A DNA stretch of 64,000 nucleotides from Bacteroidia bacterium (GCA_051861545.1 JBIMKP010000022.1:2025-66024); one strand, 5' to 3'. Shown: positions 1 to 64,000, counted from the first letter of the stretch. A program made the numbers and translations. Notes: generated by a model not told the origin, from the sequence alone.

Positions 1-152
1 TTTAATCAACATAGATTATGTAAATACCCTGAATTTCAAGATAAACAATGGAGATGTTTAATCTTCAAAGATTGGATTGTTGTTTATGCAACAAACCAAT
101 ATCAAATTGAAATAAAATTGATAATAAATGGATCTCTGCTAAATTATTAATT

Positions 153-608
153 TCACCCCAACTTCTTCTCAAAACAAATACTTTCTTTTACATCTTTATA
201 CTGACCATAATTAGGTATATTGGTATAATTACTTTTTTTATACAAGCCGACTGCTCTAACTTGTTTGTAGCCTGTTTCTAGAATGCAGGAACTAAAATTT
301 AATTCTCTTGCCCAATTTTCCAATTCAACTAAAATGGCTCCTGCAATGCCTTTTCCACGATAGTTTTCATCAACATACATTCGTTTGATTTCAGCAATTC
401 CATCTTCATATTGTTTGATGGCTCCGCAGCCTACAGCTTCATTGTTAACATAAGCAACTAATACATGTTGAATGGAATCTATCTTGTTAAACTGGGCAAA
501 AAATCCATGCTGCTCACCATCTAAAAATGCGAGAATCTTATCTAATTCTATTACCAGTTTTTGAAAGTCGGGATTGCTTGAGTTTGTTTTGATGATTTGG
601 ATATTCAT
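153..608 (-). CDS. GNAT family N-acetyltransferase
   Basis: 151 aa; acetyl-CoA binding motif region (RGKGIAGAILVELENWAREL) typical of GNAT fold. Confidence 0.8.
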   Translation of the reverse strand: MNIQIIKTNSSNPDFQKLVIELDKILAFLDGEQHGFFAQFNKIDSIQHVLVAYVNNEAVGCGAIKQYEDGIAEIKRMYVDENYRGKGIAGAILVELENWARELNFSSCILETGYKQVRAVGLYKKSNYTNIPNYGQYKDVKESICFEKKLG

Positions 609-871
609 AGGCTAGTATTAGCTTGGTTTTGTGTTTTTTTGAATAGGAAGATTAGCTTTGTAAAATAGATTTATAAATTAATAAAGGATTTTTAAAAACT
701 CAAATAAAGTACTTAAATTCAAAATTTAGTATAGAAACATAGATTATAATTATTTGGTGAAATCCAAAGAAAATAGGAATTCAAATTTAGAATATTTGTA
801 AAAACTATTTATTAATTAAAAAACTTAAGTTTATAATTTTGTAAACTTTTAATTATATTTGTTTTTGAAAA

Positions 872-1183
872 ATGATTGTAGAATTTGATGATGATGATTT
901 AGAAAAGCTTTATAAAACTCCATAGGAGCAAATCAAGGGTAAGCGAAAAATTCCTATTGAAGTAATTAAACAGTATAAAAAAAAGCTGGCAATCTTAATT
1001 GGAATCGAAACGATTGAAGATTTAAAGCCATTCAAAGGATTAAATTTTGAGTACTTGAAAGGTGATAGGAAAGGCCAATGTTCAATAAGGTTAAACGACC
1101 AATACAGATTGATTTTTGTTCCTAAAAAAGATGGAAGTATACAAGTTTTATTAATCAAAGAAATATCGAAACATTATGAATAA
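872..1183 (+). pseudogene. higB: HigB-like toxin (RelE/ParE superfamily) interrupted by in-frame TAG at 923..925
   Basis: Translation MIVEFDDDDLEKLYKTP*EQIKGKRKIP...LKGDRKGQCSIRLNDQYRLIFVPKKDGSIQVLLIKEISKHYE is continuous in one frame across the stop. The KGDRKGQxSIR(L/I)NDQ(Y/W)R(L/I)xF motif is characteristic of HigB killer proteins. The 3' end overlaps the higA start by 8 nt. Confidence 0.6.
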
Positions 1184-1532
1184 GAAAGAGAAGAAAATAG
1201 CTAATGATTTGATACCGGGAGATATCTTCCATCCAGGAGAGCATTTAAAAGATGAATTAGAAGCAAGAGAAATGAACCAGCAAGATTTGGCTGATCAACT
1301 ACACTTAAGTAAATCTGAAATTAGCCTAATCATCAATGGTCATAGAAATATTACACCCACCATTGCTGTTAAGCTGGAAGAGGCACTCGGTATCAATGCT
1401 GAATTCTGGATGAATATTCAAATTAAATATGATATTGATTTGGTCAAGAAAAAGTTTCAACAGAATCTTCAAAAATCTAAGATTTCTGCAGTGAAAAAGG
1501 AAAAATTGAAGAAAGTAATTTCTGTAGCTTAA
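1176..1532 (+). CDS. higA: HigA-type antitoxin, XRE-family HTH protein
   Basis: 118 aa; HTH segment NQQDLADQLHLSKSEISLIINGHRNITPTIAVKLEEALG is typical of HigA antidote proteins; translationally coupled to higB. Confidence 0.75.
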   Translation: MNKKEKKIANDLIPGDIFHPGEHLKDELEAREMNQQDLADQLHLSKSEISLIINGHRNITPTIAVKLEEALGINAEFWMNIQIKYDIDLVKKKFQQNLQKSKISAVKKEKLKKVISVA

Positions 1533-1697
1533 TCTTTTCAATGCAAAAGAAATTATAGAAAACGTGGACACAATTAACCGAAAATATACTGGTAACATTT
1601 ACTTCGTTAATAGGTCTGTTTATAGTAATATTGAAAGAGATATTAATAATTTCTAATAATCAAGTATTATCAGAAATTGTCCTTGTAGCTTACTTAT

Positions 1698-2387
1698 TTA
1701 TTTAACAGAATTGTATTCATTCCACAACTTCAACATTTCCTGAATTTCTTGCCATTCTTCTAAATAAGCGCCTGAAGGAATAAAGAACTTTTTATCAAAT
1801 TTTTTGAAATATTCTGAAGCCTTTTTACTTCCAGAAATTGTGGCATAAAACAATTCATAAGCCAAATCTATTTTATCTTCCGACATTTCACCCTTTGTAC
1901 TTTCATATTTTTTAATCACCAAATTTATACTTTCCTGATTGTACATTTTTAATTCAGGATTGATGATTAAATTGCGTTTTAATTCACCTTGTTTGAAATA
2001 GAATTTTTCAATAGTATAAATATTTGCTAAAACTTCACGATTACCTCCATTTGCCATTAGTTTAAATTCTCTAATAAATAAAGTGTCATTCTCTAATGTA
2101 ACCTTGCAATCTCTTAAAGCATCCCAAAATCCAAGTGAACTATCCATATCACATCTGTTCAAATAAAATTCACTGAATATATTAGGATTCCCTTCTCGAT
2201 ATCCACATATTGCTAATGATTTGCCATTTGAAAATGTATAGATGGAATCTGCTTTTACTTTTTTCGCATCATGAATAATACATTCACAATTTGTTGTTTG
2301 GGCATGTGATGTCAATACCCCAAAAAGTATTATTATGAACAAGATATATTTCTTCATTTGATTTTTAGTTTTAATTCTCATCTTCAA
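1698..2387 (-). CDS. hypothetical secreted protein
   Basis: ORF with N-terminal signal peptide (MKKYILFIIILFGVLTSHAQ); the real start is probably the internal Met near 2357. Confidence 0.5.
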   Translation of the reverse strand: MKMRIKTKNQMKKYILFIIILFGVLTSHAQTTNCECIIHDAKKVKADSIYTFSNGKSLAICGYREGNPNIFSEFYLNRCDMDSSLGFWDALRDCKVTLENDTLFIREFKLMANGGNREVLANIYTIEKFYFKQGELKRNLIINPELKMYNQESINLVIKKYESTKGEMSEDKIDLAYELFYATISGSKKASEYFKKFDKKFFIPSGAYLEEWQEIQEMLKLWNEYNSVK

Positions 2388-2904
2388 TTTTACTTTCCGA
2401 ATTTGATTTACTTTTACTATCGATGAAATCAGTTATTTCTTTACTTCTTGTCAAAATCAAATAAGCAATCACAACCTGAATTCCATTCACCAAAATATTT
2501 TCAGTAGATGGATCATTCAATAAGGTTTCTTTGCTTTGAACATAATAATACAATTCTCTACATAATTCAGGAAAACCAAGAATCACTTGTATGGCACCAA
2601 ATATAATCACACAAACATGTATCAATTGTTTTGAGTTCAATTCTAAATTGAGATTTTCTTGCTGATAACCTTTGTCAAGCTTGAGTTTTTCGATGATGAT
2701 ACCTGGATTAAATATCAAATACTTAATCAGTAAATAAAATGCAATTGCCGTTAATAAAACTACTGAAATTGCGAATATTGGTTTTTCAAATAAACTATTA
2801 GAATAGAGTATTAAAATTGATTGTGGTAATAATATAATCGTTTGTACCAAGAAATAGATGCCAATTACTTTTAATATAAATACCCAAAATGTATGCAGAC
2901 TCAT
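2371..2904 (-). CDS. hypothetical integral membrane protein
   Basis: 177 aa with 4-5 hydrophobic helices. Confidence 0.5.
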   Translation of the reverse strand: MSLHTFWVFILKVIGIYFLVQTIILLPQSILILYSNSLFEKPIFAISVVLLTAIAFYLLIKYLIFNPGIIIEKLKLDKGYQQENLNLELNSKQLIHVCVIIFGAIQVILGFPELCRELYYYVQSKETLLNDPSTENILVNGIQVVIAYLILTRSKEITDFIDSKSKSNSESKIEDEN

Positions 2905-3036
2905 ATGGTTTTATTTAGTTTTAGATACGTATTTCTTAATAGGAAATTTAGTTCTAGGATAATAATATATTAAGGTGCTTAAATCATAAAATGAACTAAA
3001 TACAATAAGTCAATATAGCAACATTAATTGATTTAT

Positions 3037-3717
3037 TTATGCAGTTAATATAACTATTCTTTTGAGAAATTTTCCATCTTTAATTATCCATAATACAGCA
3101 TACGAACCTGCTCCATCACTATTTTTAGCAATGATATACAAGCTATTTGTATCCTTGTCTTGATACATATTTGTCAATTTTAAATTTGGATTGAATAGTT
3201 GATTTGTTGGAAGATTGATATCAGTTTTTTCTCTACTCAACTTTAATGATTGATACTCCATTTTTGGCATTTCACCATCAGTTCCCCAAAATTTAGTAGC
3301 ATCTATTTTATCAATAAAATTATTCTTATAAGTGATTTGATGTTTTTTACTATCAAATGTTCCTGTTTTGATAGTCAATTTATAGGAGTCTAAAACCAAT
3401 TGATTTGAAGATTTACTTAATTCATTTCTTTTAGCTTTTTGAAAACTTTGAATTTGTGTTAAACCACTTTTGTGAATGAATCCATTTTTGTTTTTGGTTT
3501 CTAAATTATAAATAACCGGAATCCAATCTGTGGAAGATTCTTGTTCTAATTCATCTATCATCACAATACTACCATTGCTTAGTTTTTGTATGATGTTTTT
3601 TCCTAATTTGGCAGTTTCTCGAACATAAACATAGCCATCTTTTGATTGTATAATGGCAAATTGAGCATTTACATTTAAACATGTAAAAAGGAGTAAAGAA
3701 ATTATAAATTTTTTCAT
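3037..3717 (-). CDS. hypothetical secreted protein (SH3b-like N-terminal region)
   Basis: Signal peptide MKKFIISLLLFTCLNVNAQ; no recognisable catalytic motif. Confidence 0.5.
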   Translation of the reverse strand: MKKFIISLLLFTCLNVNAQFAIIQSKDGYVYVRETAKLGKNIIQKLSNGSIVMIDELEQESSTDWIPVIYNLETKNKNGFIHKSGLTQIQSFQKAKRNELSKSSNQLVLDSYKLTIKTGTFDSKKHQITYKNNFIDKIDATKFWGTDGEMPKMEYQSLKLSREKTDINLPTNQLFNPNLKLTNMYQDKDTNSLYIIAKNSDGAGSYAVLWIIKDGKFLKRIVILTA

Positions 3718-3907
3718 AGGAATTAAAACATAAATATAAAAACCTGAAGTAAATTTTCAAAATAAGATATTTTGAATCCAATTTATTTAGGACCCTTTAT
3801 TGACTTAAATCAACTTTCTCAAGGTTAAAAGTCATTAAAAAACCTGACTGCCGTCATTATTTGAACTTAGCCATGGTAATAGTTTTACCGAACCTAAAAT
3901 TAAATCT

Positions 3908-5068
3908 ATGCCATTATATAGACAAGTTGGAATTATACCTGAAAAACGTCATATTGTATTTCGTCAACCAAATGGTAATCTTTACCATGAAGAATTATTT
4001 GGTACAGAAGGCTTTGCTGGAATGTCATCTTTGGTTTACCATATCTATCCTCCAACAAGGGTTAAAGAAATGGGAAAACCTTATTCTGTTCGTCCAGAAG
4101 TTGCTATAGAAGATAACCTTCAAGCCAGAAGTTATATGGCGTATAAAGCACCTCAGGTTCCAGATTATTTGGAATCAAGAAAGACGCTTTTTATTAATGA
4201 TGATATGACAATTGGAGTTGCCGCTCCAACTGTTGGTACAAAAGATTATTTCTACAAAAATGCCGATGCCGATGAAATGATTTTCATTCACAAAGGTGAT
4301 GGTACTTTAAAAACCATGTATGGCAATATCGATTTTGCTTATGGTGATTATTTAATAATTCCTAGGGGAACTGTTTATCAATTCGAATTTAAATCAACTG
4401 ACAATAGATTGTTGATTGTTGAATCACATGGTCCTATTGAAACGCCTGCTAGGTATAGAAACAATTATGGTCAATATCTAGAACATTCTCCATTTTGTGA
4501 AAGAGATTTACGTGGTCCACAAAACATGGAAACACATGAAGAAGAGGGTGAGTTTTTAATTAAAATAAAAAAGCGCGGATTGATTTATCCTTATGTTTAT
4601 GAAAACCATCCTTTTGATTTAATAGGATGGGATGGATGCTCGTATCCTTATGCTTTTTCAATCTTTAATTTTGAGCCAATAACAGGTCGTATTCACATGC
4701 CTCCGCCAATTCATCAAACTTTCCAAGGTAGAAATTTTGTGATTTGTTCTTTCGTACCTAGGTTATATGATTACCATCCACAAGCCATTCCTGCTCCATA
4801 CCATCATAGCAATGTAGATAGCGACGAATTGTTGTATTATGTTGATGGTGATTTCATGAGTAGAAACAATATTCAAAAAGGTCAAATAACATTACATCCA
4901 GGTGGCATTCCACATGGTCCACACCCGGGTGCCATTGAAAGAAGTATTGGTAAAACTGTTACCAATGAATTGGCAGTAATGATAGACCCTTTTAATCCAG
5001 TTAAAATAACCAAAGAAGCTTTAGAACTTGAAGTAGAAGAATATTACCAAAGTTGGAAAAGTAATTAG
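3908..5068 (+). CDS. hmgA: homogentisate 1,2-dioxygenase
   Basis: 386 aa; N-terminus MPLYRQVGIIPEKRHIVF and overall cupin-type organisation match bacterial HGD. Confidence 0.85.
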   Translation: MPLYRQVGIIPEKRHIVFRQPNGNLYHEELFGTEGFAGMSSLVYHIYPPTRVKEMGKPYSVRPEVAIEDNLQARSYMAYKAPQVPDYLESRKTLFINDDMTIGVAAPTVGTKDYFYKNADADEMIFIHKGDGTLKTMYGNIDFAYGDYLIIPRGTVYQFEFKSTDNRLLIVESHGPIETPARYRNNYGQYLEHSPFCERDLRGPQNMETHEEEGEFLIKIKKRGLIYPYVYENHPFDLIGWDGCSYPYAFSIFNFEPITGRIHMPPPIHQTFQGRNFVICSFVPRLYDYHPQAIPAPYHHSNVDSDELLYYVDGDFMSRNNIQKGQITLHPGGIPHGPHPGAIERSIGKTVTNELAVMIDPFNPVKITKEALELEVEEYYQSWKSN

Positions 5069-5112
5069 AAACAAAAATTGTTCAATAAATAAATTAAACC
5101 ATTTCATTCATC

Positions 5113-6267
5113 ATGACTGATTTAACCCAAGTTCAAAATTTCAATTATTCGAGCACAGAAAAGATTTTTGATAAAGCTCAAGATTTTCTTCCAATTAATG
5201 GAACAGATTATGTGGAATTGTATGTAGGAAATGCGAAACAAGCAGCTCATTATTATAAAACTGCATTTGGTTTTAAAGATTTAGCTTATGCTGGTTTAGA
5301 AACGGGTCTTCGCGACCGTACTTCATATGTTTTACAACAAGGCAAAATTAGATTGGTGCTAACAACTCCTTTTGACCCTGAAAGTGAAATAGCCCAACAT
5401 CTTCGTATGCATGGTGATGGAGTAAAAGTAATAGCTCTTTGGGTTGATGATGCTTTTGATGCATTTGAACAAACTACAAAAAGAGGTGCTAAACCTTACA
5501 TGCAGCCAAAAGCTTTAAGTGATGAAAATGGAACAGTGAAAATGAGTGGCATTCACACTTACGGCGATACTGTTCATGTTTTTATTGAAAGAAAAAACTA
5601 CAATGGAATTTTCCTTCCAGGTTATGAAAAACTTGATACAGGATATGAACCTGGAACTTGTGGCTTGAAATACATCGACCATATGGTTGGAAATGTTGAA
5701 TTAGGTTCAATGAATAAATGGGCAGATTTTTATGGGAATACCATGGGCTTTGCCAATTTGGTTACTTTCGACGATAAAGATATTTCTACTGAGTACACTG
5801 CATTAATGAGCAAAGTAATGTCCAATGGAAATGGATATATCAAATTCCCAATTAATGAACCTGCAATTGGAAAAAAGAAATCTCAGGTAGAAGAATATTT
5901 AGATTTTTACAGAGGTCCGGGTTGCCAACATATTGCTGTAGCTACTGATGATATTGTGTTTACAATTTCTGAAATGCGTAAACGTGGTGTTGAGTTTTTA
6001 TATGTTCCAGGAACTTATTATGATACAGTAGGAGATAGAGTAGGAGTGATAGCAGAAGACATGGAGGAGTTGAAAAAATGGGGAATTATGGTTGATAGAG
6101 ATGAAGAAGGTTATTTACTTCAAATCTTCACCAAACCAGTAGAAGACAGACCAACCTTGTTTTTTGAAATCATTCAAAGAAAAGGAGCTAAATCATTCGG
6201 AAAAGGAAATTTCCAGGCATTGTTTGAATCTATCGAAGCTGAACAAGCAAGAAGAGGTACATTATAA
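5113..6267 (+). CDS. hppD: 4-hydroxyphenylpyruvate dioxygenase
   Basis: 384 aa; two VOC modules; conserved C-terminal FFEIIQRKGAKSFGKGNFQALFESIE. Confidence 0.9.
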   Translation: MTDLTQVQNFNYSSTEKIFDKAQDFLPINGTDYVELYVGNAKQAAHYYKTAFGFKDLAYAGLETGLRDRTSYVLQQGKIRLVLTTPFDPESEIAQHLRMHGDGVKVIALWVDDAFDAFEQTTKRGAKPYMQPKALSDENGTVKMSGIHTYGDTVHVFIERKNYNGIFLPGYEKLDTGYEPGTCGLKYIDHMVGNVELGSMNKWADFYGNTMGFANLVTFDDKDISTEYTALMSKVMSNGNGYIKFPINEPAIGKKKSQVEEYLDFYRGPGCQHIAVATDDIVFTISEMRKRGVEFLYVPGTYYDTVGDRVGVIAEDMEELKKWGIMVDRDEEGYLLQIFTKPVEDRPTLFFEIIQRKGAKSFGKGNFQALFESIEAEQARRGTL

Positions 6268-6286
6268 TTTAGAGTTTTTCGCAATA

Positions 6287-6325
6287 AAAGGGATTTTGTT
6301 TCGGCAGGATCCCTTATTTTGTTTT
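6287..6325 (+). terminator. probable intrinsic terminator after hppD
   Basis: AAGGGAT...ATCCCTT stem followed by TTATTTTGTTTT. Confidence 0.45.
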
Positions 6326-6398
6326 AATATTTTATCAATAAGATTAAAAAAATTACTTGGCTTTTAGTTTAGTTTTTTGTTTAATTGTTTAAGAAGAA

Positions 6399-6947
6399 AT
6401 GGAACAACTTAGCTACCAACATATCAAACTTAAACCACTAAACCTTCATGAGTTGAAGTGGCTACTACATGGAAGAGATTACCTTGAAAAGAAATTAAAT
6501 CTAAATGCTATTCCTTTTGATTTAAGCGCCGGACCAGAATTTATGGAAGAGTTTGATTTGGCCTTGAAAGAATATCTGATTCCGCAGGTTCAACAAAATG
6601 AAGCACAATTTGAGTGGTTTACGCATTGGCTCATTATTGATACAAATATTCATGTGGCTGTTGGTGGAATTGGAATCAACGGTCTTCCAGATGAAAATGG
6701 AGAAGTTATGTTGGGATATTTCGTAAATGTAAGGTTTGAAGGAAAATCGTATGCAACAACCGCAACCAAATTATTATGTGATTGGGCTTTTCAAAACTCA
6801 AATGTTAAAGCTGTGATAGCAGATACTTTGCATGATGGACTTGCTTCACAAGCTGTTTTGAAGAAATGTGGCTTTATCATGAAAAACAAAACAGAGGATG
6901 TAATTAGATGGGAACTTAAAAACCCTAGTGTAAATTCATCAAAGTAA
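6399..6947 (+). CDS. GNAT family N-acetyltransferase
   Basis: 182 aa; GNAT core (HVAVGGIGINGL...GKSYATTATKLLCDWAF). Confidence 0.7.
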   Translation: MEQLSYQHIKLKPLNLHELKWLLHGRDYLEKKLNLNAIPFDLSAGPEFMEEFDLALKEYLIPQVQQNEAQFEWFTHWLIIDTNIHVAVGGIGINGLPDENGEVMLGYFVNVRFEGKSYATTATKLLCDWAFQNSNVKAVIADTLHDGLASQAVLKKCGFIMKNKTEDVIRWELKNPSVNSSK

Positions 6948-7926
6948 TTAACAAAGCTCCAAGAAATATAATAGCAAACAGAATTAAGTTTACTAAAATT
7001 ATTCCAATCGCTTTTGAAATTGATTTGCCTGTACTTTCCTGAAACATATTAAAATGTGCTCTCAAAAAGTATAAGATTGTACAAATTCCTATTGCTCCAA
7101 TTAAATATGATCTTATTAAAAAATAGTTGTTTGTATCATGTCCTCCGCTAAACCAACCAACTATATTACCCAAAATTGTGTTTAAACATAAACTCAACAA
7201 TAAAAAGGAGAAAAAATGCAATGTAAATATGGCATGGTCGAAGTAAATATAGTTTTGCTTTCTATGAAATACTTGTATCACTAATGCAAATAATGGCAAG
7301 TATATAAAAAGTGATTTAGGAAAGTTTTTTCCAAAAGCACTTAAAAACATATCCCAAATTGTTTCAGGTGTATAATTTGCTAAATCAATTCCTTTTTTAT
7401 GTCCGATATATTCCAACCAAATCATTTCATCTTCTGTTCCTTCAAGAACTGTTCTTGCTGAATCCAATTGTTTATAATCCTTGTATTGGCTCGATAATAT
7501 CAATCCATAATCACTTATATACGACATTTCATTATTGGTAGCCTTTTTTATTGAATCTACCTCAGCCAAATAGTTTTTTCTATGACTTTTTTTGAGCTCA
7601 GGTTCTGTGTTTTCAGGTAATAAATGTGGCAATAAAAAGGTGAAAAAACTCACAAATATGTACAATCTAACAGGTGGTAAATAGGAGGTTCTTTTACCTT
7701 TTAAATATTCTATTGTTAAGTAAGCTGGTTTGAAAAACAAGTATTGTATTGTTTTCCAAAATTTTCCTTCATAGTGAGTTAAATCTTCTGCGAAATGGGC
7801 AAATAAGCCCAAAAAACTCATTCGGGTTTCTATATTTTCTTGCCCACAATGCCCACAAAATCTATCTTCAACTATGTTTCCACAGTTTAAACAAGTTTTA
7901 TCTTCTCTGGTTTGATGATGGCCCAT
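6925..7926 (-). CDS. DUF3667-like membrane protein with N-terminal zinc ribbon
   Basis: CLNCGNIVEDRFCGHCGQEN double CxxC motif followed by multiple TM helices. Confidence 0.6.
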   Translation of the reverse strand: MGHHQTREDKTCLNCGNIVEDRFCGHCGQENIETRMSFLGLFAHFAEDLTHYEGKFWKTIQYLFFKPAYLTIEYLKGKRTSYLPPVRLYIFVSFFTFLLPHLLPENTEPELKKSHRKNYLAEVDSIKKATNNEMSYISDYGLILSSQYKDYKQLDSARTVLEGTEDEMIWLEYIGHKKGIDLANYTPETIWDMFLSAFGKNFPKSLFIYLPLFALVIQVFHRKQNYIYFDHAIFTLHFFSFLLLSLCLNTILGNIVGWFSGGHDTNNYFLIRSYLIGAIGICTILYFLRAHFNMFQESTGKSISKAIGIILVNLILFAIIFLGALLITLMNLH

Positions 7927-8245
7927 ACCGCGATTTTTTCTTCGATTATACTAAATATTATTCATTTTGCCTGCCTTCATCAAAATAGATAAAAGAAGTT
8001 TTTGATTCAAATACTTATATTTTATTGGCTAGTGTTTTAGAATTTATAATTACTTAAAGATATGTTTAAACCAAATTAAAGATTAAGTGATTTTAAGGGA
8101 AAATCAATTCATATTTTAAATTCAGTTTTGTAAAAAAAATCATAAACAAACTATTAATTATTAGTAATTTAATATTCCTTTTTGAAAATTAACTTACTTT
8201 GAATAATTCATCAGAATTCATTGTTTAAAAAGCTATTTAAAATTA

Positions 8246-11200
8246 ATGATTTCTAATCTAATCAATTGTATGAAACATCTTAAGAATTTTGTATATCTAC
8301 TTTTCTTTTTATTAGCATTTAATCCTAGCAAAACAAACGCTCAGGGCTTAGTAAAAGGGTTTCCACAAGCCAATGGTCCAGTTTATGCAATGGCAAGTAG
8401 AAATGATACCGTATTTGTAGGTGGGAATTTTACAAGTTTATTTAATCCTGATAGCATTATTTCTTTTGGTGGTTTGGTTGATCCAAATACAGGAAAACCA
8501 TCATCAAACTGGGATCAGCCCAATGGAGCCGTTTATGCAAGCACTCCTGATAAAAAAGGTGGTTTCTTTATTGGTGGTGATTTCTCTAAAGTAGCAAGTT
8601 TGAATGCTGTAAGAATAGCACATATTGATAGTTCTGGCACTTTACAAAATACATTTTCTAATACTGGAATTAATGGTGTTGTAAAATCTATGGTTACTTT
8701 AGGTGATACTTTATTTGTTGGGGGACAATTTAATCTCGTTGGTAGTTTTTTGGAATCTGCCGGTGGACCAGTTTTGAAAAATTCAGCTTTGGTTAGTTCT
8801 AATTTCCCTTCTATAAATGGTTACGTTTTTTGTGCTATACCCGATGGTGTTGGAGGTTGGTATGTTACAGGTAGTTTTACAAAAGTTGGAAATATTACAA
8901 GAAATAGAGCAGCTAGAATTGATGCAAATGGAAATGTTTTAGCTTGGAATCCTAATTTAAATGGAATTTGTTATGCCATGGTTAGGTATCAGAATTCTGT
9001 TTTTTTAGGAGGTCAATTCACAAATGTGGGAACCCTAGTTAGATCTGGAATAGCTTCAGTTGATACTGCTACAGGAGCAGCAAGTACTTGGGCACCTGGA
9101 TCTCCTTCTACAGTTGTTCGCTCATTTAGCATTAGCAACAATATACTTTATTTAGCAGGAGCATTTGGTACAATGGCTTCTCAAACTCGTCAAAGTCTTG
9201 CTGCATTTAATTTACCTAGTTTAACTTTAACGTCTTTTAGTACAACAATGTCGTTAACAAATGGCCAAGCCACATTATTTAGTGTATTGGCCCTTGGTAA
9301 CAAGGTTTTTGTTGGAGGTAGATTTGATAATATTGGAGGAAGCTCTAGAACTTGTTTAGCTGCTTTAAACCCTAGTAATGGCTTGGTAATACCCAATTGG
9401 AGTGCTAATGCAAATGATGTAGTTGAACAAATTAAATTTTTGAATGGTTTTATTTATGTTGGAGGTTCATTTACAACTGTAAAAGGTTTAAGCAGAAATT
9501 ATGTTGCTGCTGCTGACACTTCAACTGGTGCATTAAATTCTTTGAATCCTAGTATCAATGGTTTTGTAACCTGTATAGAAATAGACCCATTGGATTCAAC
9601 GCTTTATATAAGTGGGAATTTTTCGAATTATTTTCATTCAATCAATTTGAAAAATTTCACATCAATGTCTTGGCCTCTAAGAACAAATGCCTATGCTAAT
9701 ACCATTTCTCTCTTTGGTTCAAGGTTATTTGTTGGTGGTTATTTTACAAGTCTTGGAGGTTTTGAACGAACAAATCTTGCTGCTTTTAATACAAAAACTG
9801 GAGCTTTGTTAAGTTGGAATCCTGGCACCAATGGTCGTGTTGAAGCCATGTGTAATGTAAAAGATTCATTTATTTGGATTGGGGGGTATTTTACCGAGGT
9901 AAGTTCAATAAGTAGGGGACGTTTGGCTTGTTTCGACAGATTTGGTTCATTAAATAATTATCTATTCAGTTTTGATAATTACGTTAAAGCAATATCCTTT
10001 AGTGGCGATTCTATTCTTTATGTTGGAGGAAATTTTTTTACTTGTAGTACTTTAAGCCCTTTTGTATCTAGCTCTGTAGTTGCACACAAAATTGCAGCCA
10101 TAAATTTTAGAACGGCTAGGATTCAACCTTTTTGGAATCCTTCTTCAAATAATGAAGTAAACAGTTTATTTGTTGATGGAAACATACTTTATGCAGGTGG
10201 AACATTTTCAGCAATTGGCGGACAACCAAGAGCACTTTTAGCTGCTATATCAAGAAGTACAGCTCTTGCTACAAGTTTTGATGCTGGTTTATCTTCATCG
10301 GGCTCTTCTGTAAATTCATTATTAAAATACAATAACGAAATTATTGTTGGAGGCGGTTTTACATATGAAATTAATGGAAGAATTGTCCGTAAAAATTTAG
10401 CATCATTTCAAGTATCAAATAGTGCTTTAACAAGTTTTGTAAACGATCCTGATTTATCTGTTTTTACACTTTCAATGCATCTAAATAAAATGTATTGTGG
10501 TGGTGAATTCAAAGTATTAGGAGGAAAAGCAAGATCTAATTTAGGTGCTTTTTTAAGTAGTAATGGTGCAATATTGGATTTTAATTTGGGAGCGTCTAAT
10601 GCTTCTGGAAGTCAAAGTGTATTTAACATTAGTTGGTTCGATAACAACTTATTTTTAGGAGGTACATTTACTAAAATTGGAGACTCTTCACGTCAGTATT
10701 TTGGGGTTATTGATATACAAAATCAAACAGTTTTGCCATTCTATCCTAGTCCTAATGGTATTATTTATTCTACATATGTACACCAAGGATATTTATATAT
10801 AGCAGGTCAATTTACCAATATTGGTGGGGCGGCAAGAAATCGTTTGGCAATCTTTAATTATCCTTCTTTTACTTCAACTACCATCAATCCTAATTTTAGT
10901 GGTTGGCCTTTAACATACTATCCAAGTTCTCCTAGTAAAATTTTAATAGGTGGAGGTTTTACTACAATAGCAAGTGTAAGTGCACCAAATTCTGCAGCAT
11001 TTCAGTTACCAAGTTTTACAAGAATTATTGGAACTCCAACAGTAAACTCTTCTGTTAATAAGTACCTACTTAACAAAAATCATCTTTATGTTGCTGGAGG
11101 ATTTACATTAATTAATGGATTGTCGAAGCCTTATTTTGCCCAACTTGATTCTTCAAGTTATTTACCTACTTCATTTTCACCTTCTATTAATGGAAGTGTT

Positions 11201-12682
11201 TTTACCTTTGATGTTTCTGCCGCCGGAAATATTTATTTAGGAGGTGGCTTTACAACAATTGGAGGACAAGCAAGAGATAAGTGTGGTTCAATTTCATCAA
11301 CAAGTGGAATACCAAATTCATGGTATCCTGTCTTTTTTAATCCAGCACCAAATACAGCTAGTGTTAGACAAATTTTATGTGTAGGGAATAAGGTAATTAT
11401 TGGTGGAATATTTAGTAGTTTAAATGGATTGCCAGTTTCTAACTTAGCTGTAGTTTATGGTTTTGATACTTCAATTACTATTAATTCTGTAACTGGAACA
11501 GGAACAGTTTGTAAAGGAAATAATCTCATAGTCAATTATTCTGTAAGTAATTCTTATGGTGCAGGTAATCAATTTATATTAGAATTAGTTGATACACTTT
11601 TACCTAATAAAACTCCTATTGTTTTGTCAAGCCAAAATTCATCGGTTTCAGGCGTTTTTAACATTAACTTACCTAATAATTTGCCTACAAATAGAGCTTA
11701 TTATGTTCAAATTCGAACTACTAATCCAGTTAGTATTTCGAAAAACTGGCCAAACATTGTCAACACGATTTCATGCGTTCCAAATCAAGGTCCAACAAAT
11801 CTTCAATTTAGCAATGTGACTGCAAATAGCGCAACATTAACTTGGACAAGAGGAAATGGACAAAGATGCATTGTAATTGCTAAACAAGGGTCTATGGTAG
11901 ATTCACTTCCTATTAATGGTATAGAATACAATGCAAATTCTTCCTTCGGTATGGGTGCTTTACTTGGAACAGGTAATTATATTGTTTATAAAGGAACCGC
12001 CAATTCTGTAAATATTACAAACTTACTTTTATCTTCAAACTATCATTTTGCTGTTATTGAATTCAATGGAAATAACTCAACAACTGCATATTTAAATTCC
12101 CAAGTTCTCTATGGTAACATGGTTTCATTACCAGTAAATTGGTTAAGCTTTGAAGCTAAAAAAATCAATTCTAATGAAGTACTTTTAAATTGGAAAACAG
12201 CCTCTGAAATTAATAATAGTCATTTCGAATTACAGCGAAAATTTGAAGCTGATTTTGATTGGAAAACCATCCAGATTTTAAAAGGAAAAGGTACCACTAA
12301 TCAAACTTCTACTTACAGCTACAATGATTACTTAGACGACTTGTCGGCTGATGAATTGGTTTTATTCTATAGATTAAAACAAGTTGATTTTGATGGAAAA
12401 TTTGATTTTAGTAAAACAATCAAAATTCTAAATGATAAAAACTTTGATGAAAGTATTCAAATTTTCCCAAATCCATTCGATGAAAGTTTCCAGTTTATAA
12501 ACAAAGAAAATTCCATAATATCATATAGAATTTATTCAGTTAATGGGGAAAAATTGAAAAATGGAACCTTAAATGGGAGTCAAATTGAAACCATAGATTG
12601 TGCTGATTTAGAACCGGGTTTGTATGTTTTGGAATTAGACACTCTAAAGGATCTAATCAGACAAAAAATATTTAAGAAATAG
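8246..12682 (+). CDS. large secreted beta-propeller repeat protein with FN3-like domain and T9SS C-terminal sorting domain
   Basis: 1478 aa; signal peptide; more than 20 repeats of the G-G-x-F-T/S...R-x-x-L-A-A-x-D/N type (delta-60-like); PQGPTNLQFSNVTANSATLTW FN3 segment; C-terminus FPNPFDESFQF...LEPGLYVLEL resembles a Por secretion tail. Confidence 0.75.
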   Translation: MISNLINCMKHLKNFVYLLFFLLAFNPSKTNAQGLVKGFPQANGPVYAMASRNDTVFVGGNFTSLFNPDSIISFGGLVDPNTGKPSSNWDQPNGAVYASTPDKKGGFFIGGDFSKVASLNAVRIAHIDSSGTLQNTFSNTGINGVVKSMVTLGDTLFVGGQFNLVGSFLESAGGPVLKNSALVSSNFPSINGYVFCAIPDGVGGWYVTGSFTKVGNITRNRAARIDANGNVLAWNPNLNGICYAMVRYQNSVFLGGQFTNVGTLVRSGIASVDTATGAASTWAPGSPSTVVRSFSISNNILYLAGAFGTMASQTRQSLAAFNLPSLTLTSFSTTMSLTNGQATLFSVLALGNKVFVGGRFDNIGGSSRTCLAALNPSNGLVIPNWSANANDVVEQIKFLNGFIYVGGSFTTVKGLSRNYVAAADTSTGALNSLNPSINGFVTCIEIDPLDSTLYISGNFSNYFHSINLKNFTSMSWPLRTNAYANTISLFGSRLFVGGYFTSLGGFERTNLAAFNTKTGALLSWNPGTNGRVEAMCNVKDSFIWIGGYFTEVSSISRGRLACFDRFGSLNNYLFSFDNYVKAISFSGDSILYVGGNFFTCSTLSPFVSSSVVAHKIAAINFRTARIQPFWNPSSNNEVNSLFVDGNILYAGGTFSAIGGQPRALLAAISRSTALATSFDAGLSSSGSSVNSLLKYNNEIIVGGGFTYEINGRIVRKNLASFQVSNSALTSFVNDPDLSVFTLSMHLNKMYCGGEFKVLGGKARSNLGAFLSSNGAILDFNLGASNASGSQSVFNISWFDNNLFLGGTFTKIGDSSRQYFGVIDIQNQTVLPFYPSPNGIIYSTYVHQGYLYIAGQFTNIGGAARNRLAIFNYPSFTSTTINPNFSGWPLTYYPSSPSKILIGGGFTTIASVSAPNSAAFQLPSFTRIIGTPTVNSSVNKYLLNKNHLYVAGGFTLINGLSKPYFAQLDSSSYLPTSFSPSINGSVFTFDVSAAGNIYLGGGFTTIGGQARDKCGSISSTSGIPNSWYPVFFNPAPNTASVRQILCVGNKVIIGGIFSSLNGLPVSNLAVVYGFDTSITINSVTGTGTVCKGNNLIVNYSVSNSYGAGNQFILELVDTLLPNKTPIVLSSQNSSVSGVFNINLPNNLPTNRAYYVQIRTTNPVSISKNWPNIVNTISCVPNQGPTNLQFSNVTANSATLTWTRGNGQRCIVIAKQGSMVDSLPINGIEYNANSSFGMGALLGTGNYIVYKGTANSVNITNLLLSSNYHFAVIEFNGNNSTTAYLNSQVLYGNMVSLPVNWLSFEAKKINSNEVLLNWKTASEINNSHFELQRKFEADFDWKTIQILKGKGTTNQTSTYSYNDYLDDLSADELVLFYRLKQVDFDGKFDFSKTIKILNDKNFDESIQIFPNPFDESFQFINKENSIISYRIYSVNGEKLKNGTLNGSQIETIDCADLEPGLYVLELDTLKDLIRQKIFKK

Positions 12683-12770
12683 ATTCTATTTCAATTTTCT
12701 AATGATGTTTTCTTGTTTAATGCTAGATTTACCAGAATTAAAATAAATTCAACACTTAAAAAAACTATCC

Positions 12771-13505
12771 TCAGTATTTGCCTACCTTAAGTAAAACAGG
12801 AAAATGTACTTTTTTCTTTGATTCAATTGGCCAAACCATTTCTAATTTTGATTTAATTAAATCAATTGGATTTGCTCTATGATTCCTGATAAACTTTTGT
12901 GTTGCCGACCAAGTGTTTAAATAACCAATGTATTCATCATAGGTATAGTCTATTTCTAATTTTATTCTTGGTTTTTCAATTTCACCAAATGGAAAAGGCA
13001 CATTTTCATAAGCTTCATCGATGTATCTTCTTTCAGGCTCCCAATAACCATCTAAAATATTTCTATAAAAATGATTGATGATAGGGTCACATTCTGAATC
13101 GATTGTATGAAACCCATATCCAACTAAAATAATTAATCCTCCTGGTTTTAAGACACGTTTTACTTCTTCGTAAAATGCTGTAAAATCAAACCAATGAATA
13201 GCTTGACCAACAATTACTAAATCACAACTTTCTGAGGCCAATGAACATGCCTCTGCTGATTCTACTTTATAGGTAATATTGTCTTTTTTAATGGCATGTT
13301 CCAATTGTTTTTCACTGATGTCAGAAGCATATACTTGCTCAAAAATTTCAGAAAGTTCTGAGGCTATTTGTCCATTGCCGGTTGCTACATCCCAAGCCAG
13401 ATCTTTACTCTGAAGAGTTTGATTTATAAACAGGTATAACTCCACTGGATAATTTGGCCTATACAAAGAATACAACTCCGCTTGGCCGGAAAAATGGTCC
13501 TTCAT
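12771..13505 (-). CDS. class I SAM-dependent methyltransferase
   Basis: DVATGNGQ motif I. The ORF track extends to 13580, but the probable start is the internal Met (MKDHFSG) at 13505. Confidence 0.7.
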   Translation of the reverse strand: MKDHFSGQAELYSLYRPNYPVELYLFINQTLQSKDLAWDVATGNGQIASELSEIFEQVYASDISEKQLEHAIKKDNITYKVESAEACSLASESCDLVIVGQAIHWFDFTAFYEEVKRVLKPGGLIILVGYGFHTIDSECDPIINHFYRNILDGYWEPERRYIDEAYENVPFPFGEIEKPRIKLEIDYTYDEYIGYLNTWSATQKFIRNHRANPIDLIKSKLEMVWPIESKKKVHFPVLLKVGKY

Positions 13506-13648
13506 TTGTAAATAATTAAGCAGACAATTTAGAAATACTTTGCTGAAAACAAGCATTAATTTTAGTTTTTCCACAGTCATGTGAATAACCCACTCATAAG
13601 CTTGCTGATTTTGGTGGTATTTTTACCTGCTTAAATAGTGTTTCAAAG

Positions 13649-15529
13649 ATGGCAGAAGAAAAAGTGATTTATGATGAAAACAGTATCAGGTCTCTCGATT
13701 GGCGCGAACATATTCGCCTGAGACCCGGAATGTATATCGGTAAACTAGGAGATGGAAGCTCTGTTGATGATGGTATTTATATCCTTTTAAAGGAGGTTAT
13801 CGATAATTGTATCGATGAATATGTAATGGGGAATGGAAAACAAATTGATATCAAAATTACTGATAACAAGGTTGTTGTAAGGGATTATGGTCGTGGTATT
13901 CCTCTTGGAAAAGTAATTGAATGTGTTTCTCAAATCAATACTGGTGGTAAGTACGATTCTGCTGCTTTTAAAAAGTCGGTTGGATTAAATGGAGTAGGAA
14001 CAAAGGCTGTGAATGCTTTGTCTATTTATTTCAAAGCACAATCTTTTAGAGATGGAAAAACAAAAATCGCTGAATTTGAAAAAGGTCAGTTATTGAAAGA
14101 ACACCCGCTACAAGATACTTTAGAGCCCAATGGAACTGCAATTACTTTTATTGCTGATGATACCATTTTTAAACATTTCAGGTTTATTAACGAGTACATC
14201 GAAAACATGATATGGAATTATGTTTACCTGAATGCTGGTTTAGTGGTTTGGTTCAACGACCAAAAATTCCTTTCAAAAGATGGTTTATTAGATTTATTAA
14301 AACGTAAAACCAATGAAGAAGCGCTTCGTTACCCAATTATTCATATTAAAGGTGAGGATATTGAAGTTGCTTTAACCCATGAAAATCAATATGGTGAAGA
14401 GTATTATTCATTTGTTAATGGTCAACATACTACCCAAGGTGGTACTCACTTAAATGCTTTTAGAGAAGCTTTTGCAAAAACAGTTCGTGAGTTCTATAAA
14501 AAGGATTTTGATTTGGCTGATATAAGAGCAAGTATTATTGCTGCTGTAAGTATTAGGGTTCAAGAACCGGTTTTTGAATCTCAAACCAAAACAAAATTGG
14601 GTTCAACAAATATGGCTCCAACTGAATCTATTTCAGTAAAACAATTTGTGATTGATTTTATGAAAAAGGCTTTGGATGATTACTTGCATAAACGTCCTGA
14701 TACCGCTGAAGCTCTTTTACGTAGAATTAATCAGAGTGAAAGAGAAAGAAAAGAAATGGCCGGTATTAAAAAATTGGCTAATGAAAGAGCTAAAAAGGCT
14801 AATCTTCACAATAAAAAATTAAGAGATTGCCGCATTCATTTCAATGAATCAAAAGACGAAAAGAAGTACAATACTACTTTGTTTATAACCGAAGGTGATA
14901 GTGCAAGTGGTTCTATTACCAAATCTCGTCAGGTTGAAACGCAGGCTGTATTTAGTTTAAGAGGTAAACCTTTAAACTGTTATGGTTTAACTAAAAAGGT
15001 AGTTTACGAAAATGAAGAGTTTAATCTTTTACAACATGCTTTAAACATCGAAGAATCAATTGAAGATTTAAGGTACAACCGCATTGTTATTGCAACTGAT
15101 GCCGATGTAGATGGAATGCATATTCGTTTGTTAATTCTTACTTTCTTCCTTCAGTTTTTTCCTGATTTAGTAAAAAATAACCACTTATATATTTTAGAAA
15201 CGCCTTTGTTTAGAGTAAGAAACAAACAAAAAACTTTCTATTGTTATAATGATGAGGAACGTCAGAAAGCTATCCATGTAATTGGTGCTAAAGCTGAAAT
15301 TACTCGTTTTAAAGGGTTGGGTGAAATTTCACCAGAGGAATTTGGTTTGTTTATTGGTGAAGACATGCGTTTGCAACCTGTTGTTCTTTTGAATGATATG
15401 CCGATACAAAAAATGTTGGAATACTACATGGGTAAAAACACTATGGATCGTCAAAATTTCATTATCGATAACCTAAGAATTGAAAAGGATATGGTTTACG
15501 AAATGGAAGTTGATGAGGAATTGGTTTAA
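13649..15529 (+). CDS. parE: type IIA topoisomerase B subunit (ParE-like, topoisomerase IV subunit B)
   Basis: 626 aa; GHKL ATPase and TOPRIM motifs (LHAGGKF-like GGKYD, EGDSASG). Confidence 0.8.
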
Positions 15530-15535
15530 CAAAAT

Positions 15536-16441
15536 ATGAGAATAGTATTTTTTGGAACTCCTGATTTTGCAGCACATTCACTTCAATCATTAATCAATGC
15601 TGGAGTGAATGTGGTTGCAGTTGTAACTGCACCAGATAAACCTGCTGGTAGAGGAATGAATCTTCAATCATCTGCGGTTAAAGTTTGTGCAGTAAAAAAT
15701 AATCTACCGGTTCTTCAGCCTGTCAAACTCAAAGACCCAGAATTTGTTCACGAATTAGCATCCTATCAAGCCGATTTACAAATTGTAATTGCATTCAGAA
15801 TGTTGCCTGAAATAGTTTGGAATATGCCTCCAAAAGGAACAATGAATCTGCATGCTTCTTTATTACCCGATTACCGAGGTGCTGCTCCAATTAATTGGGC
15901 AATTATAAATGGTGAGAAGAAATCGGGTGTTTGTACTTTTTTCCTAAAACATGAAATTGATACAGGTGATATTTTATTGAGTAGAGAAGTTGAAATTACA
16001 GAAACCATGAATGCTGGTGAACTTCATGACTTATTGATGCAAACTGGTGCTGAATTGGTAATTGAATCGGTTAGAAAAGTTGAATCAGGAAATTATTCTG
16101 GTATTCCTCAAGCTCAGTCATCCACAAAAACAGCCCCAAAAATTTTCAAGGAACATTGTTTGATTCATTTTAATCAGCCTGCTGAAAAGGTATATAATTT
16201 AATTCGAGGTATGAGTCCTTATCCGGCTGCATATTTTCAGTTAAACGGAAAAAATATGAAGGTTTTTAAAGCTGAAATTATAAAATCAAATCAAGTTTTA
16301 GAAGCTGGAAGTATAAAATCAGATGGAAAATCTTACCTCCAAATTCATTGTGCTGATGATTATATTAGATTATTAGAAGTGCAACCTGAATCGAAAAAAA
16401 GAATGAGTATTGAAGATTTTTTGAGAGGAAACAAGGTTTAA
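15536..16441 (+). CDS. fmt: methionyl-tRNA formyltransferase
   Basis: 301 aa; MRIVFFGTPDFA...NLHASLLPDYRGAAPINWAI. Confidence 0.9.
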   Translation: MRIVFFGTPDFAAHSLQSLINAGVNVVAVVTAPDKPAGRGMNLQSSAVKVCAVKNNLPVLQPVKLKDPEFVHELASYQADLQIVIAFRMLPEIVWNMPPKGTMNLHASLLPDYRGAAPINWAIINGEKKSGVCTFFLKHEIDTGDILLSREVEITETMNAGELHDLLMQTGAELVIESVRKVESGNYSGIPQAQSSTKTAPKIFKEHCLIHFNQPAEKVYNLIRGMSPYPAAYFQLNGKNMKVFKAEIIKSNQVLEAGSIKSDGKSYLQIHCADDYIRLLEVQPESKKRMSIEDFLRGNKV

Positions 16442-16477
16442 TTCAAATAGGATTTAATCACTTTTATAATCTATTTT

Positions 16478-16921
16478 TTATTTCCTCTTAGCATTGTTTG
16501 TTTCTTTGATATCGCTGTTTACCGAAGTAAAATTTGTCTGAATACTATCGCTTAAATTTTGTAAAAAGCTACGATAAGGTGGATTTTTTCTACTTCCAAA
16601 AGAACCATCATAATTTAGTTTAATTGTGAATTGATTGTCTTGTTGTTCAAGCCAAAATTTAAAATAATGGTAAGGACGTCCATAAAAGCCAAGAGTGTCT
16701 GAACCTTTAAAAGTATTGTCCTTAATTAATTGGTTTTTCTCTGCCAATTGCTTGATAAACTTAGTAGCAATCTCTTTTGAATTACTTTCTTTTGAATTGT
16801 TTTGAAAAGTATAAGTAGCAATATATTTTGTAGAATAAAAGCAAGATGACAAGGAAAGTATCATCACAAAGGCAAATATGTTAGATATCCAAAAAAGTAT
16901 TCCTGAAGCATTCTTATTCAT
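16478..16921 (-). CDS. hypothetical lipoprotein
   Basis: Signal sequence plus Cys (LSLSSC). Confidence 0.45.
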   Translation of the reverse strand: MNKNASGILFWISNIFAFVMILSLSSCFYSTKYIATYTFQNNSKESNSKEIATKFIKQLAEKNQLIKDNTFKGSDTLGFYGRPYHYFKFWLEQQDNQFTIKLNYDGSFGSRKNPPYRSFLQNLSDSIQTNFTSVNSDIKETNNAKRK

Positions 16922-16951
16922 CTGAATTTGTTATTATTTCTATTCTTCAAT

Positions 16952-17833
16952 TTATTTAGATTCAAAATGTTCAACGCAGATTTTAGCAATTTCTGCTATG
17001 ATTTTCTCATTGGTCTCCTCATTTTCTTTGCTATCTTTTACAAATACTGAAATAATCAAAATTTGACCATTTTTAAATGGAATTATTCCTACATCATTTA
17101 CCGCTTCAGTAATTCCTTTAGAATTTTGATCTGAAGTTCCTGTTTTATGTGCAACAATATATTTAGGTAGGAGGTAAGGAAGACGTTTGGCTCCCGTGTA
17201 ATTAATCGCCATGAATTCCAATAAAAGCCTTCTACTTTCTTCCGACAATATTTTATTGTTTTGTAAGGATTCAAGTATTGCTGTTATTGTTTTTAAATCT
17301 ACCCAGTTATCATAAATTCTTTCTCTTTTCTCATGTTTTTGTTGTTCTGTCCATTTCATGGAAATGCCTTTGAATCCTTCTTGATGAAAGAATTTTTCTA
17401 CAACAAGAGGAGAGCCAATCAGTTTAAATAAAAGATCACAGCTGTTGTTATCACTGTATGAAATAACATTGTTTAATAAATCAAAAATATTTACTTTACC
17501 TTTTTTTGATGGGAATTTTTCTATAAGAGGACCAAAGCTAGAAAAAATATCTTTTTCATCAAATTGAATTTCTTGTATTAATCTCAGATTACCTTCCTCA
17601 ACCTGTTTTAAGACATAAATTGCTAATGGTAATTTGTAAACGCTCATCATTGGAAATTTGGTTTCATTGAGTCGGTATAAACCATTTTTCTCCCCAATAA
17701 TTTTTACACCAACACCAATTTGAGCTTTGTAGTTTTTGCAGTACTCATCGAGTTTGATTTCCAATTTTGATTGCGAACATGAAATCAAAGATGAAGAACA
17801 AAACAAGATAAATAAGTAAATAATTTTATTCAT
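16952..17833 (-). CDS. class A beta-lactamase family serine hydrolase
   Basis: 293 aa; signal/lipobox; SVYK (SxxK), SDN and KTG motifs are all present. Confidence 0.8.
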   Translation of the reverse strand: MNKIIYLFILFCSSSLISCSQSKLEIKLDEYCKNYKAQIGVGVKIIGEKNGLYRLNETKFPMMSVYKLPLAIYVLKQVEEGNLRLIQEIQFDEKDIFSSFGPLIEKFPSKKGKVNIFDLLNNVISYSDNNSCDLLFKLIGSPLVVEKFFHQEGFKGISMKWTEQQKHEKRERIYDNWVDLKTITAILESLQNNKILSEESRRLLLEFMAINYTGAKRLPYLLPKYIVAHKTGTSDQNSKGITEAVNDVGIIPFKNGQILIISVFVKDSKENEETNEKIIAEIAKICVEHFESK

Positions 17834-18578
17834 GATTCAAGATAAACTTTAATCCTAATTCTCCATCAAATTCTATTTCTGAAAACAAATTCATTCCTAT
17901 TTTCTGTAACACTTTTGCTGATGAAGTATTTTCCTTTTTGCAGCGAGCAACAATTTGTTTGATGTCTAATATCTCAAAACCATATTTTAAAGTTGCTATT
18001 GCTGATTCTGTTGCATATCCCATATTCCAATATTCTTCAAGAAATCTGAATCCAATATCAGTTTCATTTAAATCTTCCTGAAATCTTAATCCACACCAGC
18101 CTAAAAATTGAGAATCTGTCTTTCTGTGAACAATCCATCTACATAGGGCCCGCTGAAAAAGACAGAAACAGGTCAGATTTTAGACGCTGCCAAATTAGAT
18201 GTATATATAATACTTCAATTTGGCAGCAACGACAAAGATGGCCTTGTTTCTGTCTTTAAGTTAATTGAAAACCAATTGTACTTAATGCAAGAATTTTTAA
18301 GTAATTGCTCTTAAAACCTTGCATTTAAATTATTAAATATAGTCTAATTGATTGATATTAAGTTCTAATAACGATTTTCAGCAGGCCTTACCTAATCCAT
18401 ATTTTGAATATTGCTCATAGTTTAAAATGAGTTCTTCTGCTTCCTGAATATTATTAAATGGCTTGTCACCTGTAAATTTTAATACATTCGGATTGGAATT
18501 TAATCGAAACAAATCTGGCGCATCATCTAAGGTCCATTCTCTTAAAATCAATCTTTCTGTTTCAGTAATAATTTTCAT
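17826..18578 (-). pseudogene. GNAT (RimJ/RimL-type) acetyltransferase split by MITE insertion
   Basis: N-terminal part (18578 to 18389: MKIITETERLILREWTL...YGLG) and C-terminal part (18145 to 17826: RWIVHRKTDSQFLGWCGLRF...GYATESA...) are separated by the 243-bp element. Removing the element plus one TSD copy restores YGLGRWIV in frame. Confidence 0.75.
18146..18388 (-). mobile_element. MITE-like palindromic element, copy 1 (reverse orientation)
   Basis: About 90% identical to the copies at 32423 and 50559; TIRs GGGCCCGCTGAAAA / TTTTCAGCAGGCC; flanked by TACATA / TACCTA (TSD TAGGTA with one mismatch). Confidence 0.8.
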
Positions 18579-19378
18579 TTTTTCAAACCAATCAAACTAT
18601 AAGCCATAGGAATTTCATGATTTAAACTTTTGATGGTAAACCTTCCTTTTTCAAGTTCTTGCGTATTTTTAAAACAAGGATAGGGTGAAAACGCATATTC
18701 CTTAAAGTCTAAAATTTCTATTTTTTGTTTGATTAATGCTTGAAATACTTCAGACAAAGAATGATTCCAACAAACATATTTCTGCTGAATATCTGCATCT
18801 CTATTGGCATAAGTACCAGATTCCGTTTCAATAATTTCACCTTTGTTAAAATATGAATATGCAATTTTTTTAAAATCATCATCAAACATCCAAACCACAG
18901 GATGAAATTCAACAAAAATGAATTGTCCGCCTGGTTTTAACATTTGTTGTATAACATCAGCCCATTTATCTAAATCGGGTAACCAACCAATTGTTCCATA
19001 ACTTGTATAAACAATATCAAATTGTTCTTTTAAAACTTCAGGTACAGAATAAACATCAGTGCATATAAACCTACAAGGAATATTCATTGCAGAAGAAATT
19101 TCCTTAGCTTTTTCAATAGCTTTATCAGATAAATCTATGCCAGTAACTTCAGCACCTAATCGTGCTAGAGAAAGACTGTCTTGACCAAAATGACATTGTA
19201 AATGAAGGATTTTTTTGCCTTTGATATCACCCAATAAAGCTAATTCAATTTCCTTAAGAGAGTTGTCGCCTTTAGCAAATCCGGCCATATCATAAAAATC
19301 AGATTCAAGATGTATATCAACCTTGTTATTCCATGATTTTTGGTTCAAATCCAGGTAATTGTCATATTCATTTTCCAT
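18575..19378 (-). CDS. class I SAM-dependent methyltransferase
   Basis: 267 aa; motif I ILHLQCHFGQDSL, motif post-I VTGIDLS. Confidence 0.75.
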   Translation of the reverse strand: MENEYDNYLDLNQKSWNNKVDIHLESDFYDMAGFAKGDNSLKEIELALLGDIKGKKILHLQCHFGQDSLSLARLGAEVTGIDLSDKAIEKAKEISSAMNIPCRFICTDVYSVPEVLKEQFDIVYTSYGTIGWLPDLDKWADVIQQMLKPGGQFIFVEFHPVVWMFDDDFKKIAYSYFNKGEIIETESGTYANRDADIQQKYVCWNHSLSEVFQALIKQKIEILDFKEYAFSPYPCFKNTQELEKGRFTIKSLNHEIPMAYSLIGLKK

Positions 19379-19876
19379 TCAATTTTTTAAATTTAATCTG
19401 TATAACCAATACTGCTTACCCAAAATTGGTTCTAATTCCTTACTTATTACAAAGCCTTTTTTCTCATAAATATGACGTGCTGCAGGCATCATTTCTGATG
19501 TATGTAAGCCAATGATTTCTTCATTTTTTATGATGGCTTCTTCAATACACATTTCAGTAATTTTTGAAGCCAATCCCAATCCTTTAAATTCTGGATGAAT
19601 TCCAATCATTCTAATATAGGACCAATCTGCAGGATAGATATTAGTTGGATTTCCTGAATAAATTAAAAATCCCATGCCAATAATTTTACCTTCAAATTCA
19701 GCAACAAATCCTTTCCCAATTTTCATCATGTTTTCATACAATTCTGATTTTTGTAAATTGGTTTCCATTAAGGATTTATTTTCTTCACTTAATAAAGGAA
19801 AGTATTCTCCATATGCCATTAAACCCAATGGAATCAACTGATTTATATCTTCAGTAGTGGCAATTCTAAATTCCAT
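19379..19876 (-). CDS. GNAT family N-acetyltransferase
   Basis: 165 aa; HPEFKGLGLASKI motif. Confidence 0.75.
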   Translation of the reverse strand: MEFRIATTEDINQLIPLGLMAYGEYFPLLSEENKSLMETNLQKSELYENMMKIGKGFVAEFEGKIIGMGFLIYSGNPTNIYPADWSYIRMIGIHPEFKGLGLASKITEMCIEEAIIKNEEIIGLHTSEMMPAARHIYEKKGFVISKELEPILGKQYWLYRLNLKN

Positions 19877-19877
19877 T

Positions 19878-20627
19878 TTATATTTTTCTTATAAGTTGAT
19901 ATTGGTACGAAAAGTCAATTTGTAATGGATTAACTTCATCCTTAAAATAAAAAATTAATTCATTTTTCAATTGATTTTCAATCGATTCATAATTCGTTTT
20001 GCCAAGATTTACACTGTTTGAAATATTACTTTGAGTACATAAATACTGAACAAAATCAAGCAAAGAAAAGGAAATTTGATGTTCTCCTTTTTCTTCCTTT
20101 ATTAAACATAAATTTTCAGGAAGGATTGTTTGAATGTCTATAGAATTTCTTTGTGGTACTGGAAAATGTTGTTTAAAATAAGATTCATACCAATTGTTTA
20201 AATTGGTTTGATTTAGTTTGATTTGATGATCATAAACTAACAACCAGGCTTTGGGTTTTAGTAATCTGCTTACTTCATTAAAAACACTATTTGAATCCAT
20301 CCAATGTAAAGCAGAAGCTATGGTAATAATATCAAAACTTTCATTTTGGAAGTCTAAATTTTTACCTTCTGAAATAAAATAAGTAATAGCTTCATTTGGG
20401 ATAGATTGTTCTATCATAAATGCAGAAGAATCACATGCAAAAACCTTTTCTGCAACTTCACATAGCGCTTTTGAAGATAAACCTGTACCACAAGCTAAAT
20501 CTAATCCCATAGGCAATTTGTGTTTAAATTGAAGGAATCGTCTTAACTGTTTCATGATTAGCTCATGGTAATATGGCCTTGATTTGGCATATCGTTTTGC
20601 AGCTTCTAAATTATCAAAATGATTCAA
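19878..20627 (-). CDS. class I SAM-dependent methyltransferase
   Basis: LDLACGTGLSS motif I. Confidence 0.75.
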   Translation of the reverse strand: MNHFDNLEAAKRYAKSRPYYHELIMKQLRRFLQFKHKLPMGLDLACGTGLSSKALCEVAEKVFACDSSAFMIEQSIPNEAITYFISEGKNLDFQNESFDIITIASALHWMDSNSVFNEVSRLLKPKAWLLVYDHQIKLNQTNLNNWYESYFKQHFPVPQRNSIDIQTILPENLCLIKEEKGEHQISFSLLDFVQYLCTQSNISNSVNLGKTNYESIENQLKNELIFYFKDEVNPLQIDFSYQYQLIRKI

Positions 20628-20696
20628 AGTATTAATTTGGTTTTAAATTTTATATTTCTTGATTTGCTTTTAATACCTTTTATAGAAGTATTAGAA

Positions 20697-21653
20697 TCAA
20701 TTCAACTCAGCTCTTTTAAGTCTGTCATTAATTGCCAAACCCAATCCTGTTTCTGGGAACTTTTCAGCTAAAATTAAATCAGCGTTTTTAGCATCAGCAT
20801 TTCTCATAGCAGCAAATAATAATTGTGCTGCTTCATTTAAATCAGCGTTTTTAGATAGAATAATTTGATTTGTTTCCGGAATATTTTCATCAAAATCTTT
20901 AAAACGAATTCCTATAATATTTTTCGCTTTTAGATTTATTGGAAGCTCATCAAAATTCCCAATTATTAGTCTGGTATTTGGAGCATAATGTCGGCTTAGC
21001 ATACCCGGAGCTTCAGGATTTTCATTGTTCAAAAGTTTACTTTTGTCAAGTGATTTTCCTAAAACACTTTCAATCTCCTCAATAGCTAGGCCACCTAATC
21101 GTAATAGGGCAGGAGTGCTTCCAACAAATGAAATGATAGTTGATTCTAATCCAATTGCACAATTTCCACCATCTAAAACATAGGGTATTTTTTCTCCGAA
21201 TTGCTCATAAACATGTTGAGCGTTTGTAGGACTAATACTACCCGATACATTAGCGCTTGGAGCAGCAAGTGGATAATCCAAAAGTTTTAATAAATCTAAG
21301 CAGATTTTATGATTTGGTATTCTAATAGCAACAGAAGCATGACCAGCAGTGACTATATCTGGAATCTTATTTCCTTTAGGAACCACAAGAGTTAATGGTC
21401 CGGGTGAGAATTTCTCGGCAAGGAGTAAAGCCTCTTCAGGAATCTTAATTCCCCAAGAAAGAAATTTTTCAAAGCTATTGCTATGAATAATTAAAGGATT
21501 AAACTGAGGTCTTCCTTTTGTTTCATAAATTTTAGCAACAGCAGTTCCATTAAAAGCATTGGCTGCTAATCCATACACGGTTTCGGTAGGAATAGCAACC
21601 AATTCTCCATTAGTAAGCAGATTTGCTGCTTTTGAAATATCAGAACCAATCAT
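20697..21653 (-). CDS. tsaC: L-threonylcarbamoyladenylate synthase (Sua5/YrdC family)
   Basis: 318 aa; VAIPTETVYGLAANA motif plus Sua5 C-terminal domain. Confidence 0.85.
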   Translation of the reverse strand: MIGSDISKAANLLTNGELVAIPTETVYGLAANAFNGTAVAKIYETKGRPQFNPLIIHSNSFEKFLSWGIKIPEEALLLAEKFSPGPLTLVVPKGNKIPDIVTAGHASVAIRIPNHKICLDLLKLLDYPLAAPSANVSGSISPTNAQHVYEQFGEKIPYVLDGGNCAIGLESTIISFVGSTPALLRLGGLAIEEIESVLGKSLDKSKLLNNENPEAPGMLSRHYAPNTRLIIGNFDELPINLKAKNIIGIRFKDFDENIPETNQIILSKNADLNEAAQLLFAAMRNADAKNADLILAEKFPETGLGLAINDRLKRAELN

Positions 21654-21659
21654 GGTGCT

Positions 21660-23024
21660 TTATTCAGCTTCGCCTCTTCTTAAGCTGTATTTTTCAATTT
21701 TATTGTAAAGATGACTTCTTTGAATGTCGATTTCTTGAGCTGTTTTAGCCACATTCCATCCATTCTTTTTCAGCTTTTCTTCAATGAAAATTCTTTCTAC
21801 ATATTCTTTAAAATCTTGCAGAGTGCTGAATCTTTCATAGATAGATTTTTCTTCATCACGCGCATTGATTGGATTTGCAAATTTCTGAATGTCTTCAACA
21901 GTTATTCTTTGTTGACCAAGAATTACCAATCTTTCTACAATATTTCTTAATTCACGAATATTTCCACTGAAGTTTAGTTTTTTCAATTCTTCCAGCGATT
22001 GTGGTAAGAAACCTCTTTTTGGAATTCCACTGTCTTCACAAATTTCTCTGATGAATTTTTCAGCCAATAAAGGAATATCTTCTCTTCTTTCACCCAATGA
22101 AGGTACATGAATCAAAATAACACTTAAACGGTGGTATAAGTCCATTCTAAAATTACCTTTTTCAATTTCTTTTAAAAGATTTTTATTGGTTGCAGCAATT
22201 ACTCTAACATCAACATCAATATCTTTTTCACCACCAACACGAGTAATTTTATTTTCCTGCAAAGCTCTTAAAACTTTAGCTTGGGCCGATAAACTCATAT
22301 CTCCGATTTCATCAAGAAATAAAGTACCGCCATTTGATTGTTCAAATTTTCCAATTCTTTGTTTGATAGCCGATGTAAAAGCACCTTTTTCATGTCCAAA
22401 CAATTCACTTTCAATTAATTCAGCAGGAATTGCAGCACAATTTACTTCGATTATTGGCCCTTTAGCTCTATTACTTTTTTCATGAATCCATCGCGCAACT
22501 AATTCTTTTCCGGTGCCATTTTCACCTGTAACTAAAACGCGGGCATCGGTTGGAGCAACTTTTTCAATTGTTTCCAAAATATTTACAATTGCTGGCGTTT
22601 CACCAATAATTTCTCTTGTTTTAGAAACACGTCTCCTAAGAACTTTAGTTTCAATAACTAAGTCCTTTTTATCAACAGCGTTACGTAGAGTGATGAGTAA
22701 TTTGTTCAGGTCTGGGGGCTTCACAATGAAGTCAAAAGCACCTTTTTTTGTAGCTTCAACTGCCATCTCAACATTACCATGTCCGGATATCATAATGAAG
22801 GGTAGGTCTTCGTCGATTTCCCTAGATTTTTCTAGGACTGTCATGCCATCCATCTTAGGCATTTTAACATCACAAAGTACTACATCAAACTCCTCATTTT
22901 CGATTTTATTTAAACCTTCTTCACCGTTCGAAGCTTCATCAACCTGGTAGCTTTCATATTCCAGAATTTCACGAAGTGTGTTACGAATCGCTTTTTCGTC
23001 ATCAATAATTAAAATTTTCGCCAT
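21660..23024 (-). CDS. sigma-54-dependent response regulator (NtrC family)
   Basis: REC domain, AAA+ domain with GESGTGKE-like GENGTGKE and GAFTSA, C-terminal Fis HTH. Confidence 0.85.
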   Translation of the reverse strand: MAKILIIDDEKAIRNTLREILEYESYQVDEASNGEEGLNKIENEEFDVVLCDVKMPKMDGMTVLEKSREIDEDLPFIMISGHGNVEMAVEATKKGAFDFIVKPPDLNKLLITLRNAVDKKDLVIETKVLRRRVSKTREIIGETPAIVNILETIEKVAPTDARVLVTGENGTGKELVARWIHEKSNRAKGPIIEVNCAAIPAELIESELFGHEKGAFTSAIKQRIGKFEQSNGGTLFLDEIGDMSLSAQAKVLRALQENKITRVGGEKDIDVDVRVIAATNKNLLKEIEKGNFRMDLYHRLSVILIHVPSLGERREDIPLLAEKFIREICEDSGIPKRGFLPQSLEELKKLNFSGNIRELRNIVERLVILGQQRITVEDIQKFANPINARDEEKSIYERFSTLQDFKEYVERIFIEEKLKKNGWNVAKTAQEIDIQRSHLYNKIEKYSLRRGEAE

Positions 23025-23104
23025 ATCTTGTGTGCACTTAGAGGTGTAAAAGTGACAAATTTTGTATACAATTAAAACCTTGTTGATATTTGGTTGATTA
23101 AAAC

Positions 23105-23977
23105 ATGCTGATGAACCTGGATATAGTCATTTCGAAAGTTTTGGGAAAGCCCGCTCATATTTATGGTGTTTACCATGTAGGAGGTGGTTCTATTAATCAG
23201 ACCTACAAGGTGTTAACTGATGTTGGTACCTATTTTGTAAAGGTAAATAATGTTCAAACTTATCCTAAATTTTTTGAAAAAGAATTAAGTGGATTGAAGT
23301 TTCTAAAAGAAGCAAATTGTTTAAATGTTGTTCAAGCTTTAGGATGTTTTCATCATGAACAATATAATTATTTGGTTTTAGAGTGGATTGAAGAAGGACC
23401 AATGATGAATAATTATTGGGAGGAATTAGGAGAAGGATTGGCCAAGCTACATTTAAAGACCAATAAATATTTTGGATTTTCAGAAGATAATTATTTGAGC
23501 TCTTTGCCTCAAATAAATTCAAAAAACAGTAGCTGGGCAGATTTTTATATTGAACAAAGATTAGAGCCTTTAGTTAAACGCGCTTCAGATTTAGCTCTTA
23601 TTGATTCACAGATAGCAAAAAAGCTTGTTGATTATTATAAACTGGTTGAATCAGTATTTCCGGATGAACCTCCTGCATTATTACATGGAGATTTGTGGAA
23701 AGGGAATGTTTTGGCAAATGAAGAAGGCAAGCCAACCTTAATTGATCCTGCAATTTATTTCGGTCATAGAGAAATGGATATTGCCATGACTCAGTTTGTA
23801 GGAAAATTTCCAAATGAATTTTACGATGCCTACCAATCAGTTTATCCTTTAAAGGAGGATTGGGAATATAGAATGGACTTCTGTTTGATTTATTATCAAC
23901 TAGTCCATTTGAATTTATTCGGCAACTCCTATTTAAACCAGTTATCCGGCAATTTAGATAGGTGGCTTGGAATTTAA
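23105..23977 (+). CDS. fructosamine/ketosamine kinase family protein
   Basis: 290 aa; LLHGDLWKGN catalytic loop; IDPAIYFGHREMD. Confidence 0.8.
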   Translation: MLMNLDIVISKVLGKPAHIYGVYHVGGGSINQTYKVLTDVGTYFVKVNNVQTYPKFFEKELSGLKFLKEANCLNVVQALGCFHHEQYNYLVLEWIEEGPMMNNYWEELGEGLAKLHLKTNKYFGFSEDNYLSSLPQINSKNSSWADFYIEQRLEPLVKRASDLALIDSQIAKKLVDYYKLVESVFPDEPPALLHGDLWKGNVLANEEGKPTLIDPAIYFGHREMDIAMTQFVGKFPNEFYDAYQSVYPLKEDWEYRMDFCLIYYQLVHLNLFGNSYLNQLSGNLDRWLGI

Positions 23978-24027
23978 ATACTTTATTCGTTACTTTACAT
24001 AAACAATAAAGCTAATAGTGTAAAGAT

Positions 24028-24201
24028 ATGAATCAACAAGTAAACTCGAAAGCCTTGATTTTCATGCTGGGAACAGGCGTTTTATTCTGCTTAATCATGA
24101 TATTTATCGTGGCCACTGGATTTGAAATCGATTTGAATGGTGCCATTGAAGATGGAGTAGAAAAGGAATTAATGAGCGTTTTTAGAAGCTCCGGTAGATA
24201 A
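24028..24201 (+). CDS. small hypothetical membrane protein (57 aa)
   Basis: MNQQVNSKALIFMLGTGVLFCLIMIFIVATGF...; single TM; not on the ORF track (below the length cutoff). Confidence 0.3.
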   Translation: MNQQVNSKALIFMLGTGVLFCLIMIFIVATGFEIDLNGAIEDGVEKELMSVFRSSGR

Positions 24202-24304
24202 GTAAAAACCGCCACTTATCAAATTAATGCTGTTTAAATTAATTTTTAAGCAGCTCGACCCGAAATTGATTTTTTAAAGTTCTATATTTTTGATTGAAGA
24301 AAAA

Positions 24305-24327
24305 AAGGGGCAATTGCCCCTTTTTTA
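24305..24327 (-). terminator. intrinsic terminator of rnpB
   Basis: GGGGCAATTGCCCC perfect hairpin flanked by A7/T6 runs. Confidence 0.8.
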
Positions 24328-24328
24328 C

Positions 24329-24701
24329 AAAATCATAAGCCGGGTTCTGTTATTAAACATTGCTGTTTAATTGGCTATCATTTCTCTTGGCCTGACGTTG
24401 CCATCAGGCTCTAGCAGTCTACCCACCTCAATATAATTTCCGAAGAAATTAAGCAAACGAGCAGTTTGACGATTGAGGCCTATTTGACCTTGCAACCCAT
24501 AAGGTTTACATTGCCTTCTTTATCACTAAAGAAGCGGTGGGCTCTTACTCCACCATTTCACCCTTACCAATTTAAATAAATAAACTGGCGGTATACTTTC
24601 TGTTGCACTTTCTGTATTTCTTGCGAAATCCTGTCTGTTAGGCAGTATGGTGCTCTGTGTTGCCCGGACTTTCCTCTGATTACTCAGCGATAACCGATTT
24701 T
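24329..24701 (-). ncRNA. rnpB: RNase P RNA, bacterial type A
   Basis: Minus-strand transcript contains GAGGAAAGUCCGGGC (P4), ACAGAAAGUGCAACAGAAA, GGUAAGGGUGAAAUGGUGGAGUAAGAGCCCACC (P10-P12) and the 3' ACAGAACCCGGCUUAU (P4 3' strand), all universal RNase P RNA signatures. Confidence 0.85.
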
Positions 24702-24716
24702 GCTTGACAAAGGTAA

Positions 24717-26798
24717 TTAAAAGGGATAGCTTTTCTCTAAATATGAATACGTATCGTATTGTGCCCTGATTTTTATATCATAACTTGGGTTGTAATTAAT
24801 AGAATCGTCGATTCCATTCATAATACGAGCTTTACAGTTATCAGATAATTGTATTTGAAGAATGTCTTTTATAATCCTTTTATTTTTTTCAGAGTAAATT
24901 GGAAACCCACATTCAATTCTGTTTGATAGATTTCTTGTCATCCAATCAGCCGAAGCTAGATATATCTTTTCTTTTCCTCCATTATGAAACACGAAAATTC
25001 TTGCATGTTCTAAATACCTGTCAATAATTGATATTACCCTGATATTCTCTGAAAGATTTCCAATTCCAGCAACTAAACAACAAATACCTCTAACTATTAA
25101 ATCTATTTTTACTCCGGCTTTGCTTGCATCATATAATTTTTTAATGATGTCAACATCTACCAATGAATTCATTTTAGCAATGATTGAAGCTTCTTTACCT
25201 TGATTAGCAAATTGAATTTCCTTATCAATTAATTCAAGAAACTGCTTCTTCATGAATTCTGGTGCTACTAATAAATGATTAAATCCTGTTCTTCTAATAT
25301 TCGTAAATAAAATGTCAGTTAACATATCTATTTCATTTGTTAGGTTTTTATCTTTTGTAAATAAGGCAAAATCGCTGTAAAGTCGGGCTGTTACTCCATT
25401 ATAATTGCCCGTTGATAGATGAGCATATTTTGCAATGGTTCCATTCTCTTTTCTTTGAATCTGGCATATTTTTGAATGAACTTTTTGACCAGGTTTGCCA
25501 AAATGAACGTGTGCTCCAGCTTCTTGTAATTGATTGGTCCAGTAAATATTCGACTCTTCATCAAATCTGGCTTGTAATTCCATTAATACAATAACTTTTT
25601 TGCCGTTTTTAATAGCATTAATTAGTGCATTAACAACATTACTATTTTTAGCAACCCTATATAATGTAATTCTAATACTAACTACGTTTGGATCAATTGC
25701 AGATTCTCTTAATAGTCTTATCAGATAATCGAATGATTGATATGGATGATGAACCAAAATATCTTCATGTGATATTACATCAAACATGGTTTTGGCTTTA
25801 TCAAAGGTTTTTACTGGTAGCGCAGGAAGTGCTTCAAAATAATCATCTTTTAACCCAACTTTAGGGAAATCCATAAAATCTTTGAAATTATGATATCTGC
25901 CTCCTGGAATAAGATTTACATTCTTTAATTCTAATTTTTTAATGAGTAAATCAAGCATATATCTTGGCATTTTCTCATCATAAACAAACCTGGTAGGACT
26001 TCCTTTTGAGCGTTGTTTTAAGCTTTTTTGGATTTTATCGAGTAAACTTACCGAGTAATTTTCTTCATCTTGACTAATTGTAAATTCAGCATCTCTTGTC
26101 ATTTTGATAACAAATGCTTCAAATTTGTCGAAGTCGAAAATTGAGAAAACACTAGGCAAATAAGCTCTAATAATATTTTCTAGTAGAATAATATGAGTGT
26201 CGTTTCCACCTTTTGGGAGGATATAAAATCTACTAACAATATTTGTTGGAACTTCTAAAATCGCATGTTTAGGCTCTACATTTCCATCAGAAGAAAACAT
26301 TCGAACCGCTAAATAAATGCTTCTATCTCTTAAATGTGGTGCTGATTTTAAATCGTCAATTAATACTGGAAATATATGAGAAATGATGTTTAAGCGAAAA
26401 TGTTCCTTCATTACGATGAGTTCATTTTCAGTTAATTCATATTCTTCTTTTAAATAAATTCCTCTTTTTCCTAGTTCAGGAATGATTTGATTGTTATAAA
26501 CAGATGTAAATCTATCTTGTAATGAAACAACTATTCTTTGAATTTCTGACAAAATTTCATCTGGTGAAGATTGAAATTCACTGATACTTTTCTTGCCATT
26601 AATTTTTTGAACCTTCCTAATTTGAGCAACTCTTACCCTAAAGAATTCGTCTAAATTAGAAGAGAAAATTGCTAAAAACTTGATTCTTTCCATTAATGGA
26701 GTATCCGCATTTTCAGCCTCTTGAAGCACTCTTTCATTAAAATGCAACCAGCTAATTTCTCTATCTCTAAATAAATATCCTTTGCGGTCTTTAATCAT
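24717..26798 (-). CDS. ppk: polyphosphate kinase 1
   Basis: 693 aa; PPK1 N, H and two PLD-like C domains (HSKICQIQRKENG, HLSTGNYN). Confidence 0.9.
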   Translation of the reverse strand: MIKDRKGYLFRDREISWLHFNERVLQEAENADTPLMERIKFLAIFSSNLDEFFRVRVAQIRKVQKINGKKSISEFQSSPDEILSEIQRIVVSLQDRFTSVYNNQIIPELGKRGIYLKEEYELTENELIVMKEHFRLNIISHIFPVLIDDLKSAPHLRDRSIYLAVRMFSSDGNVEPKHAILEVPTNIVSRFYILPKGGNDTHIILLENIIRAYLPSVFSIFDFDKFEAFVIKMTRDAEFTISQDEENYSVSLLDKIQKSLKQRSKGSPTRFVYDEKMPRYMLDLLIKKLELKNVNLIPGGRYHNFKDFMDFPKVGLKDDYFEALPALPVKTFDKAKTMFDVISHEDILVHHPYQSFDYLIRLLRESAIDPNVVSIRITLYRVAKNSNVVNALINAIKNGKKVIVLMELQARFDEESNIYWTNQLQEAGAHVHFGKPGQKVHSKICQIQRKENGTIAKYAHLSTGNYNGVTARLYSDFALFTKDKNLTNEIDMLTDILFTNIRRTGFNHLLVAPEFMKKQFLELIDKEIQFANQGKEASIIAKMNSLVDVDIIKKLYDASKAGVKIDLIVRGICCLVAGIGNLSENIRVISIIDRYLEHARIFVFHNGGKEKIYLASADWMTRNLSNRIECGFPIYSEKNKRIIKDILQIQLSDNCKARIMNGIDDSINYNPSYDIKIRAQYDTYSYLEKSYPF

Positions 26799-26934
26799 GA
26801 TTTTTAAACAAGTCTAATCCTACAAAAATGTAAAAATATAGGTTAACGAATTGTTAAATGTTTAAGACGATATTAAAGGATTTTTTTGTAAATTGGGCAT
26901 GGTTATTGAAATTTGTACTTCTAAATTTAAAAAT

Positions 26935-27231
26935 ATGGCTCATTTTATGGTTGAAATGTTCTTACCCGAAATTCTGGATATGGAGTTTATGCAGATGATT
27001 CCATCACATAGAGCCTATGTAGATCAATTGATTTCTGAAGGTAAAATTCTTACTTATACTGTAAACGAAGAAAGAACCAAAGGCTGGATTATTTTTGATG
27101 CAGAAGAAGCCGAGGAGGTTTTAGATATTGTTCAACAATTTCCTATCAACAGATTTTTAACCTTTGAAATACATTCATTAATGATTCATGATGGAGAAGC
27201 TTTTAGATTCCCCAAACTTCATTTGAATTAA
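26935..27231 (+). CDS. hypothetical small protein (possible dimeric alpha/beta-barrel, muconolactone-isomerase-like)
   Basis: MAHFMVEMFLPEIL... resembles the MLFHVKM N-terminus of muconolactone isomerase family; weak. Confidence 0.35.
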   Translation: MAHFMVEMFLPEILDMEFMQMIPSHRAYVDQLISEGKILTYTVNEERTKGWIIFDAEEAEEVLDIVQQFPINRFLTFEIHSLMIHDGEAFRFPKLHLN

Positions 27232-27650
27232 TCTAAAAATGTAATTTTAAAATCAATCGGACAAACCATACTTAACATGGCACTAACTCCACAATATTTG
27301 TCCTTGGATAATTCGACTGCTTTCAACATTTTTTCTTCATCCTCTTTTTTTACTTTGATTTTATATTCCAAGTAAATTCGGGTATAAATTTTCGGATGTT
27401 CATCTCGCAAATCAGCTTTAACATTCAAAGCAAAATCACTAAAATCTACCCTCATTTTCTGCAATAAACTCACAATATCCATTCCTGTGCAAGCGCCTAA
27501 TGAGCTTAATATAAGTGCTTTTGGTCTTGGGCCTTTATCCTTTCCTCCACCAGATTCTGAGGAATCAATTGTTAAATGATGTCCATCTATAATTGAATCA
27601 AATTCAAAGCCTTCTTTCCAGCTGGTTTCTACTTCATGTAAAGTTGACAT
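27228..27650 (-). CDS. OsmC/Ohr family peroxiredoxin-like protein
   Basis: LGACTGMDIV and KYCGVSAM two-Cys motifs. The start was chosen at the internal Met (MSTLHEV); the ORF-track N-terminal extension overlaps the upstream gene. Confidence 0.75.
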   Translation of the reverse strand: MSTLHEVETSWKEGFEFDSIIDGHHLTIDSSESGGGKDKGPRPKALILSSLGACTGMDIVSLLQKMRVDFSDFALNVKADLRDEHPKIYTRIYLEYKIKVKKEDEEKMLKAVELSKDKYCGVSAMLSMVCPIDFKITFLD

Positions 27651-27651
27651 A

Positions 27652-27864
27652 TTATATACTTGTTTCTTTTTTTTCTTTGGCTTTAAATCCATCACCCGCA
27701 ATTGCTCCCATAAACAATCCATAAGCAGAACTTCTATAAGGATTTGAAGTAATTGCACATGTACCATCAGCACAACCAACAAAATACCAATAAGCTAGTC
27801 CAGCAAATCCTCCAATTACTGCTCCAATAATTGTTGTTTTATGTTTAAATATAAATTCCTTCAT
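27652..27864 (-). CDS. small membrane protein with CADGTC motif
   Basis: 70 aa; two hydrophobic segments with glycine-zipper character. Confidence 0.5.
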   Translation of the reverse strand: MKEFIFKHKTTIIGAVIGGFAGLAYWYFVGCADGTCAITSNPYRSSAYGLFMGAIAGDGFKAKEKKETSI

Positions 27865-27897
27865 CTAATAAAATATTATGTTTTTTCTTGATTCTTT

Positions 27898-29280
27898 TTA
27901 TTTGGGGATTACCAACAAATAACCTGCTTCTTTAATTTTATTTATTCCTCCATGCACATTTTTAACATGATTGAATCCATGTTTTTTCATCATTGAACTT
28001 GCCATCATACTTCTGTAACCACCAGCACAATGGATCAAATATTTCTTATTAGGATTTAAATTTTCTAATGCTTTTTCAAGTTTTGAAAGTGGAATTAACT
28101 CAGCACCTTCAACAAAACCATTACTCCATTCTGATGGATTTCTAACATCAATTACAGTTGGATTTTCTATTCCTAATTCTTCTGCGAAAACTTCAGGTTC
28201 AATGCTTTCAACTACTTCAATATTTTTGCCAGCTTTAATCCATGAATCAAAACCACCATCTAAATAACCAAAAACATGTTCATAACCAACTCTTGCCAAT
28301 CTTAGAATTGCTTCTTTTTCTTTTCCTTCATCTGCAATTACAATAATTGGTTTTCCATGGTCGATTAACGAACCTACCCACACTGCATATTGTCCTTCTA
28401 ATCCAATATTTATTGAGCCAGGAATAAAACCTTTTTCAAAAATTTCTGCGGTTCTTGCATCTAAAATTATGGTGCCTTTTTCAATTTCTTCAACTACTTG
28501 TTCAACTCTTAATGCAACAGCATTTCTGCTCATTACTTCATCAATATTTCTATAGCCTTTTTTGTTAATTGCTGCATCAATAAAAAAGTATTTTGGTGGC
28601 TCATCTAATCCGCTTGCTACTTTTTCAACAAATTCTTCCTTGGTTTCACAAGCCAATGCATAATTTGATGTTCTTTGAATACCAATGGTGGTTGATGTTT
28701 CTTTCCCAATGTTTTTACCGCATGCCGAACCAGCACCATGTCCAGGATAAACAATAACATCATCATGTAAAACCATCAATTTGTCATAAATTGAATCATA
28801 TAATAAACCTGCTAAATCTTCTTTTGATAAATCTGATTTTACTGCTAAATCAGGTCTTCCAACATCACCTGCAAACAATGTATCTCCGGTAAATACAGCA
28901 TGATTATTTCCATTTTCATCAATCAGTAATAAACATGATGATTCTAATGTATGTCCAGGTGTATGTAATAATTTTAGTTGGATATCACCAAGTTTAAATA
29001 CTTCACCATCTTGTGCTACATACATGTTAAATTCTGAAACAGCGCTTGGTCCATATACAATTGTTGCTCCAGTTTTAGCAGCTAAATCAATATGACCCGA
29101 TACAAAATCTGCATGAAAATGAGTTTCAAAAACATATTTTATTTTGGCATTTCTTTGCTCAGCTATTTCAATATATGGACTAGTTTCTCTTAAAGGATCT
29201 ATAATTGCAGCTTCACCATTACTTTCTATATAATAAGCTGCTTCGGCTAGACAATTGGTGTATAATTGTTGAATGTACAT
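27898..29280 (-). CDS. MBL-fold metallo-hydrolase fused to rhodanese domains (persulfide dioxygenase-like)
   Basis: 460 aa; HFHADFVSGH metal-binding motif; C-terminal rhodanese Cys loop (HCAGGYRS). Confidence 0.8.
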   Translation of the reverse strand: MYIQQLYTNCLAEAAYYIESNGEAAIIDPLRETSPYIEIAEQRNAKIKYVFETHFHADFVSGHIDLAAKTGATIVYGPSAVSEFNMYVAQDGEVFKLGDIQLKLLHTPGHTLESSCLLLIDENGNNHAVFTGDTLFAGDVGRPDLAVKSDLSKEDLAGLLYDSIYDKLMVLHDDVIVYPGHGAGSACGKNIGKETSTTIGIQRTSNYALACETKEEFVEKVASGLDEPPKYFFIDAAINKKGYRNIDEVMSRNAVALRVEQVVEEIEKGTIILDARTAEIFEKGFIPGSINIGLEGQYAVWVGSLIDHGKPIIVIADEGKEKEAILRLARVGYEHVFGYLDGGFDSWIKAGKNIEVVESIEPEVFAEELGIENPTVIDVRNPSEWSNGFVEGAELIPLSKLEKALENLNPNKKYLIHCAGGYRSMMASSMMKKHGFNHVKNVHGGINKIKEAGYLLVIPK

Positions 29281-29393
29281 AAGATTTAAATTTTATTCAA
29301 AGCTTTAAAATACATGTAAAATTAGGTTGATAGGCATCAAGTAATTTTATGATTTTAATTTTGATTGAATGTAATACTGCTTTCAAAACCAAA

Positions 29394-29711
29394 TCAATAA
29401 TTACAATTACACTTATCCATTAAATTTATAACAGCACATAGTTCCTTCTCCTTTAAACTATATATAACTTTAGTTCCTTCTTTTTTGGCCAAAAGAATTC
29501 CTTTTAGTTTCATGTTTATTAAATGGTGTGAAATTAATGATTGTTCGCAATTCGTTTCTAAACATATTTCACTAACTGTACTTGGACCATTATCATTTAA
29601 AAAACTAATAATTGCCAATCTGGTAGGATGAGCAATTGTTTTAAGAATAAATGCTGCTTTTTCTAGTTTTTTTGTTTCAATCATAATTCTTATGTACAAA
29701 TATATGAACAT
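29394..29711 (-). CDS. ArsR/SmtB family transcriptional regulator
   Basis: HPTRLAIISFL...STVSEICLETNCEQSLISHHL winged-HTH; several Cys residues. Confidence 0.75.
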   Translation of the reverse strand: MFIYLYIRIMIETKKLEKAAFILKTIAHPTRLAIISFLNDNGPSTVSEICLETNCEQSLISHHLINMKLKGILLAKKEGTKVIYSLKEKELCAVINLMDKCNCNY

Positions 29712-29769
29712 ATATTCATATAAGCAAGAGGCTATAATATCTCATCCCAAGTATTGGAAACATTGAAGT

Positions 29770-30927
29770 ATGAGGCTAAATTCCGTTATTTGTAAGCATA
29801 TGAACATTGGATTTGACGCAAAAAGAGCTTTTCATAATAAAACGGGTTTGGGTAACTATAGCCGTAGTTTTATTAAAGCTTTAATTGATGAAAAGTCTGA
29901 TAATCAATTATATTTATTTACACCTGAGATTGGTGACTTAGGTCAGGAGTTTTTAAATAAACATGATGTAAAAATCGTTATACCCACAAAAAAAATCCAT
30001 CAGTTTTTGCCCACTTATTGGAGAAGTCATGGTTTATTAGACGAAATTAAAAGGGATAAAATTCAGATTTTTCATGGCTTAAGTAATGAATTACCTGTTG
30101 GAATTGAAAGGTTAGCTATTAAAAAAGTGGTTACAATTCATGACTTAATTTTTTTAAGGTTTCCTGAATTATATCCTCCCATTGATAGGAGAATTTATGA
30201 AAGAAAGTTTAAATCGGCAGTAGTAAGAGCTGATAAAATTTTTGCATGTAGTCAGCAAACCTCTACGGATATTCAAGAGTTTTATGGTATAGATGAATCT
30301 AAAATTGAAGTAGTTTATCAGGATTGTGGAATTCATTTCAGGAAGAAACATTCTGATGATGAAAAAAACTCTTTTCTACTTAAACATCAATTACCACAAA
30401 AGTTTATTCTTAGTGTTGGTACCCTAGAAAAACGTAAAAATCAATTGTTACTATTGAAAGCCTTTCATGAGGCAAACTTGCAAGATAACAGTTTAATATT
30501 TTTAGGAAAAAAGGCCGATTTATATTCAGATATGTTGCAATATGTAAGGTTAAATGGCCTTCAAAACAAGGTATTTTTTTTAGATAAAATAGAAGAGGAG
30601 GAGCTACCAATTTTATATCAATCGGCTTTTGCGTTTGCTTATATTAGTAAATTTGAAGGGTTTGGAATTCCAATACTCGAGGCTTTAAGAAGTGGAGTTC
30701 CAGTGCTTAGTTCTAAACAATCAAGTTTACCAGAAGTTGCGGGAAATGCGGCTTTGTATTCTGATTTTAATGATGCCGAAACACTTATTTCCAATTTAAA
30801 GGAAATTTCAGGAAATCCTGAATTACGCTTTAAATTAATAAATTTAGGATATGCTCAAGCTTCTAAATTTGATTCAGATAAAATTGCTAAACAGGTGATT
30901 TCTAATTACGAAGGACTCTTATTATAA
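29770..30927 (+). CDS. glycosyltransferase family 4 (GT-B)
   Basis: EGFGIPILEALRSGVPVL EX7E-type motif; the real start is possibly Met at 29800. Confidence 0.8.
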   Translation: MRLNSVICKHMNIGFDAKRAFHNKTGLGNYSRSFIKALIDEKSDNQLYLFTPEIGDLGQEFLNKHDVKIVIPTKKIHQFLPTYWRSHGLLDEIKRDKIQIFHGLSNELPVGIERLAIKKVVTIHDLIFLRFPELYPPIDRRIYERKFKSAVVRADKIFACSQQTSTDIQEFYGIDESKIEVVYQDCGIHFRKKHSDDEKNSFLLKHQLPQKFILSVGTLEKRKNQLLLLKAFHEANLQDNSLIFLGKKADLYSDMLQYVRLNGLQNKVFFLDKIEEEELPILYQSAFAFAYISKFEGFGIPILEALRSGVPVLSSKQSSLPEVAGNAALYSDFNDAETLISNLKEISGNPELRFKLINLGYAQASKFDSDKIAKQVISNYEGLLL

Positions 30928-30991
30928 AGATTATCCAAACTTCAATCATAATAAAACAAAGAGAGTCTATGGCTTTTTATATTTTTGTGAT

Positions 30992-32413
30992 GTGAAAATT
31001 GATTTAAAAGATAGAATTTTTGATGATTTAAGAATTGTAGCAGAAAAAACTGGTATAGAAGCCTATGTAGTAGGTGGATTTGTTCGCGATATTTTTTTAG
31101 AAAGAACTTCAAAAGATATAGATATAGTAGTTGTTGGAAACGGGATAGATTTTGCAAAGGAATTTTCGGAACATATTGGAAGTTCAAGCGATTTTGCTGT
31201 TTTCAAAAACTTTGGAACTGCAATGGTAAGGTGCAATGATTGGGAAGTTGAATTTGTTGGTGCCCGCAAAGAAAGTTATTCAAGAAACAGCAGAAAACCA
31301 GAGGTGAGTCCTGGTACATTAAAAGAAGACCAATCAAGAAGAGATTTTACAATAAATGCATTAGGTATCAGTCTAAATAAGAATGATTTTGGCACTTTAT
31401 TAGACCCATTTCATGGATTAGATGATTTAAAAAGAAAGATTCTAAGAACACCTTTAGAACCAGGAATTACTTTCGATGATGATCCATTAAGAATGATGCG
31501 AGCAGTTCGTTTCGCCTCTCAATTAAACTTTGATATTTTACCTGAAACTTTTGATTCAATTAAAAAGCATAAAGACAGAATCAAAATTGTTTCTTTTGAA
31601 AGAATTATTGAAGAATTAAATAAAATTATTCTTTCTAAAAAACCTTCAATAGGATTGAATTTATTGTTTGAATGTGGCTTATTAGAGATAATTTTTCCAG
31701 AACTAAAAGCATTACATGGGATTGATTATGTGAATGGTAAAGGTCATAAAGACAATTTTTATCATAGCTTACAAGTGCTCGACCAAGGTTCAGAAGAAAC
31801 AAATGATTTGTGGTTAAGGTGGGCTTTATTACTACATGATATTGGAAAGCCTGTAACTAAAAAATTCATTCCTCAAGAAGGCTGGACATTCCATGGTCAT
31901 GAAGACAAGGGAAGCAGAATGATTTCAAAAATATTCAGAAAGTTAAAATTACCTCTGAATGAAAAAATGAAATATGTAGAAAAATTGGTTGCATTACACC
32001 ACCGTCCTAAAGCATTGGCTGAAGATGGAGTAACTGATGCTGCTATAAGAAGATTAATAGTTGATGCCGGCGAAGATTTAAACGACTTGTTCTTATTGTG
32101 CAGAGCTGATATGACTACTAAAAGTCAGGATAAATTAAACAAGTACAGAGGTAATTTATTAAAAGTTCAGGAACTGGTTGTTGAAGTTGAAGAAAGAGAT
32201 GCGTTACGAAATTGGCAACCACCAGTAAGTGGTGAAGATATTATGGCATATTTTGGCTTGGAACCTTCTAAAATAATCGGAATTATAAAGGAAGAAATTC
32301 GGGAATCAATTTTAGAAGGTAAGATTAAAAATGAGCGCGAAGCTGCAATACAGTTGATGAAAGATCTTGGCGAAATTCATCAGCTAAAGCCAATTGGAAT
32401 AAGTTTGAATTAA
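30992..32413 (+). CDS. cca: CCA tRNA nucleotidyltransferase / HD-domain protein
   Basis: GGFVRD nucleotidyltransferase motif; RDFTINAL; HD motif LLHDIGKP. Confidence 0.8.
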   Translation: MKIDLKDRIFDDLRIVAEKTGIEAYVVGGFVRDIFLERTSKDIDIVVVGNGIDFAKEFSEHIGSSSDFAVFKNFGTAMVRCNDWEVEFVGARKESYSRNSRKPEVSPGTLKEDQSRRDFTINALGISLNKNDFGTLLDPFHGLDDLKRKILRTPLEPGITFDDDPLRMMRAVRFASQLNFDILPETFDSIKKHKDRIKIVSFERIIEELNKIILSKKPSIGLNLLFECGLLEIIFPELKALHGIDYVNGKGHKDNFYHSLQVLDQGSEETNDLWLRWALLLHDIGKPVTKKFIPQEGWTFHGHEDKGSRMISKIFRKLKLPLNEKMKYVEKLVALHHRPKALAEDGVTDAAIRRLIVDAGEDLNDLFLLCRADMTTKSQDKLNKYRGNLLKVQELVVEVEERDALRNWQPPVSGEDIMAYFGLEPSKIIGIIKEEIRESILEGKIKNEREAAIQLMKDLGEIHQLKPIGISLN

Positions 32414-32422
32414 CATTATTTA

Positions 32423-32665
32423 GGGCCTGCTGAAAATCTTTATTAGAACTTATTATCAATCAATTAGATTGTGTTTAAATAATTTAAATGCAAGGTTTTA
32501 AGAACAATGGCTAAAAATCCTTGCATCAAGTAAAATTAGTTTTCAAATTAAATAAAGACAGAAACAAGGCCATCTTTGTCGTTGCTGCCAAATTGAAGTA
32601 TTATATATACATCTAATTTGGCAGCGCCTAAAATCTGACCTGTTTCTGTCTTTTTCAGCAGGCCC
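32423..32665 (+). mobile_element. MITE-like palindromic element, copy 2
   Basis: TIRs GGGCCTGCTGAAAA...TTTTCAGCAGGCCC; perfect 6-bp TSD TATTTA on both sides (32417..32422 and 32666..32671). Confidence 0.85.
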
Positions 32666-32748
32666 TATTTATGATGGAATTGTAAATTTTGATTTAATCA
32701 TTGATTTTCACTTGGAAAAATCGCATATTAGCAGTAAATACTGATTAA

Positions 32749-33858
32749 ATGCGCGGTTTAAAACCACTTATATTATTCATTTTCTGTCATTTAAGTTTGG
32801 CGAGTTTTGCTCAGCCATCAGTATTAGGTACAAACATTTTTTCAGGAACTTTTTTGAATTATAATTTAACTCAATTAGGTAAAGTCAGGCAATACAGAGC
32901 TCAATCATCTGTTTCTCATGCTTCCGGAGTTGGACAATGGCTATTTTGTAGAGGAACAGTTGGTTCTCCCGATTATAGCATTAAATGGAATCCATATTCA
33001 AGTGGTGAGATTATTCCTGGATTTAATACAATAATAAATCCTTCTGTTAGTGCCGGTTCTGCCAGGTACAATACTGCCGGTGCAGGTGGAGGTGCAAATG
33101 GGCAAGTCCCAGCTACAGTTTCAGGTTGGTACTATACTTTTAATATTGGTGATAATCAATTTGTTGATAATTACATGGCAGTTTGGGAAACTACTTTTAA
33201 TCCAGTAAATATTATAAGTTCAACTCAGTCACCAGGAGTAGTTTGCTCAAACGGAGATTCTATTACTATTAAGGTTAAAACCTCATCAAGCCCAAATATT
33301 GCTGAAAAAATTTACCTTAGGTATACAAGAGATTCTTCTTTTAGTCCTTCATTTTTAGTTCAACTTAGTTTTTCCGCAGATTCCGGCTCAGCAAAAATTC
33401 CTGTTTTAAATTCAGGAGATACGATTCGTTATTATTTATTTAATTCTTTACTAAATACAAGTCAATTAGCTCCGGGTGGCACTGTTAATGAAACCAATTG
33501 TGATATGAGTACCTTGAGTATGAACAATAATTCAAACAATAATTTTAGGTTTATCATTAGTTCGGCTCCAAGTCCAACTTCTTCCTTTAGCGCTGGGGCT
33601 GCTTGTGTTGGCGTTGCTACAAGTTTCACCAATAGTTCAAGTATTAGTTCAGGTTCAATTGCAACATCAAATTGGAATTTTGGTGATACAGGAACTGGCT
33701 CTGGAAGTGGGATTTCAAATACCAATCATACCTATTCAACTATTGGGAATTATAGAGTTTCTCTTACTGTAATAAGTAATAATGGTTGTCAAAAAAGTTC
33801 AGATCAAAATATACAAGTTAATCCTAAACCAACTACAAATGGTTTATTACCACATTAA
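32749..33858 (+). CDS. secreted PKD-domain protein
   Basis: Signal peptide; WNFGDTGTGSG...HTYSTIGNYRVSLTVISNNGC is a PKD signature. Confidence 0.6.
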   Translation: MRGLKPLILFIFCHLSLASFAQPSVLGTNIFSGTFLNYNLTQLGKVRQYRAQSSVSHASGVGQWLFCRGTVGSPDYSIKWNPYSSGEIIPGFNTIINPSVSAGSARYNTAGAGGGANGQVPATVSGWYYTFNIGDNQFVDNYMAVWETTFNPVNIISSTQSPGVVCSNGDSITIKVKTSSSPNIAEKIYLRYTRDSSFSPSFLVQLSFSADSGSAKIPVLNSGDTIRYYLFNSLLNTSQLAPGGTVNETNCDMSTLSMNNNSNNNFRFIISSAPSPTSSFSAGAACVGVATSFTNSSSISSGSIATSNWNFGDTGTGSGSGISNTNHTYSTIGNYRVSLTVISNNGCQKSSDQNIQVNPKPTTNGLLPH

Positions 33859-33888
33859 ATTAAACAACATCAAACAACATAAAAACAT

Positions 33889-34656
33889 ATGAAAAACAAC
33901 AACACAAACAAATTATTATTAGTGGTTCTAATGGTAATTGGATTCGCATTTGTATCTCAAGCCCAACAAAAAACTTGGTCGGGAAATCAAACACGTTACC
34001 GTATCGACTCAACCACAAATGCTACATCTGTAATTAACTGGTCAATTAAAGCCGGTGGTGCTAATGGAGCAGGAGCAGTTGGCGGTGGTAGAGGAGCAAA
34101 TTATGCTGTAAATTGGACTTATTCTGGTACTACAAAACTAACAGATTCAGTTTTAGTAAGTGAAACAGTGAGTTCATGTATTGGAGAAAATCAGGCTTAT
34201 GGAATTACTATTTATCCAAATCCAACTCCTATTTACAAAAATCCTTCAAATACCACTGTTACAAGTGTTACTGCTAGTTGTCCTTTATCTAGTCCTGGTG
34301 ATATTACTATTGAAATGAGCAATTTTGTAACAGCTAGTTTAGGCGATTTAGGCACTTATACAATTACTTATGAAATTAAAGATGGTGGTACAACTGTGAG
34401 TGGAAGTTTAGGTTCTGTAAATACAACTACTGCAACAGCTACCATTACTGGAACTACTTTATCAGGATTTTTAGCTAATACTGGCGCTACTCCTAAAAAC
34501 TACACTTTAGTTATTACAGGAATATCAGCTACAAATCCATTAACTCCAGGAGCATTAAATGCAGGTGCGGTTGGAACAACAGCTATTAATGCAATATTGC
34601 CTTTAACAATTGTTGTTTCTGCTAAACCAAGCACTTCAGCAATTACACCTTACTAG
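33889..34656 (+). CDS. hypothetical secreted protein
   Basis: Signal peptide MKNNNTNKLLLVVLMVIGFAFVSQAQ; Thr/Gly-rich. Confidence 0.5.
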   Translation: MKNNNTNKLLLVVLMVIGFAFVSQAQQKTWSGNQTRYRIDSTTNATSVINWSIKAGGANGAGAVGGGRGANYAVNWTYSGTTKLTDSVLVSETVSSCIGENQAYGITIYPNPTPIYKNPSNTTVTSVTASCPLSSPGDITIEMSNFVTASLGDLGTYTITYEIKDGGTTVSGSLGSVNTTTATATITGTTLSGFLANTGATPKNYTLVITGISATNPLTPGALNAGAVGTTAINAILPLTIVVSAKPSTSAITPY

Positions 34657-34667
34657 AATTTATTCTA

Positions 34668-35711
34668 TTGTTTTTTAAGCTCATCAGATATTATATCTGT
34701 TTGGGTTGTTTGTTATTGTATGCTCCTGAAGCTTTTTCTCAATATGCTGATACAGCATGTGTTGGAGAAATTGCTTCAGGTTATAGAGTAATACCAACCC
34801 CTGGATCAAACTATCAATGGTTTGTGAAAGGAGGAAGTATTGTGTCTGGACAAGGAACAAATGATATCAAAATAAACTGGGGAATAATACCTGGTGTATA
34901 TGATTTACAAGTAGTAGAAACAACATCTGGAACTTGCATAGGAGATACCGTTTCAGCCCAAATTCTTTTGATTCAAAATCCTGTAGTTACAGTGGTATCT
35001 GATGATTCTGTTTGTGTTGGTGACCCTGTAATTTTAAATGCAGCGGGTGCTAGTAAGTATTTTTGGAATGAAATTGAAGGACCACAAACCTTGATAATTT
35101 TTCCTCAACAAGATACTGTTATAAGTTTAAGGGGAATGACTGCATCTTGCAATAGCACTACAATTAGTAAAAAGATTATAGCAGTTCCTAAGCCAGTTGC
35201 TAGTTTTGTGTTTAATCCTACAGAATGGATTATTAGTGATGTAATTAATTTTGCATTTAATGGAAGTAATGCAACCAAATTAATTTGGTATTTTGATAAT
35301 GATTTGGTAGATGATGGTTATAAAACCAGTTTGAGCAAAACACTTAAAGATTCAGGTGAATTAACAGTAACATTATGGGCAGTTGGCGCATTTGGTTGTG
35401 CTGATTCAATGCAATATACTGGTAGGATTTATTCGGGTTGGACTGTTTTTGCACCCACAGCTTTTACCCCAAATAGTGATGGTATTAATGATGTATTTGG
35501 GCTTGAATATTTTGGCTATAAAAAGGGAGAAGTTACTATTTTTAATAGGTATGGAATGCCAATTTTTAAATCAAATGACCTGAATTTTGGATGGGATGGG
35601 TATTTTGAAGGTAATGCCCAACCTAGTGATATTTATACATTTGAATTGATAGTTTATGATAGATTAGATAGGCCGCGATTAATTAGTGGTAAGTTTAATT
35701 TAATTCGATAA
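34668..35711 (+). CDS. secreted protein with T9SS type-B (gliding-motility-associated, CHU_C-like) C-terminal domain
   Basis: C-terminus TAFTPNSDGINDVFGLEYFGY...IFNRYGMPIF matches the type-B sorting domain consensus. Confidence 0.65.
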   Translation: MFFKLIRYYICLGCLLLYAPEAFSQYADTACVGEIASGYRVIPTPGSNYQWFVKGGSIVSGQGTNDIKINWGIIPGVYDLQVVETTSGTCIGDTVSAQILLIQNPVVTVVSDDSVCVGDPVILNAAGASKYFWNEIEGPQTLIIFPQQDTVISLRGMTASCNSTTISKKIIAVPKPVASFVFNPTEWIISDVINFAFNGSNATKLIWYFDNDLVDDGYKTSLSKTLKDSGELTVTLWAVGAFGCADSMQYTGRIYSGWTVFAPTAFTPNSDGINDVFGLEYFGYKKGEVTIFNRYGMPIFKSNDLNFGWDGYFEGNAQPSDIYTFELIVYDRLDRPRLISGKFNLIR

Positions 35712-35795
35712 GTTTTTAATATTCTGTTTGTCAGTATTTAAGTAATAAATCAATACGATTAATTTAATATATTAGAATTTAATTGAAATGCTTTT

Positions 35796-36452
35796 TTGAG
35801 ACCTTGGTTTTTTTTCCCAAATTCGCATTCGAACAAAAATGATATGGCTGTATATAAGTTTAAAGTTTATTTCGAAGAATTCGAAGATATTTATAGGGTT
35901 ATTGAAATAAAATCAACCCAAACTTTTCTAGATTTTCATCATGCAATATTAGAATCCTTAAAATTCGATTCTAAACACATGGCTTCATTTTATATGAGTA
36001 ATGATGCTTGGAAAAAGGGCCAAGAAATTACATTGGAAGATATGTCAGAAAATTCTGATAATCCAATTCCAATTATGGCCAAATCTAAATTGAATCAATT
36101 TGTGAACGACCCACATCAAAAAATCATGTATGTATATGATTTTATTGAATGTTGGGCATTTATGATTGAATTAGTTAATATTTCAACTACGGAAAATCCT
36201 AAAATTACATATCCAACTTGCAGTAAATCTGTTGGTTTAGCTCCTAAACAATACGATAAAGTGCAAAGATTTGGGGTTGTTGATGACAATGAATTTGATG
36301 AAATAACTAAAAATTATTTGAACCGTTCAGAAGAAATCCCTGGTGAAATTTCTGATGATGAAGCAGATGAATTTGGCTTGTTCGATAATGGTGAAGGTGG
36401 TGAAGAGGGAGAAGCAGAAGAATCAACTGGATTTGTTGAAGAATTAGAATAA
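35796..36452 (+). CDS. hypothetical protein with acidic C-terminal tail (possibly pRiA4b ORF3-like)
   Basis: VYKFKVYFEEFEDIYRVIEI...FLDFHHAILESL pattern; the start is probably Met at 35841. Confidence 0.4.
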   Translation: MRPWFFFPNSHSNKNDMAVYKFKVYFEEFEDIYRVIEIKSTQTFLDFHHAILESLKFDSKHMASFYMSNDAWKKGQEITLEDMSENSDNPIPIMAKSKLNQFVNDPHQKIMYVYDFIECWAFMIELVNISTTENPKITYPTCSKSVGLAPKQYDKVQRFGVVDDNEFDEITKNYLNRSEEIPGEISDDEADEFGLFDNGEGGEEGEAEESTGFVEELE

Positions 36453-36486
36453 ACACATTCAAAATTTATTATAAACCGAGTGTAAA

Positions 36487-37281
36487 TTGCTCGGTTTTCT
36501 TTTTTATATAACTATGCAATTAAACTTAAAAAGACCTCTTGTTGTTTTCGATTTAGAAACAACTGGTATTAGTATATCAAATGACAGAATTGTAGAAATA
36601 GCATGCATAAAAGTTCATATTGATGGAACTGAAGAAACTAAATTACTAAAAATCAATCCTGGAATGCCAATTCCACCTGAATCAACTGCTATTCATGGTA
36701 TTAGTGATGCAGATGTAGCAAATGCTCCAAAGTTTAATGAGGTTGCTAAAGAATTGGCAGATTTTATGAAAGGATGCGATTTTGCTGGTTTTAATTCAAA
36801 TAAATTTGATTTTCCTTTACTAGTAGAGGAGTTCTTAAGAGCTGGAGTTGATTTTGATGTTGAAAATAGAAAGTTTATTGATGCACAAAGAATTTATCAT
36901 ACAATGGAACCAAGGAACCTTGGTGCTGCATATAAATTCTATTGTAATAAAACAATCGAAAATGCTCATCATGCAATGGATGATACTCGTGCAACTTTGG
37001 AAGTTTTAAAAGCACAAATCGAACATTATGAAAACCTAAAAAATGATATCGACCATTTACATGTCATGTCGGGTCAAACTAGAAATGTTGATTTGTCTGG
37101 CAGGATGCAATACAATGAAGAGGGTAAAGAGGTGTTTAATTTTGGCAAGCACAAAGGCAAATTGGTTGAACAGGTATTAAAAAACGACCATGGATATTAC
37201 CAATGGATGATGGATGGGGATTTTTCTTTAGATACCAAAAGAAGATTAACTCAAATTAAACTAAGAGCTAAATTTAATTAA
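36487..37281 (+). CDS. 3'-5' exonuclease, DnaQ-like (DEDDh)
   Basis: VVFDLETTG (Exo I), HGISDADV, HHAMDDTRAT (Exo III). Confidence 0.8.
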   Translation: MLGFLFYITMQLNLKRPLVVFDLETTGISISNDRIVEIACIKVHIDGTEETKLLKINPGMPIPPESTAIHGISDADVANAPKFNEVAKELADFMKGCDFAGFNSNKFDFPLLVEEFLRAGVDFDVENRKFIDAQRIYHTMEPRNLGAAYKFYCNKTIENAHHAMDDTRATLEVLKAQIEHYENLKNDIDHLHVMSGQTRNVDLSGRMQYNEEGKEVFNFGKHKGKLVEQVLKNDHGYYQWMMDGDFSLDTKRRLTQIKLRAKFN

Positions 37282-37287
37282 TATTTT

Positions 37288-37313
37288 GACCCGATTTATC
37301 GGGTCATTTTTTT
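37288..37313 (+). terminator. intrinsic terminator shared by convergent genes
   Basis: GACCCGAT-TTAT-CGGGTC followed by ATTTTTTTAT; the T-tract overlaps the stop codon of the minus-strand gene. Confidence 0.7.
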
Positions 37314-40300
37314 ATCTCAAAATAGTAACATTACCCTTTTTGCTATGCGATGAACCATCCCAGCCAGAATAATCTACAATATAAAAGTAAACATCATTAG
37401 CTAATTCTTTTGATTTATTATCGCCGGTGAAACCCTCTTTTTTATTCTTACTTTCCCAAATTAATTCACCCCATCTATTGAAAATTCTTAAATGATAATC
37501 TTTCACAAAAATGTGCACTGTTTTTAATTCATCGTTTAATAAATCACCATTTGGAGTAAATGCATTTGGAACATTTAACACAGGTGGTTCAACTAAATCA
37601 ATTGTATTAGAAACACTAGAATAAGGTGGGCTTGATTGATTATCGTACGCAATAACTTTATATTGGTACAAACCATTATCTGGATTGAGATTTTTATCTG
37701 TTGATTCTACAGTTTTATCAAAAGTAGTTTCATGTAATTTTTCATTATAAATACCAGGTTCGGTTTTTAATAATTCATATCTATTTAAGCCTACTTTAAA
37801 ATAGGTATAAGGTAACCAATACAACTGATGATATTCAAATGGATAAACCGTTCCTTGAAGAACAATTGAACAAGCATCTTTTCCAGGGAAACTTAGCGTT
37901 CCACAATCATTGGTATTAAATATTTTATAACAATATGATAAGTCATCAACCGATACTTCTGAATCTGTAAAAATGGTATCATTTGATTTAGTTGATAAAT
38001 GGATTAACTTATAATCATTTCCAATTCTACCAGTTTTTTTATAAAGTTCATACCTCCAAAAACTATCTTGGTTTACAGATTGCCACTTAATTTCAATTGA
38101 TTTGTCGTTTACAACACTAACAGTATGAATACCTATTGCTGGTGGGGTTTTATTGGCATCTTTTGTGCAAACAGCAATTGAAGTATCACTAACAATATTA
38201 CAAATATCTGTGCTAATTATTTTATAACAATAATTAGAATTGAAATCGAAGTTTTTTGTGTAAACGTAGCTGGTTGAGTTTAAATTAGGTGTTTCAAAAA
38301 TTGGATTAAATATAGAGCCATCAATACTTTCTAAAACAGATAGAGTTCGGGTGTAAATATTTGTTTGAAGCGCTTTCCATCTAATTTCTATTGTATCATT
38401 ATTATATCTTCTTGGGCAACCCAAACTTGTTGGTGGTGCAGGTGGAAATGGTGCAATATAAATTCTTATTTTTTTAGTTTTTCTTCTAGGAGCTGGACAC
38501 TGGTTATCGAACAAAACAATTTCAATTTCTATCGTATCACCTACATCAGAACAATCACTAATATATCTAGTCCAAAATAGTCCAAAGCTTGAATTGTTTT
38601 CAGCACGATACATAAATTTTGGTCCTTGGTTAATACTTGTTTGAACTTGCAGGAATACCGAATCTTTAGGGTCGGTATCATAAAATACCCTCGAAATATT
38701 TAATGTGTCAAATGCTTCAATTGTAAAAAATTCATCTTCAATATTTGAGAATCCTAGGTCTGTTAGTGTATCATCTTTAATTATTGAGCATATTGTTCTC
38801 GAAGTATCTCCAGGAATAAAACAATTATTTACACTAATTAATTGGTAACAATAGTTTGTATTTAAATGATTGATAGCAAATAAATCTTTATACAAATATG
38901 GTGGTCCAGAAAGTATTGAATCATATAAAATAGTAGGGTTATCGATACCTGTTTTTCGTAAAATACGGTACTTGTTCAAATAGATATTTGTAGAGGGTTC
39001 AGTCCAATTTAACTCTACACTATTATCTGATAAGGCTCTTAAACATGATGGAAATGGAGCTAATATTGGAAATGATTGTACTACGATTTTAATTTTACCA
39101 GTTGTAATATTAGGTGTTGGACAAGCATTATCATTGAATTCAACATCAATTACAATCGTATCTTTATTTGCATAGGCACAATCAGATTTCCAATTTAGGT
39201 TTACTTCAAATCTACCAGGATTATCAATTGTATCACTTAGTTTTGCTGGGTTATTAGGATTTGCAAAAATAGGTGAGGATGCGAAAAATGTCATTCTATC
39301 ACCATTAGAATCTGTCGCAATAATTTTGAAGTTTAATTCATCTCCGGCTTCAATATTTATTATTGTATCTTTAAAATTTGGCGGAGATAAATAGGTTCTT
39401 AAATCAAATTTAAACATCCCCAAATTACATCCACCAACATTGGGATTTCCTGGTCTTTTGCCTGGATTAGTTCTAGAATGAGCAGTAACAGTTGTTGGGA
39501 AATCAGAAAATCCACCACAACCAGCGCATACACTTTGATAGATTATACCTGATTTGTCGAAATGGGAAGTTCCTCCGTCAACATGCTCTGCGCTAGTTGC
39601 TCCTCCAAAATAAGTTCCATATAATAATGAACCCATGTTTACTGAAAATACTCCTAAGTAAAAATCAGAACCATCAGTTGATTTTTGAAATGCATTTGGG
39701 GAAACGGGTAAATTGTATACATCATTTAAGCCAACATGATAATTATAATTTGTTTGTCCTCCCCAACCTGAAACATAAATTCTGCCGCAATTATCAACCA
39801 TAAATGCCGATGGAGATAAACCTGGCTCTGTCATTGATGGGCCAAAAATCCCAGTTAATAAAATACTACTTAAATCTTTACTTAATTTACTTACATAGTG
39901 TTTGCCATTAACTTGAGCAAATGCTCCTGAGCTTGGTGTAATAGTGCCATTTGTTTGACCCATTATAAATGGAAAATTCTGCGGATCAACTTGCACAAAT
40001 TGGCATTGGTCGTTACCTGTAGTGCCATAATAAACCAAATTTAATCTGCTTAAATTACTCGAACTAAACTTGGCAACAAAACCATCAATTGCTCCTTTAG
40101 GTGAATTTTGTAATCCTGGAATATCATTACTTGTTGTTCCACCAGAAACATACAAATTATTTAAATTATCAAGACAAAGAGAATAAGCTGCATCATCGCC
40201 ACTACCGCCAATATAGGTTGAGCTTAACATGGTACTTAAGCTAGCATTCATTTTAAACAGAAAACCATCTTGCCATCCACCACCATATAAAGCTTGGGCA

Positions 40301-41649
40301 GGATTTATAATTGGAAGATTATCGGTATTTTTTGATTTTGTTGAAGTAGCAACATAAATATTCCCACTAGCATCACAAATTACTTCACCTCTATAATTAT
40401 CGGCATAGTTATAAGGAAGTAATATAGTTTGATTTGAATATGGATATGTAATACTTCCATTGATTCCATCATCAAAAACACCTCCAACAAAAGTAGATGC
40501 AATTAATGTACTTCCATTATTACTGAGTTTACAAATAAAAATATCATGGTTTCCATTCTCACTTGTATCAAAAGCATTTGAAGTTGTTGGAAAAGTGCGT
40601 GAAGTAGTTGTTCCAAAAATAACAAGCTCATCTAAATTATTAACTGTCATGCTATGAGGTTGTTCATTTGAAGCACCACCTAAAAATGTTGCATAAATTA
40701 AACTACTTCCATCAGGAGAAAATTTAGAAACAAAAGCATCTCTTGCTGTTTCAGTTCCACCAGATTGCCCTCCTGCATAAGTTAAATCATAAGCACCAGC
40801 ACTTACTGGGAAATCTGAGGCATAAACAGTACCAGCGCCATAAGCATTTCCATTGTTATCAAAAGTTGCTGAAAATCCAAAATTATCGGCGGTACTTCCA
40901 ATATAGGTTCCAAATACTATATTAGGGTCGATGGTTAAATCTTGATTTTTAGAATAATTAGCTAAATTATAACTTAGAACTTTATTGTTTAACTGGTAGG
41001 AGCTATTAACAATATTAGACTCAATACCTTGGAAACTAAATGGAGCATCTTCTTTAATTTCACCCAAATCAGTTTTAGTTATTAATTCACCGTTTTTAAT
41101 CTGAACATCATTAGCACCATCATATTGGATTTTTATGTTATTTGGATTTGAACCTGGGTGACATTGGAAATTTATTTTAATTGATTCACCTTGAGAAATA
41201 AGCTCTAAATCGATTTTTGGATATAGATTTTTTAAGGTGATTTTTTTATAAGCATGAACCTGTGAGGCCCAATTAGATTTGGGTCCTACAAAGTAATTAT
41301 AATAGGTTGAAAATTGTTCTTCTTTTACAATATTTGGTTTGGAAGATGCATTTAAAAATCGTAATTTAACAGCATGATAATGGATTTTTGATTTGCTGTT
41401 TTTATGCTGTGCTTCATGGATTGCTTCTTTATCTACAAACAAATAAGTAAGCGTATTTTTTTCGATAAATAAGTCGCCAATAGGAATATCAGCTCTAAAC
41501 AAAACTTCACTTGGCCATTGACCTTTATTTTCAATAAAGTGTATCCCAAGTTTTGGTTGTTTGATAATTGCAAATGCATGTTTCTGTGCCGAAATTATCA
41601 GCATCAAAAACAAAATTGCGCTTAATTGATATTTGTATAGATTTTTCAA
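37312..41649 (-). CDS. very large secreted repeat protein with T9SS type-B C-terminal domain
   Basis: 1445 aa; signal peptide; SBBP/beta-propeller-like repeats (GGSGDDAAYSL, GGTTSNDIPG), Ig/FN3-like middle, C-terminus NAFTPNGDLLNDEL...IFNRWGELIWES. Confidence 0.75.
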   Translation of the reverse strand: MKNLYKYQLSAILFLMLIISAQKHAFAIIKQPKLGIHFIENKGQWPSEVLFRADIPIGDLFIEKNTLTYLFVDKEAIHEAQHKNSKSKIHYHAVKLRFLNASSKPNIVKEEQFSTYYNYFVGPKSNWASQVHAYKKITLKNLYPKIDLELISQGESIKINFQCHPGSNPNNIKIQYDGANDVQIKNGELITKTDLGEIKEDAPFSFQGIESNIVNSSYQLNNKVLSYNLANYSKNQDLTIDPNIVFGTYIGSTADNFGFSATFDNNGNAYGAGTVYASDFPVSAGAYDLTYAGGQSGGTETARDAFVSKFSPDGSSLIYATFLGGASNEQPHSMTVNNLDELVIFGTTTSRTFPTTSNAFDTSENGNHDIFICKLSNNGSTLIASTFVGGVFDDGINGSITYPYSNQTILLPYNYADNYRGEVICDASGNIYVATSTKSKNTDNLPIINPAQALYGGGWQDGFLFKMNASLSTMLSSTYIGGSGDDAAYSLCLDNLNNLYVSGGTTSNDIPGLQNSPKGAIDGFVAKFSSSNLSRLNLVYYGTTGNDQCQFVQVDPQNFPFIMGQTNGTITPSSGAFAQVNGKHYVSKLSKDLSSILLTGIFGPSMTEPGLSPSAFMVDNCGRIYVSGWGGQTNYNYHVGLNDVYNLPVSPNAFQKSTDGSDFYLGVFSVNMGSLLYGTYFGGATSAEHVDGGTSHFDKSGIIYQSVCAGCGGFSDFPTTVTAHSRTNPGKRPGNPNVGGCNLGMFKFDLRTYLSPPNFKDTIINIEAGDELNFKIIATDSNGDRMTFFASSPIFANPNNPAKLSDTIDNPGRFEVNLNWKSDCAYANKDTIVIDVEFNDNACPTPNITTGKIKIVVQSFPILAPFPSCLRALSDNSVELNWTEPSTNIYLNKYRILRKTGIDNPTILYDSILSGPPYLYKDLFAINHLNTNYCYQLISVNNCFIPGDTSRTICSIIKDDTLTDLGFSNIEDEFFTIEAFDTLNISRVFYDTDPKDSVFLQVQTSINQGPKFMYRAENNSSFGLFWTRYISDCSDVGDTIEIEIVLFDNQCPAPRRKTKKIRIYIAPFPPAPPTSLGCPRRYNNDTIEIRWKALQTNIYTRTLSVLESIDGSIFNPIFETPNLNSTSYVYTKNFDFNSNYCYKIISTDICNIVSDTSIAVCTKDANKTPPAIGIHTVSVVNDKSIEIKWQSVNQDSFWRYELYKKTGRIGNDYKLIHLSTKSNDTIFTDSEVSVDDLSYCYKIFNTNDCGTLSFPGKDACSIVLQGTVYPFEYHQLYWLPYTYFKVGLNRYELLKTEPGIYNEKLHETTFDKTVESTDKNLNPDNGLYQYKVIAYDNQSSPPYSSVSNTIDLVEPPVLNVPNAFTPNGDLLNDELKTVHIFVKDYHLRIFNRWGELIWESKNKKEGFTGDNKSKELANDVYFYIVDYSGWDGSSHSKKGNVTILR

Positions 41650-41669
41650 TAAAAAGTAAAGATAACAAT

Positions 41670-42365
41670 ATGTTAGACAAAAGTAAACCCCTTTTAGTTG
41701 CCTTAACAGGTGCCGGAGTTAGTGCAGAAAGTGGATTAAAGACATTTAGAGACAGCGATGGTCTTTGGGAAGGCTATAATGTTTACGATGTTGCCACACC
41801 TGAGGCATGGAAAAAAAATCCAGAAATGGTACAAGATTTTTACAATATGAGACGAAAATCTGTCCTAGAGACCCAACCAAATGCGGCTCATCAAATTTTA
41901 GCGAATCTTGAAAAAGACTTTAATGTTACCATAATTACTCAAAATGTAGATGATTTGCATGAAAGAGCTGGTTCTAAAAATGTCATGCATTTACATGGTG
42001 AAATTTTATTTTCAAGGAGTTCTGTTAACAGAAATTTAATTTATCCAATTAATGGATGGGAGATTAAAATGGGTGAATTATGTGAATTGGGTTCACAATT
42101 ACGTCCACATATTGTATGGTTTGGAGAAGATGTTCCTATGATTGAAAAAGCAGCATCTTTGGTTCCTCAGGCTGATATCTTTTTGATTGTTGGAACAAGC
42201 TTGCAAGTTTATCCTGCAGCAGGTTTAACCAGGTTTGTTAGACCTGATGTGCCCGTTTATTTAATAGATCCTAAACCAATTGATGTTTATAACCCCAATT
42301 TAATTTCAATTAAAAAAGTAGCAAGTGAAGGAATGCTTGAATTTGAAAAGTTAGTAAAAGCCTAG
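41670..42365 (+). CDS. cobB: NAD-dependent protein deacylase, Sir2 family
   Basis: GAGVSAESGLKTFR, QNVDDLHERAG, small zinc-binding module. The ORF-track start at 41568 overlaps the neighbouring gene, so the Met at 41670 was preferred. Confidence 0.8.
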   Translation: MLDKSKPLLVALTGAGVSAESGLKTFRDSDGLWEGYNVYDVATPEAWKKNPEMVQDFYNMRRKSVLETQPNAAHQILANLEKDFNVTIITQNVDDLHERAGSKNVMHLHGEILFSRSSVNRNLIYPINGWEIKMGELCELGSQLRPHIVWFGEDVPMIEKAASLVPQADIFLIVGTSLQVYPAAGLTRFVRPDVPVYLIDPKPIDVYNPNLISIKKVASEGMLEFEKLVKA

Positions 42366-43372
42366 ATTCCAAGCCATTCTTTAGCTGTTTTAAATAACAA
42401 CTTTTCTTTGTCTTCTTGTGAGATTTCTTTCATTAATTCAATAAATCGTCCATGTTCTAAATCGCCTAATGGGAAGGGGAAATCACTTCCCATTGCTATT
42501 TTATCAGCACCGAATTGATTGAATAAAAACCTGAAAGTATCATCATCATGAACCAATGAATCGACATAAAATTTTCCTATATAATCTTTAGGGTCAGCAA
42601 TTTTGTGTACATTACATAAATCAGGACGTGCATGAAAAGCGTGCGAGATTCTTCCTAAAGTTTGCGGAAAACAACCTCCTCCATGAGCAAATAAGATTCT
42701 GAGTTTTGGGAATTTATCAAAAATTCCTCCAAAAATCATACTGCAAATTGCCAATGATGTTTCTGCTGGCATACCAATTAACCAAGGTAGAAAATACTTA
42801 GGCATTCTTTCTTGACCCATCATATCCCAAGGGTGAACAAAGATACACATGCCTAATTTTTCAGCTGTTTCATAAAATGGATAATAGTATTCATCATCCA
42901 AGTTTCTATGTTCAATATGAGTTCCAATTTCAACTCCAGGAAGGTTTAATTCGTGTTTGCAACGTGAAAGTTCTTGACAAGCTAAATCAATATCTTGCAT
43001 AGGTAAAGTTCCTAAACCAACAAATCTAGTAGGGTAGGTCTCTTGAATTTTTGCTACATGGTCGTTATAATATTTTGCCCATTCAAGTGTATGTTCTGGT
43101 TTAGCCCAATAGTAGAAAAGAACGGGTACAATTGATAATGCCATCATTTGAACTTGGTGCTTGTCCATGTGTTCTATGATAGATTCTGGATTCCAACACA
43201 ACTCATCAATGGCTCTAAAAAAAGTGCCATCAGCTTTCATCATATTTGCACGTCCCGGCTGGAAATGATCTAAGTAAATGAATTCATCGCCATAACCATA
43301 TTTATCTTTAAGGTTTGGCATAAACTGGGGTAGTATATGGGCGTGAACATCTATTTTACTAAAAGAATTCAT
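42362..43372 (-). CDS. amidohydrolase-2 family, 2-amino-3-carboxymuconate-6-semialdehyde decarboxylase-like
   Basis: 336 aa; near-colinear similarity to ACMSD, including HxH at the N-terminus (IDVHAHIL), VPVLFYYWAKPE, GLGTLPMQ, FVHPWDM, GMPAETSLAICSMIFGG, FAHGGG. Confidence 0.8.
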   Translation of the reverse strand: MNSFSKIDVHAHILPQFMPNLKDKYGYGDEFIYLDHFQPGRANMMKADGTFFRAIDELCWNPESIIEHMDKHQVQMMALSIVPVLFYYWAKPEHTLEWAKYYNDHVAKIQETYPTRFVGLGTLPMQDIDLACQELSRCKHELNLPGVEIGTHIEHRNLDDEYYYPFYETAEKLGMCIFVHPWDMMGQERMPKYFLPWLIGMPAETSLAICSMIFGGIFDKFPKLRILFAHGGGCFPQTLGRISHAFHARPDLCNVHKIADPKDYIGKFYVDSLVHDDDTFRFLFNQFGADKIAMGSDFPFPLGDLEHGRFIELMKEISQEDKEKLLFKTAKEWLGI

Positions 43373-43441
43373 TTTGGTTTTGGTTTACTCGGTGGCAAAT
43401 TAAGAAAAACAGATGAAACCACTTGAATATGAATGAAGCTT

Positions 43442-43483
43442 AAAAAAAAAGTCCATTAAGAAGCTGATTCTTAATGGACTTTA
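43442..43483 (-). terminator. intrinsic terminator after the AIM24-family gene
   Basis: 13-bp stem AGTCCATTAAGAA/TTCTTAATGGACT with an A9 run (T9 on the minus strand). Confidence 0.7.
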
Positions 43484-43501
43484 TACTATTAATGATGAAA
43501 A

Positions 43502-44296
43502 TTAATAACCGTCACCATCTAAAATATTACCTAAACCACCTAAAATTCCACCTTCTTCTCTTCTTCCACCAACAGCGCCATAGCTTAAAATTCTTCCAGC
43601 TAATCTTGAAATTGGTAATGATTGAATCCAAACTTTACCAGGTCCTCTTAAAGTAGCATAAAAAACACCTTCACCACCGAATAAAGTATTTTTAATTCCA
43701 CCAACAAATTGAATATCATAATCAACCTCTTTAGTAAATGCTACGATACAACCTGTATCAATTTTCAACATTTCACCAGGTTTCAATTCTCTTTCTTCAA
43801 CATGTCCGCCTGCATGTAAGAATGCTAATCCATCACCTTCTAATTTTTGCATGATGAAACCTTCACCACCAAACAGTCCTGTACCTAATTTCTTTTGAAA
43901 TTCAATACCAACACTTACACCTTTAGCAGCACATAAAAAAGAATCTTTCTGACAAGTAATTTTTCCACCTAAACGATACAAATCCATAGGAATAATTTTT
44001 CCAGGATATGGTGATGCAAAGGTTACTTGCTTTTTGCCTGAACCCATATTTGTGTAGGCAGTCATAAATAAACTTTCACCAGTTAAAAGTCGTTTTCCTG
44101 CCGACATTAACTTTCCAAAAATTCCACTTTGTTGTTGTGAACCATCTCCAAATATGGTATTCATTTGAACCCCGTCATTCATCATCATAAAACTTCCGGG
44201 TTCTGCCATAACTGTTTCTTGAGGGTCTAGCTCAATTTCTACACATTGCATTTCACTACCAAAAATGCGGTAGTCTATTTCATGATTACTAATCAT
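43502..44296 (-). CDS. AIM24/TIGR00266 (DUF124) family protein
   Basis: 264 aa; characteristic Gly-rich beta-sandwich sequence; C-terminal GGREEGG tail. Confidence 0.8.
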   Translation of the reverse strand: MISNHEIDYRIFGSEMQCVEIELDPQETVMAEPGSFMMMNDGVQMNTIFGDGSQQQSGIFGKLMSAGKRLLTGESLFMTAYTNMGSGKKQVTFASPYPGKIIPMDLYRLGGKITCQKDSFLCAAKGVSVGIEFQKKLGTGLFGGEGFIMQKLEGDGLAFLHAGGHVEERELKPGEMLKIDTGCIVAFTKEVDYDIQFVGGIKNTLFGGEGVFYATLRGPGKVWIQSLPISRLAGRILSYGAVGGRREEGGILGGLGNILDGDGY

Positions 44297-44967
44297 TGTT
44301 ATTTAAAATTTGATTCAAAAATATTGTATTAAATCAGAATGATAAAATAGTTTTGATAAGGGGGATAATTAATTGTAAAAACGGAAATATTTGATGTTGC
44401 CTTAAATCGATTAAGGTTTCCCTAAATTAGGTGAAATTTGCCATTAAAAACAATTTGACACTTACGAAAAGATTCTGGTTTTGGAATTTTGAAGATGGAT
44501 TGTAATTGACGTAAATACTTGATTATTAAAATTTTCAATTCATTTACCCCATAAAAAACAAAAACCCGACTGTTTGATTTGCATCAGGGACAACCGGGAT
44601 AACGGATCAAATATACTACTTGTTTTTGAATTTCCTAATATTGATTCAAAAAAATAAAAAAAACATGAATCAACAAGAATTTGAAATGGCCATTTCAAAA
44701 GCTCGTTTCGAAAAATATTTAAATGCTACTAATTGTGATTTTGATAAAGCCCTTCAATTTGTTTTTTCAAGTTTAATTTATTGAAAAACGAATATCTGTA
44801 TGTTTACCAGTAAATTATATTAGTAAATTCCTAAATATTTTAAAATTGATTTATGAATTGTATTTAGGTAAAATAAATTAAAAATAGAATCCTGTTTATT
44901 ACGAAATTTCCTAAAATCCTATAGGGATGATATTATAGTAGTAAACAAAACTGAATGAATTACCCAG

Positions 44968-45016
44968 ACGCCAAAACGGGCGCGAACCGAAGGTTCGCGA
45001 CCGTTTTGGCGTCAGA
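44968..45016. repeat. GC-rich near-perfect palindrome (22-bp stem, one mismatch, GAA loop)
   Basis: GACGCCAAAACGGGCGCGAACC-GAA-GGTTCGCGACCGTTTTGGCGTC in a 1-kb AT-rich ORF-free region. Confidence 0.6.
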
Positions 45017-45340
45017 GTGCTGTTATTAATTTACTGGTAAAGAAGCGGATATTCGTGAAGTGGAATTTAGTAATTTAAGAAGCAATATAATTACAGAAAT
45101 TTTGAAATGAGCTCAATTTGAAATTTCTCTGTTTTCAGCGGTTTTAATAGGACTGATTTAATTGTGTTTATTGTCTATTGTGCAGATTTTCTAAAATAAA
45201 CCTTAAGGTTTGGCAAATTGTTGATGGGCGTGCGTTTTGACTAAAATGGAAATAGGGGAATGGATTAAATCAATTACTAAAATTGTACCTTCTTTAAACA
45301 TTTAATGATAAACGTGATTGCTTGATTGGGATTATTTTTC

Positions 45341-45894
45341 TCAAGTTATTTTATTTAAATCAGCCTTAATTTTATCAAGCTCTATTAGTAAGTAATTTAT
45401 TTCAAGTCCTTCAAATTGGTTTCTAAGATTCAGACTAATTTTAATCTTTCTACAAAGCCAATCTGTAAATGGCCCATAATTATATTTTTCGGCCGGAGAT
45501 CCATCAAAAGCACAATCTGCTTGAATATAGAGTTCCACATTTGGGTTTTCTGAATTAAGCTTGAAATGATAGAAGTTATAGCCCTGCCATTGTGCAAAAA
45601 CAAATTGATTAGGACTGATTTCATTTTTGTCTAATTCAATAGCTCTTTTGAAACCTCACTAGCATAATTTAAACCTGAAAGGGAAAAATCTTGGTGGTCA
45701 TAAATTTTTAACTTTGATTTTGCCATCTTGAATAAAAATAATCTATATGCTTTTGGAAATGTAACTCCTATCAGTTTTTCATATCTAATAATTTCTTCTT
45801 CACTATATCCTTCCGGAAATATTTCAAGTTTATTTTTAATTAGAAAATCAAGAATGGAACAATAGAAATTCTCAAGATAATCTGTTTTGTTCAT
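45341..45894 (-). pseudogene. SMI1/KNR4 (SUKH-1) family immunity-type protein, frameshifted
   Basis: N-terminal 87-aa ORF (…FPEGYSEEEIIRYEKLIGVTFPKAYRLFLFK…) stops at 45631. The continuation KNEISPNQFVFAQWQGYNFYH...ELYIQADCAFDG...DKIKADLNKIT is open in another frame down to 45341. Confidence 0.65.
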
Positions 45895-45904
45895 ATTTTA
45901 CTTA

Positions 45905-46846
45905 TTACCAAGGTAGCTTTAGTTTTTCTATTTCTGTTGTGTATAAATTTTCAAGTTTTTCTATGATATCATGTGAGATAAATGACTCTGTGCTTTTAAC
46001 ATTGCTTATAAGCTGTTCAATAGTTAAATTACCTGGAATTACAGTGGAAACAGCATCATAAGCTAAACAGAAAGCTATTGCTTTTTGAGCCATGTTTTCT
46101 TCTTGCCCCACAATAGACCTAACTTTATTTACTAATTCAGCTCTGGTTTCGATATCATTTTTTGACCACCTGCTTCTTATATCATTAAAAACACTTTCTG
46201 AATTATATTTTCCACTTAACCAACCCGAATCAAGAGGGATTTTAACTATAATTCCAATATCTTTTTGTTGTGCCTGTTTAAACCCTCGCAAAGTATCTTG
46301 ATGAAAAATATTAAAAAACACTTCCATTACTTTTGAGTTAGTGGTTTCCATCAATAACTTCATGTCGTCATAAGTATCTAAAGAAGCACCATAAGCTTTT
46401 ATTTTGCCTTCATCTATAAGTTTGTCGAGAATTTCATAATGGTCATTTTTGTTGCCATCAAAATATTTTGAAGGTGGATTGTGAATGATAAGTGAGTCGA
46501 CATAATCTACCTGAAGTCTTTTAAGGCTTCCTTCTAAAGATTCTCTGATGTAATTCGAATTAAAATTTAATAAGCCATCATGTGTGTGACCAAATTTTGT
46601 ATTAATTACAATTGTATTTCGCTCAACTCTTTTAAGTGCTTTTCCTAATCTTTCCTCACCAGAACCATGACCATAATTTGGAGCTGTATCAAAGAAGTTA
46701 ATTCCCAAATCCAAAGATTGATGAACAAGATTAATTGCCTCAGGTTCTGACATACTTTTCCATCCCGAATTTTGTCCTAATTGCCAAGCACCAAGACCAA
46801 TTTCAGATATATTTATGGAGTTATTGATGTATTTCTTGTATTTCAT
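45905..46846 (-). CDS. aldo/keto reductase
   Basis: 313 aa; GLGAWQLG, DTAPNYGHG, IIHNP motifs. Confidence 0.85.
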   Translation of the reverse strand: MKYKKYINNSINISEIGLGAWQLGQNSGWKSMSEPEAINLVHQSLDLGINFFDTAPNYGHGSGEERLGKALKRVERNTIVINTKFGHTHDGLLNFNSNYIRESLEGSLKRLQVDYVDSLIIHNPPSKYFDGNKNDHYEILDKLIDEGKIKAYGASLDTYDDMKLLMETTNSKVMEVFFNIFHQDTLRGFKQAQQKDIGIIVKIPLDSGWLSGKYNSESVFNDIRSRWSKNDIETRAELVNKVRSIVGQEENMAQKAIAFCLAYDAVSTVIPGNLTIEQLISNVKSTESFISHDIIEKLENLYTTEIEKLKLPW

Positions 46847-46946
46847 TTGTTGAAAATTTCTTTTAAAGGATTCTCTTAGTCTAAACTTTATTCTTTGCTA
46901 TTTCTGGAATTTAATCAACTGAATATTCTTATATTTCATTGTTCTT

Positions 46947-47378
46947 TTATTGCTTAAACATTTGACTGGAAATTATTCCTTTATTATTTTGATTTGGCTC
47001 AATTAAGTCCCATAAATTGCCATATAAGTCTTCGAATACAGCAACTGTTCCATATTCAAAAGTAGTAGGAGCTCTAACAAAATTTATTTGATTATTTAAC
47101 ATTTTGTTATAATCTCTAAAAAAGTCATCAGTGAATAGAAAAAAACCTACTCGTCCGCCGGTTTGATTTCCAATACTTTCCCTTTGTTTATCATTTGAAG
47201 CTTTAGCTAGTAAAATGCAACATTCTTTTGCTCCTTTGGGAGCAATGAGTACCCACCTTTTTTCATAGTTTAAGAATGTATCTTCCAAAAGTTGAAAGTC
47301 AAGTTTCTTAGTGTAGAAATCGATAGCCTCATCATAATCGTTTACTACCAATGCAATATGTGCAATTCTTTGATACAT
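46947..47378 (-). CDS. VOC (glyoxalase/bleomycin-resistance) family protein
   Basis: IAHIALVVNDYDEAIDFYTKKLDF. Confidence 0.7.
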   Translation of the reverse strand: MYQRIAHIALVVNDYDEAIDFYTKKLDFQLLEDTFLNYEKRWVLIAPKGAKECCILLAKASNDKQRESIGNQTGGRVGFFLFTDDFFRDYNKMLNNQINFVRAPTTFEYGTVAVFEDLYGNLWDLIEPNQNNKGIISSQMFKQ

Positions 47379-47470
47379 TTCGTTTATTTATTACTTATAG
47401 ATTTTTGATATAAGGTTTACTATCGAATGAATATATTCAATTGTTTAAGCTACTTTTCAAATATTTGGTT

Positions 47471-47818
47471 TTATTGTGTTCCTTTTAGAAAATCACCATC
47501 AATAATAAGAAGTTTTACTCCCTTAGCGGATAAAGATCTGTGAGAGCTAAGTCCATCAGAAACCACGTATGTTTCTCCTTTTGTTAGTTTAATTTTTTCA
47601 CCTGTTTTCAGTTCACTAATAAACTCGCCTTCCAAACAATGCACAATATGTCCTTTTTGACACCAATGGTCTGCTAAATAGCCTTTAGAATATTCTACAA
47701 GTCGAATTCTAAGCCCTTCAAGTTGCAGAGTTTGCCAATAGGCAGAACCGGTTTCGCCTTTATGTTCAATTTTTTCTATAGCAGTCCAATCTATAGTTTG
47801 AAATGGTATGTTAAACAT
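47471..47818 (-). CDS. cupin-domain protein
   Basis: 115 aa; HxH...E...H-type beta-barrel segment (DHWCQKGHIVHCLEGEF). Confidence 0.55.
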   Translation of the reverse strand: MFNIPFQTIDWTAIEKIEHKGETGSAYWQTLQLEGLRIRLVEYSKGYLADHWCQKGHIVHCLEGEFISELKTGEKIKLTKGETYVVSDGLSSHRSLSAKGVKLLIIDGDFLKGTQ

Positions 47819-47985
47819 TTTGTTTGTGGGTTTATAATAGTGATTTTATCTTAGGTTTTGAAGAGAAATAGTGAGGATAAGGTTATAATTTAATTTATTT
47901 TATTGATGCGAATTTTTCTAAAACAATTATCCTTCGAATCCAAGCCTATAATTCATCTACTAAGCAGTTGATGATGTCTTTTAAA

Positions 47986-48534
47986 CTAATAATCTTCTTC
48001 TAATTCTCTTTTTATAATTTGTTTTGCTGATTTCCTATCTGTCTTACGAATTTTGGATTTTTCTTTTTGGTGGTATTTTTTCTTATCACTAAAAAAGTTC
48101 ATGCTTGTCCATGCTAAACCGGAATCATTTTTTACTATTAAACCATTCCAAATGCAGTCTTCGTAAGGACAACTATGCTTTGAGTATGTTCCAAAATTTC
48201 TATGTTTAATTCTCTTTTCAGAAAGGATTTTATGTTGATTTATTTTAATAGTATTCCAAATATTCTCTTGGTCTCCTTTAGTAAGAATTTGACCTAATGT
48301 TGATACTTCAACATATGTCATTGGGTCTTTAAGTTGTAGGAAATCAAATGTCTTAATAAAAAAATTGTGTGCATGGTTTCTAACCTGGATTTTATGTTCA
48401 ATATTTAATTTGTCATTTTCTAATAATGAACGGTAAAGACCTAAGGTATTGAAGTCCTCATATTCTTTATAATTGTCTATGTAAAACAAATATTCTGCAA
48501 TTGTTAAAAGACTAAATTTTTTGCCAATTTTCAT
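47986..48534 (-). CDS. hypothetical protein, Lys-rich C-terminus
   Basis: 182 aa, no recognisable domain. Confidence 0.4.
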   Translation of the reverse strand: MKIGKKFSLLTIAEYLFYIDNYKEYEDFNTLGLYRSLLENDKLNIEHKIQVRNHAHNFFIKTFDFLQLKDPMTYVEVSTLGQILTKGDQENIWNTIKINQHKILSEKRIKHRNFGTYSKHSCPYEDCIWNGLIVKNDSGLAWTSMNFFSDKKKYHQKEKSKIRKTDRKSAKQIIKRELEEDY

Positions 48535-48726
48535 TCTTCAATTTGTATCTTTTGTTAATATTATCTTTTTGAAATTTTTTAGATTGGATAATATGTTAGC
48601 CGCGCTCTAGCCTTTAAAATACTATATTTCTTTTGAAGGCCATACTTCAATAATAGTAAAATTCGATTAAGTGATGATAATATACTTAAATGAAGGTAAT
48701 TTTTTGATGACTGAAATTGTTTCTTT

Positions 48727-49338
48727 TTAAGTAGAAAGTTTGTCTTTTAAAATGATTTTTAGTTTCTGAAATACATAATAAACTAAAAGTCCGATTAAGA
48801 ACCCAATTAAAAGTCCAACAACTGCCCCTATAAATAATGCAGTTTCTGTTGTGAACCAATGAACTAAATTGTTTAGTATCCAAATTCCTATTGAACCAAC
48901 AAATACTCCGGCTGTAGTTGTTGTTGAAAAGATAAATGTTTTGATAGCACTCTTGACCGATTTATAATAAATCCCTATAATAACTGAAGCAAAAATTATT
49001 CCGATACCAATTAATCCAATGATTAGTAAAATTTCTATGGCGGTCAAAACTATACCCGCTCCGATACCAAGAAACATCAATCCAATTCCCATCAATCCAA
49101 ATATCCCAGGTCCGTTTAATACATCACCTTCAATCTCTTCGTTAAAGTTCTCTGTTTGGTTTTGAGTTAATGTGTCAGCCTTGATTTTTTTTGCTTGTGT
49201 ATCATTTCTTATTTGACCATAAGAATATGAAGAAGTAAAAGTCAGAATTGAAATTATTAACAAGCCTACAAAAACCTTTAAAATTGCAATTATGCTTTTA
49301 AAAGTTACCATTCCCATTTTATTTATCAAGGTCTTCAT
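48727..49338 (-). CDS. hypothetical membrane protein with extended glycine-zipper helices
   Basis: GIFGLMGIGLMFLGIGAGIVLTAIEILLIIGLIGIGIIF; overlaps the upstream gene by 20 nt. Confidence 0.5.
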   Translation of the reverse strand: MKTLINKMGMVTFKSIIAILKVFVGLLIISILTFTSSYSYGQIRNDTQAKKIKADTLTQNQTENFNEEIEGDVLNGPGIFGLMGIGLMFLGIGAGIVLTAIEILLIIGLIGIGIIFASVIIGIYYKSVKSAIKTFIFSTTTTAGVFVGSIGIWILNNLVHWFTTETALFIGAVVGLLIGFLIGLLVYYVFQKLKIILKDKLST

Positions 49339-49924
49339 ATTTATAGGAGTTTGTGGTTAATGTTTTGTCTTTTAAATATCCCCAATACGTTTCGTTTCGA
49401 TTTGGGTTTGTTATATATTCAATACCATCTACGCAATCATTTGTATCAAATTCGAAACTAACATTCCCTTTTGCATATAACTTTAAGTCACAAGCTCCGT
49501 AAGGAAAATAAATTGATGTGTCTAGCCAATACTCATAACAATCATTATCTATATTTTCTAGGGTCCATTCTCTTTTATATTCTACTTGTTTGCCTGTTTT
49601 GTCCTTTAAGATTTCTTTATTATCATAAGGTGAAATAGATATTTTTCCTGCTACTACATTTATAAATGTCAAAGTACCAAAACCCTGAATTATTGTTTCA
49701 TGAGCAGAAGAATTCTGAATTATTGATTTTAAATTAATTTCCTTTTCTAAGTTTTTGAATTGTGTCCAGTCAAAACCAGGCATTAGGCCGGCACCCCAGA
49801 CTTTAAATGAAACTGTTTTTGGTAGGATATTAGTTGGTTCGAAAAAAATAGTCTTGCTATCGTAAAAGTTTACACTATTTGCGTCATCAAATAATTCTCT
49901 TGTTAAGTCTATTGTTACTTTCAT
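49319..49924 (-). CDS. hypothetical soluble protein
   Basis: 201 aa; no known motif; translationally coupled to the 48727..49338 gene. Confidence 0.45.
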   Translation of the reverse strand: MKVTIDLTRELFDDANSVNFYDSKTIFFEPTNILPKTVSFKVWGAGLMPGFDWTQFKNLEKEINLKSIIQNSSAHETIIQGFGTLTFINVVAGKISISPYDNKEILKDKTGKQVEYKREWTLENIDNDCYEYWLDTSIYFPYGACDLKLYAKGNVSFEFDTNDCVDGIEYITNPNRNETYWGYLKDKTLTTNSYKYEDLDK

Positions 49925-50107
49925 TTTAATTACTGTTTAGTTATTCGATGTCCTCGTTTTTGAATTAGGCTAAGTTTAGAAAATGTGCTGTTTTGGGCTG
50001 TGCTACTTTTGTTGTCCAATAAGTTTCAAATTAGTACTAAAATTTAATAGAAGTGCAAGGCTATTACTTGGCACATCTGCCCACCTGAAACAAAACCCTT
50101 TTTAGTT

Positions 50108-50542
50108 TTACGTTTTATTTAATGTCTGTAATTCACTTATTAATTCTTCTAATCGGGTCTTTGTGCTTCGCTTACTATAGTTGTAAATTGGTCTAAATAT
50201 TAGGAACATCAAAAACAAATAGAATAAAGTGCAAACTGCAATTGGAATGAACATTTTATTTAATATTGAAAAATACATCCCCAATAAAGGTAGGATAGTA
50301 AATGTAGCAGTTATTCGCATATCTAAGATTAAATACCCGTTTATTTCAGTTCCTTTATCCGTCGCTTTCCAAGTTAAATTAACCATAGGTCTGAATGCAT
50401 TTCTTATTGGAAATTGACCAAGTGTAAATTTTGTATTATTGTTTATAATTGAACCATAAAATGCATTGTTAGACGACATTTGAAAAGAGTTGTATTGCTG
50501 AATATTAGTTTCTATGATACTTTGTGCTTGCTTTACGGTCAA
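50108..50542 (-). CDS. hypothetical membrane protein
   Basis: 144 aa; two C-terminal TM helices. Confidence 0.45.
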   Translation of the reverse strand: MTVKQAQSIIETNIQQYNSFQMSSNNAFYGSIINNNTKFTLGQFPIRNAFRPMVNLTWKATDKGTEINGYLILDMRITATFTILPLLGMYFSILNKMFIPIAVCTLFYLFLMFLIFRPIYNYSKRSTKTRLEELISELQTLNKT

Positions 50543-50558
50543 ATCACTAACTAATGTA

Positions 50559-50802
50559 GGGCTTGCTGAAAATCTAAATTAGCACTAATTATCAATCAAT
50601 TGAATTAGTTTTTTATAAATCACGGGAAAGGTTTTAAGAACAATTGCTTAAAAATCCTTGCATCAAGTAAAATTAGATTTCAAATTACCTAAAGACAGAA
50701 ACAAGGCCATCTTTGTCGTTGCTGCCAAACTGAGGTATTATTTATACATCTATTTTGGCAGCGTCTAAAATCTGACCTGTTTCTGTCTTTTTCAGCGGGC
50801 CC
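50559..50802 (+). mobile_element. MITE-like palindromic element, copy 3
   Basis: TIRs GGGCTTGCTGAAAA...TTTTCAGCGGGCCC; 7-bp TSD TAATGTA (50552..50558 and 50803..50809); lies 16 bp upstream of the start codon of the 50108..50542 gene. Confidence 0.85.
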
Positions 50803-51027
50803 TAATGTAAATTTATCGGTCTTAAATGGAAACATATGTCTGTTATCTTGGGCTTAAATCTAAGGTTTTTTAGCTAGACGAAGTGGTTGACTTTGATGCA
50901 CCTACTTTCAATTTGGCATATAATCCGATAATTTGCCAAACTGCGGTTAAAGTTTTGGGCTCAATTTCGGTTAAGATTATTTTTTATTTTCCTGTTCTTC
51001 AAAATTGTTAAAGTATGTAAAAGGCAT

Positions 51028-51690
51028 TTAAAGGGCCTGTTTGCGGTAAGCTTTAACGGCTCGTTTAAGCGCTTTTTCAATATTTTTAAAGTTTACATGT
51101 TGGCTTTTACTGTACATGTTTCTATCCCAATGTACTTGCTGTCCGTTAATAAAGCTTAGGCCATTTTCATCAAATACACAAAACAATATAGTTAGCGTAT
51201 TCTGCATAAACAAAATTTGGCCCGGTGGAGAAGTTACACCTTCATATGCTGAAAAATTTAGGATAGGTAACATGTGCGCTTGAGTTACTGAGTAATTTTT
51301 ACTTAACGAATCGAGCAATGGCTTAAAAAATAACTTATCACTAACAACACTTAGAGGTGCTGCTTGCACCGTAAAAGGTTTAATCTTAAAAAGAATATCA
51401 TTATTTAAGGCTGTAAAAAGGTGTTTAATAATGGTATCTCTATAGAAGGTATCATTAAGTAATATTCTTTGGCCAGTTTTATTGGTAGCTATATGGTTTA
51501 TAAGCCCACAATAAATCACCTGATTTGTGATTAAAGGCTTAGCAGACATTGCTTGGCTATGTTTCAGATTAAAACGTCTGTAAGCGATATTTTTATTATT
51601 GCAAGCCACCAATAGCATCAAGCAAATAAGTGCAACATAGTGGCTTTTAAAAACCAATTTATTATTCAATAGATAGATTTTCGGTATCAT
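51028..51690 (-). CDS. hypothetical lipoprotein
   Basis: Lipobox LLVAC; 220 aa. Confidence 0.5.
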   Translation of the reverse strand: MIPKIYLLNNKLVFKSHYVALICLMLLVACNNKNIAYRRFNLKHSQAMSAKPLITNQVIYCGLINHIATNKTGQRILLNDTFYRDTIIKHLFTALNNDILFKIKPFTVQAAPLSVVSDKLFFKPLLDSLSKNYSVTQAHMLPILNFSAYEGVTSPPGQILFMQNTLTILFCVFDENGLSFINGQQVHWDRNMYSKSQHVNFKNIEKALKRAVKAYRKQAL

Positions 51691-51728
51691 TATTTAAAAT
51701 GGCTTATATCGTTTTATATATTTGTTTT

Positions 51729-51826
51729 TGGCCGGCGTTTATAATCAAATGTATATATGGGAAACGAATTAATCAACCAATAAAATCGCATTAGAAGGAG
51801 AGGTATTGCATTTAAATTGTTATATT
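51729..51826 (-). promoter_or_regulatory. conserved upstream module A (promoter plus conserved ~50-bp upstream sequence)
   Basis: One of four similar ~100-bp modules; on the minus strand it reads TTGATTAATTCGTTTCCCATATATACATTTGA, i.e. -33 TTG / -7 TAnnTTTG. Confidence 0.5.
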
Positions 51827-51839
51827 GAGTTTTCAATCG

Positions 51840-52331
51840 TTAGTGCGAGCTACCGAAATATTTTTTCTCATCAAGGTCATAATAAGCAAATACAGAATTG
51901 CATTGCCATCCAACGGCATTAATACTTTTTGTTCTATTTTTGGTTATAACACCGATTTCCTTATATCTAACTCCTATCCAAGCTCGTCTTTTTTCTTGAG
52001 GAATGGTTTGGATGTCCTTAGTTTTATAGAATTGTATCAAATTGTTAATTGGTATTGATTTTACTTTATCAAAAGCCCAATTCGTCTCGTAAATAATTAT
52101 AGTTGTAATTAAGATATATGTAAAAAATATTGATGTAATAATTATGACTTTAATATATCGTGGTCTTAACCCGAAAAAATCATAAGCTTTATAGCCATAG
52201 AATATACCAATTCCAATTATCCCGTAAAGTGGTAGATATATTATAATGTCAAAGTCCATTTCTAACCCAATTATTGTCATCATAGATATGATAAATAAAT
52301 ATGTTAAAAGATATTTGATGGTTTTTGCCAT
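51840..52331 (-). CDS. hypothetical membrane protein
   Basis: 163 aa; 3 TM helices plus C-terminal soluble part. Confidence 0.5.
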   Translation of the reverse strand: MAKTIKYLLTYLFIISMMTIIGLEMDFDIIIYLPLYGIIGIGIFYGYKAYDFFGLRPRYIKVIIITSIFFTYILITTIIIYETNWAFDKVKSIPINNLIQFYKTKDIQTIPQEKRRAWIGVRYKEIGVITKNRTKSINAVGWQCNSVFAYYDLDEKKYFGSSH

Positions 52332-52378
52332 TTTTTTTGTCGTTTTTATAATACCCTATAACTTTTTGCACATTTGCT

Positions 52379-52480
52379 TTGGACCTGCGTTTAAACTCAA
52401 ATGTAAATAGGGGAAAAGAATTAATCAACCTCTAAAATCTGTAAAACGGAGAGGTAATGCCAGTAAATTGTAATTGTGTG
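52379..52480 (-). promoter_or_regulatory. conserved upstream module B
   Basis: GCGTTTAAACTCAAATGTAAATAGGGGAAAAGAATTAATCAAC...; most similar to modules C and D. Confidence 0.5.
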
Positions 52481-52481
52481 T

Positions 52482-53339
52482 TTAATGTTTGGGTTTGTTG
52501 ATTTCATCAATTGTCAAGCTTTTATAAAAAGTTTCAAAGTCTTTGTCTTCTCCATAGTTGTTTATGATTTCAAATAAGGTGGAATACTTTTTCAAATAAA
52601 TCATTTGTCTGTATGGTTCCTTTTTGTTCGTGCTTTGAAGTATTACACGTATTGCTTTTGTATTATTGATGTTTATTGTGTCACGCTTTTCGCTTACTTG
52701 TCCTTTGAATATAGATTTTTCTATTGCAATAAAATGCTCATTTTTATAGTCGCTAGTGTCTTGCATCCAGATGCACCATTTCATTGAATTTGTTATATCA
52801 TTTTCGGGGTTCTCAATTTTGTCTCCAATGCACTTTCCATTTTGAATATTTTCTACAACTAAATTTTCGGGGTATTTGAAACTTATTACAAAACCAAAAT
52901 TTACTGTGTCTCGATATGTCATCCAATTAACATCAGTTAAAAACTCAAGTTCTCCTTTTTCTACAGTTTTCGTGTATTGTTTTGCTTTTCCGTCATTGTT
53001 GGTAAACCCAATTACAACAAAGTCTTGGTTGTATAAAAGTCGAAAGTTTTTTTGTGTCACATTAACTTTAGCAATGTAAGATGCAGTAGTGCTTTTCCAA
53101 TTATCATGATTGTTGTTCACCCAGTGGATTAATTTTTTAAACTTTTCAGAATTAGGGTCAATTTTTTTTGTTACACTTTCTGTAAGTCCAGTTTGGTCGT
53201 TGATTTTGTGAATTGTTAAATTCAATGGTGAATTGAGGTCAATATATTTTTCAATACTTGTTTCTGTTGAACAACTTGAAATTGTCAACAGTGAAATAAA
53301 AGTTATAATGATAATCGTTCCATTCATAGTTTTTGTCAT
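52482..53339 (-). CDS. hypothetical lipoprotein
   Basis: Lipobox LTISSC; 285 aa. Confidence 0.5.
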   Translation of the reverse strand: MTKTMNGTIIIITFISLLTISSCSTETSIEKYIDLNSPLNLTIHKINDQTGLTESVTKKIDPNSEKFKKLIHWVNNNHDNWKSTTASYIAKVNVTQKNFRLLYNQDFVVIGFTNNDGKAKQYTKTVEKGELEFLTDVNWMTYRDTVNFGFVISFKYPENLVVENIQNGKCIGDKIENPENDITNSMKWCIWMQDTSDYKNEHFIAIEKSIFKGQVSEKRDTININNTKAIRVILQSTNKKEPYRQMIYLKKYSTLFEIINNYGEDKDFETFYKSLTIDEINKPKH

Positions 53340-53524
53340 AGCCTTTCCACTGATGTTCTGAGAGCTTGCACAGTGCGGATTCGATACAGAATTGTTTCAG
53401 CCAAATGCGAACTTAGTGGGAAGATCATACTTTCACAAAAAGAAAAACCACATTACAATAAGCCCTTTGTAAGTAGGTGGTTTATCAATTTCTTCTTTTG
53501 AAGTAGTAGTTATTGAGAAGACTA

Positions 53525-54130
53525 TTATAGGTTGTTAATGTCTTTGTTTAAAAGATAAAACTCCTTATCATAATTATCTATCAGTTTCTTATCCAAGTTA
53601 AGTTGTTTGACTGTCTTGCCAGTTGAATAGTTTTGTAATGATACAATTTTGCCATTTAGTATATCAATACTTAAGGTGTCGAAAAATTTATCAGTCGGTA
53701 ATTGAGATGTCTGAAAAACAACTGTTTTGTTGTTTGTTGTTTTACAAGCATAAATCATATACTCAGTATTTGAAACAAACTCGTAGGAGTAGTCTGTAAT
53801 AGTGAATATATGTTGAGTAATCTCTTTATTTTTATTGTCTTTCGATTTCAATTTATGAAGTCCCTTCAAATAATAAATAGTTGCACTAAGCACTGAAAGA
53901 CCAGCTAATACAGGTTTTAAATACACTGAGGGCGTGATTAGTCCGAACTTTTCGGAAATAAGTAAAAGTACCATTAGTCCGAAGAATGTTAGCACGCCAA
54001 TTATTACGCTGTCACTAAGTGCTTTTTTTCTTAAATGTTCTTTTTGCTTTTTTAAGTCAGCAAGTACAGAAGATGATAGACTTTTCTCAACTATTTTCAT
54101 TCGTAATTTTTGGCATTTTTGGTTTGACAA
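53525..54130 (-). CDS. hypothetical membrane protein
   Basis: 201 aa; two TM helices then a soluble domain; the start is possibly MKIVEK at 54109. Confidence 0.5.
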   Translation of the reverse strand: MSNQKCQKLRMKIVEKSLSSSVLADLKKQKEHLRKKALSDSVIIGVLTFFGLMVLLLISEKFGLITPSVYLKPVLAGLSVLSATIYYLKGLHKLKSKDNKNKEITQHIFTITDYSYEFVSNTEYMIYACKTTNNKTVVFQTSQLPTDKFFDTLSIDILNGKIVSLQNYSTGKTVKQLNLDKKLIDNYDKEFYLLNKDINNL

Positions 54131-54175
54131 GATTGATTGTTAAAACTTGTCGATAGGGTTTTGATTATTTGTTAT

Positions 54176-54284
54176 TGGCCAGCGATTATACTCAAATGTA
54201 AATAGGGGAAAGGAATTAATCAACTAGTAAATCCCGTTAAACAGAGACGAATTGCACACCTATTGTAATTGTACTCTGTACTCT
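54176..54284 (-). promoter_or_regulatory. conserved upstream module C
   Basis: GCGATTATACTCAAATGTAAATAGGGGAAAGGAATTAATCAAC...GAGACGAATTGCACACCTATTGTAATTGT. Confidence 0.5.
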
Positions 54285-54333
54285 TAGTGGCTGATGTTCT
54301 ATCCAATCTTTTGCTTTATTTAATATTAGTTTA

Positions 54334-55128
54334 TTAGCTATTATTTGATTTCTCTCTCTCTAACCCAATTCTGTTTACGGTTTCATAAAGTAAAGTTGCA
54401 TTCACTAACAAGCGTTCAAGCTCTTGTTCAAAAAATGCTTCAGTATGTTCGTTCCACTTTTTTGGTGAATTATTCAACTCTCTAAAACTTTTTGAAAGAG
54501 TTGAAATGTATTCCTTTTTTTGTGGAGCATCATTGATAAAAATTGGTGGATATAAATCAAACATCAGCATCCAGTTTTTCGCAATTCTTGTTACTCTCCC
54601 GTTGCCATCTGCGAATGGATGAATTCTAATCAACTCGTGATGAAAATAAATAGCTCTGATAATAGGATTTGTTATACTATTCATTTGATAAAATAGCTCC
54701 GAAACTAACTGCGGAACAATGTTTTGATCAGGACAAATATGTCCACCTATTTGCACTAAAGTCTGTCTGTAACGATTTGGGTGAATGGCATTGGTCTCAG
54801 GAGAAACTAAACGGAGTAACTGAAAAAGTTGTAATTCTTTTTCAAAATTGTTGTGTGTTATTATCTCCTCAATTACAAAGTCTAACGATATTTTTAAGTT
54901 TTTTAAATATTCTTCTGCTTCCTCTTCATTTTGAGCTTCCATTTGTGCATTTTTCAAACTAAGAAGTTCTTGGAGTTCTTGTACACTAGTCAAGTATGTG
55001 TCTAAAAGGTCGTCATCCAAATGGTGTCGGCTATATATAATTAATCTATAAATTGACTTTACTAAATGGTCAATCTTATCAATTTTGGCTTGATTAATTT
55101 TTAATTCTTTAACTGGTAATAATTCCAT
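54334..55128 (-). CDS. Fic/DOC family protein
   Basis: Canonical HPFADGNGRVTR Fic motif. Confidence 0.8.
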   Translation of the reverse strand: MELLPVKELKINQAKIDKIDHLVKSIYRLIIYSRHHLDDDLLDTYLTSVQELQELLSLKNAQMEAQNEEEAEEYLKNLKISLDFVIEEIITHNNFEKELQLFQLLRLVSPETNAIHPNRYRQTLVQIGGHICPDQNIVPQLVSELFYQMNSITNPIIRAIYFHHELIRIHPFADGNGRVTRIAKNWMLMFDLYPPIFINDAPQKKEYISTLSKSFRELNNSPKKWNEHTEAFFEQELERLLVNATLLYETVNRIGLEREKSNNS

Positions 55129-55631
55129 TTGTCTATGAATTTGTTAAACTGTAAATCATCGGCTAAGCCTACACTTAAGGTTTTGGTAATTGACCTATTA
55201 AGGGATAGCTTAGCACAAATTTTACCTTAACTGTTAATTTCAAAAATAAACTTTTCTGCCGATTCTTTTTCCTCTAAGATTTAAAGCCATTATTGCAACT
55301 AAACGACTATTGAATGTCGTTTTTTTTAATCATAAAGTTTGCAAACATTTCTATAATAAAAATCACAAGGGATAAACTCATTTCAAACAAAAAAACAGTA
55401 AGCGTTTTTGATAAAATTCTTTTGCTTTTTCTTTTAGGTATTTCATCCTCAAAACTCAACTCAACACGATTATTAAACAAAAAAATACTAATAACAATAG
55501 TTTAAGAAGTTAAATCATTTAACACTATCTGTCTATAAAAATGTTGAAGCATGGTTGAGTATAAAACCTAAAATTATTCCTATTGTGGTTACCAAAGGTT
55601 GTCGATATGATTGAATTTTATCTTCTATATT

Positions 55632-57005
55632 TTACATCAAATCAATTATTTTATCTGCTTCTCTAATGCCACTTAAGTATGCTCCGTGTGCGGTTGAAAA
55701 ATAGTCGGCTTCGGTGTGTTCGCCTGCAAAGAATAATCTATCGTTAATTTCTTCTGCCAAGTCTTCAAAATGGCGCATTTCTGTACCAATTTGAGTGAAA
55801 GAATAAGCTCCGAATGAATTTACATTCGTTTGCCATTTAGTTCTCAGCATATTGGTAGGATTAGGAATACTATTTCCATAAATATCTTTTAAATGAGCCA
55901 TTATTTCGTCTATTATTTGTGCATCCGTCATTGATTCTGTCTGCCTTGCATAATTTGAATATGCAAAAGTCATTAAACCATTTAGGCTTGGGTGAAATTT
56001 TTTAACATTCACAAAATAGTTGAACTTATCTCTTGTTTCTGGTGTGTAACAAATGTATTGTTCATTGTCCCAAAATGCAGTATTCCAAGTAAGTAAAAAT
56101 TTATTGACGCAATTCATACCAACTTTTTGAATAGCTGTTTGTTTAGCTGTAGGCAATGTTGGAACAAATTGTATAGTGCCTGATTTTAAAACTCCCAGTG
56201 GAACGGTTACCAATACATAATCAGCTTCTGTGATAGTTTCATTATGTGTAATCTTTGCCTTAGAGTTTGAATAATCAATTTTTGAAACTCGTTGATTAAG
56301 TTGAATATTTAATCCCTCTGCTAAAAAAAATGGAATAGTGTCATATCCATTCGTTGAAATTCTTTCTTCTCCTGTAAACTCTTCGCCTTCATCATACAAT
56401 GTTGAGGAAACTTTATCTAATTCGCCTAAATCAAATGTTACATAAGTAGATAATAAAAATTTCCAAAGTCTATCATTTACTTTTGTTGGGTGCAAGCTAT
56501 TAAAAACAGTTTCAAAACTTTGGTTTGCACTTCCGCTATTTTTAAGAGTACTTAAAATGGTTTGTAATTCTGTTTCGGCATTATCAAATGCTGTGTCGCT
56601 TCTCAAAACGCCACTAATATCATAGCACACTAAACTTTCATCATCAGTGAAAGCTGTGTTCATTCCTGCTTGTTGAGCCAAATTTGTGATTGGGTTTCCA
56701 TTTGTTCCGTGTATCCAACTTGCTCCTTCGTCAAAAGCAAAGCCAAGAGATCGATTAGTTCGTAATCGTCCACCCACTTTATCTTGTGCTTCTAACACAA
56801 TTATATTGAAACCTTTTTCTTTCAGTTTTTTTGCTGCTGCTAAACCTGAAATTCCTGCTCCAATAACTACAACTGTTTTTCCGTTTGGTTCGTGGTCTTC
56901 ATCTTTATTACAAGAACTTGCTAAAATTGAAGGTGCGATAAGAAAAATTTGTAAACCTGTTAAGGAGTCTTTTATAAATTTTCTTCTTTCCATTTTTTTG
57001 TCCAT
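55632..57005 (-). CDS. flavin-containing amine oxidase family protein with Tat/lipoprotein-type signal
   Basis: RRKFIKDSLTG twin-arginine segment; VVVIGAGISGLAAAKKL dinucleotide-binding motif; amine-oxidase C-terminal FFAGEHT. Confidence 0.8.
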   Translation of the reverse strand: MDKKMERRKFIKDSLTGLQIFLIAPSILASSCNKDEDHEPNGKTVVVIGAGISGLAAAKKLKEKGFNIIVLEAQDKVGGRLRTNRSLGFAFDEGASWIHGTNGNPITNLAQQAGMNTAFTDDESLVCYDISGVLRSDTAFDNAETELQTILSTLKNSGSANQSFETVFNSLHPTKVNDRLWKFLLSTYVTFDLGELDKVSSTLYDEGEEFTGEERISTNGYDTIPFFLAEGLNIQLNQRVSKIDYSNSKAKITHNETITEADYVLVTVPLGVLKSGTIQFVPTLPTAKQTAIQKVGMNCVNKFLLTWNTAFWDNEQYICYTPETRDKFNYFVNVKKFHPSLNGLMTFAYSNYARQTESMTDAQIIDEIMAHLKDIYGNSIPNPTNMLRTKWQTNVNSFGAYSFTQIGTEMRHFEDLAEEINDRLFFAGEHTEADYFSTAHGAYLSGIREADKIIDLM

Positions 57006-57067
57006 ATTTTAGTTTGTTCATGGTGTTTCGCTATAATAGCATTCAATGTTTTTAGCGCTTCTGCGAT

Positions 57068-57166
57068 GGTTGTGCGTTTATGCTCAAATGTAAATAGGGG
57101 AAAGGAATTTACCAACCACTAAAATCCCTTTAAATGGAGACGAATTGCATGCCTATTGTGAATGTG
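57068..57166 (-). promoter_or_regulatory. conserved upstream module D
   Basis: GCGTTTATGCTCAAATGTAAATAGGGGAAAGGAATTTACCAAC...GAGACGAATTGCATGCCTATTGTGAATGT; about 80% identical to module C. Confidence 0.5.
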
Positions 57167-57809
57167 CTGTAAGCGGTAGTTGTGTTGGTCATCGTCATCA
57201 ATTTCTCTGACTTTAATATTGTCCAAATAGACCTTTTTATTTACGTTATTTTTATACTTTTATAAGGTCTTGTTTTGATATAAAATAAACTTCGGTGTCT
57301 TAAAATATAGAAGTACTTTATTTTAAATTGTCGTCTTTTTATTTATAGTTTATTATTATTTCTAGTCAATTTGTCTTTTTAGATTTTTTTTAATCTGCTC
57401 CGGTTGGGCAATTGATGTATTATTTTATCTTGTTCTAAACATACCAAGTCCATATAAGAGTCGATAGGTTTCTATGTCAAAAGTGTATTTATTTGAAATA
57501 ACATTTCTAAAGACTTCGAAAGAAGGTTCCTGATTGCTGCGACACTTGTCACAACAGTCCACTGAAAAATTTGTCTCGTCCTGAAAAATGTTTACACTTA
57601 TTGATAAATAATCCTGTTACATGTTTACACAATTTTTTAAATCCTGAATACCGTTTACATTTGTTTTACTGGATGAAGCGGAAGCGAGCTCTGCTGAGGA
57701 GCAACTCGCCAGGAATAATCCAGTCAGATGAGCATATAAATCCGTTATTAGGTTTACACTTGATAATGGATTTACTTTTTATATGCACTTCTGCCAAGCC
57801 TAATAAAAC

Positions 57810-58656
57810 CTATGCCATAGCTACCTCCTCCTTTTTTTGTTTATTGATTTGATAATAATTTTTCCATCGTTTGTTGAGTTTTCCGGTTCCTTGATGTGCT
57901 TCAACAGGTTTAAGATTATCAATGCTCCCATGCGGTCTTAAATGATTGTAAGTGCTACAAGCTACAGCTATTGCTAGTTGTGCTATTTTAAAATCGACAA
58001 ATACCTCTTCTAAAAGTTCAGATTTTAAAATACCGTTTACTCTTTCTGCAAGCGGGTTTTCCAAGGGGTCTCCATTTTCTGTCATTGAAATTTTAATGGT
58101 ATTATTGTGTAATAACTTTACATATTCATCGCAGCAGTATTGCACTCCTCTATCACTGTGATGAATTAAATTTTCACAATCTGTATTACCGGTCAAAGCC
58201 ATTTTTAATGCTTTTAATGGACCTTTTGCCGATAAATCTTCACTCAAATAAAAGCCAACAATTTTATGGCTGTATGCATCTGTTATAAGTGATAAATAAG
58301 CAAAGTCATCCGATAAATGAATATAGGTTATATCACTTACCCAAAGCTGATTAGGGGCAATGGGTATAAAGCCTTTAATGATGTTTGGAAAGTGTGGTTA
58401 TACATCCTTTGCGCCTTCGTTTTGTAATCAACATGCCTCGTTCTGCCAATAGATTAAACATTGCATCTCTTCCTATTTGAAAATTATGGTCTTCTAAAAA
58501 TCCTTGCATTTCATGCAATAGTTTTCGGGTGCCTAATCGCTTCTGATGCTTTCGATAACGCAACACTTCATCAATGACAATATCAGCTTCGTATGCTTTT
58601 TGCTGAATAAATTTTAGGCCTTGATAGTAGCTTTGCCTACTATAACCAAGCAGCAA
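57810..58656 (-). pseudogene. IS3-family transposase OrfB (rve integrase core), frameshifted
   Basis: DDE region ...WVSDITYIHL..., HSDRGVQYC, ERVNGILKSE. The reading frame breaks at about 58375 between ...TLSKHH* and KGFIPIAPNQLW. Confidence 0.7.
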
Positions 58657-58700
58657 ACAAAGGTCGTTTATGCAACGAGGCTTCCTTTGTCCAACTGTTT

Positions 58701-59033
58701 CTACCGCTTGGTGCCAGACTTTTTTCTGATGTCAATTTTAAGTTGATCTTCTGCAATATCAATCATTGCGTTGAGCAGCTCGTTGTGAAGTTTTGCTTTA
58801 CGCAATTCTTCCTGCAAAGTTTTTACATCAGTTGGTAAGGGCTCTGCAGAAATTGGTTGGATTTGTGTTTTTGTTTTTGGCACTGATTTACCTTGAAATT
58901 TTCTTACCCACGAATGTATTAATCTGAAATCAATCTCATGCTTTTTTCCTAACTGGCGGTAACTTAATTCGCCCATTAAATACTCTGCAATGATTTTCTC
59001 TTGTTCTTCTTTTGTTTTCGTTCTTCTTTTCAT
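58701..59033 (-). CDS. IS3-family transposase OrfA (HTH/leucine-zipper)
   Basis: 110 aa; EEQEKIIAEYLMGELSYRQLGKKHEI helix-turn-helix. Confidence 0.8.
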   Translation of the reverse strand: MKRRTKTKEEQEKIIAEYLMGELSYRQLGKKHEIDFRLIHSWVRKFQGKSVPKTKTQIQPISAEPLPTDVKTLQEELRKAKLHNELLNAMIDIAEDQLKIDIRKKSGTKR

Positions 59034-59143
59034 TTTTGTTTACACTTTTTTGTGTAAACCTATTTTAGGACGAGACAGTCTACTTTAATTATAGACCATA
59101 ATTCTTTAATTAAAATCTTTTAGATGATGATTTTTGTGAATTG

Positions 59144-61207
59144 TCAATTATTTTGTCTACACACTCTACTTACATACTTCTTCCCAGTTTCACTTGTCAC
59201 CTCCATCAGGTAAATACCTGGCCCAAAAGACAAGGAATTCAGTTTAAGTAAGTGGGTTGCTGAAACTTGTTCCTCTAATATCCTTCTTCCTTGCAGGTCG
59301 GTAATTTTGTATCCGATAATGCGCTCAGAACTTAGTGTAACATTAAGTTCATCTCTTGAAGGATTGGGATAAATAGAAAACTTATTTTCAATAACCTCAT
59401 TAAGTCCTGTGGTAGTTTTTTGCCAAGCAGTGAGTTTAATCCGGTAAAGTGGCTGGGTTGGGTGGTTTGTGGAAATATTAAGGAATGCAGTGCGGGAAAG
59501 TGTATCAGATATGCGAAATAACACTGGAATAGATAGGCTATTCTTAGTGTTAAGTATCCTCGGTCTGCTTACTACAGAGAAAGCAGCTGTATCTCCGGTT
59601 ATGTATATGGAGTTAATTTTCAGTGGAGTATTACCCGTATTTTTCAGTTCGAGCATGGTTTCAATCTCTTGTCCAGCAGATGGATTTCCATAGCTAATAA
59701 CTGCCTCATTTGGCAAAAGTGTTTTATTTCTGTGTACTTCATAGGTTATGTTCTGACCAATTCCATTTCCAAATAGCCTAAGTGTGTAATTACCAGTATA
59801 ATTGTCGTTTGTTACGAGGCTTAATAAGGATGTTGACAGGCCGTTAAGCGTAGCATGAAATCTGATAGTAAGTGTTGCTATTCCTCCAGGATTTACCGTA
59901 GTGCTATCTAGCCTATAAGACCAACCTATATTACTGCTTAATAGTACCTGATTAATCGTAAGTGGCAGGTTTCCTTGGTTGTATACATGAAAGGTCCTAA
60001 ACACCGTATCGCCCACCATAACAGAAGGAAACAAAAGGCTGTCGTTGTTGGCCAATCCTTTTTCCAATTCATTATCAAATGCAGCATTAAGCAAAATCAA
60101 TGGCCCACCAATACGCACCATTCGGGTAAGGCTATCTTTAAAACTGCCATTTTTGTAGGTGGCGTATAGTTTTACAGGATAAACGCCCGGTGTATTGAAT
60201 TTGTGGGTAGGATGCACCTCATCAGAAAAGCTGCCATCTCCAAAACTCCAACGGTACTTGTAACGGTTGAAATTCTGATAATACTGATTGGCAAAAAACA
60301 ACAGTTTGTTCGACTCGTTTTTGAAAGAAACTTTTTGCGTTGCCGCATCATAAGCAGATACCATGAAATCTGGGGCGGGATCGTAATAGCCCACATTCCA
60401 GTTTTGAAGATTGCTATGGATTATCTGATTAACTGCTAACCTAATGTTGGAAGCAACTGTGCTTGAAAGACCAGGATTATAGGTGATGCCAATTGGTGAT
60501 TTCCTAAAAAGCATATTGTAGAATGTGCACGCAGCCAAATAGGAACCTGCCATAGAAGGATGCGATTCATCGGTGTCATAGAGTTCAATATCCGGATGAT
60601 TGGTGCGCACATATCGCCACACAGCGGCAACAGCAGCTACAGGAAGTTGCTCATTATACCACATGTTGGGGCCTCCCATTTGCATATAATTTTGTTGCAA
60701 CAACGAATCCATGCCCTGATAGGTGCAATAGTAAGCTGCCTTAGGAAACTGTGCACACAGTGAAGGCTCGCCATTTTTTCTTCCCCAGGTCATATAAAGC
60801 ATCGGTATTGCACCTTCTTGGTCAATCGAGATCTTGAGGTCCTGAACACTTTGAATGTTGTTTGGTTCGAAACTATTGGGGGCAATAATGGAGGGTTCAT
60901 TGCAAACCGCTGCGCCCATTACGCTCTGTTGTTGGATAACAACATAGTCCCATTGCGGATCAGCCATCATATCCAAACTCACCTGATCGTTTAAGTGATT
61001 GTTAAATGTATAGCCTCCCGGAGAATTATCGTTGTATATCAAGGTGTCACCTACTGATGAAGCCACATTCTTAATAAGCAGCGGGAGATTGTTGACCGTA
61101 ACATAACTGTTACCGAGAAACAAGGCACGAACTTTTGTTGGTGGCTGTGCAATGGATTTGGTTTGAAATGCCACTGCAAATAGAATTATGAATAAATAAC
61201 GTATCAT
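59144..61207 (-). CDS. secreted PKD-domain protein with T9SS type-A C-terminal sorting domain
   Basis: Signal peptide; YRWSFGDGSFSDEVHPTHKFNTPGVY PKD motif; C-terminus FSIYPNPSRDELNV...GPGIYLMEV Por_Secre_tail. Confidence 0.7.
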   Translation of the reverse strand: MIRYLFIILFAVAFQTKSIAQPPTKVRALFLGNSYVTVNNLPLLIKNVASSVGDTLIYNDNSPGGYTFNNHLNDQVSLDMMADPQWDYVVIQQQSVMGAAVCNEPSIIAPNSFEPNNIQSVQDLKISIDQEGAIPMLYMTWGRKNGEPSLCAQFPKAAYYCTYQGMDSLLQQNYMQMGGPNMWYNEQLPVAAVAAVWRYVRTNHPDIELYDTDESHPSMAGSYLAACTFYNMLFRKSPIGITYNPGLSSTVASNIRLAVNQIIHSNLQNWNVGYYDPAPDFMVSAYDAATQKVSFKNESNKLLFFANQYYQNFNRYKYRWSFGDGSFSDEVHPTHKFNTPGVYPVKLYATYKNGSFKDSLTRMVRIGGPLILLNAAFDNELEKGLANNDSLLFPSVMVGDTVFRTFHVYNQGNLPLTINQVLLSSNIGWSYRLDSTTVNPGGIATLTIRFHATLNGLSTSLLSLVTNDNYTGNYTLRLFGNGIGQNITYEVHRNKTLLPNEAVISYGNPSAGQEIETMLELKNTGNTPLKINSIYITGDTAAFSVVSRPRILNTKNSLSIPVLFRISDTLSRTAFLNISTNHPTQPLYRIKLTAWQKTTTGLNEVIENKFSIYPNPSRDELNVTLSSERIIGYKITDLQGRRILEEQVSATHLLKLNSLSFGPGIYLMEVTSETGKKYVSRVCRQNN

Positions 61208-61219
61208 CTGGATTGTATT

Positions 61220-62776
61220 TTAAGGGTTTAACTTTAGTTTAAGAAGAAAAATTGAAGTACACACACGGTCATGAAAAACAGGATCCGACACCATGTTGGT
61301 ATTGCTGAGTTTTACCGTATTCGCCCCGGGATCGTAATCACAATCATCGGCATGGTTGAAGGTACCAACCACTATCATGTTGCCTGATTTGTCCACTGTC
61401 CAGTCGTAAACCCTTTCTTCTCCCACACCACCAAAATGAGTCAAGGAAATGAGGTTGTCGTAATCATCGCTATTAGTTACAATAAAATCTGTATAACCTC
61501 TTGCCAAAAAAGTGCTATTTCCAGATTTTCCTTCATAGAAATAGCGCAACGAATCATTGGTATTATTCATGTCACCAATAGAGTTGGTTCCAGTTATACT
61601 TGTTGCTGCCACAGAACCGCTACGGTTGTAATTTTTACTCATAAAACGGCTCACTGTGCGGGCATGCAGAAACTGGCCTGCTGTATCAAAGTCGGCAACA
61701 AAGCCGGGGAATTCTGCTGAACCAGAAACAAAGAAGGAGTCGATACTGGGATCAACATCGATCTGCTGCTGGTAGGGTAAATAGCCAGTAGCCTTTAAGC
61801 GATTTTTATAAAGGCTAATATCTGAGTTGATGAAAGGCTTAGTCCACATGCGTGTGCCGTTTTCAGCATACTTTACCAGCCATTGTTGAGGTGTTTGGCA
61901 CATGGATTTGGCATCTAATAATGTACAATAGATGATGCCTTTGTCATCCACATCAAATGAAGTTATACCGGTATAAGATAATTCATTGTATTCTAAGCCA
62001 GAAGAAACGCGCACATCAATAGTTAGTTCTAAATCCAAGTTAAGGCTGTAGCGGTATACCTTTTCTTGATATATTACATAAAAATGAGTGGCTGTAATTT
62101 TATAAGCACTTTCGATGGTATTGGAAGAGCTGCGTACTAGGAAAATAGGAAGCATAGTTGCTTTAACAAAATTGCCCTGATCAGTTAGCTTCACAAGATA
62201 GTATCTACCTGCTTGCCCAGCGATTACTCCTACTCCGGGATCCAAATCAGCCTGGCCACCTTCTAGCCAAAAAGTCATGTAAACATTTCCTGCCTCATCA
62301 GTTCGTACAAAAGTATTCTCAAACATGTGCCCTAGATTTGCAAAAGTCGGATTACCTAAGCCATAAAAATTCTTTACAAACAGAAAATTACCAGCACTGT
62401 CGTATTTGGCTAGAAACATTACATTCTTATGGTTTGAAGGAGGAATCATCCAAACCCCATTGCCAAAATCAGTAGAGTCGGAATAAAAACCAGTTACCAA
62501 AATGTTATTATTAGCATCCGTTGTTACAGAGTGCCCTTTCCTTGAAATATTATTAAGAGCTTCTGGGCCAGGTCCAAGCTCGCGATTGATATCGAAGCCC
62601 CCGCCCAACTGCTTAACCCATTGCAGACTGATTTGCGCTTGTAGTGAATAAGAAAAAAAAGTAAAAAGAAAGAGCACCAAAGCGGCTTTGCCTATTGTGC
62701 CTCTTTTAAGCCTAAAAACAGACAATAAGGGAGGCATAAAAATTAGCCTAATGCCAAATAAAATTAGTTTTTTCAT
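61220..62776 (-). CDS. hypothetical secreted beta-propeller-like protein
   Basis: 518 aa; signal sequence; SBBP-like repeats. Confidence 0.5.
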   Translation of the reverse strand: MKKLILFGIRLIFMPPLLSVFRLKRGTIGKAALVLFLFTFFSYSLQAQISLQWVKQLGGGFDINRELGPGPEALNNISRKGHSVTTDANNNILVTGFYSDSTDFGNGVWMIPPSNHKNVMFLAKYDSAGNFLFVKNFYGLGNPTFANLGHMFENTFVRTDEAGNVYMTFWLEGGQADLDPGVGVIAGQAGRYYLVKLTDQGNFVKATMLPIFLVRSSSNTIESAYKITATHFYVIYQEKVYRYSLNLDLELTIDVRVSSGLEYNELSYTGITSFDVDDKGIIYCTLLDAKSMCQTPQQWLVKYAENGTRMWTKPFINSDISLYKNRLKATGYLPYQQQIDVDPSIDSFFVSGSAEFPGFVADFDTAGQFLHARTVSRFMSKNYNRSGSVAATSITGTNSIGDMNNTNDSLRYFYEGKSGNSTFLARGYTDFIVTNSDDYDNLISLTHFGGVGEERVYDWTVDKSGNMIVVGTFNHADDCDYDPGANTVKLSNTNMVSDPVFHDRVCTSIFLLKLKLNP

Positions 62777-62930
62777 GATTCAATTTTTATTAGTTAGTTT
62801 TTTGATCCCCAAATGAAATAAATTGAGAACCTAAAACTTTGTATTACAAAGTTATTTTTAACTAAAAAATAAAACATCCTCTTTTTGATGGATGTTTAAA
62901 AAATCATATAAAAAAGGGAGTAAAAATTTG

Positions 62931-63587
62931 CTAGTCTATAAATTCCAAATCAATGGCTTTCTTTATAAGACAGGTTATTTTATCTACATTAAACTTATAA
63001 AAAAGTTTTTGTTTATGGCTTACTACAGTATGCTGACTAATAAATAGCGTTTCTGCAATTTGGTTAATGGTTAATCCTTTGGCTATTAAATCTAAAACTT
63101 CCTTTTCACGAGTGGATAGTTTTGGCAAAATGGCTTTAGTAGTTGATTCGCTCCCCACCTCATTTGTGAATAAGATTTTGTTTTTAATTTCCTCACTAAA
63201 AAATTGTATTCCTTGGGCAATACTTGTTATTGCGCTAATTAATAGCTCTTTATCAGCGTTTTTAAAAAGATAGCCATCAACCTTCGTTTTAATCAATGCT
63301 TTAATAATTTGAGTTTCTTCGTGCATTGATAAGATTAGGATTTTAATTGATGGAAACTGTTTTTTTATCGTTTGGCTAAGTGCTATTCCATCTATTTCTG
63401 GCATACTGATATCGCTAATTAAAACATCAATAATTGCTAAATTGGGTTGATTTAATAATTCTTTTGCACTAGAAGCAGTGATAAGAATATTGAAATTTTC
63501 TATGTCTTTCAATAATGAAGTCAGCCCTTCTAAAAAAAGGGAATGATCATCAACTATGGCAATGTTTATTTTCTTCATCATATTCAA
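62931..63587 (-). CDS. LuxR/NarL-family response regulator
   Basis: REC domain (IAIVDDH...DVLISDISMP) plus C-terminal LuxR HTH (LSTREKEVLDLIAKGLTINQIAETLFIS). Confidence 0.85.
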   Translation of the reverse strand: MNMMKKINIAIVDDHSLFLEGLTSLLKDIENFNILITASSAKELLNQPNLAIIDVLISDISMPEIDGIALSQTIKKQFPSIKILILSMHEETQIIKALIKTKVDGYLFKNADKELLISAITSIAQGIQFFSEEIKNKILFTNEVGSESTTKAILPKLSTREKEVLDLIAKGLTINQIAETLFISQHTVVSHKQKLFYKFNVDKITCLIKKAIDLEFID

Positions 63588-63593
63588 AACTCA

Positions 63594-64000
63594 TTAACAA
63601 GGTATGGTAATATTAAAGGCTGAACCTCTTCCCATAACTGAGTCAATAATCAGTTTTCCTCCCAGTGCTTTTGTTCTTGTTTCTATATTTCGTAACCCTA
63701 TTCCTGTTTTTTTAGTTGTAGAGTCAAATCCCGACCCATTATCTTCAAAAACTAAGTTTAATTCGTGCTCAAATTTGTTTAGATTAATTTCGATTTTGGT
63801 TCCATTAGAATGGGTTATAGAATTCTTAAGCAATTCTTGAATCATCCTATAAACAGTTACTTGAATTTCTTCTGATAATTGGTTTATTTTATCTTCTTCT
63901 AAATAATCTAAGGTAATTTCAAGACTAGTAGCATCCTTGATGTCGTTGACCAAATTATTGATGATTTTAATAAAAATGGAATCTTTGAGTTGTGGAGTAA
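63594..64000 (-). CDS. sensor histidine kinase, C-terminal HATPase part (partial; continues past the window end)
   Basis: N-box LKNSITHS, G-boxes DNGSGF, GIGLRN, GRGSAF. Confidence 0.7.
   Translation of the reverse strand, partial: TPQLKDSIFIKIINNLVNDIKDATSLEITLDYLEEDKINQLSEEIQVTVYRMIQELLKNSITHSNGTKIEINLNKFEHELNLVFEDNGSGFDSTTKKTGIGLRNIETRTKALGGKLIIDSVMGRGSAFNITIPC

Follow-up and report, generated by a model that had tools for sequence, protein, structure and literature searches.

Why copies of one intergenic module should stand in front of unrelated genes is the question raised by this 64,000-nucleotide stretch of Bacteroidia DNA (the window, by which we mean the whole stretch analyzed). A repeat search of the 64-kb window returned one family of four copies (51712-51825, 52364-52477, 54159-54272, and 57051-57164), and a profile built from them recovered the same four places with E values of 5e-30 to 3e-34. 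A 26-nt core pattern occurs four times in the window against 0.00 expected from 100 shuffles, and the repeat is real by all three measures. The module is about 125 nt long, and all four copies are on the minus strand and run in the same direction as the genes around them. The preliminary description placed the copies correctly but drew each a little short, as the sites with their tips span 57176-57039, 54291-54149, 52489-52354, and 51848-51702; its identity of 70–85% fits the core (77–82% between pairs), whereas full sites are 63–76% identical. A fifth, partial copy with the promoter half and the 3′ arm was matched at 45283-45222 (E 1e-8), and the four-copy profile found no further match at E<0.9 anywhere in the 64 kb. 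By eye, TGCAAT is seen twice, 11 nt apart, in the 5′ half of the module.

We consider it probable, at roughly 0.78, that the modules are attC-type recombination sites of an integron-like system of Bacteroidota, belonging to a long-loop, promoter-bearing subfamily, and that the array in the window has decayed to sites that now act as promoters only. The features concerned are, in gene orientation:

57572..59077, minus strand: degenerate IS3-family element (HTH_Tnp_1, rve_3; ORFs broken)
57039..57176, minus strand: site M4, attC-like, long loop (E 2e-22 to the superfamily profile); inverse-core-like CCGCTTAC at 57176-57169, 5′ arm 57167-57147, predicted loop promoter TTG-N20-TACATTTG at 57115-57085, 3′ arm 57075-57055, core-like ATTGAATGC at 57047-57039
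55310..57046, minus strand: amine-oxidase cassette, comprising a leader, the oxidase gene (57005-55632), and a frameshifted small ORF; ends TTGAATG... / ...CATTCAA
55167..55319, minus strand: Mx, a probable, strongly decayed site recognized by eye between the oxidase cassette and the Fic gene; CGACATTCAAT..TTAGTTGCAATAATGGC ... TAAAATTTG ... CCAAAACCTTAAGTGTAGGC
54334..55128, minus strand: Fic-domain gene, 264 aa, a cassette-like ORF (Pfam Fic 1e-14; PADLOC SoFic 4e-16)
54149..54291, minus strand: site M3 (window and superfamily profiles); inverse-core-like GCCACTAAG at 54291-54283, 5′ arm 54274-54254, predicted promoter 54223-54193, 3′ arm 54163-54183, core-like CCTATCGAC at 54157-54149
52482..54130, minus strand: two-gene block, encoding a 201-aa membrane protein (54130-53525) and, behind it, a 285-aa lipoprotein (53339-52482)
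52354..52489, minus strand: site M2 (window and superfamily profiles); AACATTAAAC at 52489-52480, its TAA being the lipoprotein gene's stop codon, 5′ arm 52479-52459, predicted promoter 52428-52398, 3′ arm 52388-52368, core GTTATAGGG at 52362-52354
51840..52331, minus strand: 163-aa membrane protein, a cassette-like ORF
51702..51848, minus strand: site M1 (window and superfamily profiles); TCGCACTAAC at 51848-51839, 5′ arm 51828-51808, predicted promoter 51776-51746, 3′ arm 51736-51716, core-like GATATAAGC at 51710-51702
51028..51690, minus strand: 220-aa lipoprotein, behind the putative M1 promoter
45894-45341: frameshifted SUKH-type immunity gene upstream of M5 (SUKH_5/SMI1 E 2.5e-4, below cutoff)
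45199..45273, minus strand: partial site M5, with only a loop promoter remnant, the 3′ arm, and a core-like box (E 1e-8)

The genes behind the modules are those described at the outset (an oxidase, membrane proteins, and lipoproteins), but the Fic gene that follows the oxidase, ahead of the next module, had been omitted. The oxidase is an amine oxidase by Pfam (2e-81). Known domains are absent from the 201-aa membrane protein and the 285-aa lipoprotein (Pfam, PADLOC), and most cassette proteins of the window gave zero matches in either collection. A profile search of the other window gaps for decayed sites gave weak matches (E 6e-4 to 0.086), one of which, Mx, is listed; its E value is 0.086 in the correct orientation, with none on the wrong strand, and at the equivalent position the related locus L009 has a clear site (11691-11842). 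Rfam gave zero matches at E<=1 across 44–58 kb.

All four modules contain TTG-N20-TA(c/t)aTTTG at the promoter positions listed, which agrees with the Bacteroidetes consensus (TTG / TAnnTTTG, 20-nt spacer). The promoter claimed previously is borne out in this respect, and every copy faces its downstream gene, but the distance from the end of the −7 box to the start codon is 56–93 nt rather than 50–75. The strict motif occurs eight times in the window against 5.3 expected, with no enrichment beyond the four related copies; this count is uninformative, given that four of the matches are those copies. In window-type sites the predicted promoter lies in the loop, directed at the next cassette.

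The strict core pattern is rare, being found at only four loci among 185,579 species genomes and on two real metagenome contigs, which speaks against the generic strong promoter that had been considered as a refutation. The viral contigs searched held zero module copies. Full modules are kept in other Bacteroidota-like contigs as co-oriented arrays (three copies in L003, two in L005), and in other genomes the module is found again among unrelated genes. A further candidate, L007, was rejected as a chance match to the promoter-like core only. Iterating the fam1 profile left the family size unchanged, and the wider family came from a second repeat in an all-against-all BLAST. Sites of this related subfamily occupy almost all intergenic gaps of L002 (nine sites in 8 kb), and the resulting superfamily profile finds about 30 sites, all co-oriented with genes and clustered in arrays. 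The hosts look like freshwater Bacteroidia, Flavobacterium, and Chitinophagales.

Site length in the superfamily is fixed at either 124–129 or 70–73 nt. In gene orientation, an intact site comprises a variable 8–12 nt, YTAAC (the inverse core, R″), about 1 nt, an arm of ~20 nt, a loop of fixed length (~18 or ~72 nt), the complementary arm, AAAAC, and finally GTTA(G/T) followed by a variable 8–12 nt (the core, R′). Sites with the short loop follow the same plan and have no promoter. The tips (...YTAAC and GTTAK...) and the centre are conserved; the arms change from one subfamily to the next but remain complementary, and the duplex of a site's own arms is −23.5 kcal/mol against −14.5 kcal/mol for cross pairs, and none of 20,000 permutations was as good. 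The bottom strand is the better fold in 18/26 sites (p=0.0025), and intact copies have fold z scores of −2.5 to −5.6. RNAalifold gave no consensus structure for 12 fam1 copies because half of these are decayed, and per-site duplex and permutation tests were therefore used instead. An ungapped stem finder, which missed most true sites and returned noise in L019–L022, was replaced by repeat detection with a reverse-complement extension test. The intact relatives match attC sites, having RYYYAAC / GTTRRRY boxes around an imperfect inverted repeat that folds.

A rule for cassette ends emerges from these arrays. The R″ of site k matches the R′ extension of site k−1 at 6.31 of 9 positions (n=16, P<1e-5), compared with 3.11/9 for background and 3.10/9 within the same site, and a profile-independent test gave 12/15 downstream against 2/15 for the upstream control. 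Given that the inverse core matches the sequence after the previous site's GTT, the ORF blocks appear to be cassettes cut at G|TT. By analogy, the module would belong to the 3′ end of the upstream cassette, with the cut at its far end (G|TT), and its promoter would therefore drive the next cassette rather than its own. The earlier proposal of cassettes that each carry their own promoter is modified to this extent, although the module does hold recombination-site relics together with a putative promoter.

The oxidase block behaves as a moving unit. It is 91% identical in nucleotides to L009 (9948-11700), where the block ends are GTTGTATGCC ... GGCATACAAAC; homology begins at the core-like box of M4 and ends about 17 nt past the small ORF, at the block's own inverse core. 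The left junction extends a few bases into the 3′ arm region, which counts against the cassette reading. The block is found in five different contexts (the window, L003, L009, L012, and L013), and a comparison of cassette content, as the preliminary description had proposed, shows that the genes after the oxidase differ between related genomes. L003 was considered as an empty site and rejected, as a decayed site lies upstream of its oxidase ortholog.

The window copies themselves are assigned to the attC-like family because of their sequence homology to intact sites. Relative to the master consensus, their promoter segments are 88–94% identical, their arms 48–86%, and their R boxes 25–89%, and the −33/−7 segment is the best conserved part of every copy (88–97%). 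Recognizable remnants include GTTATAG in M2 and CACTAAC in M1. The four copies fold as ssDNA no better than shuffles: the z score of M4 is −0.4 to −1.1, and the M2 fold is without significance. In M4, the arms agree at only about 11/21 positions and among 26 possible partners for the 5′ arm, its own 3′ arm comes 16th. Within the window, pairing cassette ends are limited to a 7-nt match of the oxidase cassette (TTGAATG / CATTCAA). Given an array without a recombinase, with drifted arms and R boxes and only −33/−7 strongly kept, the sites are most likely fossils that no longer move and whose only present role is to provide promoters for the orphan genes downstream. The array foreseen in the preliminary description is supported, with the correction that most recombination features have been lost from these copies and the locus looks inactive.

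As reported previously, the window contains no tyrosine recombinase (Pfam), nor any remnant of one (tblastn, E>0.3). A XerD-like recombinase, which it had been suggested might lie in the flank, is absent from the 2 kb beyond the window, as is a pseudogene of one, and attempts to extend the source contig yielded the same 15-kb Logan contig only; neither a recombinase remnant beneath the IS3 element nor synteny of the T9SS gene with L017/L018 was found. The recombinase is known from related loci only, none being present in the window genome sequence examined. Complete arrays (L017, L019, and L021) begin right after a co-oriented Xer-like tyrosine recombinase, annotated by JGI as XerD. In L017 the recombinase is followed by an attI-like GTTAGC junction and at least seven cassettes, whose sites are 70–73 nt long and obey the cassette-end rule. 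Small accessory genes in the same orientation also lie behind each of four more recombinase homologs, with same-plan sites in L019 and L021. The sites are short in L017; L019 has short sites plus 3′ ends of the same kind, L021 has a further subtype of ~150 nt, and no fam1/fam2 long-loop site lies directly beside the recombinase in the arrays examined. The IntI-specific insert is missing from the recombinase, which has 24 aa in place of the 66 of VchIntIA, is collinear with XerA, and scores below integron-integrase cutoffs (TIGR02249, 197 vs 265; PRK15417, 125 vs 435). Its family is very large, and members may have other roles. An extra N-terminal region of ~100 aa was also noted in the protein.

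In the mechanism we propose, a cassette would begin with the TT of a core box, take in at least one ORF together with the site behind it, and end on the G of the core box after that. On excision as a circle, the two variable ends of the cassette would pair, and the single strand, once folded, would offer a long hairpin to a tyrosine recombinase of the Xer/IntI group, encoded directly upstream of complete arrays and co-oriented with them. The loop promoter of site k would read through the 3′ arm into cassette k+1. With a promoter in the loop of each site, distal cassettes need not rely on a single array promoter. The silence of distal integron cassettes is a known problem, to which the loop-promoter subfamily offers a solution: each inserted cassette would bring the promoter of its downstream neighbor, giving position-independent expression along the array.

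The strongest competing explanation is that the module is a shared promoter and operator, the signature of a regulon under one regulator or sigma factor, with no mobility involved. The window taken alone lends itself to this, with the −33/−7 segment the best kept part, flanking arms decayed, every copy at a sensible distance from the gene it faces, and the TGCAAT pair a conceivable binding site. We nevertheless regard a regulon as unlikely. Conservation spans all 125 nt, promoter spacer included, which argues for copying rather than convergence; the closest oxidase orthologs have no such module ahead of them; and a regulon predicts neither the covarying arms, cassette-end rule, and recombinase linkage of intact relatives nor same-plan short-loop sites that lack any promoter.

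Two further accounts fare worse still. In the first, a single promoter region was tandemly duplicated in place and its copies diverged, with the genes between replaced and dedicated recombination machinery never involved. This would explain why fairly diverged copies (63–76%) sit within one 12-kb stretch of the window with no recombinase nearby; it is very hard to reconcile with the same module in unrelated gene contexts of other genomes, its place in a wider family that obeys the cassette-end rule, and an oxidase block moved as a unit between five contexts. A MITE with an outward promoter, mobilized in trans by a transposase and landing between genes, would resemble the Correia elements of Neisseria, which are promoter-bearing, hairpin-forming MITEs of about 100–150 nt with terminal inverted repeats that can give a neighboring gene a promoter. 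Master copies with 21-nt terminal inverted repeats between TA dinucleotides, the size of about 125 nt, near-identical copies in different contigs, and a nearby IS element all fit. However, Correia elements are dispersed in either orientation and flanked by TA target duplications, whereas all ~30 sites here are arrayed and co-oriented with genes. The variable flanks are inverted complements across an ORF, and no direct duplications were found around the element; the arms vary and covary, so no single transposase-binding sequence is kept. Nothing upstream of M4 matches L009, an empty site was not found, the remaining 50 kb of the window is free of the module, and the IS3 repeats are unrelated to it in sequence. 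A MITE is correspondingly a highly improbable origin.

The locus is, to judge by its sequence, a fossil array, CALIN-like or rAID-like. Its intact relatives share with integrons and CALIN the RYYYAAC / GTTRRRY boxes, an imperfect inverted repeat whose loop varies in content, pairing of the cassette ends across the ORF with an implied G|TT cut, a size of 70–129 nt, and co-oriented arrays of small, mostly unknown genes including types such as toxin-antitoxin, GNAT, and glyoxalase. Sites are alike within an array, as in sedentary chromosomal integrons with homogeneous attC sites (Vibrio VCRs). CALIN are clusters of attC sites that lack an integron integrase, and arrays with no integrase nearby are common (Cury et al. 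2016, PMC4889954; Neron et al. 2022, PMC9024848). The window sites lie 652, 1795, and 2892 nt apart on one strand, giving at least two same-strand sites within 4 kb with no integrase, and have CALIN spacing only if they count as attC. They do not form a complete integron, as no IntI integrase with the specific insertion lies beside the array in the window. Several features differ from integrons: the recombinase of related arrays (without the insert, and XerA-like in collinearity) is upstream and co-oriented rather than divergent, R-box pairing is longer (10–15 nt), the spacer is asymmetric (about 1 nt vs AAAAC), and one whole site subfamily has a consensus promoter in its loop, whereas integron cassettes are mostly promoterless. 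One lipoprotein cassette occurs in both L002 and L017 with the same variable ends and a different site core, an outcome not expected from a simple integron model.

Bacteroidota are held to be almost devoid of integrons, and integron recombination is thought to need an IntI-specific insert that reads extrahelical bases of the folded attC. The loci described here suggest that a large Xer-like family without this insert runs the same cassette logic across the phylum, which bears on the evolution of integron-type recombination. IntegronFinder reports almost no integrons in Bacteroidota (PMC9024848). According to their main texts, rAID-1 loci are recombinase-associated acquired interbacterial defense clusters of gut Bacteroidales, in which a XerD-annotated tyrosine recombinase is followed by co-oriented genes of 100–300 codons with conserved intergenic repeats described as integron-like; their definition is confined to Bacteroidales and rests on >50% identity to the recombinase of B. 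fragilis (BF9343_RS08045) and on a GC content below that of the genome (Ross et al. 2019, bioRxiv 10.1101/471110; PMC12247911). The present loci share the phylum, recombinase-headed co-oriented arrays (in relatives), conserved motifs between short co-oriented genes, and some immunity-type content (the SUKH pseudogene of the window; a DUF4375/MORN-like protein in L002, seen by eye; an RHS/SpvB toxin that is a single cassette in L012). They differ in their apparently freshwater hosts, in that most cassette proteins have no recognizable immunity domain, and, in the window, by the lack of a recombinase and of GC skew (0.309 for the array at 45188-57179 vs 0.318 for the rest). The rAID-1 main texts (bioRxiv 10.1101/471110; PMC12247911) mention neither attC, nor repeats as sites, nor promoters, and the site anatomy, cut point, and loop promoter may be undescribed for these clusters.

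It is tempting to speculate, at slightly worse than even odds, that Bacteroidota possess a widespread IntI-free analogue of integrons, in which a Xer-like recombinase cuts folded attC-like sites at G|TT, rAID-1 is the gut branch, the loop promoter serves the downstream neighbor, and decayed arrays persist as strings of promoters and genes. For the rAID-1 repeats, the comparison supplies a concrete model of the site that predicts where the cut falls, and the site profile, together with the R″-to-previous-R′ rule, delimits cassettes of unknown function in Bacteroidota genomes and metagenomes. The message for the window itself is modest: a dead array whose sites are probably only promoters now. 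Its present upstream end is marked by the IS3-family element ~400 nt upstream of M4, which has 26-nt terminal inverted repeats (88% complementary), and the same IS end is found at positions 1-139 of L001.

The four conserved upstream modules of the preliminary description were recovered by repeat search as a single family with four members at the positions claimed. Every copy (M1–M4, and a partial copy, M5) is on the minus strand, which also encodes all genes between 45 and 57 kb. The features of the locus, in gene orientation, are as follows.

57572-59077: degenerate IS3-family element, ~400 nt upstream of M4
57068-57166, minus: module M4
55632-57005, minus: amine oxidase
55310-55631, minus: small ORF following the oxidase, a pseudogene in the window (11-nt deletion and in-frame stops)
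54176-54284, minus: module M3
52379-52480, minus: module M2
51729-51826, minus: module M1
45341-45894, minus: SUKH/SMI1-KNR4-type immunity gene immediately upstream of M5; frameshifted, leaving ORFs of 87 and 65 aa; Pfam matches under cutoff (E 2.5e-4)
45283-45222, minus: half-copy M5
44967-45013, minus: 47-nt GC-rich, near-perfect nested hairpin (GACGCCAAAACGG-TCGCGAACC-TTCG-GTTCGCG-CCCGTTTTGGCGTC)

The window is chromosomal Bacteroidota sequence of low GC content (32%), with genes including Sua5, a formyltransferase, a sigma-54 regulator and T9SS cargo proteins. A profile derived from the four copies re-finds all of them in the 64-kb window (E 5e-30 to 3e-34), adds the half-copy M5 (E 1e-8) and has no other match there; a 26-nt core pattern is observed four times against zero expected. 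Pairwise identities are 63–76% over the full site and 77–82% over the core. Each of the four copies contains TTG-N20-TA(c/t)aTTTG, in agreement with the Bacteroidetes -33/-7 promoter consensus. M4 precedes the amine oxidase, the frameshifted small ORF and a Fic gene; M3 precedes a 201-aa membrane protein and a 285-aa lipoprotein, M2 a 163-aa membrane protein, and M1 a 220-aa lipoprotein followed by nine further small co-oriented genes up to M5, among them a glyoxalase, an aldo-keto reductase and the broken SUKH-type gene. The last of these hints at polymorphic-toxin immunity content, like that of rAID arrays. The 47-nt hairpin, ~190 nt downstream of M5 in AT-rich, gene-free surroundings, is perhaps a terminator or another type of site.

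The preliminary description had set a mobile cassette system against a generic strong promoter placed before hundreds of core genes. A strict, exact-match search with a degenerate core pattern found only four loci in 185,579 species genomes, plus two real metagenome contigs, counts that are lower bounds on a higher true number; viral contigs gave no match to this pattern. Because the core pattern is so rare in species genomes and metagenomes, the module is not a generic promoter. In the matching loci all ~125 nt are kept, and the copies again form co-oriented arrays before unrelated genes. In the best-preserved relatives (master copies) the arms are inverted and 21 nt long, GCACATTTGCAATAGGCGTGC ... 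GCACGCCCATCGCAAATGTGC, with TAAC adjoining the left arm and AAAAC-GTTA the right arm on the outside. In single-stranded form, the folding of these copies is far more stable than that of shuffled sequences (z -3.3 to -5.6 in the array L002). The contigs of the two richest arrays, L002 and L003, are binned as 'uncultured Bifidobacterium sp.' and 'Vulcanococcus limneticus'; both are probably mis-binned, since their gene content and repeats agree with the Bacteroidota loci.

A second, related repeat emerged from an all-against-all comparison, and an iterated profile brought the superfamily to ~30 non-redundant sites, nine of which occupy almost every intergenic gap in 8 kb of L002 and seven of which are in L003. 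The alignment shows conserved tips, C.GC..CTAAC-A (the inverse core, R'') and AAAAC-GTTA[G/T]..G (leading into the core box, R', and its variable extension), and a conserved centre. The arms differ in sequence among subfamilies and keep their complementarity (TTTGC / GCAAA, TTTGGC / GCCAA, CTACCC / GGGTAG and GGCGCAATGGGGG / CCCCCACTGCGCC). Pairing of a 5' arm with its own 3' arm averages -23.5 kcal/mol, a value reached in 0/20,000 permutations, versus -14.5 with the arms of other sites. The distance from TAAC to GTTA is constant, at 124–129 nt or, in a short-loop type, 70–73 nt. The bottom strand folds better in 18/26 sites (p=0.0025), which is only suggestive as these sites are related sequences.

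If cutting occurs at G|TT, as in integrons, R'' should pair not with its own core but with the post-GTT sequence of the previous site, which is the start of the tested site's own cassette. Adjacent pairs (n=16) match at 6.31/9 variable positions (P<1e-5), versus 3.11/9 for 607 non-adjacent background pairs and 3.10/9 for own-site pairs. A profile-independent test on two further arrays, L017 and L019, gave 12/15, versus 2/15 in the upstream control. Examples of matching cassette ends are GTTACCAGC ... GCTGGTAAC and GTTATAGGGC ... GCCCTATAAC; the cassettes include a TetR block of four genes in L003 and, at L012 229-8321, a single cassette (7.9 kb) with a 2,420-aa SpvB/RHS-repeat toxin gene and ends GTTAGCGGA ... 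TCCGCTAAC. The size of this toxin cassette is far above that typical of integron cassettes. As arms pair inside a site and extensions pair across the ORF, the predicted exchange point must be inside AAAACGTTA, after the 3' arm and before the extension. From these comparisons we infer that the sites support cassette recombination. Homologous lipoprotein cassettes in L002 (6760-7763) and L017 (10033-10850) have common variable ends, GTTACCAGC ... CCAGCTGGTAAC, and different site cores: ~126 nt of the related long-loop subfamily (fam2) in L002 versus ~72 nt of the short type in L017. The simple model gives no explanation for this; the same ends with different cores suggest that cores may undergo concerted evolution (homogenisation) or exchange inside arrays.

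L017 was reached through homologs of an L002 cassette lipoprotein. It encodes a 376-aa tyrosine recombinase. An attI-like junction (...ACTAGTTAGCATTC) and at least seven cassettes come next, all on the strand of the recombinase gene; the cassette contents include a HigB/HTH pair and an outer-membrane beta-barrel protein. The cassettes are separated by same-plan sites of 70–73 nt and follow the cassette-end rule across 10–15 nt. The recombinase scores 214 bits against XerA / integron integrase (NF040815; cutoff 220), 197 against integron integrase (TIGR02249; cutoff 265), 184 against XerD (cutoff 329.6) and 177 against XerC (cutoff 335.15). It is collinear with the solved structure of XerA (5HXY). 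Alignment to VchIntIA (2A3V) is broken into two parts; a stretch of 66 residues in IntI is represented by 24 here, and the protein thus lacks the IntI-specific insert. The array-associated recombinases have ~100 extra N-terminal residues relative to XerA, XerC/D and IntI (residues 1-100 in L017, gene 2677-3807), in which no Pfam domain was found for the L017 protein. Bacteroidota have very many members of this family. In four more recombinase contexts, 4/4 have co-oriented small accessory genes after the gene, and L019 and L021 have same-plan sites; the L018 sequence ends shortly past the recombinase. Among the loci examined so far, no window-type long-loop (fam1) site has been seen next to a recombinase. 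The loop of short-loop arrays has no promoter. A second motif, (A)TCGCTTCG(A/G)..(T)TGGGGGA.ATCG...TTTAAA, is present in cassette leaders just past the core box (L017: 7262-7300, 8150-8175, 9290-9330, 10860-10885; L019: 14945-14985, 16879-16919), and may be a promoter or leader element of these arrays.

These sites share their anatomy and cassette-end rule with the attC sites of integrons. Provided that its sites count as attC, the window locus comes under the definition of a CALIN (PMC4889954). However, the recombinase is without the insert that defines integrons and is described as essential to their function (PMC8138268). In Bacteroidetes, IntegronFinder 2.0 reports hardly any integrons (PMC9024848). 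The rAID-1 arrays are laid out likewise, with a recombinase, small genes in one orientation and intergenic repeats that are conserved (10.1101/471110; PMC12247911); they are defined as low-GC arrays of Bacteroidales with a specific recombinase clade. The window array has no GC skew. In the main text of these two papers, as far as searched, attC anatomy, a cut point and a promoter in the repeats are not described.

Close orthologs of the window oxidase (85–93% aa) occur on long contigs among entirely different neighbouring genes, without the fam1 module. Nucleotide homology with the locus L009 (91%) runs from window position 57046, at the M4 core-like box, to 55310, at an inverse-core-like CATTCAA ~17 nt past the small ORF, and nucleotide comparison found nothing common to the two upstream of M4. 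In L009 the limits of this block are GTTGTATGCC ... GGCATACAAAC, and a clear site comes next. Such limits, and the lack of common sequence upstream of M4, fit a cassette and disagree with simple insertion of a module. In L009 and L013 the small ORF encodes a predicted membrane protein of 105–106 aa. The oxidase is 76–93% identical to proteins of many environmental bacteria. The labels of its relatives include Thioflexithrix (Gammaproteobacteria) and Sericytochromatia, which suggests that either the cassette was transferred between phyla recently or contigs were mis-binned.

In agreement with the preliminary description, the window has no tyrosine recombinase; no remnant of one was found there, and neither a recombinase nor a remnant was found in the 2 kb past its upstream end. 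Relative to the master consensus, M1–M4 are 88–94% identical in the -33/-7 segment, 48–86% in the arms and 25–89% in the R boxes. The M4 arms rank 16/26 in the pairing test, and single-stranded window copies fold no better than shuffles (z -0.4 to -1.1). Three more gaps in the window give weak, correctly oriented profile matches (E 6e-4 to 0.086), and the array probably once extended from 57.2 to 45.2 kb. We conclude from this sequence comparison that the locus is a fossil array, its recombination features decayed and its putative promoter function retained. The consensus match and selective retention argue for such a function in the loop, with transcription predicted to start 5–10 nt past TACATTTG. 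The IS3-family element has 26-nt terminal inverted repeats (TGTCTCGTCCTGAAAAATGTTTACAC), an intact orfA (110 aa) and a disrupted orfB, of which 93-aa and 145-aa parts remain. One end of this IS recurs, at 85% identity, at L001 1-139, ~1.6 kb upstream of the module at that locus. Upstream of the element in the window, 59144-62776 encodes two T9SS-type secreted proteins (687 and 518 aa) with a GC content of 0.40–0.43, versus ~0.31 elsewhere in the window.
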